From contig JALUDX010000055.1 in assembly GCA_027053355.1 (NCBI GenBank), positions 1 through 52,496 of the forward strand: a stretch of 52,496 nt of DNA, written 5' to 3'. Numbering within the stretch: position 1 is the stretch's first letter; each line of letters begins with the position of its first letter. This DNA is from Anaerolineales bacterium. GTDB lineage: Bacteria; Chloroflexota; Anaerolineae; Anaerolineales; DRMV01. Both the position numbers and the translations under genes were made by a program. The notes beneath the pieces are model-generated. The model saw only the letters and a program-made list of their open reading frames with translations. It searched no databases and had not been told where the DNA came from. Shown here in pieces: positions 1 through 52,496 of the stretch.

Positions 1-78
1 CTCCCGCACCCCCACGCCAACCCCCACCCCCGGCTCATAAAAGCCGCGCTTGCCCCTCTCCCGTGGAAGGAAGAAAAC

Positions 79-462
79 ATGCCCCGCCTTGCTGACCGAC
101 TGAAAGTGGAAATCGTTACCCGCGCAGTGGGCAGCCTGAACCATTGCTTTCACTGCCAGGTCTTCATCGACGACGTCGGCGTTGGGCAGCAAATCCACCG
201 CGAAGACCTGACCGCCTACCCCGCGGACGTGCAGGCCGAGTGGAATCGCCTTGTCGCGTTGGTGGGACGGTTAGGCGCTCGCTTCCCCGACCGGCTGTTC
301 GTGCAGGTCACCGACGCCCAATCGCCGCGCGGCTTGTGGCTGGCGCTGCGCGGGGTGCGCCGCTACCCGGCCTTCCTGATTGCGGGCGAGCGCATTTTCG
401 GCTGGGACGAGGAGGCCATTGCCCAGGCCATCGCCCGGCATCTGCCTTCGCTGCCGCGATGA
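79..462 (+). CDS. hypothetical protein (127 aa)
   Basis: Complete ATG-TGA ORF preceded by GGAAGGAAG. It contains a CFHC motif. I recognise no family by eye. Confidence 0.5.
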   Translation: MPRLADRLKVEIVTRAVGSLNHCFHCQVFIDDVGVGQQIHREDLTAYPADVQAEWNRLVALVGRLGARFPDRLFVQVTDAQSPRGLWLALRGVRRYPAFLIAGERIFGWDEEAIAQAIARHLPSLPR

Positions 463-468
463 TATAAT
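460..468 (+). promoter_or_regulatory. extended -10 promoter element TGATATAAT upstream of clpC
   Basis: Perfect TGnTATAAT about 100 nt upstream of the clpC ATG, overlapping the stop of the preceding ORF. No clear -35. Confidence 0.45.
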
Positions 469-565
469 GAAAGCGCCGCGTCGCCCTGCTTTTCGCACCC
501 GCGGCCACCCCTGCTGAGGCCATCGGAAAGGTCACCACAAAAATTTCTGCAGGAAGGTTCCCCCC

Positions 566-3070
566 ATGATGCGTTTTGATCGCTTCACCGAGCGAGCGCA
601 AGAGGTTGCCCAGCGGGCAGCCGAACTCATCCAACGCTACGGTCACACCCAAATCGACACCGAGCACATCTTGCTGGCCCTGCTGGAGCAACCCGAAGGC
701 ACGGTGCCGCAAATTTTGGAACTGCTGAACACGCCCACACCGACGTTGATTCAGCAGGTCGACCACATCCTCCGCACCACGCCCAAGGCCAACATCTTTG
801 GCGGCGGCGCGGGGCAAATTTTCATCACCCCGCGCGTCAAGCGCATTGTCGACATGGCCAATCAGGAAGCGAACCGCCTGCAAGACGAATACATTTCCAC
901 AGAACACCTCTTCCTGGCCATTCTCAACGAACGCAACACCCCCGCGGCCACCCTGCTGGCTTCGGCGGGCGTCACCAAAGAGCGGGTGTACCGCGCTATT
1001 CAGCAACTGCGCGGCGGCCAACGGGTCACCGACCGCCGGGCGGAAAGCCGCTACCGCGCTTTGGCCAAATACTCGCGCGACCTGACCCAATTGGCCCGCG
1101 AAGGCAAACTCGACCCGGTCATCGGCCGCGATGGCGAAATTTTGCGGGTCATTCAGGTGCTTTCCCGGCGCACCAAAAACAACCCCGTGCTCATCGGCGA
1201 GGCGGGCGTGGGCAAAACGGCCATCGTCGAAGGGCTGGCGCAGAAAATCGTCAGCGGCGACGTGCCCGAAATCCTGGCCGGCAAGCGGGTGGTCTCCCTC
1301 GATTTGGGCGCCATGATTGCCGGTTCCCGCTTTCGTGGCGACTTCGAAGAGCGCCTGAAGGCCGCCATCGAAGACGTCAAGCGTTCTGAAGGCGAAATCA
1401 TCCTCTTTATTGACGAATTACACACCGTGGTGGGCGCGGGCGCGGCCCAGGGCGCGATGGATGCTTCCAACATGCTCAAGCCCGCGCTGGCGCGCGGCGA
1501 GTTGCAATGCATCGGCGCGACCACCCTCGACGAATACCACAAATACATCGAAAAAGACGCCGCGTTAGAGCGCCGCTTCGCGCCTGTGTATGTGGAAGAG
1601 CCGAGTATCGAAGATACCATCGAAATGCTGCGTGGCCTGCGCGACCGTTACGAAGCCCACCACCGGGTGCGCTTTACCGATGCAGCGTTGGTAGCCGCGG
1701 CGCGGCTTTCCAGCCGCTATGTGACCGACCGTCACCTGCCCGACAAGGCCATTGACCTGATCGACGAAGCCGCGGCCAAACTGCGGGTGGCGCTCTATTC
1801 CCTGCCCCCGGCCCTCAAAGCCAAAAAAGCGGAAATCGACCGCCTGATCGCGGAGGAAGAGCAAGCCCGCGAAGCCCGCGACTACGAACGCGCGGCCAAC
1901 AAGAAAATGGAACGTCTGCGCCTGGAAGAGGAATTCCAGCAGCAGCGCGCCGCCTGGGAAGCCGAAAACCAACTGGACGAAGTGGTGGATGCCGAAGACA
2001 TCGCGGAGGTGGTCTCCCAGTGGACGGGCATTCCCGTGACCCAGATGATGGAAACCGAAGCCGAGCGCCTGCTGCACATGGAAGAGCGCCTGCACGAGCG
2101 CATCGTGGGGCAGCACGAGGCCATTGCGGCCATTTCCGACGCCATCCGCCGCGCCAGATCAGGGCTGAAAGACCCCCGCCGCCCCATCGGGTCGTTCATC
2201 TTCATCGGCCCCTCGGGGGTGGGCAAAACCGAACTGGCCAAGGCGTTAGCCGAATTCCTGTTCGACGACGAAGACGCCTTAGTGCGGGTGGACATGAGCG
2301 AATACCGCGAGCAGCACACGGTTTCGCGGCTGTTTGGCGCGCCGCCGGGCTATGTGGGCTACGAAGAAGGCGGGCAACTCACCGAAGCCGTCCGCCGCCG
2401 CCCTTACCGGGTGATTTTGTTCGACGAAATCGAAAAAGCCCACCCCGAAGTGTGGAATTCGTTGCTGCAGATCCTCGACGATGGCCGCCTCACCGACGGC
2501 CAGGGGCGGGTGGTCGACTTCCGCAACACGGTGATCATCATGACTTCCAACCTGGGCACCGAATTCGTGCGCAAATCGGGTTCGTTGGGCTTCCTGCAAG
2601 GGGAAAGCAACGGCGACGAAGACCGCAAGGCGCAGGAAAAAATCGAGAAAGCCCTGAAGGCCACCTTCCGTCCCGAATTTCTCAACCGCATTGACGAAAT
2701 CATCATGTTCTCGCCGCTGAGCAGGGAAGAAATGCAGAAGATCGTGGATCTGCAGATGGCCGAGGTCGCCGAGCGGCTGGCCGAGCGCGACCTGACCGTG
2801 CAGTTGACCGAGGCGGCGCGTGATTACTTGGCGGAAATCGGCTACGACCCCGACTTTGGCGCCCGCCCGCTGAAGCGCGCCCTGCAGAAACACATCGAAG
2901 GCCCCTTGGCCATCCGCCTGCTGAGCGGCGAATTTGCCCCTGGCGACGCCATCGAAGTGGATGTGGAAGAAAACGAAGCCGGCGAAAAGGGCGTGGTGTT
3001 CCGCAAAGTAGAAGGCGCCCCTCGAGACGAGGCAGAGGCCAAGGCTCCCGAGCCCAACGCTGAGGCCTGA
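566..3070 (+). CDS. clpC: ATP-dependent Clp protease ATP-binding subunit, ClpC type
   Basis: 834 aa with two Clp_N repeats. NBD1 has GEAGVGKT and ILFIDELH. The short UVR-like middle domain reads [23 protein letters not shown]2 has GPSGVGKT and [21 protein letters not shown]. Confidence 0.93.
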
Positions 3071-3078
3071 ACGCCTCA

Positions 3079-3087
3079 TGATAAAAT
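3079..3087 (+). promoter_or_regulatory. extended -10 promoter element TGATAAAAT for the ATPase cassette
   Basis: TGnTAAAAT in the A/T-rich spacer 9 nt after the clpC stop and 43 nt before ATG 3130. Confidence 0.45.
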
Positions 3088-3129
3088 AACATAGGGTATT
3101 GTGCTGTACTCCTTCCCTTGGAGCCCCTC

Positions 3130-4308
3130 ATGAGCAATCCCGTGCTTCGTATCGAAGGCAGATTAGGCCCTGTGTCCTCGACGGATATCGAAATCCGTCC
3201 CTTGACGGTGTTCATTGGGCCGCAGGGGACAGGGAAATCCCTGGTCTCGCAAATGGTCTATTTCTTCGAGAATTTACGCTTTCTGGTGCGCTATTATGAG
3301 GCTCGCTTGGGGCCCGATGTTTCGGATGAAAAAATCATTCGCAAAATACTGGACGATTTGCGTAGTCAAGAGCGAGCGTTGGGCGTTTTTGCCAACCCCT
3401 CTGTGACGCTCTGTTGGCGTTCAGGGGGGGCGACAGAATTATGTTTCAGTATGGAACGGCGCAACCGCCAAATTCGTCCCCAACAATCGTTAGCCGATGC
3501 TGTAAACGCAAGCCGAATGCGAGAAAACGCGCCCGTAGCGCCCGTTTTTGGGAGCGCCCTTTTTGTTCCGGCGGAACGAGTTTTGTATTCACACGCCAGT
3601 GGCCCCGCTGCCTGGCAAGTATTGTCCTTGCCATCGACCCTTACCTTGTTTGCGGAGGCAATGGATCGGGTAGGGAAACGATTCGACGATATCCACCGCG
3701 CGTCGGCTGTGGTCAAGAAGTTGTGGCTGGAGGTTTTAGGGGGTGAGGTGCACCGCCACGGTGAGCGATGGAAGTGGCAAGCCGATGGGCACACGCAAAT
3801 GGACATCGATATGGCTTCTTCGGGGCAAAAGGCCAACTGGCCTTTGTTGGCGTTGGCTGAGGCTTTGCCAGTATGGAAAAACGACCGTGAAATTGCAACG
3901 CCTTTTACCCTCCACGTGGAAGAACCGGAGATTCACCTGCATCCCAAGGCGCAAACCCGCCTGGTAGAATTACTGGCCTCTCTGGTCAAGCAAGGCTTTC
4001 GGCTGGTGCTGACGACCCATTCGCTGACGGTGATTTACAAACTCAACAACCTCATTCTGGCTTCAGGTTTGGAAGGGGAAACAGATAACAGTTTGCCCGC
4101 GCCAGAGGCGCGGCTTCTGCCCTCGCAGGTGGCCGCTTACCTTTTTCACCCTGATGGCACCATTGAAAATCTTGTCGATGATGAAACCGGCTTCATCAGT
4201 GAAGCACCGCTTGGCGAAATCGGCGATCAGTTGATGGAAGAAATGAACGCCATCATGGCACGGCGGGTGATGCATGATGAAATTCGTGAACAACTGATGG
4301 AAGTGTAG
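3130..4308 (+). CDS. AAA_15/AAA_21-type ABC ATPase (OLD / PtuA / GajA / AriA-like clade)
   Basis: Walker A FIGPQGTGKS, signature-like SSGQKANW, Walker B/D-loop LHVEEPEIHLHP and H-loop LTTHS. GGAG lies 6 nt before ATG 3130; the ORF track starts at the in-frame TTG 3118. The sequence is visibly A/T-richer than its flanks. Confidence 0.8.
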   Translation: MSNPVLRIEGRLGPVSSTDIEIRPLTVFIGPQGTGKSLVSQMVYFFENLRFLVRYYEARLGPDVSDEKIIRKILDDLRSQERALGVFANPSVTLCWRSGGATELCFSMERRNRQIRPQQSLADAVNASRMRENAPVAPVFGSALFVPAERVLYSHASGPAAWQVLSLPSTLTLFAEAMDRVGKRFDDIHRASAVVKKLWLEVLGGEVHRHGERWKWQADGHTQMDIDMASSGQKANWPLLALAEALPVWKNDREIATPFTLHVEEPEIHLHPKAQTRLVELLASLVKQGFRLVLTTHSLTVIYKLNNLILASGLEGETDNSLPAPEARLLPSQVAAYLFHPDGTIENLVDDETGFISEAPLGEIGDQLMEEMNAIMARRVMHDEIREQLMEV

Positions 4309-4309
4309 C

Positions 4310-4867
4310 ATGGAGCGATTGTCTTCGTGCCCCCATGGCCCTGCCTTGATAGAGCCTCAAACGGGCCAACGGCTGGATTTTGGCGATAGTGCTGTGGCAT
4401 ATCGATTGCGGCGAAATGTAGATTTTTGGCCCGGCGACCGCAGCCCCGACGGCGTGGTGATCGGCAGATACGGCGAAAGAACTTGGGTTTGCTTCGTAGA
4501 GATGAAGACGTCGACGCGCAGCGCATCATCTGCCCACGCGTGGAGCCAGTTGGAGATGGGCGTCACGCATTTTGCTCCGAGCACCTCCTGCGACGGCGCA
4601 AGCCTGCGAACCCACGGCGACAGCCACCACGAACGATGGCGAAGTGGGAGTGACCGCCTGGAAATATGGCCAGAAAAAGAGCACTGTGTGGCAGCCGTAA
4701 AAATACTTTGGCGCAATGGGCCTCGCCCCCGCCCAAAAATCAGGGAAATGTGTGGTAAAAAGGTGCGCTTTGTTGTGATGGGTTTGAGTTTGAAAAAACA
4801 AAACGAAGTTTCGCTTGCTTTCGAAGCGTTTGGTCAAAAGGCCACTTTGCCAGTACATGGATGCTAA
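4310..4867 (+). CDS. hypothetical protein with PD-(D/E)xK-like motif (candidate nuclease partner of the ATPase)
   Basis: The ATG lies 1 nt after the ATPase TAG. S-P-D47 ... E64-M-K66 (SPDGVVIGRYGERTWVCFVEMK) has typical PD-(D/E)xK spacing. It is the longest ORF in this interval. The odd Trp/His/Cys/Arg-rich composition leaves coding status uncertain. Confidence 0.5.
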   Translation: MERLSSCPHGPALIEPQTGQRLDFGDSAVAYRLRRNVDFWPGDRSPDGVVIGRYGERTWVCFVEMKTSTRSASSAHAWSQLEMGVTHFAPSTSCDGASLRTHGDSHHERWRSGSDRLEIWPEKEHCVAAVKILWRNGPRPRPKIREMCGKKVRFVVMGLSLKKQNEVSLAFEAFGQKATLPVHGC

Positions 4868-4885
4868 AACAGGAGGAGGTTCCCC

Positions 4886-5443
4886 ATGATCAAAGATGCC
4901 CTCAAAGACGCCGAACACCGAATGCAAGGTGCGGTGCGGGCGTTGGAGGAAGACCTGGCCGCTATCCGCACGGGCCGCGCGTCGCCCGCCCTGGTCGAAC
5001 GCTTAGAGGTGGAATACTACGGCACGCCCACGCCCTTGCTGCAACTGGCCGCGATCAGCGTGCCCGAACCGCGGCAACTGCTCATCAAACCCTTCGACCC
5101 CTCCACCCTGCGGGCAATCGAGCGCGCCATCCAAACTTCCGATCTGGGTCTCAACCCCAACAACGACGGCAAAAACATCCGCCTGATTTTGCCGCCGCTC
5201 ACCGAAGAGCGCCGCCGCGAACTGGTGAAAGTGGTGCACCACCGGGTCGAAGAAGCCCGCATCGCCATCCGCAACATCCGCCGCGACGTCAAAAAAGACC
5301 TCAAAGAATTCGAAGACGAAAAACTCATCTCTGAAGACGAACGCAAGCGGGCAGAAGACAAACTGGACGATCTGACCAAGGAATACATCGAGAAGGCCGA
5401 GGCCGTGGGCGAGCGCAAGGAAAAAGAAGTGATGGAGGTGTGA
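4886..5443 (+). CDS. frr: ribosome recycling factor
   Basis: 185 aa with the full-length RRF pattern ([39 protein letters not shown]). AGGAGGAGG RBS. Confidence 0.97.
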
Positions 5444-5444
5444 C

Positions 5445-6191
5445 TTGCCTTCCACGCCGCCCGAAGACAACCTCCGGCCTGACCCTACTTGGGAAATCCC
5501 GGCTCACATCGCCATCATCATGGACGGCAACGGGCGCTGGGCGCGCGAGCGACGCCTGCCCCGCTTGGCCGGCCACCGCGCCGGCACCGAAAACCTGCGC
5601 CGGGTGATCCGCGCCTGCGTAGAGTTTGGGGTGCATTACCTGACCGTGTACGCCTTTTCCACCGAAAACTGGGCCCGCCCCAAAGAAGAAGTGGACGGCC
5701 TGATGGAAATCATGGAAGAGTTCATTGACAAGGAACTGGATGAACTGGATGCCGAAGGCGTGCAAATTCGCCATGTGGGTAAACTGGAAGGCGTGCGCCC
5801 GCAATTGCAGATCAAAATTCGCGAGGCCATCGAACGCACCCGCCACAACCAGCGATTGGTGCTCAACGTGGCCTTCAACTACGGCGGCCGCGACGAAATC
5901 GTCCAGGCCGTGCGGCGCATTGTGGAAGATGGCATTCCCGCGGAGGCCATCACCGAAGAAACCATTGCCAGCCGCCTCTACACCGCCGGCCTGCCCGACC
6001 CCGACCTGGTCATTCGCACCTCGGGCGAAGTGCGCATCAGTAACTTCCTGCTCTGGCAATCGGCCTATGCGGAATGGTACTTTACCCCGGTGTTTTGGCC
6101 TGATTTTGGCCGCCAACACCTGTTAGAGGCCATCGCCGACTACAACCGCCGCGAGCGCCGCTTTGGGCGGGTGCTCGACCCCGATGAATAG
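5445..6191 (+). CDS. uppS: undecaprenyl-diphosphate synthase (cis-prenyltransferase)
   Basis: Motifs [27 protein letters not shown] and [21 protein letters not shown]. The TTG start lies 1 nt after the frr stop. Confidence 0.94.
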
Positions 6192-7020
6192 CCCTGCCAT
6201 GCTCAAACAACGTGTGCTTGTAGCCCTCATTCTCCTGCCTGTGGGGATAGCACTCATCCTCTGGGGCGGCCTGGCCTACCTGGCTATGGTCGCCTTTTTT
6301 ATGGCCATCGCCGTGTGGGAATACGCGCACCTGTTTGCCAGGTTAGGGCGCCGGCCCGCCGCGGGGCTGATGGTGTTGGGGGTGCTCGCGCTGGTTGGCG
6401 CGCGCTATTGGCTCGGCTTTCGCGGCACCGCGCCCTTGGTGGTCGCCCTGATGCTGCTCTTATTGCTCTACCACATGGCCGATTACGCCCGCGGCGCAGA
6501 CGAAAGCGGCACCGACTTTGCCGTCTCCCTCAGCGGTGTTCTCTACCTGGGGCTGCTGGGCGCGTACATGATCTCGCTGCGTCAGTTGCCGGGCGGCGTT
6601 TGGTGGGTGTTGCTCACCTTGCCCACCATCTGGCTGGCCGACAGCGGCGCGTATTTCATCGGCCGGGCCTGGGGGCGCCACAAACTCAGCCCCCGCCTCA
6701 GCCCCAAAAAGACCTGGGAAGGCTACCTCGGCGGTATCCTCACCGGCGTGGCCGGCGCGGCCCTGTTGGCCTGGGGCATGACCGCTTTGGGAAAAGGCGC
6801 CCTGCCCGCGGGGCTCACCCCTTCCTCCGCCGCCGCATTGGGCTTGCTGCTCAGCGCCCTCGCCCCCCTCGGCGACCTGGCCGAAAGCATGTTCAAACGA
6901 CAAGCCGCGCAAAAAGATTCCGGCCATCTGCTCCCCGGCCACGGTGGCGCGTTCGACCGCATTGATTCCTGGTTGTGGGCTGGCGTGCTGGCTTATTATT
7001 TCGTCTTACTCGTCTCTTGA
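6184..7020 (+). CDS. cdsA: phosphatidate cytidylyltransferase
   Basis: Polytopic protein with the C-terminal signature [12 protein letters not shown] ... [36 protein letters not shown] 6184 overlaps the uppS stop (ATGAATAG). The ORF track starts at the upstream in-frame TTG 6163. Confidence 0.9.
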
Positions 7021-7243
7021 TGACTGTTCAGCCTTGGCGAGGAGAAACCACAGATTACGCAGATTTCGCAGAAAAACATCCACAGATTGCCCAGATGAGC
7101 ACAGACTGAGCGAAAAACACAACCCCCCTCCGTTTCTTGGCGCGTTTGGCGTCATCTTGGCGACTTTGGTAACCTAAAAATCCGTGCACATCCGTGACGC
7201 TCCGTGTTGTCCGTGGTCTATTTCTTTGTGGCCGAACAGTTAC
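7020..7243 (+). mobile_element. MITE, GTAACNGTTCAGCC-TIR family (copy A1)
   Basis: Ends are ATGACTGTTCAGCC and GGCCGAACAGTTAC. A perfect 8-bp direct repeat GTCTCTTG flanks it at 7012-7019 and 7244-7251. The interior is built of CAGAT and CTTGGCG short periodic units. Confidence 0.8.
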
Positions 7244-7273
7244 GTCTCTTGAACCCCAATAAAGGAGGCCGTA

Positions 7274-8263
7274 ATGTGTGAAACTTCTGTTCCCACGCGC
7301 AACCTGGCGTTGGAATTGGTGCGCGTGACCGAAGCCGCGGCCATGGCCGCGGGGCGGTTTATGGGGCGCGGCGACAAAAAAGCCGCGGACCAGGCCGCGG
7401 TCGACGCCATGCGCTTGGTGCTCAATACTATCGATATGGACGGCATCATTGTCATCGGTGAGGGTGAAAAAGACGAAGCCCCTATGCTTTACAACGGTGA
7501 ACACGTGGGCACGGGCGAGCCGCCCCAGGTTGACCTGGCTGTCGACCCCATCGACGGCACCCGCCCTGTGGCCAACGGCCTGCCCAACGCTATCGCCACT
7601 GTGGCCGTAGCCCCCAGAGGCACCATGTTCGACCCTGGCCCCTTCGTGTATATGCACAAAATCGCGGTGGGCCCCGAGGCGCGAGGCATGATCGACGTCG
7701 AAGCCCCGGTGGAAGTCAACCTGCGGCGCATTGCGCGGGTCAAGGGCAAAGACGTCCGCGACCTCACGGTGGTGATCCTGGATCGCCCCCGCCACGAAAA
7801 ACTGATCGCCGAGGTGCGGCGCTTGGGTGCGCGCATCCGCTTGATCCCCGATGGCGATGTGGCCGGCGCGCTGATGACGGCGTGGCCCGATTCGGGCATC
7901 GATGTGCTCTTGGGTATCGGCGGTACCCCCGAAGGTGTGTTGGCGGCCTGTGCGCTGCGCGCGATGGGCGGCGAAATTCAAGGCAAACTCTATGCCCGTA
8001 ATGAAGACGAACTGCGCCGCGGCCAGGAAATGGGCTACGACTTCGACAAAGTGCTCACCATGGACGACCTGGTTGCCTCGAACGACGTCTTCTTCGCTGC
8101 CACCGGCATCACCGATGGCGAGTTGCTGCGCGGGGTCAAATACACCGGCGACGGCGCCCGCACCTACAGCCTGGTGGTGCGCGGCCTGACCGGCACCGTC
8201 CGCGAGGTGATTGCTTTTCACCGCTTAGAGAAACTGCGCCGCTTTAGCCCCGTGGATTACTGA
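7274..8263 (+). CDS. glpX: class II fructose-1,6-bisphosphatase
   Basis: 329 aa with GlpX motifs (DGIIVIGEGEKDEAPML, DLAVDPIDGT, GIGGTPEGV). AAAGGAGG RBS. Confidence 0.95.
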   Translation: MCETSVPTRNLALELVRVTEAAAMAAGRFMGRGDKKAADQAAVDAMRLVLNTIDMDGIIVIGEGEKDEAPMLYNGEHVGTGEPPQVDLAVDPIDGTRPVANGLPNAIATVAVAPRGTMFDPGPFVYMHKIAVGPEARGMIDVEAPVEVNLRRIARVKGKDVRDLTVVILDRPRHEKLIAEVRRLGARIRLIPDGDVAGALMTAWPDSGIDVLLGIGGTPEGVLAACALRAMGGEIQGKLYARNEDELRRGQEMGYDFDKVLTMDDLVASNDVFFAATGITDGELLRGVKYTGDGARTYSLVVRGLTGTVREVIAFHRLEKLRRFSPVDY

Positions 8264-8366
8264 GCAGCCCCCAATACCCCTCGCCAATGACCGCATCCCC
8301 TCTGTAGCGCCAGAATTGCAACGAAATTGCAATGCTTTTCGGGCCGTTTTCGGGTATACTAAAAGC

Positions 8367-8411
8367 GTCGGACGCCTGGGTGCCCCCCTCACTCAGGCGT
8401 CTGACATTTTA
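8367..8411 (+). terminator. candidate intrinsic terminator downstream of glpX
   Basis: A 12-bp stem (GTCGGACGCCTG / CAGGCGTCTGAC, one G-U pair) with a 15-nt loop, followed by ATTTTA. Confidence 0.4.
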
Positions 8412-8444
8412 AGCGTAAGCCCCTTGAAGGGAGGCCACAGTCCT

Positions 8445-8987
8445 ATGGTGTCGCTGGCGGACGAACGACGGGCAGACCCGAACTTAGAGGCTTCCAACGA
8501 GGCCCAAGCCGTGCGGCGGGGCACGGGAAAGCGATTGTCTATCGTGCCGTTGCGCCCTGAAGATCAACGAGAGGCCAAATCTTTGATTCTGGCGGGCATG
8601 GAAGAACACTGGGGCGTGCTGGATGAAAGCAAAAATCCGGATCTGAACGATATTGCCGCTTCCTATGCCGATGGTGTTTTCTTGATAGCATGGCAACAGG
8701 GGGAAATGGTAGGGACAGGAGCGTTTCGGCCGGTATCTGACAAAACGGTAGAAATCGTCCGAATGTCGGTGAAGAAAGAAAAACGGCGCCAGGGCATAGG
8801 CGGCGAAATCTTGAAGGCATTGTGCCGCCGCGCTTTTCAACGAGGCTTCACACGGGCGATTCTGGAAACCACGGCGACTTGGGAAGAAGCGGTGGCCTTT
8901 TACCAAGCCTTTGGTTTTGAAATAACACACCAAACGGGTGGCAACTTGTATTTTGCCATGGATTTACAAAGGTGGGCAGCCGATTGA
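8445..8987 (+). CDS. GNAT family N-acetyltransferase
   Basis: Acetyl-CoA motif VKKEKRRQGIGGEILKAL and C-terminal AFYQAFGFE. GAAGGGAGG RBS before ATG 8445. Lower G+C than its neighbours. Confidence 0.85.
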   Translation: MVSLADERRADPNLEASNEAQAVRRGTGKRLSIVPLRPEDQREAKSLILAGMEEHWGVLDESKNPDLNDIAASYADGVFLIAWQQGEMVGTGAFRPVSDKTVEIVRMSVKKEKRRQGIGGEILKALCRRAFQRGFTRAILETTATWEEAVAFYQAFGFEITHQTGGNLYFAMDLQRWAAD

Positions 8988-9019
8988 CGGACGAAACCGG
9001 GGGGCTTTTCAAAAATCTT

Positions 9020-9260
9020 GTAATTACCTACCCAGAAGCGCTGCAGTGGCTTTTTGCCCTCACCTTACCCCCGCTGTGCGCCCCCTCTCCTCTCCCATTG
9101 GGAGAGGAGAGGGGGCTGAGCCACTACCCTGAGCGAAGTCGAAGGGGGCGGCTCTGGGGGAGTGGTGAGGGCGAGCAAGGTGTAATGTTGTTTCATGGCA
9201 TGGCAGAGTTATTGGGATATTGCTTGTCAACCTCGTTTTCAGCGCAGGGTAGGTAGTTAC
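9020..9260 (+). mobile_element. 240-nt MITE, GTAATTACCTACCC-TIR family (copy B1)
   Basis: TIRs are GTAATTACCTACCC and GGGTAGGTAGTTAC. Flanked by the direct repeat CAAAAATCTT(G) at 9010-9020 and 9261-9271. The core is a 17-bp perfect hairpin, GCCCCCTCTCCTCTCCC-ATT-GGGAGAGGAGAGGGGGC. Confidence 0.8.
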
Positions 9261-9394
9261 CAAAAATCTTGCTTTCCCCACCCTCTCCTCTCCCTCCAGG
9301 ATACGATACAATTGTCCTACAACCCAACCCCCGAGCCCACGCCTTGGCCGCGCCCCACCCCAGGCGTGAGGCCGCTTTTTGATTGGAAAAGACG

Positions 9395-12187
9395 ATGCCC
9401 ACCTTTGTTGCCCTCGACCTGGAAACCACCGGCCTCGACCCGCAAAGCGACGAAATCATCGATATCGGCGCAGTGCGGTTCACCGCCCGGCGGATGGAAG
9501 ACGAATTCGCCACTTTGGTGCGCCCCCAACAACATATCCGCGGCTTCATCACCCGCCTGACCGGCATCAGCGACGATATGGTCGCTGCCGCACCGCGGCT
9601 GAGCACTGTGCTGCCCCAACTGCTCGATTTCGTCGGCGACGCGGTGATCATCGGCCACAACGTGCAGTTCGACCTCAACTTCCTCGCGGCCGCGGGTATC
9701 TCCTTCCTCAACCCGGTGGTCGATACCTACGAATTGGCTTCGGTGCTCCTGCCCGATGCCAGCCGTTACGCGCTGGGCGCTTTGGGCCAGGCCCTCAACA
9801 TCCCCCTGCGGGCGACCCACCGGGCGCTGGACGATGCGCGGGTGACCGCTCACCTGTACCGCCGCCTGGTCGACAAGGCCGAGGCATTGCCCTTGGACCT
9901 GGTCGCGGCCATCGTGCGGCTGGGCGTCGAAGGCAAATGGTTGGGCACGTGGCCGTTCCAGCAAATCCTGTTCCGCAAGCAAAAGCAAGGCCAGCGGGGG
10001 CGAAGCCTGCCTACCGCGTGGCAGCCGCGCGAACAGGCGCCCGTGGTGCCGCGGCCGCCCCAGGCCGAGGCCGAGAAGCCCGTCGACCCCGACACGGTCG
10101 CAGCCCTGCTGGCCCCCGAAGGCGCCTTAGCCCGCCGCCTGCCGACTTTCGAACACCGTCCCCAGCAGGTGACCATGGCCCGCGCGGTGGCCAAAGCCTT
10201 TTCCCAACCGCACCACCTCATCGTCGAAGCGGGCACCGGCACGGGCAAATCCATCGCCTACTTGCTACCCGCCGCGCTGTTTGCCCTGGAAAACAACACG
10301 CGGGTGGTCATCTCGACCAACACCAAAAACCTGCAAGAGCAACTGCTGCAAAAAGACATCCCCATCGTGCAGGCTGCACTCGACCAGCCCCTGCGGGCGG
10401 CGGTGCTCAAAGGCCGGAACAACTACCTCTGCCCGCACCGCTTCCACAGCCTGTTAGAGCAAGGCGCGCGGCGGCCTGAAGAGGCGCGCGTCCTGGCCAA
10501 GGTGCTGGTATGGCTGCACCAAGGCGGCAGCGGCGACCGCGGGGAAATCAACCTGCGCGGGGGCGCGGAACAGGCCGTGTGGCGGCGCATTTCCGCGGAA
10601 TCGCCGGCCTGCACCGCCGCGGGCTGTATGCGCTTTAGCGGCGGCGCGTGCCCCTTCCAACAGGCCCGCCACGCGGCCGAACAGGCGCATCTCTTGGTGG
10701 TCAACCACGCGCTGCTGTTCAGCGACGTGGCCGCGGCCAACCGGGTGCTGCCCGAATACAACTACCTGGTGGTGGACGAAGCCCACCACCTGGAATCGGC
10801 CATTACCCAGGCCATGAGTTTCGAAGTCACCGAAGACGCGGTGCGTCGGCTGTTTACCGAACTGGGTGGCACCAAAGCCGGCCTGCTGGGGCGCCTGATT
10901 TTGGTCACCCGCCGCAGCGGCGACGCGGTGCGCACTGCCGCCCGGCATCACGCCGAGATCCTCACCGGCCTGGCCTTCCGCACCCAAGAGGCCATCAAAG
11001 CCACCTTTGCCACCCTGCATGACTTCGTAGAAGACGACCAGGTCGGGCGGCCCCCTTCCCAATACGCGCAGCAATTGCGGCTGACGCCCGCCATCCGCCA
11101 GCGCGCGCCGTGGGAGGCCGTGCTCACCATATGGGAAGAAGCCTTTGCCGCCGCGCGGGCGTTGGATCAGGCTTTGGTGCAACTGCGCCGCGACCTGTTG
11201 GAAAGCACCGCCGAAGAAGACGACCCCCTCCGCGACGTGCTCAACGAAATCGAAGCCGTGCGCAGCCATTTGACCGAGGTGACCCTCAACCTGAACGCGC
11301 TGCTCATGGAACCCGCGCCCAAAATGGTCTATTGGCTGGAACGTAACCCCCGCAGCCGGTGGCTCGCCCTGCGCGGCGCGCCATTGGAAATCGGCGCCGA
11401 CATGCGCGAACACCTGTGGGAGGCCAAGCCCGCCATCGTGCTTACCTCGGCCACCCTTTCGGCCGGCGGCGATTTCTCTTACCTGCGCCAACGCCTGGCT
11501 GCAGAAGAAGCCGAAGAACTGTTGCTCGGCTCGCCCTTCGATTACCGCCAGGCCGCGTTGCTCTACGTGGTCAACGACATCCCCGAACCCAACCGCCCCG
11601 GCTACCAGCAGGCTGTGGAACGGGGCATCCTGGAACTGGCCAAAGCCACCCACGGCCGGCTGCTGGCCCTGTTCACCTCGTACACTCAACTGCAGCGCAC
11701 TTCGCAGGCCATCACCCCCGGGCTGCTCGAAGCCGGGATCACCGTTTACGAACAGGGCAGCGGTGCCTCGCCCCAGGCGCTACTCGACGAGTTCCGCCAG
11801 GCAGAAGGCGCGGTGCTCCTGGGCACCCGCTCGTTTTGGGAAGGGGTCGACGTGCCCGGCGACGCGCTCTCCGCGCTGGTAATCGTCAAACTGCCCTTCG
11901 CCGTTCCCTCCGACCCGCTGGTGGCCGCCAGGGCCGAGACGTTCACCAACCCCTTCGAGGAATACCACCTGCCCGAGGCGGTTTTGGCCTTCCGGCAGGG
12001 GTTTGGGCGGCTGATTCGCACCTGCACCGACCGGGGCATCGTGGCCGTGTTCGACCGGCGGCTGCTCACCCGCCGCTATGGCCGCGCTTTCTTAGACGCC
12101 TTGCCCCCTTGCACCCGCCACCAGGGGCCGATGCACCGCCTGCCCGCGGTGGCCGCGCGCTGGCTGAGCCGCGACGGCAAAACGTAA
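9395..12187 (+). CDS. dinG: bifunctional DnaQ-type 3'-5' exonuclease / DinG-family ATP-dependent helicase
   Basis: Exonuclease motifs FVALDLETTGLDP, GHNVQFDLNFL and HRALDDA. Helicase motifs AGTGTGKS and VVDEAHHLE. A Cys cluster LCPH...PACTAAGC...GACPF is present. ATG 9395 is preferred over the in-frame TTG 9383. Confidence 0.9.
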   Translation: MPTFVALDLETTGLDPQSDEIIDIGAVRFTARRMEDEFATLVRPQQHIRGFITRLTGISDDMVAAAPRLSTVLPQLLDFVGDAVIIGHNVQFDLNFLAAAGISFLNPVVDTYELASVLLPDASRYALGALGQALNIPLRATHRALDDARVTAHLYRRLVDKAEALPLDLVAAIVRLGVEGKWLGTWPFQQILFRKQKQGQRGRSLPTAWQPREQAPVVPRPPQAEAEKPVDPDTVAALLAPEGALARRLPTFEHRPQQVTMARAVAKAFSQPHHLIVEAGTGTGKSIAYLLPAALFALENNTRVVISTNTKNLQEQLLQKDIPIVQAALDQPLRAAVLKGRNNYLCPHRFHSLLEQGARRPEEARVLAKVLVWLHQGGSGDRGEINLRGGAEQAVWRRISAESPACTAAGCMRFSGGACPFQQARHAAEQAHLLVVNHALLFSDVAAANRVLPEYNYLVVDEAHHLESAITQAMSFEVTEDAVRRLFTELGGTKAGLLGRLILVTRRSGDAVRTAARHHAEILTGLAFRTQEAIKATFATLHDFVEDDQVGRPPSQYAQQLRLTPAIRQRAPWEAVLTIWEEAFAAARALDQALVQLRRDLLESTAEEDDPLRDVLNEIEAVRSHLTEVTLNLNALLMEPAPKMVYWLERNPRSRWLALRGAPLEIGADMREHLWEAKPAIVLTSATLSAGGDFSYLRQRLAAEEAEELLLGSPFDYRQAALLYVVNDIPEPNRPGYQQAVERGILELAKATHGRLLALFTSYTQLQRTSQAITPGLLEAGITVYEQGSGASPQALLDEFRQAEGAVLLGTRSFWEGVDVPGDALSALVIVKLPFAVPSDPLVAARAETFTNPFEEYHLPEAVLAFRQGFGRLIRTCTDRGIVAVFDRRLLTRRYGRAFLDALPPCTRHQGPMHRLPAVAARWLSRDGKT

Positions 12188-12198
12188 CGGCACAGTCG

Positions 12199-12252
12199 CT
12201 GTTCAGCCTTGGCAAGGAGAAACCACAGATTACGCAGATTTCGCAGAAAAAC
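12199..12252 (+). mobile_element. truncated A-type MITE left end, interrupted by B2
   Basis: CTGTTCAGCCTTGGCAAGGAGAAACCACAGATTACGCAGATTTCGCAGAAAAAC closely matches (a few mismatches) the A1 left arm, then abuts the B2 terminus. Confidence 0.7.
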
Positions 12253-12492
12253 GTAATTACTACCCTGCACCGAAAACGAGGCTGACAATCAAAGTTTCAG
12301 TAACTTTGCCATGCCATGAAGCAACATTACACCTTGTTCGCCCTCACCACTCCCCCAGAGCCGCCCCCTTCGACTTCGCTCAGGGCGGCGGCTCAGCCCC
12401 CTCTCCTCTCCCAGTGGGAGAGGAGAGGGGGCGCGCAGCGGGGGTAAGGTGAGGGCGAAAAGCCACTGCAGCGCTTCTGGGTAGGTAATTAC
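12253..12492 (-). mobile_element. 240-nt MITE, GTAATTACCTACCC-TIR family (copy B2, inverted relative to B1)
   Basis: This is the reverse complement of B1. By manual alignment the first 185 nt or so differ at about 9 positions and the last 50 nt or so are more diverged. No clear target duplication. Confidence 0.8.
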
Positions 12493-12545
12493 GAAGTTCC
12501 GCGCCTTTGTTGGCAGCACCTCTCTTGGGTTGGGCGGAACGCTAA

Positions 12546-12614
12546 CGCCGCCCTACGACGCTCTCAAATCCGCGGCTATCCGTAATCCTCCGCGTTCATC
12601 CGCGGCCTATCTCC
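12546..12614. repeat. GCGGAT-module repeat fragment
   Basis: AAATCCGCGGCTATCCGTAATCCTCCGCGTTCATCCGCGGCCTAT is nearly the reverse complement of 26775-26845. Confidence 0.7.
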
Positions 12615-12677
12615 CGCGCAGATTTCGGAAGCAACCGCCCCGCGTCGTCCGCGGGCGATCTTCCCAAGGAAACCGCC

Positions 12678-13136
12678 ATGCCCCCTCTTACCGAGCCTTG
12701 CCAGGCGGAACGGGAACTCCTGAAAGCCGTGGGGGTTTCCCTTCCCTCCACGCTGCGGGTGGAAGTGGGTACCCGCCGGGCCCGCGCTTTGGCCTGGGTT
12801 TTTACCCGCCTGGATGCCCCACCGGCTGCCTTTGCTTTGGGGCGCACGGTGTTCATCCCCGACCCGGCTTATTTTGCGCGCCTCACTTTGCCCCAGCGCG
12901 CCGCGCTGCTGGCCCACGAGAGCGTGCACGTGGCGCAATGGCAGCGTTTAGGCGCGCCCCGCTTTTTGTGGCAATACCTGCGCGACTACCTGCGCACCCG
13001 CCGCCAGGGCTTAGACACCCACGACCCGCACCAGGGCATCGCGTTGGAGCGCGAAGCCCTGGCCTACGAAAGTCGGTTGCTGCCCTTGCTGGAAGTCGCC
13101 GCGGGGGCAGAAGATGCGCCCCCACCCGCGGCTTGA
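12678..13136 (+). CDS. DUF4157-like zincin (HExxH) domain protein
   Basis: ALGRTVFI ... LLAHESVHVAQWQ matches the DUF4157 metallopeptidase-like core. Confidence 0.65.
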   Translation: MPPLTEPCQAERELLKAVGVSLPSTLRVEVGTRRARALAWVFTRLDAPPAAFALGRTVFIPDPAYFARLTLPQRAALLAHESVHVAQWQRLGAPRFLWQYLRDYLRTRRQGLDTHDPHQGIALEREALAYESRLLPLLEVAAGAEDAPPPAA

Positions 13137-13146
13137 TGCTTTCCCC

Positions 13147-14394
13147 CTACATGCGCTGCCACAGGCTCACGGTTTCGATGTGATAGGTTTGCGGGAACAT
13201 GTCAAAGGGGGTGATGTGGCGCAGGCGATACCCGCGGCGGGCGAAGCGTTTGCCGTCGCGGGCCAAGGTGGCCGGGTCGCACGAAACATAAGCCACCAGG
13301 GGCGGTTGCAAAGCCAGCAAGGCGTCTAACGCCTCGCGGCGCAGGCCGCTGCGCGGCGGGTCCAGCACCACCACATCCGGCCGATAGCCCTGCGCGGCCA
13401 GGTAGGGCAACGCCTGCGCGGCCGAGGCTTCGTAAAGGCTGATGTGGTCGAACGCCTGCAAATTGACTTCGAAATCGGCGCACGCCGCGGGGGAAGACTC
13501 AATCGCCACCACCTCGCCCACCCGCGGAGCCAGGAAAGCGGTCAGCAGACCCACGCCGCTAAACACTTCCAGCAGCCGCGTGCGGGGTTCCAACGGCAAA
13601 ATCGTGAGCAAATGGTCGATCAGGGCCTCGGCAACCCCCACGTTGACCTGGAAGAAGGAAGCCGCCGAAACCCGAAACGCACGGCCGCGCACCGCCATCT
13701 GCAGCGCGGGATGACCGGCCAGCACAAAAGAGCGGCCATCGAAGGACGTATACACCGCGGAAAGGGGGAAATCGACCGCGAAGCCCGGGGGTTCAGCCGC
13801 TCGGCCGCGCAGCCAGAGCAACACGTTGCCATCGGTTCCCACCCGCAGGTGCACCCGTTCCACACCGCTTTCGGCTTCGAATTGCAGGCGGGGCAGTACT
13901 TCCCGCAGCCGCGGCTCGGCTAAAAGGCAATCGTCCACCGGAACCAAAGCCTGCCCCCGGGGGGCCTGAAAGCCCCACGTGCCGTCGGCCGCGACGTGCA
14001 GTTGAATGTGGTTACGGTAGCCCCACACCCGCGGGGAAGGCACAGTAGGCCGTACCCGCGGCTCGGCAAAGCCGCCGATGCGCTGCAATTGGTCGCGCAC
14101 GATAGCCTCTTTGGCCGTCAACTGGGCCGCGTAGGCCACGTGCTGATAATGACAACCGCCGCAGCGGCCAAAGAAGGGGCAACGCGGCACCACCCGGTCG
14201 GGCGAAGTTTCGAGCAGCGAGACCACTTCCCCCCGGGCGTAGTGGGGCCTTTCTTCGGTGAGGCGCACCAGGGCGCGCTCGCCGGGCAGCGCCCGCGGCA
14301 CGAACACCGCGCGGCCGTCGCTCAGCCGCCCCATGGCTTCGCCGCCGTAAGCCCATTTGGTCAGGCTTACTTCGTGCTGTTGGGGTTCGGCCAT
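13147..14394 (-). CDS. 23S rRNA (uracil-C5)-methyltransferase, RumA/RlmD family
   Basis: TRAM-like N-terminus, Cys cluster CPFFGRCGGCHYQH, and SAM-MTase motifs EVFSGVGLL, VVLDPPRSG and YVSCDPATLARD. The ATG at 14394 lies just after the upstream gene's stop. Confidence 0.88.
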   Translation of the reverse strand: MAEPQQHEVSLTKWAYGGEAMGRLSDGRAVFVPRALPGERALVRLTEERPHYARGEVVSLLETSPDRVVPRCPFFGRCGGCHYQHVAYAAQLTAKEAIVRDQLQRIGGFAEPRVRPTVPSPRVWGYRNHIQLHVAADGTWGFQAPRGQALVPVDDCLLAEPRLREVLPRLQFEAESGVERVHLRVGTDGNVLLWLRGRAAEPPGFAVDFPLSAVYTSFDGRSFVLAGHPALQMAVRGRAFRVSAASFFQVNVGVAEALIDHLLTILPLEPRTRLLEVFSGVGLLTAFLAPRVGEVVAIESSPAACADFEVNLQAFDHISLYEASAAQALPYLAAQGYRPDVVVLDPPRSGLRREALDALLALQPPLVAYVSCDPATLARDGKRFARRGYRLRHITPFDMFPQTYHIETVSLWQRM

Positions 14395-14396
14395 GC

Positions 14397-15101
14397 CTAC
14401 CACCACCAACGGGCGATGAGCACCGCGACCAGGGGCACGGTGAGGTTGTCGATCTCGGCCAGCGGCAAGGATTCCACCGCCGCGGCGGCCAACGCCACCG
14501 CGGTCAGCGGCGCGAGGTAGGTCGTCCACGGCGGGGAGAAGGTGCCCGCGGCGACGTACACGGCCAACACCAGCGCGGCCAGCAGCCAGCCGCCCGCGAA
14601 GACCGCGAGGGTGCCTTCCCACGTTTTGCCGCGCGACCAGGGCAAGGGATGTCGCCCCCAGCGGCGGCCGACCAGGTCGGCGATGCCGTCGCCGCCGCAG
14701 AGCAACATCAGCGCGACCACCCCTGCCGGGGTCTTCCAGTAAAGCACGGTGAGCAGGGCAAACATCAGGCCGTAAAACAGGGGGCCGCGCAAGAGTTCGC
14801 GCCGGTCGCCGCTGCGCGAAACGGCCTGCACCGTGGCCGGGTCGCGCAAAATGCCCAGCCCCACCAGCGCGAACTGTGCGGTGATGACCAGGGGCACCAG
14901 CGCGGCCAGGTACGGTGCAGCGGGGGCGTCGTCGAAGAGCAGCCAGCAGAGCACGAAGAGGGGGCCGGTGCCGATGTGCACCAACTTGCGGCTCAGGCGG
15001 CTGCTCAACCAGCCGCGCGCGGCGGCAAAGTCGTTGACGCGAAGCCAGGTCACCGCCACCAGAAAGGTGATGACCAGCGCGAGGAGGTTATGGTGAAGCA
15101 C
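14397..15101 (-). CDS. CTP-dependent polyprenol (phytol/dolichol-type) kinase family membrane protein
   Basis: Polytopic protein with CGGDGIADLVGRRWG ... SRGKTWEG (CTP_transf_1-like). GTG start. Confidence 0.65.
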   Translation of the reverse strand: MLHHNLLALVITFLVAVTWLRVNDFAAARGWLSSRLSRKLVHIGTGPLFVLCWLLFDDAPAAPYLAALVPLVITAQFALVGLGILRDPATVQAVSRSGDRRELLRGPLFYGLMFALLTVLYWKTPAGVVALMLLCGGDGIADLVGRRWGRHPLPWSRGKTWEGTLAVFAGGWLLAALVLAVYVAAGTFSPPWTTYLAPLTAVALAAAAVESLPLAEIDNLTVPLVAVLIARWWW

Positions 15102-15119
15102 GACGCGTCTCTCGTCGCG

Positions 15120-16154
15120 TCAGGAGGCTTGCGGGGCGGGCAACGGCGGTTCCTCGGCCGGGGGAGGCGCTTCCTGGTCGGCTGCATCTGTGGGTTTGCC
15201 CTCGAGCCAGTGCAGATAAGCCAGGGTCCACGCGCTTTCGATGTAGGCGCGCACCAGGCCGCTGAGGAAGATCAGCACCACCCACCAAACGATGAACAGC
15301 AGGACACCCACTACGACAAGTAACCCCAACATCAGACCGTGGGCGTTCATCGCTATGCCCATGGCGACCAATGGCCCGCCGAACACGGTCAACAACAGGA
15401 AGGCCACCACGGCGATGAGCAGCCCTACGCCTAAGCGCACCGCGGCGAGGAGCAAGCCGGTGAGCACCACCTGCCAGAAGTTGTCCTTGAAGACCTCCCA
15501 CCCTCGCGAAAACGATTGCCAAACGGTGGTGCCTTCTACCAGCAGCGCGAGGATGGCCATTTCGAAATACAGCGCCAGCCCCCACAGCACGGGAATTGCT
15601 AACAGTACGCCGGGCAGCAGGCAGAATATCCCGACGCCGTGGGTTACCACGATCAGGGCGATGCCGAGGATCGCCAACAAAATGACCAAGGTGCCTACGC
15701 CACCGCCGATGAGCAAGAAGAAGCCAAATGCCCGCCAGAAGAAAGGCTTGGCCAAAGCGTAGGCCTCACTCACCGAAAGCACGACATCTTGGCGGAGGTC
15801 GTGCAAGGTGATGTGGATGATGGCCGGTTCGGCCAAGGCCCGCAACGCGGTGGCGATGAGCAGCCAGACCACGAACAGCAGCACCAACCCCACGGCGATA
15901 AGGATCAGCATGTTGGGCGAGATGCCGGTAAAGATGTTCCAGAAATCTTCAGAGGGTCCCGGTGAGCCGCCGTACGGGGGGGCGTGGTGAGACGACGAGG
16001 GGAACCAAGAAGAGGGCATCTGAAAATTGAACCCTCCAAAATTGAAATTGCCATAACTCCCCCCGGCGCACGCGCTAAGGAACCCAAACAGCCACAGTGC
16101 GCGCTGTCGTTTGAGGATGCGCCAGGCTTGCGCCAGAATGTCTTGGTAAGGCAT
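15120..16154 (-). CDS. polytopic membrane protein (paralogue of 16280..17287)
   Basis: AAGGAGG RBS. N-terminus MPYQDILAQAWRILKRQRALWLFGFL. It has many TM segments and a Pro-rich C-terminus. Confidence 0.7.
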   Translation of the reverse strand: MPYQDILAQAWRILKRQRALWLFGFLSACAGGSYGNFNFGGFNFQMPSSWFPSSSHHAPPYGGSPGPSEDFWNIFTGISPNMLILIAVGLVLLFVVWLLIATALRALAEPAIIHITLHDLRQDVVLSVSEAYALAKPFFWRAFGFFLLIGGGVGTLVILLAILGIALIVVTHGVGIFCLLPGVLLAIPVLWGLALYFEMAILALLVEGTTVWQSFSRGWEVFKDNFWQVVLTGLLLAAVRLGVGLLIAVVAFLLLTVFGGPLVAMGIAMNAHGLMLGLLVVVGVLLFIVWWVVLIFLSGLVRAYIESAWTLAYLHWLEGKPTDAADQEAPPPAEEPPLPAPQAS

Positions 16155-16171
16155 GTTTTCCTCCTTCGTGT

Positions 16172-16245
16172 GTAACCGTTCAGCGCAAACAAAAGAGAAA
16201 TCTCAATGACGAGACGGAAAAACACAGAAGACACAGAATTCGTGA
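16172..16245 (+). mobile_element. truncated MITE left end (D-type interior)
   Basis: GTAACCGTTCAGCGCAAACAAAAGAGAAATCTCAATGACGAGACGGAAAAACACAGAAGACACAGAA matches the termini at 47778 and 49780 (reverse complement). Confidence 0.6.
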
Positions 16246-16279
16246 AAAAGTGGGCGAAGCATTGCCCCGCCCCTGCGCT

Positions 16280-17287
16280 TTAGGCCTCTTGGGCGGGCAC
16301 GGAGATTTCCGTGGGTTGGGGCTCGAAGCCCGAAAGGGCGCGATAGAGCAACACCCACCCGGCCAGGGTAAACGTGACTACCGGCGCGAGGGGTAGCGCC
16401 GCCAGGGCTTTACTGCCCACAGCAAGGCCAATGGACGTAACCACGGTGAGGGCCGGATGCGCGGCGAACCAACCCACCAGCGTCTGCCCGCCAAACTGTA
16501 AAAGCACGCCCAAAAAGGCCACGCCCCAAGAAATCACGAAGCCCACGACCTGCCAGGCAATTTTTTGGATCAGCCACAAGACCAGAGCGACCAAGGCAGC
16601 GCGCCAGAAATGCTTTCTCCATAAGGTTTCGGCGCGCCCCAACGCGCCCCACAGCGAGAGGTCGTCGACCACCACCGCGGTTTCACCCAACTGCACATAC
16701 ACTCCAACGAGCCAACTGACCACCATCACGATGCCGAACAAAATCAGGGCCAGCCCTGCCACCACCGCGCCTGCCTGCATGGCTACCCCCACCAAGCACA
16801 TGCCAAGGCCGGCAAGGGCAATGACGAATATCAACACCACCGGCACAGGAAAGAAGAAAAGCCGCCAGAAGAAACGCCGCGCCGCGCCCCAAAGGTGCTG
16901 CCGCGTCGGCGTTTCGCCGCGCAGGTGCTGGGCTGCGCCGAACAACACGCCGCCCGCACCCAACGCGAAAAGCGCATAAAACAAGAGCAATACTCCCAAC
17001 ATCGACACCGTGTGGGCATTGCCCACCGCCTTTGCGGTGTGTTCGGGCATGGCCTGCAACACGCCCCGCCAAAAGTCCAACGGTTGCCAACCCCCGCCCT
17101 GGACGAACCGCGGCGGCCGGGAACCCGGGTTTGCCCTGCTCAACGTTTTCATCAGCAGGGCCCACCCTCTCGGATAAGTGGCCTCGGTGGGCGCTCCCAC
17201 CAGCGCGGCCAAGTAGCCAAACAGCCACAGGCTACGCTGGCGGCGGGCAATTTCCCAGGCTGCGGACAAAATCTTCCCCACATTCAT
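16280..17287 (-). CDS. polytopic membrane protein (paralogue of 15120..16154)
   Basis: N-terminus MNVGKILSAAWEIARRQRSLWLFGYL parallels the downstream paralogue. It starts 10 nt after the guaA stop. Confidence 0.7.
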   Translation of the reverse strand: MNVGKILSAAWEIARRQRSLWLFGYLAALVGAPTEATYPRGWALLMKTLSRANPGSRPPRFVQGGGWQPLDFWRGVLQAMPEHTAKAVGNAHTVSMLGVLLLFYALFALGAGGVLFGAAQHLRGETPTRQHLWGAARRFFWRLFFFPVPVVLIFVIALAGLGMCLVGVAMQAGAVVAGLALILFGIVMVVSWLVGVYVQLGETAVVVDDLSLWGALGRAETLWRKHFWRAALVALVLWLIQKIAWQVVGFVISWGVAFLGVLLQFGGQTLVGWFAAHPALTVVTSIGLAVGSKALAALPLAPVVTFTLAGWVLLYRALSGFEPQPTEISVPAQEA

Positions 17288-17297
17288 GGCTTGTTTC

Positions 17298-18836
17298 TCA
17301 TTCCCATTCGATGGTGGCCGGAGGTTTCGTAGTTATATCATACACGACGCGGTTGATTCCGGCAACCTCGTTGACAATGCGGCGGGAAACCCGGGCCAGC
17401 AGGTCGTCGGGCAAGCGGGCCCACGCGGCGGTCATGAAATCGTCGGTGACCACCGCGCGCAGCACCAAGGTTTCCTGGTAGGTACGCTGGTCGCCCATCA
17501 CACCCACCGATTTGACCGGCAAGAGTACGGCAAAGGCCTGGGAAACCGGGCTGCCGGCGCGGTTGATCAGGCCGGCTTCTTCCAGCGTGTGGGTGAAGAT
17601 GGCGTCTGCCGCGCGCAGGCGGGCTAAGCGTTGGGGGGTGACTTCGCCCAAGCAGCGCACGGCCAACCCCGGCCCAGGGAAGGGCTGCCGCCACACCAGG
17701 CCGCGGGGCAGGCCCAGAGCCTCACCCACCGCGCGCACCTCGTCTTTGAACAGGTAACGCAAGGGCTCCACCAGTTCGAAGTCCATCTGTTCGGGCAGGC
17801 CGCCCACGTTGTGGTGACTTTTGATGCGGTGGGCGTGACTGCGGTCGGGTGCCCGCGATTCCACCACGTCGGGGTAGATGGTGCCCTGCACTAAGAAGCG
17901 GGGCTGGCCCAAGCCGCGGGCCACGCGTTCGAACACACGGATGAATTTTTCGCCGATAATGCGGCGCTTGGCTTCGGGGTCGGTGACCTCGCGCAAAGCC
18001 TGGAGGAATTCGTTGGCCGCGTCCACCACCAGCAGCCGCGCGCCCAAAGCCTGGCGGAAGGCGGCCTCGACCTGCTCTCGCTCGCCGGCGCGCAGCAGGC
18101 CGGTGTCGACGAACACTGCGGTCAATTGCTCGCCCACCGCGCGGTGCACCAACGCAGCGGCCACGCTGGAATCGACCCCGCCGCTCACCGCGGCCAGCAC
18201 CGGCTCGCGCCCCACTTGTCGGCGCACCCGCGCCACGCTGGCGGCAATGATGTTTTCGGGCACCCAATCGGGGGCGGCGCGGCAGATGTCTACCGCGAAG
18301 CGACGCAGAATTTCGCCCCCGCGGGGGGTGTGCTGCACCTCAGGGTGAAACTGCACGCCGAAGTAGCGCCGCTGCAGGTCACCCATGGCCGCAATGGGGC
18401 TGTTGGCCGTGCGCGCCAGCACTTCGAAGCCCGAGGGCAGGCGCTCGATGCGGTCGCCGTGAGACATCCACACCGGGTAGCGGCCGGTCGGCAAAAGGGG
18501 GTTGGCGCGCAGTACCTCCAGTTCCGCCAGGCCGTATTCCCGCCGGGGCGCGGGGTTGACCGCACCGCCCAAAGCATGGGTGAGCGCCTGCATCCCGTAG
18601 CAAATGCCGAGCACAGGCACCCCTTGTTCCCAAACCCAGGGGGGAATTTGGGGCGCCTGGGGTGCATAAACGGATGCGGGGCCGCCCGAAAGGATGACGC
18701 CCTGGGGTTGCGCGGCCAGCACCTCTTCCCGCGGTGCGTCGTAGGGGAAGATTTCGCTGTACACGCCTTGTTCGCGCACGCGACGGGCGATGAGTTGGGC
18801 GTATTGCGAGCCAAAATCCAAAACCACGATGGCCAC
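17298..18836 (-). CDS. guaA: GMP synthase (glutamine-hydrolysing)
   Basis: GATase domain (ICYGMQ, HGD), ATP-PPase SGGVDSSV and C-terminal ATIEWE. GTG start with a GGGAGG RBS. Confidence 0.97.
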
Positions 18837-18984
18837 GGCGACCTCCCAAGGCGGAAATCAGATAAAAACCAGATTACCCAACACAAAATCAATCGTATCC
18901 CGGCCGTTGTTTCATTGGCCGACAATCTCATCTCGTCAGCCCAAGGCTTTTCGGAAATCTCGCTTTTCCCGCCCTCTCCTCTCC

Positions 18985-19086
18985 CCCCAAGCCGCCCCTT
19001 CGACTTCGCTCAGGGCGGCGGCTCAGCCCCCTCTCCTCTCCCACTGGGAGAGGAGAGGGGGCGCACAGCGGGGGTAAGGTGAGGGC
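18985..19086 (-). repeat. partial B-type MITE core (copy B3)
   Basis: Matches the B2 interior, including the GGGAGAGGAGAGGGGGC hairpin and CTTCGACTTCGCTCAGGGC. It lacks both TIRs. Confidence 0.7.
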
Positions 19087-19147
19087 GTTTAGTATGTTGA
19101 TGCTCAATTGCGTAATATGAGTTATTAGAACAAATGTCTAATGTAGC

Positions 19148-19370
19148 ATTGTCAAGTTACGCAGACGGAAAAACACAGAAAGCGGAAGGGGTTGAGGTAC
19201 TGAGGGATTGGGGCAAATGGGGGTTGGTTGCCTGGTTACCTGGTTGCTTGGTTGCTTGGTGGTTGGTTACTCAGGCGCTTCTCCTGGTGCCCTCGGCGAC
19301 CTAAAATCCGCGTCTCTCCATAATGATCCGCGTTCATCCGCAGGCTGTTTCCTTATGGCTGCACCGTTAC
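19148..19370. mobile_element. mosaic MITE (D-type) with degenerate left end
   Basis: Modules in order: CACAGAAAGCGG, a GGGATT G-run, a GGTTGCCTGGTTAC array (19222-19270), ATCCGCGTTCATCCGC, and the right TIR GGCTGCACCGTTAC. That TIR contains the stop codon of the DUF92 gene. Confidence 0.6.
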
Positions 19371-20170
19371 GGCAGGGAGAGCGTCCAGAAGAGGAAGGCC
19401 AGCACGGCACCGATCACGGAGGCCGTAAAGTTGACCAGGTCGTTGTCGAGCCAGCGCCAGCCGCGGCGCCATTGGGTGGCCGCGCCGCAGGTGTGGCGGG
19501 GGTGATGTTCGGTTTCTTTTTGGCAGCGGGGGCAGTAGTACATGGCCTGCACGGTTGCGCCGAGGAAGGAATCGGCCCAGGCGGCCAGCCATCCGCCTAA
19601 GGTGACGCCGAGCGCCACCCGCGGGTCGGCAGCAGCCCAGGCCGCGGCCAGGCCGATGAGCGCGGCGCCGGCGAGCGCGGCCGCGCTGCCCCACAGGGTC
19701 ACCCCGCCCGAGGTGCCCGCGGGCACAGTGCGGCCGGTGAGGATGTGCCGCGGCGCGTGGGGAGCGAGCACGCCCAGTTCGGTGGCCCAGGTGTCCGCGT
19801 TGACTGCGGCCAAAGCCCCGGCAAAGGCCACCCACCAGCCGGGGGACGGCCGCCAGGCAGAGAGGGCGGCGAACGCGGCGGCCAAGAGGCCGTTGGCCAG
19901 TACTTGTCCCGCGTCGCGGCGGCTGCCTTTGGCAAATTTTTCGCTCAGGCGGCTCTTGCGGCGGGCAAAGGCGTGCGAAAGCGCGCTGGAAGAGACGAAA
20001 AAGAGCAGCAGCAGCCCGGCCCACGTCCAGCCGCCCAGGCCAAACACCGCGCTCCCCACCAGCAGGGCAGCCCAAGCGCCGCTGGGAGCCAGGGCGCGAG
20101 CCCGGTAAGCGCCCCAGGCCACCGCGGCTGCGGCCAGGGCGCCCAGCGCAATTTGTGCCAGCGGGTTCAT
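19367..20170 (-). CDS. DUF92/TMEM19-family membrane protein
   Basis: Polytopic protein with GSRRDAGQVLANG ... NADTWATELG. It has a C-terminal CPRC...H.C insert. Its ATG overlaps the upstream stop (ATGA). Confidence 0.78.
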   Translation of the reverse strand: MNPLAQIALGALAAAAVAWGAYRARALAPSGAWAALLVGSAVFGLGGWTWAGLLLLFFVSSSALSHAFARRKSRLSEKFAKGSRRDAGQVLANGLLAAAFAALSAWRPSPGWWVAFAGALAAVNADTWATELGVLAPHAPRHILTGRTVPAGTSGGVTLWGSAAALAGAALIGLAAAWAAADPRVALGVTLGGWLAAWADSFLGATVQAMYYCPRCQKETEHHPRHTCGAATQWRRGWRWLDNDLVNFTASVIGAVLAFLFWTLSLP

Positions 20171-21063
20171 CCCTTCCCCCCTAACACCTGCCAGGCCGAA
20201 AGGAGGAAACCCACCGCGGCCAGCGCGCCGCCCAGCCAGACCAGGTAGGCCAAAGGGCGGCGGCGCGGGGAGGGGTAGGCAAACAGCCCTAAACCCAGGT
20301 TCATCCCCTGGAGCATCCAGGCGGTGATGGCGAGCCAGACGGCCTGGTTGAGGGCCGCGGGGGTGGCGTGGCCCAGACCCGGCAGCGCGCTGCCCGAGGC
20401 CGCCAAATTGACCCCCACCAGCATGGCCACGGTGAGCAGCCAGGCGGTCAGCAGCAGCCCTTTGGCCAAGGGGTCGCGCCAGATGGTTTGCAGCCAGTGG
20501 GCGGGGCTTTGCGAGCGGGCGGTGATTTTTTCCAGGCTGACCGCTTCTGCCGCCCGCTGGATGGCGCGCGTCAAGGCTTCGGGCTCGGCTGGGGAAAGCA
20601 CGAACCAGCGGGTTTCGGTGGCTACGACCACGAAGGGCGCTTCAGCCGCCATGAATTCGGCCTCTGTGCCGTCGGGCAGGCGACGGCGGCCGGTGATTTT
20701 GCCCGGCCAGCGCCAGCGCGGCAGGGGCAGCGGGGCGTCTAAAGCCGCGGCGGGGCGGGCCCACAGCACCTGGTTCATGGGGATCTCTTCCAGCCGCCAG
20801 CCCCATTGCAAGGCCAGGCGGTTGCGGTCGACCCGATATTCGGCGCGGCGCAGCGCGTACAGGCCGTACAGCAGAAAGGGCACCGGCAGGCTCAGCGCCA
20901 CCGCGGCCAGCAGGTAGAGCAAAAAGGTCTGCCCCACGGGAAGGCGCGCGGCCTGCCAGTAGAGCGCGAGGGCGGCTATCGTGAAGCCCAGTGCGGCCAG
21001 TCCTTGAACGAGCACCCCTCGGCGGCGAGGGGGAGCGAAGATTTGTGCCTCAGGGGTTTTCAT
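20167..21063 (-). CDS. membrane protein with bacterial PH (YdbT/bPH_2-like) domain
   Basis: RRAEYRVDRNRLALQWGWRLEEIPMNQVLWARP lies between TM segments. ATG 21063 has GGAG 6 nt upstream, and a TATAAT on the minus strand sits at 21110-21115. Confidence 0.55.
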   Translation of the reverse strand: MKTPEAQIFAPPRRRGVLVQGLAALGFTIAALALYWQAARLPVGQTFLLYLLAAVALSLPVPFLLYGLYALRRAEYRVDRNRLALQWGWRLEEIPMNQVLWARPAAALDAPLPLPRWRWPGKITGRRRLPDGTEAEFMAAEAPFVVVATETRWFVLSPAEPEALTRAIQRAAEAVSLEKITARSQSPAHWLQTIWRDPLAKGLLLTAWLLTVAMLVGVNLAASGSALPGLGHATPAALNQAVWLAITAWMLQGMNLGLGLFAYPSPRRRPLAYLVWLGGALAAVGFLLSAWQVLGGKG

Positions 21064-21596
21064 GGATGCTCCAGCGGCCTGGATGGCCTGAAAGTGAGGC
21101 GATAACCCCATTATAACTTGGAATGGGGTTTTGGCGCGCGGTAGGATGGATAGGCTCGGGAGGTGCTGCGGGTAACCTTGGCGTGCTCTGCACCGTACCT
21201 TCTGGATGCCAACTTAGCCTTTCGCCCAGCCAAAGACGCCTTTCAGTGGGCGGCGCACCACTTCAATCTCCCCACGTTGGTAGCGCATAATCTGCACAGA
21301 TATGGGGTTTAGGCTCTCCGGCAATGCCTCGGTCACCTGGGAGGTTGATCTCTGCCTACCCGCTCCGGCGAGACCTTGCTTTCGCTCAGCCCGTCGGAGC
21401 CGCCCCCTTCCCTTCCTTAGTTGCACTTAAATTGTGATGACCATCCAAGGGCTGCAGCCTGAGCCGGTCTCCCTTTGGGAAAGGGGCTGGGGCTTGCGCT
21501 GAGCAAAGCCGACGGCCGAGCGAGGCTCATCGGAGAATGGGTGAGATCCGGCTACAAGTAGGGCTGATCGCGCTTTCCGGATTACCAAGATCGTGT

Positions 21597-21793
21597 GTAA
21601 CTATTCAGCCACAAGGGAATAGACCACGGATAGCACGGATTTTTAGGTCGCCAAGGTTGCCAAGATGACGCCAAGACCGCCAAGAAGTGAGGGCGAGCGT
21701 GGGCTTTTTAGTGTTTTTCGCCCAATCTGTGCTCGTCTGTGGATATCTTTCTGCGTAATCTGTGGTTTCTTCTTGCCAAGGCTGAATAGTTAC
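21597..21793 (-). mobile_element. MITE, GTAACNGTTCAGCC-TIR family (copy A3)
   Basis: Perfect 14-bp TIRs GTAACTATTCAGCC / GGCTGAATAGTTAC. The 8-bp flanking repeats are GATCGTGT (21589-21596) and GATCTTGT (21794-21801), a 7/8 match. Confidence 0.8.
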
Positions 21794-21898
21794 GATCTTG
21801 TTTGAAAATGCATTGGGCAGTGGTGAAGCGTCCCCGCGCCCTTTTTTGGAGCATGGCAGTGCGTGGTCTAAAAGGTTTGAGGGCGTACCGTGCCACCT

Positions 21899-22864
21899 TT
21901 ACGCCGCCGCAGCGAGGGTCTGCGCGTAGTCGGTGGCAAACAGGGCGGGTGTACCGCCGGTGTGCCAGAAGAGCACGGTCTCTTGGGGCGCGAAATCACC
22001 CTGCGCGGCCAGATCCAGCAGCGCCGCGGCCGCCCTTCCCGTGTACACTGGGTCGAGGAAAAGCCCCTCCGCTCGCGCGAAGCGCAAAATGGCGTTGATT
22101 TCCGCGTCGGTCACCACGCCATAGCCTGCCTTGGCGTAAGCGTCGCGGACGAAAATCTCGGTGTCGCGGAAGGTTGTTGGCGTGCCCAAAAGCGCGGCGG
22201 TTTGCGAAGCCAGGACGGCTACCTGCTCCCGCAGGGTCGGTGCCGGTTCTTGAATGCTGATGCCCAAAATGCGGCCCCGAAAGCCCAAAAGCCGCGCCCC
22301 GGCTACCAGCCCCGCCTGGGTGCCGCCCGAAGAAGAGGCAAAGACAATGGTGTCGGGGGTGACCCCCTGCGAGAGCAGTTCTTCCAGCGCGTAAGCGTAG
22401 GCCGCGGCGCCCAAAGGGCTGGAGCCGCCGTAGGGAATGCGATACGGCCGTCGGCCTTGTGCGGCTTCTTCAGCCACTGCTTGCGCCAATGCCTGGGCAC
22501 GGGCTTTGGGCGCTGCCCAGGTCACCCGCGCGCCCAGCAGTCCATCCAACAATAGATTGCCCGAGGGCCGGCGCGGCGTGGTCAGCACCAGGTGGCAGCC
22601 CAACCCTAATTTGGCTGCCGCGCCCGCGGTCTGCCGGCAATGGTTCGACTGGGCGGCGCCGGTGGTTACCACCATGTCGGCCCCCTGCGCTTGCGCATCG
22701 GCCAGCAGGTATTCCAACTTCCGCACTTTGTTGCCGCCAAAAGCCAAACCGGTCAGGTCGTCGCGCTTCACCAGCAGGGTGAAGCCCAGTTCCTCGCTCA
22801 ACCGGGGCAAAGGCTGCACCGGCGTAGGCAAGGCGGCTAAGGGGATTCGGGGTAACGCTTTCAT
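21899..22864 (-). CDS. PLP-dependent D-cysteine desulfhydrase / ACC deaminase family protein
   Basis: LLVKRDDLTGLAFGGNKVRKLEYLL (PLP lysine) and SSGGTQAG. ATG 22864 is preferred over the upstream ORF extension. Confidence 0.87.
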   Translation of the reverse strand: MKALPRIPLAALPTPVQPLPRLSEELGFTLLVKRDDLTGLAFGGNKVRKLEYLLADAQAQGADMVVTTGAAQSNHCRQTAGAAAKLGLGCHLVLTTPRRPSGNLLLDGLLGARVTWAAPKARAQALAQAVAEEAAQGRRPYRIPYGGSSPLGAAAYAYALEELLSQGVTPDTIVFASSSGGTQAGLVAGARLLGFRGRILGISIQEPAPTLREQVAVLASQTAALLGTPTTFRDTEIFVRDAYAKAGYGVVTDAEINAILRFARAEGLFLDPVYTGRAAAALLDLAAQGDFAPQETVLFWHTGGTPALFATDYAQTLAAAA

Positions 22865-22941
22865 CACACGGCCTCCTTGAAGGCAGAGGAAGAGGAACGG
22901 CCAAAACGAGAAACTCGTAAGCCCGGGCACGAGGGCCCTTA

Positions 22942-22950
22942 TGGTATGAT
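22942..22950 (+). promoter_or_regulatory. extended -10 element TGGTATGAT upstream of gap
   Basis: TGnTATGAT 55 nt before ATG 23005, in the divergent intergenic region. Confidence 0.4.
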
Positions 22951-23004
22951 TAAGCCGTAACGCACAACCGGCAGCATAACCCACCCCGTGACGGAGGTTC
23001 ACAA

Positions 23005-24033
23005 ATGACGGTACGCATCGGCATCAACGGCTTCGGCCGCATCGGGCGGCAGGTGCTCAAGGCCATCATGGAGCGCCACGGCGACGCGTTGGAAGTGGTG
23101 GCCATCAACGACCTGTTTTCGCCGGAAATGAACGCCTATCTCTTCGCCCACGACTCCAACTACGGCCATTTCGACGGCACGGTAGAGGTGGTCGGCGGCG
23201 ACCTGCTGATCAACGGCCAGCACATCAAGGTGTTTTCGGAGCGCGACCCGCGCAAACTGCCCTGGAAAGACCTGGGCGTGGACATCGTGGTGGAATCCAC
23301 CGGCGTGTTTCGCGACGCGGCCACGGACCCCGGCGCCCGTTCTCACATCGAGCACGGCGGCGCGAAAAAGGTCATCATCTCTGCTCCGGCCAAAAACGAA
23401 GACCTCACCGTGGTGTTGGGCGTGAACGACCACCTGTACGACCCGGCCAAACATCATGTGGTTTCGAACGCTTCGTGCACCACGAACTGCCTGGCACCCG
23501 TCGCCAAGGTGATCAACGACCAGTTCGGCATCATCAAAGGGCTGATGACCACGGTGCATTCCTACACCAACGACCAGCGCATCTTAGACCTGGCGCATCC
23601 CAAAGACTTTCGGCGGGCGCGCGCTGCGGGCATCAATATCATCCCCACCACCACCGGCGCGGCCAAAGCCTTGGGGAAAGTGGTGCCCGAATTGCAGGGC
23701 AAATTCGACGCCATGTCTATTCGCGTGCCCACTTCTACCGTCTCGCTCATCGACTTCGTAGCCGAAGTGGAGCAGGAAGTCACTGTCGAAGCCATCAACC
23801 AGGCCCTCAAGGCCGCCAGCGAAACCGGGCCGATGAAGGGTATCTTGGGCTTTTCCACCGAGCCGCTGGTTTCTTCCGATTACAAAGGCGACCCGCGTTC
23901 CTCTATTGTGGATGCGGCGAACACCAAAGTCATCGGCGGCCACCTGATCAAAGTGCTCTCCTGGTACGACAACGAATGGGGTTACTCGTGCCGGGTGGCC
24001 GACCTGGCAGCCAAAATGGCGGCCAGCCTGTAA
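23005..24033 (+). CDS. gap: type I glyceraldehyde-3-phosphate dehydrogenase
   Basis: Motifs [21 protein letters not shown] and [20 protein letters not shown]. Confidence 0.97.
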
Positions 24034-24060
24034 CCGACCCGCCCCCGCACCGAGATAGCG

Positions 24061-24098
24061 CGCCGCAGAGGCCCTGGCTTCTGCGGCGTTTCGTATCT
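24061..24098 (+). terminator. candidate intrinsic terminator after gap
   Basis: A 9-bp stem CGCCGCAGA / TCTGCGGCG with a 10-nt loop and a TTTCGTATCT tail. The tail is partly formed by the A4 insertion. Confidence 0.45.
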
Positions 24099-24215
24099 GT
24101 GCAGCCTCGGCAAAGAGAAACCGCAGATTGCGCAGAAAAACATCCATAGATTGGCACAGATTGGGCAAAACTTGGCGACCTAAAAATCCGCCGTTTCCCA
24201 AGGGCTGAATGGCAC
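24093..24215 (+). mobile_element. short MITE, GTAACNGTTCAGCC-TIR family (copy A4, degenerate)
   Basis: Ends are GTATCTGTGCAGCC and GGCTGAATGGCAC. The 8-bp flanks are GGCGTTTC (24085-24092) and GGCGTTCC (24216-24223), a 7/8 match. Confidence 0.7.
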
Positions 24216-24224
24216 GGCGTTCCT

Positions 24225-25019
24225 TTAACGAGGAAGGGGGAATGCCCGGCGGGTCCGAGGGCGGAGAGCCGGCCAACGTCGGGGCTGCTTTGCGGCAAAG
24301 GCCCTCCACAACGGCCGCCACAGGTCGAAGCCGCCATGGCCGGTGACGCCGATGTCTGCTGCGTGTTCCCGATCAGTCCAGACGCTGATTTGCCCTATGC
24401 CGGGGTGCTGCGGGTCATAAAGTAGCACTTCGCGCACCACGTACACCCCTTCGGCGGCCAGGTTGAGATTGGTCACCGCGTAGGCCCGCCCCTGCTCGTC
24501 CACCCGGTCGACCACCAAAACGTGCTCAAATGTGTCCCAGCGGCCGGCATACAGATAAAGCACGTCGCCCGGTGCCAAGGGGAATGCCCGAAAGTCGAAT
24601 TGATCCAACGGCTGAGAGAAGTGTGAATGACAAAAACGTGTAGGCGGCAACACGCGGCGGATGACGTGACCTTCGACTCGGGGGTTGAGCAGCCAAAACG
24701 CGCGTAGAGGGGTGGTGGGGGGAACCAGCCCCGCGGTGCGCAAGATGGCCAAGGCCAAGGGCCCGCACATGTTCGAAGGGGAAGGGAAGCGGGTAAACCC
24801 CAAGCGGTGAGCCAATCGGTCGGCCTTGGCGGGCGTGTCTGCGATGTAGGCTCGCGCCGCGGCCTGCAGCCGCGCTTGCCAGACCGGGGGCGGCATCTGC
24901 CAGGGGACGTCGCGGCAATCGGGGTAAGAGGTGGCCTCGTCCGCAGCCGCCGATGTCCGCGCGTTCACCATAGCCCCCAACAATATCAAGGGGAGGAGGA
25001 ACACCCAAACGCGGCGCAT
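24225..25019 (-). CDS. secreted hypothetical protein (possible papain/NlpC-P60-like Cys-His pattern)
   Basis: Signal peptide MRRVWVFLLPLILLGAMVNARTSAA. NMCGPLA ... GDVLYLY ... FEHVLVV loosely resembles Cys-peptidase spacing. Confidence 0.6.
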   Translation of the reverse strand: MRRVWVFLLPLILLGAMVNARTSAAADEATSYPDCRDVPWQMPPPVWQARLQAAARAYIADTPAKADRLAHRLGFTRFPSPSNMCGPLALAILRTAGLVPPTTPLRAFWLLNPRVEGHVIRRVLPPTRFCHSHFSQPLDQFDFRAFPLAPGDVLYLYAGRWDTFEHVLVVDRVDEQGRAYAVTNLNLAAEGVYVVREVLLYDPQHPGIGQISVWTDREHAADIGVTGHGGFDLWRPLWRAFAAKQPRRWPALRPRTRRAFPLPR

Positions 25020-25025
25020 AGCGCC

Positions 25026-25034
25026 ATTCTACCA
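25026..25034 (-). promoter_or_regulatory. extended -10 element TGGTAGAAT, 6 nt from ATG (leaderless mRNA candidate)
   Basis: The minus strand reads TGgTAGAAT-GGCGCT-ATG. No SD is possible in this spacing. Confidence 0.4.
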
Positions 25035-25055
25035 CTTGCACGTCAGCCGCGACCT

Positions 25056-25380
25056 GTAGGGGCGACTGGCCAGTCGCCCCTACGAAAGCCCCGCGGTGTT
25101 TTGGAGCAGCGCGAGGGAAACACAGAAACCCCAGAAAGGCCACAGAAAACGCAGAAGGCGGCAAGGCAGGCGCGAGGCAGCGCCTTACCCGCTTTTGGGG
25201 TGCGGCGCTCCTGTAGGGGCGAACGGCCGTTCGCCCCTACGAAAATGCCATGCCCGCGCGCATGATTGTAGGGGCACAGCGCCGCAGTGCCCCTATGCCC
25301 CGCGGCGTTTGGGAGCAGCGCGAGGGAAACACAGAAGCCACAGAAAGGCCACAGAAAACGCAGAAGGCGGCAGGGGTAGG
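25056..25380. repeat. about 210-nt tandem direct repeat carrying GTAGGGGCG...CGCCCCTAC hairpins and CACAGAA modules
   Basis: Perfect 28-nt palindromes at 25056-25083 and 25213-25240, with an imperfect one at 25268-25296. Units 25088-25170 and 25297-25380 are near-identical. Confidence 0.8.
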
Positions 25381-25425
25381 GCTGGCTTGCCGAGCCGCCC
25401 CACAAAAGTCGCCGCACACCCAAAG

Positions 25426-25454
25426 TTGCATTTTCGTGGCCTTTAGTTTATAAT
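25426..25454 (+). promoter_or_regulatory. sigma-70-like promoter TTGCAT-17-TATAAT for the fur-family operon
   Basis: TTGCAT (25426-25431), a 17-nt spacer, then TATAAT (25449-25454). The 11-bp palindrome GATAGACTATC (25468-25478) lies just downstream. Confidence 0.55.
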
Positions 25455-25485
25455 GCCTCTAACTTTGGATAGACTATCAACAAGG

Positions 25486-25671
25486 GCAACCGTTCAGCCT
25501 GGAGAAAATCAGACGCGGATGAACGCGGATGGCAACAAATTCCTGCAGATTTTTGAGACGCCCAGAAGTGAGCGTGGCGCTTTTCAGCGCCGTTCGTTCA
25601 ATCTGTGAGATCTGTAGATGCCCCTCCGCTGCGTAATCTGTGGTTTCTCCATGCCGCGGCTGAACCGTTAC
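25486..25671 (-). mobile_element. MITE, GTAACNGTTCAGCC-TIR family (copy A5), inside the fur-family 5' UTR
   Basis: Ends are GCAACCGTTCAGCC and GGCTGAACCGTTAC. The perfect 8-bp duplication CAACAAGG sits at 25478-25485 and 25672-25679. Confidence 0.8.
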
Positions 25672-25686
25672 CAACAAGGAGCCCCT

Positions 25687-26157
25687 GTGCTTACAGATGC
25701 GCGCACCTCCCCTTCGGCAGAGCGCCTCGTCCGGGCATTGCGTCAGGCCGGTCTACGCCTGACGCCTCAGCGGCTGGCGATTTGCCGCTATCTGGCCGAG
25801 ACCCCTTCCCACCCGACTGCGCAAGAAATTTACCGGGCGCTCAAGCCAGAATACCCCTCGTTGAGCCTGGCCACGGTGTACAATGCCTTGGAAACTTTGG
25901 TTTCGCTGGGGGCGATCTACGCATTGGGCGACGCAGGCGACGACGCCACCCACTACGACGCCAACACCGAGCCGCATCTCAACCTGGTTTGCGTGCGCTG
26001 TCACCGCATCGTGGATTTGCCTCACCAGGCGATCACCCAACTGGAACAAGAGGCCGAGGCCCAAAGTGGCTACCGCATTTTGGGCGCGCGGCTGGTGTAT
26101 TACGGTCTCTGCCCCGACTGCCAGCGGCAAGCCGCTTCCGCCACCAACGCAGGGTAA
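25687..26157 (+). CDS. Fur-family transcriptional regulator (PerR/Zur/Fur type undetermined)
   Basis: Winged helix (LRLTPQRLAICRYL), HYDANTEPHLNLVCVRCHRIVD and YYGLCPDC CxxC pairs. GTG start with an AAGGAG RBS. Confidence 0.87.
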   Translation: MLTDARTSPSAERLVRALRQAGLRLTPQRLAICRYLAETPSHPTAQEIYRALKPEYPSLSLATVYNALETLVSLGAIYALGDAGDDATHYDANTEPHLNLVCVRCHRIVDLPHQAITQLEQEAEAQSGYRILGARLVYYGLCPDCQRQAASATNAG

Positions 26158-26160
26158 CCC

Positions 26161-26685
26161 ATGTCCAAACCCCCTTCGCCGCCGGATCTGCGGTGTACTG
26201 ACGTCCTGGCCGATGCCCTTATCGGGCACGAAGGCGCGCTGGCCGCGCGGCTGGATTACCGCCGCGCGGTGCTGGAATTGGTGTATGACCCGCGGCTGCT
26301 CGACCACGACCAGGCCGCGCGTTGGGCGCAAGAGGCAGGCCGGCGGGTGTGGGAGCAAGTGCAGCAATGCCCCTTGGCCGGTACCGGCTTCTGCCACCCC
26401 TGCGTTACGAAGATGAGGGAGGAACTGACCACCTTTTTCGGCCACCCGCCCCGTGTGGTATTGGAGGGTGAGGTGTTGAGCGTGCGGTTGCCGCGGCGAG
26501 CCGACACTACGGCGCGGGTCGTGGCCAAAATCGCCGCTGCCCCGGCTTCGGCCGCCCGACCGCATCCCACCCACCCCAGCCACCCCAGCCGCAAGGCCGC
26601 CCTCGCCGCAGGCGCGCTTTTCCTCTTCCTCTTGCTTACCCTTTTTGCCTTGCTGTGGCTGGCCTCACCCCACGCCTTCGCGTGA
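26161..26685 (+). CDS. hypothetical Cys-containing, C-terminally membrane-anchored protein
   Basis: The ATG lies 3 nt after the fur-family stop. It has CPLAGTGFCHPC, a Pro/His/Ser linker and a TM helix AALAAGALFLFLLLTLFALLWL. Confidence 0.55.
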   Translation: MSKPPSPPDLRCTDVLADALIGHEGALAARLDYRRAVLELVYDPRLLDHDQAARWAQEAGRRVWEQVQQCPLAGTGFCHPCVTKMREELTTFFGHPPRVVLEGEVLSVRLPRRADTTARVVAKIAAAPASAARPHPTHPSHPSRKAALAAGALFLFLLLTLFALLWLASPHAFA

Positions 26686-26753
26686 GGGCGAGCCCCAGCC
26701 GGAAGAAGCCGGCCGGGGACTTTCAACCCAGCGGGGCGCAAAGTAGTCTGTAG

Positions 26754-26950
26754 GTAACTGTTCAGCCTTGGGAAAATAGGCCGCGGATGAACGCGGATCA
26801 TTACGGATAGCCGCGGATTAAGCGTGTCGTAGGACGGGACGCCAATCCCGCCCAGCCCAAGGGAGGCAAGACAGTATGCCGCCAACAAAGGCGCGCAAAG
26901 CAAAGTAAGATACTGTGTCTTCTGTGTTTTTTTGTTTGCGCTGAACAGTA
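26754..26950 (-). mobile_element. mosaic MITE (D-type interior)
   Basis: GTAACTGTTCAGCC ... GCGCTGAACAGTA with GCGGAT and CACAGAAGACACAG modules. It abuts a GTAGG hairpin on both sides. Confidence 0.7.
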
Positions 26951-26976
26951 GGGGCGCAGCGCCGCTGCGCCCCTAC
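26948..26976. repeat. GTAGGGGCG...CGCCCCTAC hairpin
   Basis: The 29-nt palindrome GTAGGGGCGCAGCGCCGCTGCGCCCCTAC belongs to the same family as 25056 and 25213. Confidence 0.8.
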
Positions 26977-27261
26977 ACACGCCAAACATGATGAAGAGCG
27001 CCAAGAAGGTGAGCGCCCCGCTGGCCGCCCCTGCAAGCCCACAAATTTAGAATTGACAAACCAGTAGGGGCGAGGTGCCCCAGCCTCCCACCCAAGCAAC
27101 AAAGTAACCAGCCAGCCAAGTAACCCACCTCGCCTGCACACTCTGCAGTTTTTCCCTTGTCCAGTTTATCGAGGGGGTCAGGCCGCTCCTTCTCTCCTTC
27201 TGGAGGCGTTTGGTTCTCGCGGCAGGATGCGGTACAATGGAAGCATCCCACCCCAGGAGCC

Positions 27262-28002
27262 ATGATGCCGCCTGTTGTCCTCTTTGCCACCTGCATCGCC
27301 GGGACTTTTCGGAAGAGCATCGCCGACGCGGCCGAGGCCGTGTTGCGCCGCGCGGGTGCGGAAGTGGTGCGGCCCGAGGGCCTCACTTGCTGCGGTCAGC
27401 CCGCGTTCAACGCCGGCGATTGGGAAGACGCCCGCCGCATGGCCCGCCACACCATCCGCACGTTGGCGCCCTATGGCGACGCGCCGGTGGTGCTGCCCGC
27501 GGGCTCGTGCACCGCGATGATTCGCCGCCATTACGCCGACCTCTTCGCTACAGACCCGGCCTGGCTGCCCCGCGCCCAGGCCCTGGCCGCCCGCACTTAC
27601 GAATTCACCGAGTTCCTGGTCGACGTCTTGCACCTCACCGACCTGGGCGTCACCTTCCCCTATCGGGTGACCTACCACCCTTCCTGCCACCTGTTGCGCA
27701 GTTTGGGCATCGACCGCCAGCCCCGCGCCCTCATCGCCGCGCTGCAGCAGGCCGAGTTCGTCGAACTGCCCCACGCGGACGAGTGCTGCGGCTTCGGCGG
27801 CGTGTTTTCCGCCGAATTTCCCGAAATTTCCCAGGCTATGCTGGAACGCAAAGTCGCCAACATCGCCGCCACCCAGGCAGATTTTTGCCTCACCGCCGAC
27901 CCCAGTTGCCTGCTTCACATCCAGGGCGGGCTCGACAAAGCCGGCGTGCCCACCCGGATGCTTCACATCGCCGAAGCCCTGACCCTAAACGATCAGCCCT
28001 GA
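27262..28002 (+). CDS. lutA: (Fe-S)-binding lactate utilisation protein LutA (YkgE family)
   Basis: Two CCG motifs, LTCCGQPAFNAG and ECCGFGGVF. AGGAG RBS before ATG 27262. Confidence 0.9.
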   Translation: MMPPVVLFATCIAGTFRKSIADAAEAVLRRAGAEVVRPEGLTCCGQPAFNAGDWEDARRMARHTIRTLAPYGDAPVVLPAGSCTAMIRRHYADLFATDPAWLPRAQALAARTYEFTEFLVDVLHLTDLGVTFPYRVTYHPSCHLLRSLGIDRQPRALIAALQQAEFVELPHADECCGFGGVFSAEFPEISQAMLERKVANIAATQADFCLTADPSCLLHIQGGLDKAGVPTRMLHIAEALTLNDQP

Positions 28003-28023
28003 CCACCCCAATCCCCCCACCCG

Positions 28024-28090
28024 ACCAATCAACCAGGCAACCAGGCAACCAGGTAACCAAGCAACCAGGTAACCAAGCAACCAACCAACC
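28024..28090 (+). repeat. CAACCARGYAACCARG periodic array filling the lutA-lutBC spacer
   Basis: CAACCAGGCAACCAGGCAACCAGGTAACCAAGCAACCAGGTAACCAAGCAACCAACCAACCC ends 1 nt before ATG 28092. There is no SD. Confidence 0.85.
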
Positions 28091-28091
28091 C

Positions 28092-30086
28092 ATGCCCTCC
28101 CTCCGCCAGGCCATCCGCCAGGCATTAGCCAACCCCGCGCTGCAAGCGGCCTTGGATGCCAACGCCGAGCGCCGTCGCGCGGCTCGCGCCCGCGCCTACG
28201 CTACCCTGCCCGAACCGTGGGAAGTGCTGCGCGACCGCGCGGCCCGCGTGCGCGCCGAAATCCTGGCCCAATGGGACGACGTGCTCGCCCAGTTCACCGC
28301 CCAGGCCCAAGCCAACGGCTTCATCGTCCACCGGGCCGCCGACGCGGCCGCCGCGCGGCAGACCATCTTAGAAATCATCGCCGCCCAGGGGGAAGGCGCC
28401 CGCCTGGTGGCGAAATCCAAATCCATGGTCACCGAAGAAATCGGCCTGAACGCGGCCTTAGAAGCCGCCGGCCATCGGGTGGTCGAAACCGACTTAGGCG
28501 AATTCATCGTCCAACTGCGCGGCGAGCGGCCCGCGCACATCATCACCCCCGCGGTGCACCTCCGCCGTCAGGAGGTCGCCCACACCTTCCACGACTTGTT
28601 GGGGATGCCCTACACCGAAGACGTGGCCACCATGACCGCGGTGGCCCGCGGCCACCTGCGGCAAGTGTTCCTCCAGGCCGACGTGGGCATCAGCGGCGTC
28701 AACTTTGGCATCGCCCAAACCGGCGGCCTTTGCATTGTGACCAACGAAGGCAACGGCCGCATGGTCACCACCCTGCCCCGCGTCCACATCGCGGTGATGG
28801 GCGCGGAGCGGCTGGTGCGCACCCCGGCCGAACTCGCGCTCATGCTGCAACTGCTGCCCCGCTCGGCCACCGGCCAAGACCTGACCGTGTACACCACCCT
28901 GCTGCACGGCCCGCGGCGGCCTGGCGACCCCGACGGCCCCAGCGAACGCCACCTGGTGCTCGTAGACAACGGCCGCCGTCGCCTGCACACCACCCCCTTG
29001 GCCGACGCGCTGCGCTGCATCCGCTGCGGCGCGTGCCTCAACGCCTGCCCCGTGTTTCGGGAAATCGGCGGCCACGCCTACTTAGGGCGGCACGGCGAAC
29101 CCACCCCTTACCCCGGCCCCATTGGCATTGTGCTCTCGCCGGGGCTGTTTGGCTTCGAAAACTTCGGCAACCTGCCCTACCTCTGCACCCTGTGCGGTGC
29201 GTGTGCGGAGGCCTGCCCCGTCGAAGTGCCCCTGCCCGAACTAATTTTGCGCGCCCGCGCCTGGAGCAGCGGCGAAAGCCTCCCCGCGGCCACACCCCCA
29301 GGCCGCGGCCGCGCGCCGTTTGCCCCCTTTTTGCGCCTGTACGCGCGCCTCGCCACCCGGCCGGCGCTCTTCCGCCTGGCGCAGCGTGCCTTGCGCGGCG
29401 TGCGGATGCTGGGTGGGCTCGCGCCCTGGCCTTTGCTGCGCGGCGCGGGGCACAGGATGGGGAAAGGCGCGGTGTCTGCCCGCAAAGGCTCTGCACGGCA
29501 CACCTCCGCGCCCCCCGTCGCCGCGAGCGCGGCCTCGCCTTCAGCCAAACCCCCGGCTTCACCGCCCGACCTTGCCGCGACCTTCACCGACCGCCTCCGC
29601 AGCCTGCAGGGCGAGGTCATCACCGTTGCCGACATGGCCCAAGCCGGCCAGGCCGTGGTTTCCTTCCTCCGCCACGAAAAAGTGACCCGCGTCTTGGCCT
29701 GGGATGAAGCGCACCTGCCCCCGGAAGTGACGGCCGCGCTCAAAGAGGCCGACATCGCCACCTGCCCCCCTGAGCAGGCCGCAGCCTGCCGGGTGGGGCT
29801 GACGGGCGCCGCGTTGGGCATTGCAGCCACCGGCAGCCTGGTGCTGCCCGGCGGCGCGGGCCGGCCCCAAGAGGCCTCGCTGCTGCCCGAAATCCACCTG
29901 GCCGTGCTGCGCACTGCCGACCTGGCGCCCGACCTGACCGCCGCGTTGACCCGCCTCCACCTGCCCTCGGCCGCCATGACCACCATCATCACCGGCCCCT
30001 CCCGCACCGCGGACATCGAAATGACCCTCACCATCGGCGTGCACGGGCCGCGGCGGCTGGTGGTCGTGCTGGTAGCCGCGACCTGA
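28092..30086 (+). CDS. lutB: fused LutB (4Fe-4S, LUD domain) - LutC lactate utilisation protein
   Basis: Ferredoxin motifs CIRCGACLNACP and CTLCGACAEACP. The C-terminal 200 aa or so are a LutC/LUD domain (GLTGAALGIAATGSLVL, PSRTADIE). The upstream part of the 958-aa ORF is read-through. Confidence 0.88.
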   Translation: MPSLRQAIRQALANPALQAALDANAERRRAARARAYATLPEPWEVLRDRAARVRAEILAQWDDVLAQFTAQAQANGFIVHRAADAAAARQTILEIIAAQGEGARLVAKSKSMVTEEIGLNAALEAAGHRVVETDLGEFIVQLRGERPAHIITPAVHLRRQEVAHTFHDLLGMPYTEDVATMTAVARGHLRQVFLQADVGISGVNFGIAQTGGLCIVTNEGNGRMVTTLPRVHIAVMGAERLVRTPAELALMLQLLPRSATGQDLTVYTTLLHGPRRPGDPDGPSERHLVLVDNGRRRLHTTPLADALRCIRCGACLNACPVFREIGGHAYLGRHGEPTPYPGPIGIVLSPGLFGFENFGNLPYLCTLCGACAEACPVEVPLPELILRARAWSSGESLPAATPPGRGRAPFAPFLRLYARLATRPALFRLAQRALRGVRMLGGLAPWPLLRGAGHRMGKGAVSARKGSARHTSAPPVAASAASPSAKPPASPPDLAATFTDRLRSLQGEVITVADMAQAGQAVVSFLRHEKVTRVLAWDEAHLPPEVTAALKEADIATCPPEQAAACRVGLTGAALGIAATGSLVLPGGAGRPQEASLLPEIHLAVLRTADLAPDLTAALTRLHLPSAAMTTIITGPSRTADIEMTLTIGVHGPRRLVVVLVAAT

Positions 30087-30093
30087 GCCGCCC

Positions 30094-30666
30094 ATGGCCT
30101 ACACCCTGCTCGACCCGCTGAAGCAAACCGAAATCCCGGTCGAAGTGCGCGTCGACAGGCGCTTGCGCCGCCACGCGCGCTGGGCGCGCCGCGCCGACGG
30201 CAGCATCCTGCTGCGGGTGCCCCCGCGGCTGAGGCGGAGCGAAATCCAGCGGCTGCTGCGCGACATCCAGGCCGAAATGGAGCGCATCGCGGCGCGCGAC
30301 CGCCGTCGCACCGATGAAACCTTGGCGCGGCGGGCGCGGGAAATCAACCGCAAATACTTCGGGGGTGAAGTGCCCTGGCGGGCTATCCGCTGGGTGAGCA
30401 ACATGAAGCAACGGCTGGGCAGCGTATCCTTGGGCGGCACCACCTACGGCCACATCCGCCTTTCAGGCCAGATGCGCCACTGGCCCCGCTGGGTGGTCGA
30501 TTATGTCATCGTCCACGAATTCGTCCACCTGCTCTTGCCCGAAGAAGGCCACAGCGCCCGCTTTTGGGCGCGTGTGCGCCAGGCTTACCCCCGCACCGAC
30601 GAAGCGCGGGGGTTTGTCAAAGGCTATTTCTTCGCCCAGGGGCAAGCCTTCGAGAGTGAGGATTGA
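30094..30666 (+). CDS. YgjP/DUF45-type metal-dependent hydrolase
   Basis: HEFVHLL HExxH motif in a DUF45-like context (RLGSVS ... IRLS ... VVDYVIVHEFVHL). Confidence 0.78.
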   Translation: MAYTLLDPLKQTEIPVEVRVDRRLRRHARWARRADGSILLRVPPRLRRSEIQRLLRDIQAEMERIAARDRRRTDETLARRAREINRKYFGGEVPWRAIRWVSNMKQRLGSVSLGGTTYGHIRLSGQMRHWPRWVVDYVIVHEFVHLLLPEEGHSARFWARVRQAYPRTDEARGFVKGYFFAQGQAFESED

Positions 30667-31271
30667 TGCGCCCGATACGAGCCGTGATTTTGGATTTCGG
30701 CGGGGTCTTGCTGCATGTCACCAACCCCGCGGCGCACCAGGCGTTGGCGCGCGAATTGGGCATCCCCCTGCAGGTCTTGCACTTTCAGGTGTTCGAAGGG
30801 CCGCTGAGCATGGCCGCGCAGCGGGGCGAAATCACCCCCCGCGCCCTGTGGGAGGGGCTGGCCGAGCAATGGGGGCTGCCCCGCGACCAGGCCGACGCCC
30901 TGGCCTTGCGCTTCTGGCAGGGCGTGAGCGTAGATACCGCGCTGGTCACCTGGCTGCGCGGGTTGCGCCCCCGTTATCGCACCGGCTTGCTCTCCAACGC
31001 CTGGCTCGACCTGCGCGATCTGTTGCGCCACACAGGGATTTTGGATGCCTTCGATGCGCTGGTGATTTCCGCTGAAGAAAGGCTGATGAAGCCAGAGCCG
31101 GCCATTTACCGCCTGATGTTGCAGCGGTTGGGCGTGGCGGCCGCGGAGGCGGTGTTTGTGGACGACCGCGCGGAAAACGTGGCCGGCGCCCAGGCTTTGG
31201 GGATGCACGGCGTGCTTTATCGCCATCGCGACCAGGCGATTGCCGAGGTCGAGGCCTTATTGGCGGCGTAA
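30666..31271 (+). CDS. HAD-superfamily hydrolase (subfamily IA)
   Basis: Motif I ILDFGGVLL and motif IV FVDDRAENV. The ATG overlaps the upstream TGA (TGATG). The stop TAA lies inside the first bases of MITE A7. Confidence 0.85.
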   Translation: MRPIRAVILDFGGVLLHVTNPAAHQALARELGIPLQVLHFQVFEGPLSMAAQRGEITPRALWEGLAEQWGLPRDQADALALRFWQGVSVDTALVTWLRGLRPRYRTGLLSNAWLDLRDLLRHTGILDAFDALVISAEERLMKPEPAIYRLMLQRLGVAAAEAVFVDDRAENVAGAQALGMHGVLYRHRDQAIAEVEALLAA

Positions 31272-31483
31272 CGGTTCAGCCGCGGCGAGGAGAAACCACA
31301 GATTTCGCAGATGTCGCAGAAAGACATCCACAGATTTCACAGATTAGCACAGATTGAGCGAAAAACACTAAAAAATCCACTCTCACCCTCACTTCTTGGC
31401 GGTCTTGGCGTCATCTTTGGCGACCTTGGCGACCTAAAAATCTGTGTTATCTGTGGTCTATTTCCTTGTGGCTGAATGGTAAC
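31268..31483 (+). mobile_element. MITE, GTAACNGTTCAGCC-TIR family (copy A7)
   Basis: Ends are GTAACGGTTCAGCC and GGCTGAATGGTAAC. The perfect 8-bp duplication TTGGCGGC sits at 31260-31267 and 31484-31491. Confidence 0.8.
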
Positions 31484-31494
31484 TTGGCGGCAGC

Positions 31495-32661
31495 CTAAAA
31501 CAGGGAGGCCATGCTGCTCAGCACCCGGCGGGCGATGACGATGCGCTGGATTTCGCTGGTGCCTTCGCCGATGGTCATCAGCCGGGTGTCGCGGTACATG
31601 CGTTCCACCGGGTATTCGCGGCTGTAACCGTAGCCGCCGTGGATCTGGATGGCGTTGCGGGTGACGCGTTCGGCCATTTCTGAGGCGAAGAGTTTGGCCA
31701 TCGCGGCCGCGTGGGTGAAAGGCTTGCCTTGCTCTTTGAGCCAGGCCGCGTGATACACCATCAGCCGGGCGGCGTGGATTTCGGTGGCCATGTCGGCCAG
31801 CATGAATTGGATGGCCTGTCGCGCGGCTAACGGTTTGCCAAAGGTGTGGCGCTCTTTGGCGTAAGCCACCGCGGCTTCGAAGGCGGCCTGCGCGATGCCC
31901 AGGGCCAAGGCGGCGATGCTGATGCGCCCGCCATCCAGCACCTGCAACGTTTGATACATGCCAAAACCCACTTCGCCCAACAGGTTTTCGCGCGGCACCC
32001 GCACGTTTTCGTAAGTGATCGCGTGGCTGTGGGTGGTGCCCAGCCCCATCTTCTTTTCCGGCGGGCCCACATGCAGCCCCGGCGTGCCGGTGGGCACCAC
32101 GATCAGGCTCAGGCTGTGGCTGCTGCGTTCGGGCGCGGTGCGCACCAAGGTGACGATGTAATCCGCGTCGCCGGCATTGGTGATCCACATCTTGCTGCCG
32201 TTGATTACCCAGGTGTCGCCTTCCAACGCGGCGCGGGTGCGCACGCCCTTGAGGTCGGAACCGGCATTGGGTTCGGTCAGAGCCAACGAGGCCAGACGCC
32301 CCGGTTCCCCACTCACCACCCGAGGCAAGAACCGCTTTTTCTGTTCCTCATTGCCGAACATCACGATGGGCGCGCAGCCCAAGCCGTTGTGAGCGGCAAC
32401 CGCTAAGGCTGTGCCGCCGTCGCCCCAGCCCAACGCTTCGATGGCCAGGGCAAAACCCAAGGTGCCCACGTCGCTGCCGCCGTAGGCTTCGGGCACGCTC
32501 ATGCCCAAAAGCCCTAATTGCTGGCCGCCTTTTTGCAGCGCCGGCCACATCACCTGCTCGTTTTCGTTGTATTCGGCTGCGTGGGGTTTGATTTCTTTGG
32601 CTGCGAAGTTGTGCACGGCCTCGCGCCACATGCGAAGTTCGGGGCTAAGGTCGAAATCCAT
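31495..32661 (-). CDS. acyl-CoA dehydrogenase
   Basis: 388 aa with the full ACAD pattern ([22 protein letters not shown]). GGAGG lies 5 nt before ATG 32661. Confidence 0.95.
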
Positions 32662-32740
32662 CGGGGCCTCCATGAAAAACGGGGAAATGCGGTCAAGGCA
32701 AGTAACGGTTCAAAGAGACGCTGCGGATGACGCAGGTTAC

Positions 32741-33238
32741 TCAGGCACCTGCGGACGGGGGATTGGGCGGCACCATGTGCTGCGGCATACGCACCAACAC
32801 GGCCTCGCCGGTGACACAAGCCTGCCCCGCGGCGTAGATGGTGGTCTCGACCACCACTTTGCGCGCGGTGATTTCTTTGATGCGCCCCCGGGCCTCCAAA
32901 GGCACGCCCAAGGGGGTGGGCTTCAGGTAATTGACGTGCAACGCCGCGGTCACAAAACGGGGCACGGGCGCGGCGTCGCCGGGTTCGTGCCCCGCGGCGC
33001 GGTAGGCTGCCAGCGCCGCGCTGCCGGTGCTGTGGCAGTCCATCAGCGAGGCCAGCAGACCGCCATACACATAGCCGGGGATGGCGATGTGATACGGCTC
33101 AGGGGTGAAGCGGGTGAGGGTTTCTTCGCCATCCCAAGCGGTTTTGAAGTGGTGGCCGTGTTCGTTGTAGCGGCCGCAGCCGTAGCACCAAGCCAAATCG
33201 TCGGGGTAGTAATCCTGGATGTAGGGGGAAGAAGACAT
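32741..33238 (-). CDS. PaaI-family hotdog-fold thioesterase
   Basis: PGYVYGGLLASLMDCHSTGSAA ... and an N-terminal CYGCG. GGGAG RBS. Confidence 0.78.
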   Translation of the reverse strand: MSSSPYIQDYYPDDLAWCYGCGRYNEHGHHFKTAWDGEETLTRFTPEPYHIAIPGYVYGGLLASLMDCHSTGSAALAAYRAAGHEPGDAAPVPRFVTAALHVNYLKPTPLGVPLEARGRIKEITARKVVVETTIYAAGQACVTGEAVLVRMPQHMVPPNPPSAGA

Positions 33239-33440
33239 CGCTGCTCCCTTTGGAAGGAAATATCCGCGAGCGCGGTGTTTTTATTGTATAGCGGATTGCC
33301 AAAAAGCAGGGGCAGGAACTCGCCCGTCTGATCGCTTTTTGGGCGGATTGCGCGTTTCCTTTTGTTGTTGCCGCGCCCTGCCTTTGCGGGGACGTACAGT
33401 GACGGGAAATGCGGTGAACCTCAACGGCTTCACCAAAACC

Positions 33441-33469
33441 TTGACCCGCGCGCGGTTCCATGATATAAG
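33441..33469 (+). promoter_or_regulatory. sigma-70-like promoter TTGACC-17-(TGA)TATAAG
   Basis: TTGACC (33441-33446), a 17-nt spacer, then the extended -10 TGATATAAG (33461-33469). Confidence 0.55.
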
Positions 33470-33500
33470 ACCATAGACTCCACATATTTGAGGTTTGAGA

Positions 33501-33539
33501 ATGACCATCCCCGTCCTCCAGGCGTTCGTTTTCGGCTAA
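33501..33539 (+). CDS. candidate 12-codon leader peptide MTIPVLQAFVFG
   Basis: GAGG lies 7 nt upstream of the ATG. The sORF sits between the promoter and the intrinsic terminator in the leader of the ABC-2 operon. Confidence 0.3.
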   Translation: MTIPVLQAFVFG

Positions 33540-33584
33540 AGCAGTGTTTGCGCGCTATTGCCGCGCCCTTCCCCGTCGGAGCGG

Positions 33585-33617
33585 ACGCCCTCAGCAGCAG
33601 GAGGGCGTTTTGTTTTT
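33585..33617 (+). terminator. intrinsic terminator / attenuator in ABC-2 operon leader
   Basis: Perfect 8-bp stem ACGCCCTC / GAGGGCGT with an 8-nt loop and a TTTGTTTTT tail. It is strand-specific to the plus strand. Confidence 0.6.
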
Positions 33618-33712
33618 AATCTCCTTGCGCCACCCTTCGGCCTGCGAGAAACAAGCCGTGAGCGATGCAGAAACGAAGGGCGAGTTGCGAATCAGGCTGA
33701 GGAAGGAAAACC

Positions 33713-34714
33713 ATGTCTGCCATTACCGTCCGTCACCTGCACAAGACCTACCGCGCCCCGCTCCGTGAGCCGGGGCTGCGGGCCAGCCTGCGGCACCTGG
33801 TGGCCCCGCGCTACCGCACCGTCGTGGCGCTGCGCGACGTTTCCTTCACCATCGCACCGGGGGAAGCGGTAGGCTACCTGGGCCCCAACGGCGCGGGCAA
33901 AACCACCACCCTGAAAATTCTGGCCGGGGTGCTCTACCCCGACGCCGGGCAGGTGGAGGTCTTGGGATTCGTGCCCTGGCAGGGCCGCTCGGCCTTCAAA
34001 AAACGCATGGCCTTCGTCATGGGGCGCAAGGGCCAACTGTGGTGGGATCTGCCCGCGCTGGATTTGTTCCACCTGTTCCGCGAGATGTACCAAGTGCCCG
34101 CGGCCACCTTCCGCCGCCGCCTGGATGACCTGGCAGCGCGCTTTCGGGTGACAGACCTGCTCACCGTGCCCGTGCGCAACCTTTCTCTGGGCGAGCGCAT
34201 GAAACTGGAACTCATCGCCGCGCTCCTCCACGGCCCCCAGGTGCTGTTCCTCGACGAGCCTACCTTGGGCCTGGACGTGATGGCCCAGCACGAAATCCGC
34301 GACCTGCTGCGCGCCTACGTGCGCGAAGAAGGGCTGACCCTGCTCATGGCCAGCCACTACATGCGGGATGTGGAGGCCATCTGCGAGCGGGTCATTTTGC
34401 TGGATGAGGGGCGTATCCGCTTCGATGGCCCGCTCACCGAGTTGAAAACCCGCTTCGCGCCGCATCGGGAGGTCACGGTGACCTTCGCGGCGCCGCCGCC
34501 GTCGGCGCCGGCCGCGGGTTGGCTGGTGGGGCGAGAGGGGCCCCGCTTCCGCTGGCGGGTGCCCCGGCAGGAAGTGCCGCGGCTGCTGCAGGAACTCACC
34601 ACCCGCTACGAAGTGGACGACCTGAGTGTACAGGAACCCGCGCTGGAAGACGTGCTGCGGCAAATTTTCACCACCGACGCACCGGCCTCGGCGCCCCCCG
34701 CGCCCGGAGGGTAA
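33713..34714 (+). CDS. ABC transporter ATP-binding protein (ABC-2 exporter type)
   Basis: Motifs GPNGAGKTT, LSLGERMKLEL and LFLDEPTLGLD. GAGGAAGG RBS. Confidence 0.92.
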   Translation: MSAITVRHLHKTYRAPLREPGLRASLRHLVAPRYRTVVALRDVSFTIAPGEAVGYLGPNGAGKTTTLKILAGVLYPDAGQVEVLGFVPWQGRSAFKKRMAFVMGRKGQLWWDLPALDLFHLFREMYQVPAATFRRRLDDLAARFRVTDLLTVPVRNLSLGERMKLELIAALLHGPQVLFLDEPTLGLDVMAQHEIRDLLRAYVREEGLTLLMASHYMRDVEAICERVILLDEGRIRFDGPLTELKTRFAPHREVTVTFAAPPPSAPAAGWLVGREGPRFRWRVPRQEVPRLLQELTTRYEVDDLSVQEPALEDVLRQIFTTDAPASAPPAPGG

Positions 34715-34716
34715 GC

Positions 34717-35517
34717 ATGTCTTGGAGACCGTACTTCACCACCGCCCGCCTGGCGCTGCGCGAGGCGGCTACTTACCGGCTCAACCATTTCCTCAGTTTC
34801 GTGGTAGCCGTGGTGCCCCTCATCGCGCTGCTGTTGTTGTGGAACACCCTCCTCGGCCCCCAACAGCGCCTGGCCGGTTTCACCCGCGGGGAGATGCTGA
34901 CCTACTTCATCCTCACCCGCTGGCTTTACGAATTTACCGGCCCGGTGGTCTGGTGGGATATCGCTTACGAAATCCGGGAGGGCGACCTGATTTTTCACCT
35001 GCTGCGGCCTGAGTGGTACAGCGGCTATCATTTTGCGCTGATCATCGGCAGCAAATTGCCTTACGCGCTGGTCGGCCTGGCAGTAGCCGCGCCCTTTGCC
35101 TTGAGCGTGGGCGTGGGTTGGGTCTGGCCCCCGGGGGTGGCGGCCTGGGCGGCCTTTGCTTTGAGCGTGGTGTTGGCCGTGGCCCTGGCCTATCAGTTTA
35201 CCTTTCTGTCCAGCCTGACCGCCTTTTGGCTGGAAGACAACAAGGCCATGAACTTGTTGATGGACTTTGTAGTGCCCTTAGCCGCGGGCGCGCTGTTGCC
35301 GTTGGATGTGTTCCCGTCGGCTGTGGCCACGGCGTTGCGCGCGTTGCCCTTTGCGCAGTTGCTCTACTTCCCCGCGCTGGTGTATTTGGGCCGGGTCGAC
35401 CCAGGCGGCTGGTGGGCCGGGGTGGCGCAGCAGGTGGGTTGGCTGGTGGCCTTGCTGGTCATCAACGGCTGGGTGTGGCGCCGCGGGCTGCGCCGTTTCC
35501 GAGCGGTAGGAGGGTAG
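34717..35517 (+). CDS. ABC-2 family transporter permease
   Basis: The ATG lies 2 nt after the ATPase stop. The protein has 6 or so TM segments. Confidence 0.75.
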   Translation: MSWRPYFTTARLALREAATYRLNHFLSFVVAVVPLIALLLLWNTLLGPQQRLAGFTRGEMLTYFILTRWLYEFTGPVVWWDIAYEIREGDLIFHLLRPEWYSGYHFALIIGSKLPYALVGLAVAAPFALSVGVGWVWPPGVAAWAAFALSVVLAVALAYQFTFLSSLTAFWLEDNKAMNLLMDFVVPLAAGALLPLDVFPSAVATALRALPFAQLLYFPALVYLGRVDPGGWWAGVAQQVGWLVALLVINGWVWRRGLRRFRAVGG

Positions 35518-35518
35518 G

Positions 35519-36307
35519 ATGGGGTATTATCTGCGTTTGTGGTGGCATTGGGCGCGGCTGTCGTTGGGGCGGGAAAGTTTGTTCCGCGGCAACGCGTGGC
35601 TCCGCCTGATCGGCCACGCCCTGTGGTTGGGCACGGCGTGGGCTTTCTTTGCCGCGCTTTATTTGCACGTCCCGGCCATTGCCGGATGGCGGCCGGCAGA
35701 GGTGTGGTTGCTCATCGCGGTGAACGAGTTAGCGCAATTGCTGTACAGCATGTTCGTGGGGCAGGGGGTGTTGTGGATTCCCGACCTGATTTGGCAAGGC
35801 GAGTTGGATAGCATTTTGCTCAAACCGGCAGCGCCCTTATTTACCCTTTCGGTGGGACGGATGCGGCTTTACAATGCGCCTTCATTGGCGCTGCCCCTGG
35901 CGTTGGGCGGCTACGCGTTGCACACGTTGGGGCTGCAGCCTTCGTGGGGGCAGTGGTTCTGGTTTGGCCTGCTGTTGGCCTTGGGGGTGGCGGCGCGTTA
36001 CGCTCTGACCCTCACGGTGGTCTCGCTGGCCTTTTGGGTGACGCGGGTGTATGCCATGCCCGCGCTGCTCGCGGAGTTGTTCCGCTTAGCCGGGTATCCG
36101 GAAGGGATTTTCCGCGGCGCGATGCGCGCGTTGTTTACCTGGGGGGTGCCGGTGCTGGTGGTGGCCAATTTCCCCACCACGGCGCTGCTGGGGCGCGCGG
36201 GCTGGCAACCGGGGGCCGAAGCCGCGCTGGCCGTAGGGTTTTGGTGCGTGGTCGCGCTGGCCCTGTGGCGGGCCGGGTTGCGCCGCTACACCGCGGTGGG
36301 CGGTTGA
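35519..36307 (+). CDS. ABC-2 family transporter permease (second subunit)
   Basis: The ATG lies 1 nt after the upstream TAG. It is polytopic and ends like its partner (LRRYTAVGG versus LRRFRAVGG). Confidence 0.75.
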   Translation: MGYYLRLWWHWARLSLGRESLFRGNAWLRLIGHALWLGTAWAFFAALYLHVPAIAGWRPAEVWLLIAVNELAQLLYSMFVGQGVLWIPDLIWQGELDSILLKPAAPLFTLSVGRMRLYNAPSLALPLALGGYALHTLGLQPSWGQWFWFGLLLALGVAARYALTLTVVSLAFWVTRVYAMPALLAELFRLAGYPEGIFRGAMRALFTWGVPVLVVANFPTTALLGRAGWQPGAEAALAVGFWCVVALALWRAGLRRYTAVGG

Positions 36308-36336
36308 GGCGTTGGGGGAGTGAGGTAAAGGGGAGC

Positions 36337-36491
36337 GGTTACCTGGTTACTTGGTTGCTTGGTTGCCTGGTCGCCTGGTTGTCTCTCTCGGCGGCTTTGG
36401 CGTCTCCTTGTTGGCGCCGCTCTGCGCCGACTTCCTTGGTACCGAACCCCGCGTTCGTCCGCGGGCTGTTTTCCGCAGGCTGAACGGTCAC
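36337..36491. mobile_element. truncated mosaic MITE (GGTTGC array + GCGGAC module + right TIR)
   Basis: Runs GGTTACCTGGTTACTTGGTTGCTTGGTTGCC ... CGCGTTCGTCCGCGGGC ... GGCTGAACGGTCAC. The TIR ends 1 nt from the helicase stop codon. Confidence 0.6.
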
Positions 36492-36492
36492 T

Positions 36493-40215
<3,723 letters not shown>

Positions 40216-40221
40216 GGGGGG

Positions 40222-40266
40222 CTGGTTGCTTGGTTGCCTGGTTACTTGGTTGCTTGGTTGGTTGCC
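40222..40266 (-). repeat. CAACCARGYAACCARG periodic array abutting the EndoQ-UvrD start
   Basis: The sense strand reads GGCAACCAACCAAGCAACCAAGTAACCAGGCAACCAAGCAACCAGCCCCCC-ATG. It overlaps the last codons of the RmlD-like gene. Confidence 0.85.
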
Positions 40267-41183
40267 TCTGCGGCCCAGGCGCGTAGGCGTGCCGGGTAGC
40301 CTTGCTGGTATTGGGCAAAGAAGGCGGCCAGCCCCTCCCGCCAGGAGGGCAAAGGGTGGCCCAGGGCGTTGGCCAGTTTGTCGTTGCGCAGGGTGAGGCG
40401 GGGCGCGCGCCGCGCGGCCAGCCCGGCCTGGGCTACCGACGCGGGGCGGATGAGCGCGGGAGGGTAGCCAAAGCGCCGCGCCAGGGCTACGCCAAAGGCG
40501 TATTTGCTCAGGCAGGCCGAGCCGGTGGCATGGAACACGCCGGCCAGGCGGGCTGTCAGCACTTCCAAAATGAGCCGTGCCAGGTGGTTGGCCAGCAAGG
40601 GGCAGAAAAAGACGTCGGTAAAGCCATTCATCGGCCGCCTGGCCTGCAAATTGTGCAAAAACCACTCGGCCAGGCTGCGCGTGCCGGAGAGGCTCCAGCC
40701 GAAGAAGTTGACCCGCAGCACCGCGGCCTGGGGGTAGGCCGCCAACACGGCTTGTTCACCGGCGAGTTTGGTGCGGGCGTAGGTGCTAAGGGGGCGGGGG
40801 GCGTCGTCTTCGGTGTAGCCCCCGCGCGCGCCGTCGAAGACCGCGTCGGTGGAAATGTGCACCAGCGGGATGCCGTCGGCCGCGGCCAGGGCGGCAATTT
40901 CGCCGGGGAGGGCGGCGTTCAACTGCCGGGCCAAAGCGGGCTGGTGTTCGCACGCGTCCAGATGGGCGAGGGCTGCAGTGTGCACCACCGCGTCGGGCCG
41001 CGCCCAGGCCCACACCGCGGCCAGGGCGCCCGGCCGGGATAAATCGGCCTGCTGCACGGCAAAGGGCGCTGCAGGCAAAGAGCGCCGCCCGGCAACGCCC
41101 AACACCTCGTGGCCGTGGCGGTGGGCTTCCCAGGCCAGGTTGAGGCCCAGCAATCCCGTGACGCCGGTGATGAGCAGACGCAT
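40242..41183 (-). CDS. RmlD-like NAD(P)-dependent sugar-nucleotide 4-keto reductase
   Basis: Motifs LITGVTGLLG and STDAVFDG...YTEDD...PLSTYARTKLAGE. ATG 41183 is used; the upstream ORF extension is repeat-derived. Confidence 0.78.
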   Translation of the reverse strand: MRLLITGVTGLLGLNLAWEAHRHGHEVLGVAGRRSLPAAPFAVQQADLSRPGALAAVWAWARPDAVVHTAALAHLDACEHQPALARQLNAALPGEIAALAAADGIPLVHISTDAVFDGARGGYTEDDAPRPLSTYARTKLAGEQAVLAAYPQAAVLRVNFFGWSLSGTRSLAEWFLHNLQARRPMNGFTDVFFCPLLANHLARLILEVLTARLAGVFHATGSACLSKYAFGVALARRFGYPPALIRPASVAQAGLAARRAPRLTLRNDKLANALGHPLPSWREGLAAFFAQYQQGYPARLRAWAAEATNQATK

Positions 41184-41262
41184 GGGGTAGGTTCCTGGGG
41201 AGGGATGGGGGGAGTGGGGTGTTAAGGGATTAGGGTACTGAGGGATTGGGGGATTGGGGTGC
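41184..41262. repeat. G-run (GGGATT/GGGG) module; C-rich on the sense strand directly upstream of the RmlD-like ATG
   Basis: At least 9 runs of 3 or more G within 79 nt on the plus strand. GTACTGAGGGATTGGGG is shared with 19196-19222. Confidence 0.8.
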
Positions 41263-41426
41263 TGATTTTTAAGCCGCCAAGGTCGCCAAGATGACGCCAA
41301 GACCGCCAAGAAGCGAGGGCGAGAGAGGGCTTTTTAGTGTTTTTCGCCCAATCTTACTCATCTGTGGATCTCTTTCTGCGTAATCTGCGTAATCTGTGGT
41401 TTCTTCTTGCCAAGGCTGAACAGTGA
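41262..41426 (-). mobile_element. A-type MITE lacking one terminus (copy A8)
   Basis: GCCAAGGTCGCCAAGATGACGCCAAGACCGCCAAGAAG ... CTGCGTAATCTGTGGTTTCTTCTTGCCAAGGCTGAACAGTGAC. Confidence 0.7.
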
Positions 41427-41432
41427 CGCGGC

Positions 41433-42410
41433 TTAGAGAGATTGCACCATTTCGCGAATTTGCTCGACGGTGAGCCATTCGCTGTTGGTGTTGCTGGCGT
41501 AGCGGAAGCCTTCGGGCAGGGGGCGTCCCCGGTCTTGCCAGGCGTAGCCAAACCACAGGGCTTCGGCCGGTTGAATGACGAACATGTCATCCAGTTCCAC
41601 CGTGTGGCGGGCTTCGTCTTCGTTCACCAGCACCTCGTGCAGTCTTTCGCCCGGGCGGATGCCGATGATTTCTACCTGGGCATCGGGCGCGATGGCCTTG
41701 GCCAAGTCGGTGACTTTGGTGCTGGGGAGTTTGGGCACGAACACCTCGCCGCCTTCCATCTGTTCGATGCAGCGGATGACGAAGCGGACGCCCTGTTCCA
41801 GAGAGAGCCAGAAGCGGGTCATGCGGGGGTCGGTGATGGTCAGCCGACCGGTTTGGCGCTGCTGGAGGAAGAGGGGCACCACGCTGCCCCGGCTGCCCAC
41901 CACGTTGCCGTAACGGGTGCAACTGAAACGGGTGGCCGTGCCCGCGGCGTAGGCGTTGCTCTGCACGAAAAGTTTTTCCGCGGCCAGTTTGGTGGCGCCG
42001 TAAAGGTTGACCGGGTTGACGGCTTTGTCGGTGCTCAGGGCCAGCACCCGTTTCACTCCCGCGTCCAAGGCGGCTTCGATGACGTTGCTGCTGCCGAGGA
42101 TGTTGGTTTTGATGGCTTCCATGGGGTTGTATTCGCACGCGGGCACTTGCTTGAGCGCCGCGGCGTGCACCACGATGTCCACGCCGTGCAAGGCGCGGCG
42201 CAGGCGCTCGCGGTCGCGCACGTCGCCGATGAAGTAGCGCAGGTTGGGCTGGTCGAAACCGGCCACGCGCATTTCGTGCTGTTTCAGTTCGTCGCGGCTG
42301 AAGACGATGAGTTTCTTGGGTTGAAACTCCCGCTGCACGATTTCGACGAACTTCTTGCCGAAGGAACCGGTGCCGCCGGTCACCAAAATCACTTGGTCTT
42401 GCCAATTCAT
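41433..42410 (-). CDS. UDP-sugar 4,6-dehydratase, PseB/CapD-like
   Basis: Motifs ILVTGGTGSFGK, HAAALKQVP, STDKAVNPVNLYGATK and IRPGE. The ATG overlaps the upstream stop (ATGA). Confidence 0.87.
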   Translation of the reverse strand: MNWQDQVILVTGGTGSFGKKFVEIVQREFQPKKLIVFSRDELKQHEMRVAGFDQPNLRYFIGDVRDRERLRRALHGVDIVVHAAALKQVPACEYNPMEAIKTNILGSSNVIEAALDAGVKRVLALSTDKAVNPVNLYGATKLAAEKLFVQSNAYAAGTATRFSCTRYGNVVGSRGSVVPLFLQQRQTGRLTITDPRMTRFWLSLEQGVRFVIRCIEQMEGGEVFVPKLPSTKVTDLAKAIAPDAQVEIIGIRPGERLHEVLVNEDEARHTVELDDMFVIQPAEALWFGYAWQDRGRPLPEGFRYASNTNSEWLTVEQIREMVQSL

Positions 42411-44014
42411 GACACATCCTCGCGGGAAGGAGATTCCCAGGGCAGAGGCGCGCCGACGAAGCAGGCGATGGTCTTTGCCCAGGGGCTGGTGGGGTTCCAC
42501 ACTTCAGGCCACGGGTGACGGCGGACGTCCTCTTCCATGAAGTGCAGATGCCAGGGGAAGGGCAGGGGGTAGTCAAAGAAGAAGTGGTAGGCGTATTTCC
42601 AGGCCAAGGCGATCTGCTGCTCGGAAAGGCGGAAGCGCTGCGGCGCGCGGGTGAGGGCGTCCAAAGTCTGCCAGTAGTCGTCCCAGGTGGTGGGGTCGAG
42701 GGTGAAGCCGCGACCGCGGTAGTGGGTTTTCCCGGCCACCACCACGGGCAGGCCGCTCATGGCCATTTCCAGCCCCACGGTGGTGGTGAAGACCAGCCCG
42801 GCCGCGGCGGTTTCGATCAGGTCGTAGGTGTTGACCTTCGCGTCGGCGGGCACCAGGTGGATGTGTTCGGGCAGGCGAGGCAGCGCGTGGCGCACTTCCT
42901 CGGCCAAAGAGGTGCCCTTCACCCGCTGTTCGCCGGGGTGGATGCGAACCACCAGTTGCACCTCAGGGTGGCGGGCAAAATAGCGCACGGTTTCGCGCAC
43001 CCACTCGGCCATGCTGCGGGTGAACACTTCCCGCCCGAGCACCAAACTATCGCCCTGGACGTTGGTGGCCATGAGGAAGAGGGGCCGGCCGTCGAGCCCT
43101 AAGGCGCGGCGGGCTTGTTCGCCGCTTTGGCTGGGCGCGTCTTGCCAGCGCCGCGAGAAGTTGGCCCACAGCCGCCCCCCGCGGCGGGCGGCAAAGAGTT
43201 CCTTGACCTGCTCCCACTGGGACGGGCTAAGGGGGCGCTGGTGCACGGCCTGCCACAGCGCGGTGGTGTCTTGCAGCATGACCTGCGCGTTTTGGGCTAT
43301 CCAAACCCGGTCGCGCTGCTCGCCAAATTCGTAGGTGACCACCGGGATGTCCAAATAGCGGGCGGTGTGGTAGGCCGCGCCAAAGGCCAAGATGGAGCCG
43401 TTGGGCACGATCACCACGTCGGGGCGTTGACGCTGCCACAGGGCCAACAGCGCCCGCGCGGTGGCCGTGTTGCGGCTGTGGCGGAGGCGGTACAAGGGGC
43501 TGTGAGGGTCGGGCGTCTCGACCTGTTGGGTGTATTGCACGTCGAAGCGGGTGACCTCTTCCACCGCCTGGGCCAGCGGCGACGGCAGCGCGGGGGCGTG
43601 GGGTCGCGGCCAGAGGGGCAAGGGGGTGAACGCGGCCTCACCAGGCCGCAACATGCGCGCCAGGTAGGCGTTCATCCGCCGCAGGTCGAAGCGCGACACG
43701 CGCGTCCACCAATCGGGGTAGGGCAGGTAGCCCAGCGTCACCCGATGCCCCAGCCCGGCCAGGCCCAGGGCCACCAGGGTGGTGTGGGCAATCCACAGGC
43801 GCAGCGCGGCCACGAGGAACACGCGCTGCCCCTGCGCCGCGGGCGCGGCAGCCGCTTGGGCCTGCGCCGCCCATTGGGGAAGGTGCGCGGCCACCTGCGG
43901 CAGGCGCATTTTCCCCACCGCCGCGCCTCGTTGCCGCAGCCACCAGTAGGTTTCCGCGGTCAGGGGCACCTGCCCCAGCACCTCTTTGAGCGCCCGGCGC
44001 AGAGAGCCTTTCAT
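42407..44014 (-). CDS. capsule-polysaccharide biosynthesis protein (KpsS/KpsC-like glycosyltransferase)
   Basis: 535 aa. ...FLMATNVQGDSLVLG ... VVRIHPGE ... TTTVGLEMAMSGLPVVVAG ... resembles the Capsule_synth family. Confidence 0.6.
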   Translation of the reverse strand: MKGSLRRALKEVLGQVPLTAETYWWLRQRGAAVGKMRLPQVAAHLPQWAAQAQAAAAPAAQGQRVFLVAALRLWIAHTTLVALGLAGLGHRVTLGYLPYPDWWTRVSRFDLRRMNAYLARMLRPGEAAFTPLPLWPRPHAPALPSPLAQAVEEVTRFDVQYTQQVETPDPHSPLYRLRHSRNTATARALLALWQRQRPDVVIVPNGSILAFGAAYHTARYLDIPVVTYEFGEQRDRVWIAQNAQVMLQDTTALWQAVHQRPLSPSQWEQVKELFAARRGGRLWANFSRRWQDAPSQSGEQARRALGLDGRPLFLMATNVQGDSLVLGREVFTRSMAEWVRETVRYFARHPEVQLVVRIHPGEQRVKGTSLAEEVRHALPRLPEHIHLVPADAKVNTYDLIETAAAGLVFTTTVGLEMAMSGLPVVVAGKTHYRGRGFTLDPTTWDDYWQTLDALTRAPQRFRLSEQQIALAWKYAYHFFFDYPLPFPWHLHFMEEDVRRHPWPEVWNPTSPWAKTIACFVGAPLPWESPSREDVS

Positions 44015-45288
44015 GGCGCGGCCTCGGTCTCTTGGGGTTCGATGGCCCAGGTCAGCCGAGGGCGAATCAGGCCCACCCGCTTTTCAGGCCAATGGCTGCC
44101 GGGCGCGCCGGTGGCATCGACGTGAAAAGCCACCGCGTTGTCTTCTTGAAAATACCGTTTGACCCGGTAGGCGCTGGCGTTGACCGAGAGCAGATAGCGC
44201 CCGCCGTTGAGCAAATCGGCCGGGATGACGCAACGGCTGACATAGCGCCCGGCCGGGCGGGTAGCCCACCGCTGATAGTGCTCCGCGTCGTCGGTGTCGA
44301 ACGAGGCGAACACGTACTCCCCGCGCATACTGAGCAGGTAAATGCCCACCCGCAAGCCCTGAACGGGCTGGTGCAGTCGGTACGCCACCTCCACGGTCAC
44401 CGGCTCGGTGGAGCGGACGGTATCGGTGACGCGGCCCCGGGCATCTTTGACCCGCAGCGTGAGGGGTTGGAAGGGGTAAGCCGAGGCCGGAATTTCTTCG
44501 GGTTGCCAGGTGCGTTCCCCCGCGCCATGCACTGCCGTGGCCAGGTAGTGGTCGACTGCCTCGGGGGTAGGGCCGTGGAACACGATGCGCCCCTTGTCCA
44601 ACACGATGGTCTCTTCGGTCAGGTTGAGGATGGCCGACATGTTGTGGCTGACGAACAACACGGTGCGCCCGCCCTGAGCGACGTCGCTCATGCGGCCCAG
44701 GCACTTCTTCTGAAAGGCCGCGTCGCCGACGGCCAACACCTCGTCGACCACCAGGATTTCCGGCTCCAGGTGGGCGGCCACGGCAAAGGCCAGGCGGACG
44801 TACATGCCGCTGGAATACCGCTTGACCGGGGTATCTAGAAACCGCCCGATTTCGGAGAACGCCACGATTTCATCAAATTTATGTTCAATTTCTTCGCGGC
44901 GCATCCCCAAAATCGCGCCGTTGAGGTAGATGTTTTCCCGACCGGTCAACTCAGGGTGAAAACCGGTGCCCACCTCCAGTAAGGAACCCACCCGGCCGCG
45001 AATTTCGGCATAGCCCTCGGTGGGCTCGGTGACCCGGGAGAGGATCTTGAGCAGCGTGGACTTGCCCGCGCCGTTGCGGCCGATGATGCCCAACACCTTG
45101 CCCTGGGGGACGTCGAAAGAGACGTGGCGCAGCGCCCAGAGGATATCTTCGCGGGGCCGCGCCGCGGCGCGGCGGCGGAAGAGGGAGGTCGCCGCCTGCG
45201 CCAAGGCATCGCGCAGGGTGGCGTAGGCATCCATCTGCCGCCCCAGGTGGTAGCGTTTGCCGAGGTCGTGAACACGGAGGGCGTACAT
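44011..45288 (-). CDS. wzt: glycan-export ABC transporter ATP-binding protein with C-terminal carbohydrate-binding-type domain
   Basis: Motifs GRNGAGKST, YSSGMYVRLAFA and LVVDEVLAVGD, plus a 180-aa or so C-terminal extension typical of Wzt/TagH. Confidence 0.9.
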   Translation of the reverse strand: MYALRVHDLGKRYHLGRQMDAYATLRDALAQAATSLFRRRAAARPREDILWALRHVSFDVPQGKVLGIIGRNGAGKSTLLKILSRVTEPTEGYAEIRGRVGSLLEVGTGFHPELTGRENIYLNGAILGMRREEIEHKFDEIVAFSEIGRFLDTPVKRYSSGMYVRLAFAVAAHLEPEILVVDEVLAVGDAAFQKKCLGRMSDVAQGGRTVLFVSHNMSAILNLTEETIVLDKGRIVFHGPTPEAVDHYLATAVHGAGERTWQPEEIPASAYPFQPLTLRVKDARGRVTDTVRSTEPVTVEVAYRLHQPVQGLRVGIYLLSMRGEYVFASFDTDDAEHYQRWATRPAGRYVSRCVIPADLLNGGRYLLSVNASAYRVKRYFQEDNAVAFHVDATGAPGSHWPEKRVGLIRPRLTWAIEPQETEAAP

Positions 45289-45294
45289 GGGGGG

Positions 45295-45342
45295 AGGAGG
45301 TTAGGAAGATAGGAAGATAGGAAGATAGGAAGATAGGAGGTT
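45295..45342. repeat. octamer tandem AGGAGGTT-(AGGAAGAT)x4-AGGAGGTT in the wzm-wzt spacer
   Basis: Four perfect copies at 45303-45334 with two flanking variant units. The sense (minus) strand reads (ATCTTCCT)n ... CCCCCC-ATG of wzt. Confidence 0.9.
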
Positions 45343-45352
45343 AGGGGGTGCG

Positions 45353-46189
45353 CTACACGCGGTCGGCGAATTGGCGCTCCATGCGGCGGAAGAAGTACAG
45401 CCCGCTCACCAACAGCAGGAAGGCGACGGCCGTAGACACCGCCAACGACGCGTCCGGCCCGGTGGGGGTGCCCAGCAGCGCCCAGCGGAAGCCGTTGACC
45501 ACCCCGGCCATGGGGTTGAGGGCGTAGAGCAGCCGCCATTTCGGCGGCACCAAGGTCGAAGAATACGCGATGGGGGTGATGAACATCCAGGCCTGGGTCA
45601 AAAAAGGCAAGGTGTAGCCCACGTCGCGGTACAGCACATTGAGCGCGGAGAGCCACAGCCCCACCCCCAGCGCGGTGATGAGGGCGAGCAGTAGAAAGGG
45701 CACCAAAGCCCACACCCGCGCGGTGGGCGCGATGCCGTAGTAGGCCATCATGGCCAAGAGCACCAGGAACGCGATGCCAAAATCGACCACGCCGCCCAAC
45801 AAAGAAGCCAAGGGAATCACCAAGCGGGGAAAATACACCTTGGTCAGCATGTTGCGGTTGGCAACCAAAGAGCGGCCAGCATCGTTGAGCGCCTTGGAAA
45901 ACAGTTGCCAGGGCAGCAGCGCGGCATACGAAAAGATGGGATAGGGGACGTTATCCGAAGGAATGTGCGCCAGCCGCCCAAAGAAGAGGGTAAACACCAC
46001 CATGGTCAAAAAGGGCTGCAAAATCGCCCACGCGGCGCCCAAAAACGTCTGCTTGTAACGCACCTTGATGTCCCGCCAGGTGAGGAAATAAACCAACTCC
46101 CTATAACGCCACACTTCCCGCAGGTTGAGGTCGAGCCAACCGCGGGAAGGGCGGATGATGATGATTTCGTCTGCTGGCGAAGGGGACAT
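45353..46189 (-). CDS. wzm: glycan-export ABC-2 permease
   Basis: 278 aa with 6 TM segments and the ABC2_membrane pattern (WRYRELVYFLTWRDIKVRYKQT). Confidence 0.88.
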   Translation of the reverse strand: MSPSPADEIIIIRPSRGWLDLNLREVWRYRELVYFLTWRDIKVRYKQTFLGAAWAILQPFLTMVVFTLFFGRLAHIPSDNVPYPIFSYAALLPWQLFSKALNDAGRSLVANRNMLTKVYFPRLVIPLASLLGGVVDFGIAFLVLLAMMAYYGIAPTARVWALVPFLLLALITALGVGLWLSALNVLYRDVGYTLPFLTQAWMFITPIAYSSTLVPPKWRLLYALNPMAGVVNGFRWALLGTPTGPDASLAVSTAVAFLLLVSGLYFFRRMERQFADRV

Positions 46190-46203
46190 AAGTACTCAGG
46201 GGG

Positions 46204-47693
<1,490 letters not shown>

Positions 47694-47924
47694 TTATTAT
47701 ACCGCATCCCTGCGGGGGCCGGGCGCGAAGGCGCGCAAACGCTGCTGGCGACCGCTCCGGCATTAGCCACCCGACACGCAACCATTCAGCGCAAAAGGGG
47801 AGTCTCAATGACGCAGGCAGAAAACCACAGAAGACATAGAGGAAGCACAGAAAACACAGAAGACTGCCAGGCAATGGGCGCAAGGGACAAGGCGTGTTAG
47901 AATGCGAAGACGGCAGACCGGGGA

Positions 47925-47940
47925 TGTTTCACGTGAAACG
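47925..47940. other. parS: parS-like ParB binding site (15/16 to TGTTTCACGTGAAACA)
   Basis: TGTTTCACGTGAAACG. Confidence 0.75.
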
Positions 47941-47961
47941 CCGGGACGCCGCGCCGCCCTC

Positions 47962-47977
47962 CGTTTCACGTGAAACA
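47962..47977. other. parS: parS-like ParB binding site (15/16 to TGTTTCACGTGAAACA)
   Basis: CGTTTCACGTGAAACA. Together with the first site it forms perfect 19-bp inverted arms (47922-47940 / 47962-47980). Confidence 0.75.
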
Positions 47978-48674
47978 TCCGCCCACCATCTCAGCGCCCA
48001 GCCCACAAGGAAACGGGGCGCAGATGACGCAGACAGAAACCACAGAAGACACAGAAAGCGGGAAGTCAAAGCGTGATCCGGGATGCGGGAAGAGGCGGGG
48101 GGCTAAAAGGCTGGGCGGCTGGTTGCCTGGTTGCCTGGTTACTCGGGTGCCCCTCCTGGCGCCTCGACGCCCGCAAACCGCGCCTATTCGCCATCATCCG
48201 CGTTCATCTGCGGGCTACCTCCTAAAGGCCGAACGGTTACAAGGGAGCAAAGAACGCCAAGGAAAAGCCCCGCATCTCCGCAGCCCCCTCGCGCCGCGCT
48301 CCACTCCCGCACCGCGCCCACCCACAGAAGCCGAGAGCATCCGTTCGATTTTCCAAAAAAAACGCCAGTCTTTCCGGTAGTGTTTCGTAAAAATCCGCCA
48401 GAAAAGCGCGGTATTCGCCAAAAATGAGAGCAAATCCAAAAAGCGGCGGCCAATCGCGCTGCTTTACCACAAAATACAGCAACGCGAGTCCGCTTATCGC
48501 GAAAATGCCGAGCGGGCGGCCGCCGCTCCCGCAGCGCGGGCTATCGAGATAAACCCCAGCGTTTACACTTGTTTTCGCGATAACGGCGCATCATCTTGCG
48601 AATTTCAGGAAAAGCGATAGTGTTTCCCGAAAAGTGCTCTGCGTAAGCGCGCGAACAGAGAAAAGGAGGGTAGT

Positions 48675-49436
48675 ATGCGAGGTATTTTGCGATTCTTGGG
48701 CACAAAAAAGACGCTGCCGTTCAGCCGACGGCGGGTGGCCGTGGCCATTGCCGTGTTCCTAACCGCCCTCGCCGCGGTGGCCCTGGTCGCAGGGCCGAAG
48801 GTGCGTGGTTTTTGGCGTACCTGGCCGCGCACCCGCCGCTTGCTCGACTTCTTGCGCGCCCCCCAACAACACCCCGACTGGCTTATCCCCGCGCAGAGCC
48901 GCTGCGGGCAGGCGCCCTTCCGCTTCCCCACCACCGGCTACATCGGCTACCTGTGGGGCGACATCTTCCACCCCTTCCATGAACATCAGGGCATCGACAT
49001 TTTCGGCGGCACCGAACCCGGCATCACCCCGGTTTACGCCGCCTACGACGGCTACCTCACCCGCGAGGCCAACTGGGTGGCCTCGGTCATCATCCGCCAC
49101 CACGACCCCCTGCAGCCGGGGCGCACTATCTGGACCTACTACACCCACATGGCCGACCCTGAGGGGCGCTCTTTCGTTCAATTCCCGCCCAACACCCACG
49201 ACCTTTTCGTGCGGCAGGGTACGTTGTTGGGCTACCAGGGCAACTATTCTGGCAACCGTTTACGCCCCACCGGCGTGCATCTCCATTTTTCCATCGTTTT
49301 GGACGATGGGCACGGCCACTATCGCAACGAATTGCGCATCGAAAACACCCTCGACCCCTCGCCCTACCTGGGAATACCCCTCGACGCCCGCCGCGTGCCT
49401 GCCCAGCAGGTGCCCCGTTGCCCCACCACACCTTGA
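48675..49436 (+). CDS. M23 (LytM-type) metallopeptidase with N-terminal membrane anchor
   Basis: Motifs HQGIDIF (HxxxD) and GVHLHFSI (HxH). AAAGGAGGG RBS. Confidence 0.88.
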   Translation: MRGILRFLGTKKTLPFSRRRVAVAIAVFLTALAAVALVAGPKVRGFWRTWPRTRRLLDFLRAPQQHPDWLIPAQSRCGQAPFRFPTTGYIGYLWGDIFHPFHEHQGIDIFGGTEPGITPVYAAYDGYLTREANWVASVIIRHHDPLQPGRTIWTYYTHMADPEGRSFVQFPPNTHDLFVRQGTLLGYQGNYSGNRLRPTGVHLHFSIVLDDGHGHYRNELRIENTLDPSPYLGIPLDARRVPAQQVPRCPTTP

Positions 49437-49542
49437 GGCTTACCCTGCCTCCATAGGCCACGGCGCGAACCGAGAAAACCCGTCGGCCCCGCGCGTTATC
49501 GGGTACAATTGAGGCGTTCGTCCTTTGCAACCCTTCGGCCTC

Positions 49543-49780
49543 GTGTTCAGCCTTTGGGAAGCAGCCCACGGATGAACGCGGATGATGGCGGATAGATGCG
49601 GATTTTAGGGCGCCGAGGGCGCCGGGAGAGGCACCTGAGTAACCAAGCAACCAGCCCCCCAACCCTTTAGCGCCTCACCTCTTCCCGCATCCCGGATCAC
49701 GCTTTGACTTCCCGCTTTCTGTGTCTTCTGTGGTTTCCGTCTGCGTCATCCGCAGCGTCTCTTTGAGGCCAAACAGTTAC
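49543..49780 (-). mobile_element. mosaic MITE (D-type), inverted relative to 47778..48240
   Basis: The reverse complement matches 48015-48240. About 75 nt are near-identical (GATGACGCAGAC.GAAACCACAGAAGACACAGAAAGCGGGAAGTCAAAGCGTGATCCGGGATGCGGGAAGAGG). The terminus is GGCCAAACAGTTAC. Confidence 0.7.
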
Positions 49781-50021
49781 TCGGCCTCGAGAAAATCGGC
49801 CACGGATGACGCGGATGGCAACGGTTTCCCGCGGATTTTTGGGTCGCCAAGTAACGCAAAGGCGCAGAAAGGGAAGCGCCAAGATGATGCCGAGACCGCC
49901 AAGAAACGAGGCTGGGCGTTGCACTTTTTAGTGTTTTTCGCCCAATCTGTGCTCATCTGTGAAATCTATGGATGTCTTTCTGCGTAATCTGCGGTTGCTC
50001 CTCACCAAGGCTGAACAGTTG
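49781..50021 (-). mobile_element. A-type MITE directly abutting the D-type copy (copy A9)
   Basis: GCCAAGATGATGCCGAGACCGCCAAGAAACGAGG ... CTGCGTAATCTGCGGTTGCTCCTCACCAAGGCTGAACAGTTG. Confidence 0.65.
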
Positions 50022-50050
50022 TCATCCTTTTCGCCCTTTGGCAGGTTCTC

Positions 50051-51007
50051 ATGCCCACCGCTTATTTGGTTTACAACCCCACGGCCGGACGTTTAGGCAT
50101 CCGCCGCGCCAACCTCGAAAAGGCCGCTGCGCTGTTGCAGCAACAAGGCTGGGAAACGCAACTGCGGGCCACCCAATCGGCCGCGCACATCACCGCACTG
50201 GCCCAAGAGGCTGCCCGCCGCGGGGTAGACGCCTTTTTCATCGCCGGCGGCGACGGCTCCATCAACCTGGCCGTGGCCGGGCTGGTCGGCAGCACCACCG
50301 CGTTGGGCGTGTTGCCCGCGGGCACGGCCAACGTCCTGGCTCGCGACTTAGGGCTGCCCACCCCCTCGTTAGCCCGCCGGGCGGTCATCGAGGAAAGTAT
50401 CCGCCTGCTGGCGCGCGCGCCGGTTTACCGGGCCGACGTCGGCACCTGCAACGACCGCCCCTTCCTCATGTGGGCCGGGGTGGGGCTGGACGCGATGGTG
50501 GTCAACGAGGTGGAACCGCGCGCCCGCTGGGAAAAGCCGTTCACCTTCCCCAAATACGTGCTGGTGGCGCTGAAAAACACCGCGTCGTGGTCGGGGCTGC
50601 ACCTCGAAGTCGAAGCCGATGGCCGACGCATCGAAGGCAACTTCGTGCTGGCCGTGGCCACCAACATCCGCCGCTACGCGGGGGGCGTCACCGAAATTTC
50701 GCCCAACGCGTATTTGGACGACGGCGTGTTAGACCTCTGGCTATTCTACGCGGACAACGTGGCCGAAATCGCCCAGCGGGTGGTGGAAGTGCTCACCCGC
50801 AAGCACTTGGCCTCGGAAAGCATCAAGCGCCTTCCCTTCCGGCAGGCCGAAATCCGCAGCGAACGGCCGATGTTGATGCACACCGACGGCGAACCCAACG
50901 GCGGCGCGTCGCACATCCGCCTCGGCCTTCGCCCTCTGGCGCTGCACCTCCTGGTGCCCCCAAAAGGGCAGGCCCTTTTCCGCCATCCGCCGCTGCGGCA
51001 GTTTTAG
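50051..51007 (+). CDS. diacylglycerol-kinase-family lipid kinase (YegS/BmrU type)
   Basis: Motifs YNPTAG, IAGGDGSINLAV and GVLPAGTANVLARDLG. Confidence 0.9.
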   Translation: MPTAYLVYNPTAGRLGIRRANLEKAAALLQQQGWETQLRATQSAAHITALAQEAARRGVDAFFIAGGDGSINLAVAGLVGSTTALGVLPAGTANVLARDLGLPTPSLARRAVIEESIRLLARAPVYRADVGTCNDRPFLMWAGVGLDAMVVNEVEPRARWEKPFTFPKYVLVALKNTASWSGLHLEVEADGRRIEGNFVLAVATNIRRYAGGVTEISPNAYLDDGVLDLWLFYADNVAEIAQRVVEVLTRKHLASESIKRLPFRQAEIRSERPMLMHTDGEPNGGASHIRLGLRPLALHLLVPPKGQALFRHPPLRQF

Positions 51008-51077
51008 TTGGGGGAAGGCCGCGCCCGCTGTGGGCAGCGCGCCTCGCACCCCGGACGAATTCCTCACGAGGCATCCC

Positions 51078-52139
51078 ATGGTGCTCCGCATTCTTCGTCA
51101 AGAACCGCTCTACGCCCTGCTGCTTTTCGCCGTGCTCGCGCCCCTGGCCTACGCGCTGCACTGGGGTGAAAGTTGGGTGTTCCTCTTGTCCGCTTTTGGG
51201 GTCGTCCCCCTGGCGCAGATCATCGGGGAAACCACCGAAGATCTGGCCGTGCATGTGGGCCCCCGCTGGGGCGGGCTGATCAACGCCACCTTGGGCAACG
51301 CGGCGGAACTGATCATCACCCTTTTTGCCATTCAGCGCGGCCTGCTCCAACTGGTCAAAGCCTCGATTACCGGCTCGATTTTGGGCAACTTGCTCTTGGT
51401 GCTGGGCGGAGCGATGTTGGTGGGCGGCCTCAAACACGGCACCCAGCGGTTCGACCGCCGCCATGTGAGCAACAGCGCCATCCTCACCGTGCTGGCGGTT
51501 CTGGCCATGGCTATCCCTTCCATGGTCAGCAGCACCATCGGCGACCTGGAAGGCCGGCGGGTGGAAGGTTTCAGCATGGGGGTGGCCGCGGTGATGTTGG
51601 TGCTCTATGGCCTGCACCTGCTGTACAACAACCAACACAGTCCCCCTCACGAACCCTCGCCCGAAGAAGTGGCGCACGCGCGCCCCATCCGCCAGGCGCT
51701 GCTCATTTTGGCCGCGGCCACGGTGGGCGTGGCCGGTCTCTCGGAACTGCTGGTAGGCTCGGTGGAACACGTGGTGCACCAGTTTGGCGTTTCGGAATTC
51801 TTTTTGGGCGTGATTTTGATCCCCATCATCGGCAACGTGGCCGAGCACCTGGTGGCCGTTCAGCAAGCCGTGCGCAACGCGATGGATCTCAGCGTCGAGA
51901 TTGCGGTAGCCTCCAGCCTGCAGATTGCCCTTTTCGTCGCCCCCGCGCTGGTCTTCATCAGTTGGGCAATGGGGCACCCGCTGACGCTGGTCTTCCATCC
52001 CTTCGAAATCATCGCCCTTTCGTCCGCGGTGTTGGTCATGGCGCTGGCTTCTATGGACGGGGAATCACACTGGCTGGAAGGCGCGGAACTGCTGGCGGTG
52101 TACGCCATTTTGGCGTTGGCGTTCTTTTTGCTCCCTTGA
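51078..52139 (+). CDS. cax: Ca2+/H+ exchanger (CaCA family)
   Basis: The alpha-repeats are GNAAELIITLFA and GNVAEHLVAV, with 11 or so TM segments. ATG 51078 is preferred over the upstream in-frame start. Confidence 0.9.
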   Translation: MVLRILRQEPLYALLLFAVLAPLAYALHWGESWVFLLSAFGVVPLAQIIGETTEDLAVHVGPRWGGLINATLGNAAELIITLFAIQRGLLQLVKASITGSILGNLLLVLGGAMLVGGLKHGTQRFDRRHVSNSAILTVLAVLAMAIPSMVSSTIGDLEGRRVEGFSMGVAAVMLVLYGLHLLYNNQHSPPHEPSPEEVAHARPIRQALLILAAATVGVAGLSELLVGSVEHVVHQFGVSEFFLGVILIPIIGNVAEHLVAVQQAVRNAMDLSVEIAVASSLQIALFVAPALVFISWAMGHPLTLVFHPFEIIALSSAVLVMALASMDGESHWLEGAELLAVYAILALAFFLLP

Positions 52140-52145
52140 GGGCGT

Positions 52146-52496
52146 ATGAAACCCTGGCGAGACCCTTTCGTGTGGATTGGTGTGCTGCTCATTGCTGCGG
52201 CCTGGCTGGGCGGGCTGTGGGGGGGGATGGCGCTCACCCGCGCGCCGGCGCGGCTGGGGTTGTTGCCGGCGCGGGTGACGGTGCTCCCCGCGGCCAGCCC
52301 CACGCCGACGCCCTCACCCACGCCGAGCACGCCCACGCCCACCCCGACCCCGCGGGCGGCGGGGGCGCCAGCGGGCCTGACCGTGGAGGCCGTGGTGCAA
52401 ATTCGGGGCACCGGCGGCGATGGGCTGCGCGTCCGCCAGTCGCCCTCCCTGGCTGCGCCCGTCCTCTTCCTCGCTGCTGAGGGCGAGGTGTTTCGG
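52146..52496 (+). CDS. membrane-anchored protein with Pro/Thr linker and SH3b-like domain (3' partial, runs off window)
   Basis: My translation is MKPWRDPFVWIGVLLIAAAWLGG ... SPTPTPSPTPSTPTPTPTP ... VQIRGTGGDGLRVRQSPS. The frame stays open to the window end, and this ORF is not in the ORF track. Confidence 0.55.
   Translation, partial: MKPWRDPFVWIGVLLIAAAWLGGLWGGMALTRAPARLGLLPARVTVLPAASPTPTPSPTPSTPTPTPTPRAAGAPAGLTVEAVVQIRGTGGDGLRVRQSPSLAAPVLFLAAEGEVFR

Follow-up and report, generated by a model that had tools for sequence, protein, structure and literature searches.

What are two genes doing between clpC and frr, in an otherwise housekeeping neighbourhood of the 52,496-nucleotide stretch of Anaerolineae DNA analysed here (the window)? 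The earlier note had read them as a compact insertion of an ABC ATPase gene and a PD-(D/E)xK-like partner, possibly an undescribed variant of ATPase-nuclease defence. Our analysis indicates that the pair, genes A and B (Table 1), is probably a two-gene accessory cassette encoding a WonAB-like defence module, and that it is a divergent relative of anti-phage systems of the WonAB/PD-T4-4 type, not a new kind of system.

Table 1. Coordinates of the clpC-frr cassette, its junctions and the motifs of its two products in the window.
Feature	Position	Strand	Remarks
Resident ATGATAAAAT(A) box	3079..3090	+	-10-like; marks the left junction; outside the inserted DNA
Cassette-specific 5' leader	3091..3129	+	Without counterpart in empty sites
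Gene A, OLD/WonA-type ABC ATPase, 392 aa from ATG	3130..4308	+	Pfam, BLASTP, hhalign, dN/dS
A, Walker A GPQGTGKS (K36)	3217-3240	+	Motif
A, FVPAER (R150)	3562-3579	+	Motif
A, signature SSGQK	3817-3831	+	Motif
A, Walker B LHVEEPE (E265)	3910-3930	+	Motif
A, H-loop TTHS (H297)	4012-4023	+	Motif
A, C-terminal extension VAAY..DGT..DDETGFI	4129-4197	+	Motif
Gene B, predicted PD-(D/E)xK-type nuclease, 185 aa	4310..4867	+	Family alignment, AlphaFold2, hhalign, dN/dS
B, D47	4448-4450	+	Key residue
B, E64-M-K66	4499-4507	+	Key residues
B, Q80	within 4544-4573	+	Key residue
B, histidine-rich segment	4568..4684	+	Subfamily-specific; apparent insertion relative to WonB-type nucleases
Right junction	4868..4888	+	4 nt after the B stop, then the resident frr RBS and frr start

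The clpC-frr site is filled in the window and in two related species (L001 and L002) and empty in three others (L011, L012 and L014). Because clpC directly adjoins frr in these close relatives, whose ClpC and Frr proteins are 84-94% identical, the cassette is a variable accessory insertion in a housekeeping neighbourhood. The block had been described as visibly A/T-richer than its surroundings, and its G+C content of 54.0% is indeed the lowest of all 1.79-kb segments sampled in 100-nt steps over the whole stretch (mean 64.1%, sd 3.5). Likewise, GC3 is 0.587 in A and 0.573 in B, versus 0.75-0.80 in clpC, frr, uppS, cdsA and glpX.

These comparisons bear on the idea that A and B form an ATPase-nuclease of the cell itself, passed on vertically and expressed together with clpC and frr, that would serve a housekeeping purpose, for example in RNA quality control or DNA repair. 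The two genes occupy the same position in three species, encode proteins that are 72-84% identical and are under purifying selection; retention of the site in at least three species would also fit a long-term cellular role, and the cassette is apparently transcribed from the resident spacer along with frr. Gene A, moreover, has matches to UvrA, a related ABC ATPase, and ABC ATPases such as UvrA, RecF, RecN and SbcC act in repair. We nevertheless consider a housekeeping role very improbable, since the cassette is absent from three equally close relatives with an intact clpC-frr junction, has strongly foreign codon usage in each of its three carriers and has not diverged in step with the flanks, the cassette alleles being about equidistant from one another whereas the flanks are not. 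The pair is also distributed patchily over Chloroflexota and Myxococcota, at unrelated sites that include an integrative element.

At the left junction, the sequence TGATAAAAT is located at 3079-3087, just past the clpC stop codon (TGA, 3068-3070), and had been taken for the cassette's own extended -10 element. The ATGATAAAAT box after clpC, however, is present alike in the filled sites and in all three cassette-free ones, so the -10-like element is that of the resident clpC-frr spacer and not of the cassette. A strict -35/-10 scan of the cassette region found no promoter and no full sigma-70 consensus, and a promoter of the cassette's own was therefore rejected. The translation signals named earlier are in place: a GGAG ribosome-binding site lies at 3120-3123, 6 nt 5' of the gene A ATG and conserved together with it in L001 and L002, and the frr ribosome-binding site GGAGGAGG follows within a few nucleotides of the B stop, at 4872-4879, with the frr ATG at 4886. 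Gene A ends with TAG at 4306-4308, a 1-nt gap separates it from the ATG of gene B at 4310, and gene B ends with TAA at 4865-4867. At the right junction, the empty sites L011 and L012 have the identical sequence GGAGGAGGTTCCCCATG, and when the ~130-nt empty-site spacer was searched for in filled sites only two junction motifs were recovered. No + strand terminator was found between B and frr. Since the cassette sits between the resident promoter-like box and the frr ribosome-binding site, it is probably transcribed together with frr-uppS-cdsA.

The cassette would thus have entered, or been exchanged, at a position flanked by the promoter-like box of the resident spacer and the ribosome-binding site of frr. 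As the earlier note had remarked, neither an integrase nor a repeat boundary accompanies it: flanking direct or inverted repeats at the cassette borders amount to chance-level 12-20-mers, and no integrase-like gene was found among the tested neighbours. The window contains no tRNA, no Rfam family was found in it, and a search with the ATPase alignment recovered no close homologue in IMG/VR viral contigs. Here the cassette stands alone among housekeeping genes, outside any defence island, and the filled and empty clpC-frr sites provide a natural example of a candidate defence cassette in a housekeeping transcription unit without recombinase or repeats.

High-G+C DNA yields many long spurious open reading frames, many overlapping frames are listed in the window, and direct scans of Pfam, NCBIfam, PHROG and PDB sequences with B returned no match, all of which would suit a reading of A and B as decaying remnants or chance reading frames with no current function. 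Against orthologues that are 72-84% identical, however, dN/dS is ~0.06 for A and ~0.10 for B, so both are real genes under purifying selection. Together with 253 A homologues, 71 B-family representatives (clusters at 50% identity), invariant catalytic motifs and a confident structure model of B, this effectively refutes the notion of remnants or chance frames.

By its sequence, A is an OLD/ABC-clade ATPase of the WonA type. All motifs of the AAA_15/AAA_21 set quoted in the earlier note are present (GPQGTGKS, residues 30-37; SSGQK, 230-234; LHVEEPE, 261-267; HLHP, 269-272; TTHS, 295-298), their residues are invariant in 40 homologues, and Pfam matches AAA_15 at 1.9e-16 and AAA_21 at 7.8e-13. 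BLASTP against a WonA-like ATPase gave 93 bits over residues 15-376, residues 310-376 match the C-terminus of this protein type at 34% identity (81 bits), and hhalign against a WonA-type alignment gave an E value of 3e-45 over 364 columns, which is full length. A carries no fused Toprim domain and consists of the ATPase plus a C-terminal extension only. OLD, Gabija GajA, Septu/retron PtuA and PARIS AriA fall into the same ABC ATPase super-clade, but their effectors are Toprim, HNH or DUF4435 proteins, whereas B is of the PD-(D/E)xK type. PtuA and OLD are the best solved relatives of A, at 20-31 bits only, and the similarity to this group is limited to the signature-to-H-loop region; AriA is the top PADLOC match to A, limited to residues 225-302. 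PARIS, Septu, Gabija, AbiL and OLD proper were rejected as identities for the pair on account of the wrong partner and of a similarity that is local only.

The partner, B, was proposed to carry a PD-(D/E)xK motif, in which S-P-D47 is followed after 16 residues by E64-M-K66, and the family alignment agrees: the D47 and E64 positions are acidic in 49/49 members, K66 is lysine in 44/49 and threonine in the other 5/49, and Q80 is conserved in 48/49. A first AlphaFold2 model, built from a 4-sequence alignment, was useless (pLDDT 33) and was replaced by one from a 49-sequence alignment (pLDDT 93.1, pTM 0.90). In this model strand 48-54, strand 57-66 and helix 74-88 follow one another in the order expected for a restriction-endonuclease fold, with D47 at a strand start, E64-x-K66 in the next strand and then the helix with Q80. 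Foldseek with the same model gave no significant fold match (nothing at or below 1e-3; best E 4.6e-2 in the PDB and 1.2e-2 in BFVD). The weak matches are enriched for PD-(D/E)xK enzymes, namely McrC, FokI, BsmI, Hjc, UL24 and VRR-NUC. A PDB profile search with B returned a chance match to an RNase P protein only (E 1.4), and no Toprim, HNH or DUF4435 domain was detected in B.

Given the lack of a significant Foldseek match, the fold assignment of B rests on profile-profile homology and motif topology. In hhalign, the B family aligned with 18 'novel REase' sequences at 97.3% (P 2e-11) over B residues 10-91, with shuffled and reversed controls at P 0.4-0.9. B is hence predicted to be a metal-dependent PD-(D/E)xK-type nuclease with D47, E64 and K66 as putative catalytic residues. 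The earlier view that this effector could not be placed in any family has to be given up, since the 'novel REase' partners, WonB included, are homologues of the B core, just as A is related to the WonA type over its full length.

WonAB, from the WASA-1 prophage of Vibrio cholerae, is an experimentally validated system (Adams et al., Nat Microbiol 2025, PMC12137116). Operons of the 'OLD-ABC ATPase + novel REase' family (Krishnan, Burroughs, Iyer and Aravind, NAR 2020, as cited in PMC12137116 and catalogued in its Supplementary Table 5) are reported there for 0.96% of bacterial genomes. From that table we took the 18 'novel REase' and 10 ATPase sequences for the comparison profiles. As in WonAB, the genes of the present pair form a two-gene operon that encodes an OLD-type ABC ATPase together with a variant PD-(D/E)xK nuclease of small size, and the ATPase motifs, the D/ExK/Q-helix partner and the adjacency of the genes that characterise these operons are all found in the pair. 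A contains the WonA motif set and resembles WonA in the C-terminal extension (VAAY..DGT..ETG.I), a part of WonA that is predicted to bind WonB (PMC12137116). K36, R150, E265 and H297 of A share the Walker A, FxPAxR, Walker B and H-loop motifs with WonA K34, R182, E300 and H333, each of which is needed for defence (PMC12137116); residues were matched by motif position, through alignment to a WonA-like ATPase and not WonA itself. Similarly, the WonB core D...hhFhE-x-K...A..QL is also present in B, and K66 is aligned to K71 of WonB, without which defence fails (PMC12137116).

The differences are considerable. Between the Walker A lysine and the conserved arginine, A (K36-R150) has ~34 residues fewer than WonA (K34-R182), which suggests that Insert 1/2 is probably shorter in A. 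B has 185 residues versus 140 in WonB; it appears to add a ~35-residue insert with invariant histidines and has a different C-terminal half, so that only its N-terminal half aligns with WonB-type proteins. A single WonB sequence scored 33% probability against the B profile, the relationship being clear only profile versus profile, whereas a Corallococcus 'novel REase' member alone reached 94.9% (E 4e-8). Gene order varies in the 'OLD-ABC ATPase + novel REase' family but is always ATPase then nuclease in the A/B subfamily, and the pair sits on the chromosome of an Anaerolineae host, within a housekeeping operon, unlike the prophage-borne WonAB. Among the listed rows of the PMC12137116 supplementary tables we found no Chloroflexota entries.

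Nor is WonAB alone in combining the two activities. The earlier note had held that this ATPase clade is normally paired with Toprim, HNH or DUF4435 effectors, which is too narrow: WonAB (PMC12137116), PD-T4-4 (PMC9519451; 10.1101/2025.07.10.664194) and HEC-02 (10.1101/2024.01.29.577857) are all experimentally validated pairings with PD-(D/E)xK effectors. PD-T4-4 consists of two genes, one for an ABC ATPase and one for a PD-(D/E)xK nuclease. Its PADLOC ATPase model, PD-T4-4_A, matches 40/40 A-family members (best E 1.4e-20) over part of the profile only, and the nuclease model, PD-T4-4_B, matches 1/49 B-family members (E 0.044), which places the pair on a different branch. HEC-02, in which both genes are required for defence (Payne et al., 10.1101/2024.01.29.577857), is organised alike, pairing an ABC ATPase with an effector from the PD-(D/E)xK superfamily. 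Of the PADLOC models, HEC-02A alone covers A nearly throughout (residues 22-307, E 8.6e-13), but the HEC-02 effector is a NERD protein and the HEC-02B model is matched by no B-family member. The pair adds no new principle of immunity.

Of the remaining PADLOC models, those of PDC-M29 gave concordant hits to both components: PDC-M29A hits 40/40 A-family members (best 6.5e-18), and 15/49 B-family members are hit by PDC-M29B (best 1.1e-4). The A and B families are matched by PDC-M47A and PDC-M47B as well. For the proteins of the window themselves the PADLOC check suggested earlier gave hits to both genes, but weak ones: A matches part of the PDC-M29A model at E 6.3e-14, and B reaches only E 0.027 with PDC-M29B. 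Judged by these profiles the pair is a relative of PDC-M29 and not a member, and since the PADLOC 2.0 models match weakly, the system would probably not be called. Current Pfam and PADLOC models thus miss a coherent A/B subfamily of 71 nuclease clusters at 50% identity, in which nuclease and ATPase go together. PDC-M29 and PDC-M47 are themselves untested candidate systems of PADLOC-DB 2.0, and a literature search found no publication naming PDC-M29.

Whether the two genes travel together elsewhere had been raised as a check, and they do. A B-family open reading frame lies immediately 3' of the ATPase gene, on the same strand, in 25/28 informative loci from Chloroflexota and Myxococcota; the loci were found with the ATPase alignment, the B alignment lacking a sufficiently conserved stretch. 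A defence island, the other context to be looked for, was found at one locus (L178), which lies on an integrative element and clearly qualifies as such, comprising SNF2+PglZ, DUF4143, DUF234, the pair, DUF559, DUF3800, AbiEi_4, integrases and FtsK; at another (L176) the pair adjoins a SLFN_AlbA_2 gene and an integrase. The findings that the earlier note would have counted against a defence cassette (a second frame without homologues or nuclease-like fold, genes that do not co-occur, vertical conservation with host-like composition, a known non-defence function) did not materialise in full; the same site is used in two relatives, it is vacant in three, and the composition is not host-like. To our knowledge, almost no phage defence has been studied experimentally in Chloroflexota and Myxococcota, and the pair would extend immunity of the WonAB/PD-T4-4 type into both.

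In two further loci (L007 and L008) the pair lies in a mur operon, with PIN and MazE genes. Placement within essential operons, there and at clpC-frr, together with the persistence of the cassette at one site in several species, would also be expected of a selfish, toxin-antitoxin-like addiction module without a phage role, in which B is a toxic nuclease, A its neutraliser, and loss kills the cell. Pfam describes AAA_21 as 'putative AbiEii toxin, type IV TA system', A and B are tightly coupled, and over-production of WonB is toxic (PMC12137116). That toxicity, however, needs WonA and its ATPase activity, and simple sequestration has been excluded for the homologous WonAB (PMC12137116); moreover, close relatives have either lost the cassette cleanly or never acquired it, which indicates that loss is tolerated, and the L178 copy lies in a defence island. 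We therefore regard addiction as improbable.

For the favoured WonAB-like defence module we infer nuclease activity, complex formation, a trigger, a target and an anti-phage function. A would dimerise head-to-head around two ATP molecules and serve as the sensor and licensing component, and B would be a small metal-dependent PD-(D/E)xK nuclease with D47, E64 and K66 as its catalytic residues. WonAB brings about translation arrest, with the chromosome not degraded, as a form of abortive infection (PMC12137116); by analogy, a phage-derived cue would unleash B, provided that the ATPase works, and the infected cell would be stopped.

The chemistry of B could nevertheless differ from that of WonB, because B contains an invariant histidine cluster without a WonB counterpart. 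The segment reads H87-F88 ... H102-G-D-x-H106-H107 ... D115 ... H125, of which H87, F88, G103, H107 and H125 are invariant in 49/49 members, H106 is conserved in 48/49, D115 in 46/49 and H102 in 43/49. Greedy hhalign left B residues ~92-124 unaligned to WonB-type proteins (with low confidence), and none of the catalogued 'novel REase' sequences compared contains the histidine-rich insert. On a speculative joint reading, which we think rather unlikely to hold as a whole, H87, H102, H106, H107, H125 and D115 of the insert would make up an additional site, for metal binding or catalysis, that alters what the effector does, and the promoter-less pair would spread into essential operons. Such a site may confer a different substrate, for example a specific RNA, or act as a metal-gated switch. 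The pair, for its part, may spread among Chloroflexota by precise slotting into essential operons such as clpC-frr and mur, borrowing the transcription of its host operons, and polar effects downstream might hinder its loss. If this were true, the insert would define a distinct effector class among ABC-ATPase defence systems; its conservation in any case provides a testable handle on variation of effector chemistry in the ABC-ATPase/PD-(D/E)xK class. The H-F motif after the Q helix is also found in some members of the 'novel REase' family.

The cassette consists of ORF A, which encodes an OLD/WonA-type ABC ATPase, and ORF B, which encodes a PD-(D/E)xK-type protein, and lies between clpC and frr. 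The GGAG ribosome-binding site (RBS) before ORF A and the frr RBS close behind the ORF B stop codon are as the earlier note had described them. With 54.0% G+C, the cassette falls below all 1.79-kb windows sampled over the 52 kb (mean 64.1%, sd 3.5), and GC3 is 0.587 in A and 0.573 in B versus 0.75–0.80 in five flanking genes, bearing out the claim that the block is A/T-richer than its surroundings. The cassettes of two related loci, L001 and L002, are likewise foreign, with GC3 of 0.53–0.62 versus 0.70–0.77 in their own flanks. The reported lack of a repeat boundary also held: no significant repeats and no plus-strand terminator were found at the cassette borders, and searches for tRNAs and Rfam families gave no match. 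The other neighbours that were checked also have housekeeping roles (a DinG-like helicase-exonuclease, an RlmD-like methyltransferase, GuaA and a PLP enzyme). A and B are real genes, with dN/dS of 0.06–0.10 against the L001/L002 orthologues where synonymous sites are unsaturated; B has three close homologues (72–78% identity), and A has close homologues at 81–97% plus some 250 remoter homologues at 36–54%.

Coordinates of features in the window and at comparison loci
Source	Feature	Position	Strand	Remark
Window	ORF	79-462	+	no Pfam match
Window	clpC	566-3070	+	
Window	spacer clpC to ORF A		+	59 nt
Window	ATGATAAAAT box	3079-3090		left junction
Window	RBS of ORF A	3120-3123	+	GGAG
Window	compared cassette allele	3130-4867		
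Window	ORF A	3130-4308	+	392 aa counted from ATG
Window	gap A to B		+	one base
Window	ORF B	4310-4867	+	185 aa
Window	gap ORF B to frr RBS		+	four bases
Window	frr RBS	4872-4879	+	GGAGGAGG
Window	frr	4886-5443	+	followed by uppS, cdsA, glpX
Window	second low-G+C stretch	about 8200-9400		
Window	GNAT acetyltransferase gene	8316-8987	+	
Window	ORF	12530-13183	+	no Pfam match
Window	ORF	15120-16154	-	no Pfam match
Window	ORF	16280-17287	-	no Pfam match
L001	compared cassette allele	8914-10603		
L002	compared cassette allele	6930-8640		
L011	empty spacer	6834-7000		
L012	empty spacer	6832-7000		
L007	pair in mur operon	5415-8789		
L008	pair in mur operon	5420-9206		
L107	ATPase locus	924-3829		no B
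L109	ATPase locus	3962-5848		divergent partner

A search of species-representative genomes with Frr placed the window among uncultured Anaerolineaceae/Anaerolineales of the phylum Chloroflexota, and the presence or absence of the cassette was followed in six genomes. Besides the window, L001 (GCA_053993155.1; ClpC 93% and Frr 94% identical) and L002 (GCA_054011795.1; 86% and 83%) carry the filled arrangement clpC-A-B-frr-uppS-cdsA-glpX. The site is empty of A and B in two Anaerolineaceae MAGs, L011 (93% and 94%; clpC–frr gap 167 bp) and L012 (92% and 93%; 169 bp), and in an Anaerolineales MAG, L014 (86% and 84%; 134 bp). Among these close relatives the cassette is a variable insertion. Alignment of filled versus empty sites gave the exact junctions. 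On the left, similarity extends through a conserved ATGATAAAAT box after the clpC stop codon; on the right, it restarts at GGAGGAGGTTCCCCATG, the frr RBS plus start codon. The ~130 nt between these junctions in empty sites have no counterpart in filled sites, and vice versa. This segment is 82–94% conserved between L011 and L012 and could be an frr leader.

The ATGATAAAAT box is found 0–70 nt from the clpC stop codon in 6/6 related genomes, cassette present or absent, and overlaps that codon in L001 and L002. Most likely it is the −10 part of the promoter that drives frr-uppS-cdsA, but there is no −35 consensus with it; a strict sigma-70 scan of the region found no promoter. The extended −10 (TGATAAAAT) that the earlier note had credited to the cassette itself belongs to the resident clpC–frr spacer, since the same box is present in empty sites. 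Because the cassette sits between the TGATAAAAT element and the frr RBS, its position is most simply read as co-transcription with frr-uppS-cdsA.

The three cassette alleles are approximately equidistant from one another (70–76% nucleotide identity), whereas their hosts are not. Window and L001 are 86% identical in the flanks, 76% in A and 71% in B; the corresponding values are 78–80%, 75% and 76% for window and L002, and 77–80%, 74% and 73% for L001 and L002. The flanking genes thus place the window nearer to L001, and in B, L002 is even the closer of the two. This pattern suggests that alleles are swapped or acquired anew at a hotspot, which it fits better than strict co-divergence; less probably, the cassette evolves very fast and is saturating.

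Next, we surveyed loci found via A-family proteins and a metagenome scan, counting those with enough downstream sequence. A B-family ORF directly follows the ATPase gene on the same strand, usually within 25 nt, in 25/28 loci. One exception, L106, is a contig with a frameshift in which a B-like N-terminus can still be seen; the others, L107 and L109, are metagenome contigs with more distant ATPases (34–35% identical) and no B-family partner. Downstream in L109 lies an ORF for a WonB-like partner of greater divergence (CD...ELR...Q), and in L107 a large DNA-methyltransferase-like ORF takes the place of B ~230 nt after the ATPase. Co-occurrence, which the earlier note had put forward as a check on the pair, extends across phyla, with carriers that include Anaerolineae, Thermoflexales, Ardenticatenia, Archangium, Polyangia and Sandaracinaceae. 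L178 has the pair in a classic defence island carried by an integrative element (SNF2+PglZ, DUF4143, DUF234, the pair, DUF559, DUF3800, AbiEi_4, two integrases and FtsK), and in L176 it adjoins an SLFN_AlbA_2/HATPase_c_4 gene, and an integrase lies roughly 7 kb off. In L007 and L008 (Thermoflexales and a related MAG), a copy 50–51% identical sits inside a mur operon for cell-wall synthesis, where it separates a Colicin_V-family gene (Pfam PF02674) from murC, the gaps in L007 being ≤14 nt; this operon also carries PIN, MazE, UPF0175, PDDEXK_3 and SLFN_AlbA_2 genes. In these Chloroflexota, essential operons seem to be places where defence and toxin-antitoxin genes land. A search of IMG/VR viral contigs gave no close homologue. 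The pair travels as a conserved unit.

All the motifs listed for A in the earlier note are there: GPQGTGKS (residues 30–37), SSGQK (230–234), LHVEEPE then HLHP (261–272) and TTHS (295–298). Pfam assigns A to AAA_15 (1.9e-16) and AAA_21 (7.8e-13). Its many PADLOC matches are partial, the top one, AriA (3.9e-19), being limited to residues 225–302 and the other best being PDC-M56A, NsnB, PD-T4-4_A, PDC-M29A, PDC-M47A and HEC-02A; neither A nor any of 40 A-family members tested gave a PADLOC match of family-level strength. Unlike solved structures, which match only locally (PtuA, OLD and UvrA, 20–31 bits), WonA-type ATPases, that is, those partnering "novel REases" in Supplementary Table 5 of PMC12137116, can be aligned to almost all of A. 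BLASTP gave 93 bits with a Maridesulfovibrio protein (E 2e-24, residues 15–376) and 81 bits with a WonA-like C-terminal fragment, both alignments containing the C-terminal extension VAAY..DGT..D(D/E)ETG.I, and profile–profile comparison gave a probability of 100% (E 3e-45, 364 columns). K36, R150, E265 and H297, invariant across the A family (40 homologues), share conserved motifs with WonA K34, R182, E300 and H333, each of which is needed for defence (PMC12137116); the residue-for-residue match is a putative one, read from motif positions in an alignment that does not contain WonA itself.

B has the motif attributed to it, S-P-D47, 16 residues, then E64-M-K66. An exhaustive profile search recovered 71 B-family representatives (clusters at 50% identity, mostly 150–220 aa) at E ≤ 1e-3 and 44 at E ≤ 1e-10. 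Across a 49-sequence alignment, positions 47 (D 44, E 5) and 64 (E 47, D 2) are acidic in 49/49; H87, F88, G103, H107 and H125 are each found in 49/49, Q80 and H106 in 48/49, D115 in 46/49, R139 in 45/49, K66 in 44/49 (T in 5) and H102 in 43/49. The five members with T for the catalytic K66, such as P0155 (DIT), P0162 (DLT) and P0178 (ELT), keep the acidic residues and histidines, and may be inactive copies or use a different chemistry. An AlphaFold2 model from the same alignment is confident (pLDDT 93.1, pTM 0.90) and places D47 before strand 48–54, E64 and K66 in strand 57–66, and Q80 and H87 on helix 74–88, a predicted order that is canonical for PD-(D/E)xK enzymes.

Foldseek returned no significant match to this model; the weak ones are mostly PD-(D/E)xK enzymes (McrC, FokI at probability 0.77, BsmI, PaqCI, DdmD, Hjc, BamHI, herpesvirus UL24/UL76, VRR-NUC, RecU and HamA). 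Individual members weakly match Pfam Herpes_UL24 (1.9e-4) and RE_BsaWI, and weak PADLOC matches were to PDC-M29B (15/49, best 1.1e-4), PDC-M47B (3/49) and PD-T4-4_B (1/49). The decisive comparison was with a profile of 18 "novel REase" proteins, nuclease partners of OLD-type ABC ATPases that include WonB (PMC12137116): it matched B residues 10–91 with 97.3% probability (P 2e-11), pairing D47, E64-x-K66 and the A..QL helix, while reversed and column-shuffled controls gave P of 0.4–0.9. Taken singly against the B profile, a Corallococcus member scored 94.9% and WonB only 33%. K66 aligns to K71 of WonB, and K71A abolishes both defence and toxicity (PMC12137116). The alignment to the "novel REase" profile does not extend into the second half of B; residues ~92–124, with the H102-G-D-x-H-H..W...D115 helix, are very tentatively placed by a greedy alignment as an insertion that precedes core strand four, which starts at H125.

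We are highly confident in these molecular identities, and consider a WonAB-type defence role for the cassette likely. WonAB comes from the Vibrio cholerae WASA-1 prophage; protection needs both of its genes and no others, and depends on all ATPase motifs plus the nuclease lysine (PMC12137116). Defence is abortive, acting once phage DNA replication has begun, and leaves the chromosome undegraded; translation is halted, and an rRNA or tRNA target is therefore suspected (PMC12137116). WonB is unstable, being degraded by Lon, is toxic only when active WonA is present, and is predicted to dock on the dimerised WonA C-terminal extensions (PMC12137116). By analogy, the cassette would share this architecture and logic, with a phage cue leading an ATP-dependent ABC dimer to license the docked nuclease B.

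The pairing of an OLD-like ABC ATPase with a PD-(D/E)xK effector has been described computationally (Krishnan et al. 2020, as cited in PMC12137116) and validated experimentally for WonAB (PMC12137116) and PD-T4-4 (PMC9519451; 10.1101/2025.07.10.664194), as has HEC-02, whose effector is NERD (10.1101/2024.01.29.577857). To call the cassette an undescribed variant of the ATPase–nuclease theme, as had been proposed, is therefore an overstatement. The novelty is narrower: a coherent subfamily of Chloroflexota and Myxococcota, missed by Pfam, NCBIfam and PADLOC 2.0, with a fixed gene order, a nuclease that differs in its C-terminal half and carries an invariant histidine-rich insert, and an ATPase insert that, from motif spacing, appears shorter than that of WonA. 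To this is added a recombinase-free placement within a transcription unit of housekeeping genes, for which close relatives carry either the filled or the empty allele.

Elsewhere in the window, the second low-G+C stretch contains a GNAT acetyltransferase gene (Pfam Acetyltransf_1, 6.9e-18) with a cassette-like GC3 of 0.56. It directly follows glpX, where synteny with L001 and L014 stops, is missing from both loci, and may be another acquired gene. Four sizeable ORFs with no Pfam match at E ≤ 1e-5 are listed in the table as candidate genes.

Follow-up and report, generated by a model that had tools for sequence, protein, structure and literature searches.

Abundant miniature inverted-repeat elements with ISBst12/IS66-type ends in the intergenic DNA of a hydrothermal-vent Anaerolineales lineage

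Repeats in the intergenic DNA of the window

The window analysed here is a contig of 52,496 nucleotides from an Anaerolineales bacterium (Chloroflexota; JALUDX010000055.1), whose genes include cdsA, glpX, a LUD/Fe-S gene and a HAD-hydrolase gene. Repeated DNA totals about 4.2 kb, or 8% of all nucleotides in the window and 56% of those between genes (approximately 7.4 kb). Of the 20 intergenic gaps exceeding 100 bp, 16 contain such repeats. A first-pass annotation had ascribed several kb, filling most intergenic regions, to one mosaic MITE family. The extent was correctly appreciated, but part of these repeats belongs to a second family of MITEs (family B, with GTAATTACCTACC ends), to REP-like hairpins and to solo 8-mer arrays, which share the intergenic space with the family considered here, family A (Table 1).

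The 14-bp terminal inverted repeat on which that family had been proposed, GTAACNGTTCAGCC at both ends of the family-A MITEs, proved to be real: searching the window with GTAACNGTTCAGC at up to one mismatch gave 12 matches against 0.18 expected, a number reached by none of 100 shuffled sequences. Among 260 ends, preselected by having no more than two mismatches to GTAACNGTTCAGCC, positions 1 to 14 were conserved at 74-99%. Up to three mismatches to GTAACNGTTCAGC recovered every end of the 14 copies originally listed, but only seven elements have both ends (7020-7243, 21597-21793, 24093-24215, 25486-25671, 31268-31483, 49543-49780 and 49527..50022), the rest being one-ended, truncated or composite. 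Single termini were found at 16172-16245, 19148-19370, 36337-36491 and 41262-41427, which had been read as two-ended elements; 26754-26950, listed as a copy, has a perfect left terminus, a damaged right one and no duplication; and 47778-48240 is a composite instead of a single element. The supposed copy at 12199-12252 is the left arm of one starting at 12195 and cut by a different MITE (12253-12493), and 49781-50021 is actually the remainder of an outer element, 49527..50022.

Table 1. Family-A elements and associated repeats in the window
Feature	Coordinates	Strand	Structure
Intact family-A MITE, 224 bp	7020..7243		Left arm E1 (CACAGAT), middle CTTGGCG array, right arm E3 (CACGGAT)
Duplication of 7020..7243	7012-7019 and 7244-7251		GTCTCTTG/GTCTCTTG
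Family-B MITE	9020..9260		Ends GTAATTACCTACC...GGTAGGTAGTTAC; CAAAAATCTT on each side (10 bp here)
Composite	12195..12620		Family-A terminus GTCGCTGTTCAGCC and E1 arm (12195-12252); family-B MITE (12253-12493); then remnant
One-ended family-A fragment	16172..16245	+	Terminus GTAACCGTTCAGCG and E4 arm (CACAGAAGACACAGAA); right terminus absent
Family-A copy	19159..19370		E4-like arm, G-rich 8-mers, (CTGGTTGC)n array, E2 arm, right terminus GTAACGGTGCAGCC; left terminus missing
Intact family-A MITE, 197 bp	21597..21793		E3...E1; duplication GATCGTGT/GATCTTGT; polymorphic in relatives
Short intact family-A MITE, 123 bp	24093..24215		Duplication GGCGTTTC/GGCGTTCC
Intact family-A MITE, 186 bp	25486..25671		E2...E1; duplication CAACAAGG/CAACAAGG, 8/8
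316-bp block missing from relatives	26747..27062		Family-A copy (26754-26950), REP-like hairpin (26948-26975) and further sequence
Solo 72-bp (CAACCAGG)n array	28018..28089	+	No termini; missing from relatives
Intact family-A MITE, 216 bp	31268..31483		E1...E3; duplication TTGGCGGC/TTGGCGGC, 8/8; present in relatives
One-ended family-A copy	36337..36491		GGTTRC array, E2 arm, right terminus GTGACCGTTCAGCC; between convergent genes
Solo (CTGGTTGC)n array	40204..40269	+	Nearest terminus over 1 kb away
One-ended family-A copy	41262..41427		CGCCAAG array, E1 arm, right terminus GTCACTGTTCAGCC
Composite	47778..48240		Degenerate terminus GCAACCATTCAGCG and E4 arm (47778 to ~47870); unrelated palindromic insert; copy 48020-48240; no duplication
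Nested pair	49527..50022		Outer family-A element, E2...E1 (49527-49542 and 49781-50022); duplication CGTCCTTT/CATCCTTT
Inner element of nested pair	49543-49780		E2...E4; duplication TCGGCCTC, 8/8; interrupts the outer left terminus

Several of these copies show how closely the elements adjoin genes and one another. The 7020..7243 element follows the stop codon of cdsA and precedes the ribosome-binding site of glpX, and contigs from relatives enter it from both sides, so the copy is present in them too. At 31268..31483, the HAD-hydrolase gene now stops at the TAA of the element's GTAAC terminus, which makes it one codon shorter than at the inferred empty site, and the solo array at 28018..28089 abuts the ATG (28090) of the LUD/Fe-S gene. 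The remnant closing 12195..12620 ends in an E2 arm lacking a terminus (about 12556-12615), G-rich 8-mers (41208-41261) precede 41262..41427, and the copy at 48020-48240, which terminates in GTAACCGTTCGGCC, resembles 49543-49780 (92% over 113 aligned nt). In the nested pair, the second outer piece begins with the duplicated 8 bp, TCGGCCTC; the left terminus of the inner element, intact in the related contig L148 (GTAACTGTTCAGCC), lacks 4 bp in the window.

Target duplications, empty sites and abundance

The five 8-bp direct repeats initially put forward as evidence of transposition are all present as written, and two further duplications were found in the window, at 49543-49780 and at the outer element 49527-50022. 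The pattern is general: in 0.52 Mb of lineage DNA, the flanking 8-mers were identical at 8/8 positions in 25 of 54 end pairs and at 7/8 in another 11, that is, 36 of 54 pairs agreed at 7/8 or better, while control 8-mers taken at shifted positions never agreed above 4/8. Relatives had been suggested as a source of empty sites, and one was found at 21597-21793, where populations 93-96% identical to that of the window precisely lack the element and carry a single GATCTTGC. Contigs from four independent runs (X2, X4, X9, X11) connect 21592 to 21837 via 39 nt, which makes the difference exact (244-39 = 197+8 bp); in L222 the empty site reads ACCAAGATCTTGCTTGAG. The reverse polymorphism is provided by a 235-bp copy in L227 at a site that is empty in the window, and the nested insertion at 49543-49780 brought its own 8/8 duplication. 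Given the duplications at 36 of 54 pairs and the precise empty site in relatives, the family-A elements are mobile MITEs which transpose with an 8-bp target duplication.

Family B is polymorphic as well, since four related contigs, from MAGs or metagenomes, lack its copy at 9020..9260 (empty site in L229, TTTTCAAACATCTTGCTTTCC). Other presence/absence differences lack a clean transposition signature, namely those at 26747-27062, whose junction shows AGTAG microhomology, at 18881-19158, a 278-bp block immediately left of 19159..19370 that is missing in L222, and at the 72-bp array.

The 65 distinct duplication-flanked elements collected from lineage DNA with looser ends comprised 51 of 154-248 bp and 14 of 352-687 bp. 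Most are therefore below the approximately 600 bp usual for MITEs and have no room for a transposase gene. At least 14 family-A sites lie in the 52-kb window, a single arm-specific pattern detected 84 loci in three metagenomes, and in three runs reads covered the element 130-575 times as deeply as the unique DNA beside it, values that may be inflated by other populations carrying the family in the same samples. Within its hydrothermal-vent Chloroflexota lineage (Anaerolineales-like), family A has reached copy numbers of the order of hundreds per genome.

Phased heptamers and exchange of arms

The interiors had been described as mosaics of periodic modules, a description that holds and can be made more precise. 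Each end contains 2-6 phased, inward-facing CRCRGAW heptamers, 9-10 bp apart and the first about 27 bp from the tip. Within the first 110 nt of 248 distinct ends, heptamers in forward orientation outnumbered those in reverse by 662 to 39, their positions were fixed and the spacing was 9 nt in 249 cases and 10 nt in 82; 142 of 152 arrays lay within 150 bp of a terminus. The motif varies by arm type (CACAGAT, GCGGAT, CACGGAT, CACAGAA), and arms are exchanged between copies. In a sample selected for the E1 arm, where E1 is always present, this arm was associated with at least nine different partners and never with itself. The 12195 site in relatives consists of a terminus, an E4 arm, a G-rich module and an E2 arm, so E4 has been replaced by E1 in situ. 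Arrays also gain or lose single units between orthologous copies: the L164 ortholog of 25486..25671 has one additional 10-bp unit, and that of 24093..24215 in L177 differs by 10-bp and 34-bp indels within the heptamer arrays. The mosaic appearance probably arises by recombination or gene conversion between copies sharing termini and arms, and by replication slippage within the short arrays.

Could the elements, once spread by transposition, now be retained for host use, with the arrays acting as a platform for nucleoid or regulatory proteins, as bent DNA or as structured or protein-titrating RNA? The strong orientation of the arrays and their phasing at about one helical turn would fit such a function, but the motifs vary among arm types, and the units and whole blocks gained or lost between 93-96% identical relatives resemble neutral instability. 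The RNA fold of the whole element beats shuffled sequences on both strands (z = -3.4 and -2.9), yet this is what imperfect, degenerate inverted arms would give anyway; the RNA version can also invoke the repeated GGA motifs of the E2 and E3 arms. Terminus-less arrays do stand beside genes (28018-28089, right before a start codon, and 40204-40269), but promoter-like and terminator-like sites were not enriched at the elements, and Rfam and tRNA scans returned nothing associated with them. On balance we regard retention for host use as improbable, and favour the arrays as candidate subterminal sites at which a protein, probably the transposase, would bind and thereby help to assemble the two ends.

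Oriented short motifs repeated inside each end at roughly helical spacing are likewise found in the TnsB sites of Tn7, the att sites of Mu and the plant elements Ac/Ds and En/Spm. There, binding of the transposase to the repeats has been proven, whereas in family A such a role is putative and the motif varies by arm type.

Terminal sequences, transposase and proposed origin

The ends had been considered IS66-like. Full-length elements with the same termini as family A, in which the sole ORF encodes a DDE_Tnp_IS66 transposase, were found in Lachnospiraceae, outside the vent lineage (L089, L207-L214). L089 (1817 bp) has inverted repeats identical at 20/20 positions and a single 494-aa ORF (Pfam DDE_Tnp_IS66, E=4e-19); L208 (1815 bp) and L214 (1833 bp) are flanked by the duplications ATCAATCA and TATACATG, respectively, and the termini of all three match those of family A at 14/14 bases. 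The L089 protein belongs to a divergent branch, as it scores 137 bits against the curated cut-off of 180 for the IS66 equivalog (NCBIfam). Two high-GC relatives of this transposase, reached via 50% representatives and amino-acid composition and also outside the vent lineage, have the related ends GTTACTATTCAGCC and GTTACTGTTCACAC. ISDge4 of Deinococcus geothermalis, a member of the ISBst12 group, has ends reading GTAACTGCTCAGCA together with an 8-bp direct repeat (PMC12898284), and its ends match family A at 12/14 positions. The IS66 assignment is therefore supported by the termini, duplication length and DDE_Tnp_IS66 domain of the L089-type elements and by the near-identity of the ISDge4 inverted repeats, and may be narrowed to the ISBst12 branch with its single ORF. 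A canonical three-gene IS66 was discarded: the ends given in the literature start with GTAA and have GTAAGCGTCC-type inverted repeats, which are absent here, as family-A termini diverge from them beyond GTAAC, and the matching full-length elements are single-ORF and not tnpA-tnpB-tnpC.

Family A and the ISBst12 group (ISDge4, L089, L208, L214) share GTAACNG(T/C)TCAGC termini and the 8-bp duplication, features that define the transposase that should act on family A. They differ in that the full-length elements are 1.4-1.9 kb long and carry a transposase, whereas family-A elements are 150-250 bp long, have no transposase and contain phased arrays. The ends of the transposase-bearing elements examined, identical at their termini, are devoid of heptamer arrays and so lend no direct support to a role of the arrays in transposase binding.

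The search for an IS66 transposase with matching ends, suggested by the first-pass annotation, was thus successful in Lachnospiraceae but not in about 0.5 Mb of lineage DNA. With the L089 protein and 206 other IS66-family proteins as tblastn queries, no IS66 transposase was detected across the window and 0.46 Mb of contigs from the lineage, except for an 80-aa match in L187 (E=7e-5) lying within no matching ORF, and the same DNA, a sample rather than whole genomes, yielded no autonomous copy with matching ends. A search for elements of 500-5000 bp with family-A ends and a duplication gave none above 700 bp in lineage DNA, only composites of 587 bp and 687 bp. Since no transposase was found in this DNA, mobilisation in trans by an enzyme encoded elsewhere is presumed.

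The same result would be expected if another 8-bp-duplicating transposase family (e.g. ISL3, IS1595 or IS256) mobilised the elements and their IS66-type ends were convergent. That seems very unlikely in view of the 14/14 terminal match to three independent full-length IS66-family elements with equal duplication length, the 12/14 match to ISDge4 and the related ends throughout the L089 transposase clade; ISL3, IS1595 and IS256 ends start with GG and look unlike family-A termini. We give practically no credit to spread as REP/REPIN or BIME/BOX-type mosaic repeats, with recombination or a RAYT (tyrosine) transposase in place of a DDE reaction, because, despite the modular build, intergenic location, hairpin potential and true REP-like GTAG-headed palindromes nearby, those repeats make no target duplication, whereas family A has a duplication at two thirds of pairs, a single 8-mer in its empty sites and termini matching DDE elements. 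The duplication and empty-site data reject family A as REP/REPIN, and the nearby hairpins are a different repeat. BOX of Streptococcus pneumoniae and the BIMEs of E. coli are also mosaics of interchangeable blocks in variable number, but lack the IS-matching terminal inverted repeats and the target duplication that family A has.

The intergenic short repeats are, then, genuine non-coding MITEs whose ends and 8-bp target duplication are those of the ISBst12 branch of IS66. They would be deletion derivatives, mostly 150-250 bp, of single-ORF insertion sequences of that branch, whose DDE transposase would recognise the 14-bp termini and excise or copy the element, insertion by a staggered cut and its repair giving the 8-bp duplication. 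This transposase may act in trans from a rare, or now lost, copy in the vent lineage; the surviving copies would be those at the least harmful sites, intergenic or in the last codons of genes, and some MITEs have inserted into each other. The account builds on observation for the termini with their duplications, the empty sites, the nested copies, the abundance, the agreement with transposase-bearing elements of other phyla, the exchange of arms and the unit-sized indels, and extends to a presumed trans-acting enzyme and to arrays as putative subterminal binding sites. Taken whole, with amplified deletion derivatives, a transposase in trans, heptamers as binding sites and a mosaic made by recombination, we hold it to be highly probable.

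Family A is a new and very abundant family of a well-known type of element. Like Correia/NEMIS of Neisseria, MITEAba12, the cyanobacterial Nezha and RUP of Streptococcus, its members are small, non-coding, inverted-repeat, duplicating, abundant, intergenic, nested and strain-variable; those families derive from IS5, IS630, IS4 and others and have other duplication lengths than 8 bp. A limited literature search found no published MITE family assigned to ISBst12/IS66 ends, the papers naming both IS66 and MITE making no link between them, and nothing on the terminus sequence or on MITEs in Anaerolineae. The matches listed from a scan of genome contigs with GTAACNGTTCAGCCNNG comprised one family-A locus (L020), two other Anaerolineales loci and, for the rest, Lachnospiraceae and chance matches. 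MITE-like elements bounded by the family-A tip sequence also occur in gut Lachnospiraceae, in a spirochaete and in an Omnitrophota MAG, which points to a MITE superfamily that is widespread and for the most part undescribed.

The mechanism of IS66-family transposition is poorly understood (PMC12898284). Family A offers a natural set of hundreds of minimal substrates in which the 14-bp tip is conserved and the phased subterminal motifs vary, which defines the cis needs of an ISBst12-type transposase and provides ready-made test substrates. A bolder version, which we think rather unlikely, is that the arrays are working multi-site platforms binding the coiled-coil N-terminal domain of such a transposase or a host DNA-bending protein, E1 being a cis-required end recombinable with many arms. 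If so, these would be the first elements of IS66 type to show subterminal repeats organised as in Tn7, Mu or Ac/Ds, and new mobile combinations would come from arm exchange and not from decay of a parent IS. For the vent Chloroflexota, families A and B make up almost all large structural differences between 93-96% identical populations, and many related metagenome contigs end or break at these elements, which therefore explain fragmented MAGs and can be used as strain markers.

Family-A copies and their transposition

With no more than one mismatch allowed, the terminus GTAACNGTTCAGC of the main MITE family (family A) matched the window 12 times, against 0.18 expected, and looser matching recovered all the ends listed in the first-pass annotation, whose five flanking 8-mers were also confirmed as written. 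Its statement that repeats fill most intergenic regions was borne out by self-comparison of the window, which yielded ~4.2 kb of repeated DNA, equivalent to 56% of the ~7.4 kb of intergenic sequence; of the 20 gaps exceeding 100 bp, 16 contain repeats. The 14 copies reported had to be revised, as both ends are present in only seven elements, the others being one-ended, cut, damaged or composite. The last two are real repeats, but rather than neighbours they are a nested pair: the 49543-49780 element, with a newly found duplication TCGGCCTC on each flank, interrupts an outer element (49527..50022) in its left terminus, and the outer element carries its own newly found duplication, CGTCCTTT/CATCCTTT. 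In the inner element, GTAACTGTTCAGCC is intact in the relative L148 and the window copy lacks 4 bp.

An arm-specific pattern, run against the whole metagenome collection, matched 84 loci totalling 0.46 Mb, every one of them in three JGI metagenomes, which indicates a family restricted to a narrow lineage. Terminus pairs with at most one mismatch per terminus were scored in these loci and the window, using 8-mers shifted by 8 bp as control. The flanking 8-mers were identical in 25 of 54 pairs and matched at 7/8 positions in another 11, versus a maximum of 4/8 in the control (36/54 pairs at 7/8 or better). With looser ends, 65 distinct duplication-flanked elements were counted, 51 of 154-248 bp and 14 of 352-687 bp. 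No target preference was visible in the flanks of family-A elements.

Comparison with relatives, proposed as a check, revealed a precise empty site for the 21597-21793 copy. Where the window reads ACCAA-GATCGTGT-[MITE]-GATCTTGT-TTGAAAATG, the related locus L222 reads ACCAAGATCTTGCTTGAG, a textbook empty site, and in four other vent runs contigs connect 21592 to 21837 via 39 nt orthologous to the right flank, an exact loss of 197+8 bp. Across 18.8 kb of 93-97% identity, L222 departs from the window on a large scale only in four repeat-associated blocks (278, 198, 316 and 72 bp). Conversely, L227, a related MAG contig, carries a 235-bp copy between diacylglycerol-kinase and Na/Ca-exchanger genes that is missing from the window, and the copies at 7020, 24093, 25486, 31268 and 49527/49543 are common to relatives. 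Read depth inside the element was 130-575x that of unique flanks (three runs), which suggests a copy number in the hundreds per genome equivalent, though part of this depth may stem from other populations in the samples.

Positions of repeats and associated features (window coordinates unless a locus is named)
Feature	Position	Remark
Family A, one-ended	16172, 19148, 36337, 41262	starts
Family A	12199	left arm only, cut by another MITE
Family A	26754	right end damaged
Family A	47778-48240	composite
Family B	9020-9260, 12253-12493; L020/L169 7407-7590	
Family-B core	18995-19087	
278-bp block	18881-19158	in E4 arm of a family-A copy
REP-like palindromes	25056-25082, 25213-25239, 25268-25295, 26948-26975	GTAG-headed, GTAGGGGCG...CGCCCCTAC
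79-bp direct repeats	25088-25166, 25297-25375	upstream of fur
Solo 8-mer arrays	28018-28089, 40204-40269	CAACCAGG / CTGGTTGC
132-bp tandem duplication	38044-38307	inside ORF 36493-40665
Full insertion sequence	L089 1222-3038	1817 bp
14-nt-tip elements (gut Lachnospiraceae and other lineages)	L008 855-1040; L045 4369-4554; L075 223-512; L067 7523-7910; L122 4065-4217; L071 934-1077; L040 4954-5047	
14-nt-tip elements (same set)		L010, L046, L102
Arm units		E1 CACAGAT; E2 GCGGAT(GAAC)GCGGAT; E3 CACGGAT; E4 CACAGAA
Other arm units		CGCCAAG/CGCAAAG or CTGGTTGC

Heptamer arrays and exchange of arms

Each family-A end consists of a 14-bp tip, a ~12-nt spacer and 2-6 direct copies of the heptamer CRCRGAW. 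In 248 distinct ends, 662 heptamers read inwards versus 39 in reverse, starting near nt 27, 37, 47, 60 and 70, with a spacing of 9 nt (249 cases) or 10 nt (82 cases), and of 152 arrays made up of three or more units, 142 sit within 150 bp of a terminus. Judged from sequence, a protein-binding role for the heptamers is plausible, given that they are oriented, fixed in position and helically phased. Arms within one element differ but are partly complementary, hence the long imperfect hairpin predicted on each strand (-73.9 and -78.2 kcal/mol; z = -3.4 and -2.9), a fold no better than degenerate inverted arms would yield.

The mosaic nature ascribed to the interiors was upheld by the E1 arm, which pairs with at least 9 different partner arms and, in this sample selected through E1, never with another E1. 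Relatives have tip-E4 at the site following the helicase gene and the window has tip-E1 at the orthologous position, with the same E2 arm further on in both, which is an arm replacement in place. The arrays are also unstable: orthologous copies differ by array indels of 10 bp and 34 bp, and L148 lacks 80 bp of the CGCCAAG array. On the simplest reading, the mosaics would be built by recombination or gene conversion between copies together with replication slippage.

Solo 8-mer arrays free of termini also occur. One, a 72-bp (CAACCAGG)n block directly 5' of the ATG of a LUD/Fe-S (lutB-like) gene, is exclusive to the window; in relatives just 15 nt separate the upstream stop from that ATG. The direct repeats upstream of fur (94% identical, 209-bp spacing) are accompanied by CACAGAA arrays, and judging by lengths only, this gap measures 434 or ~640 bp in related MAG contigs, one 209-bp unit apart.

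Genomic setting and other repeats

The window (52,496 bp, 64% G+C), from a hydrothermal-vent metagenome, is made up of ordinary housekeeping genes, namely clpB-like, frr, uppS, cdsA, glpX, DinG-like helicase, guaA, gap, fur, lutB-like, acyl-CoA dehydrogenase and UvrD-like helicase genes along with a polysaccharide/ABC-transporter cluster. Its GAPDH clusters at 90% with an NCBI protein annotated as Chloroflexota bacterium, and the Anaerolineales MAG locus L020 was the sole genome-collection locus with the window repeat family among the matches listed. Family-A insertions are intergenic or in the last codons of genes: a HAD-hydrolase gene now ends at 31269-31271, with the TAA inside the GTAAC tip, one codon before the inferred original stop, and the copy at 7020 separates the cdsA stop codon from the glpX ribosome-binding site. 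Promoter-like or terminator-like sites were not enriched at family-A elements, which matched no Rfam family.

The tandem duplication in ORF 36493-40665 is in perfect register (44 codons, 97% identical); UvrD helicase domains start only from residue 640, and the N-terminal 640 residues had no Pfam match. Cluster 40242-47681 comprises polysaccharide/ABC-transporter (Wzm/Wzt-like), NUDIX and GDP-mannose dehydratase genes. In L227 the cluster does not adjoin the M23-peptidase gene, and similarity of L227 to the window begins only at 47846, within the composite repeat, so that the variable cluster is edged by the MITE-rich gaps 41208-41427 and 47778-48240.

A second MITE family, family B (~175-320 bp), has ends GTAATTACCTACC...GGTAGGTAATTAC and a GCCCCCTCTCCTCTCCCAnTGGGAGAGGAGAGGGGGC hairpin, and 12 of 15 pairs have flanking 8-mers that agree at 7/8 or 8/8 positions. 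The copy at 9020, flanked by a 10-bp duplication, is missing from four relatives, and several copies are inserted into family-A heptamer arrays. Since its ends also begin with GTAA, family B may use a related IS66-type enzyme. The 278-bp block, absent from L222, contains the family-B core hairpin without B's ends, its right edge reading ...CAAGTTAC. One REP-like palindrome borders a 316-bp block missing from relatives; only 4 more such palindromes were found in the 0.46 Mb of related contigs.

ISBst12-type ends across lineages

Unexpectedly, the matches listed from a terminus scan of the genome collection were mostly from gut Lachnospiraceae. One full insertion sequence was among them, L089, whose inverted repeats show no mismatch over 20 nt and whose only ORF (494 aa) carries Pfam DDE_Tnp_IS66 (E=4e-19) and DUF6444. 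Homologues of its transposase, named 'IS66 family transposase' by NCBI, sit in copies with the same termini, with clean 8-bp duplications in L208 (ATCAATCA) and L214 (TATACATG). More distant, high-GC members of the clade end in GTTACTATTCAGCC (L215/L220) and GTTACTGTTCACAC (L216/L217). In L215 (1-144) and L220 (3-368), the place of a fused N-terminal zipper is taken by a separate upstream ORF with a coiled-coil segment at its end, giving the element two ORFs in this sub-branch. The single-ORF ISDge4 of Deinococcus geothermalis, placed in the ISBst12 group of the IS66 family, has inverted repeats GTGACTACTCAGCA / GTAACTGCTCAGCA and an 8-bp direct repeat (2026 paper, PMC12898284), and its inverted repeat matches the family-A terminus at 12/14 positions; canonical IS66 repeats begin GTAAGCGTCCGGCG (PMC12888890). 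Together, the L089-type elements, the related clade ends and the ISDge4 repeats support the IS66-like assignment first proposed and narrow it to the ISBst12 branch. The L089 protein scores 137 bits, below the NCBI curated IS66 cut-off of 180, which fits a divergent branch.

The window and the 0.46 Mb of lineage contigs yielded neither an ISBst12/IS66-type transposase nor a long element with family-A ends, and for this reason mobilisation in trans within the source genome is only inferred. The recent insertions by which close relatives differ argue that a transposase source existed not long ago.

In gut Lachnospiraceae, the 14-nt tip bounds many short non-coding MITE-like elements (e.g. L008, L045; 186 bp), as well as minimal bare tip-to-tip palindromes of ~30 bp. 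MAGs of Brevinema, Omnitrophota and another member of the Anaerolineales each have a single MITE-like element bounded by the tip, with the duplication GACTGGAG in the Anaerolineales case. The picture resembles a MITE superfamily of wide distribution, linked to ISBst12-type elements. Family A is a genuine, very abundant MITE family that was recently active in a lineage of vent Chloroflexota and has ends of the ISBst12/IS66 type; its wider interest lies in a 14-bp tip conserved across phyla, phased subterminal arrays and the exchange of arms.
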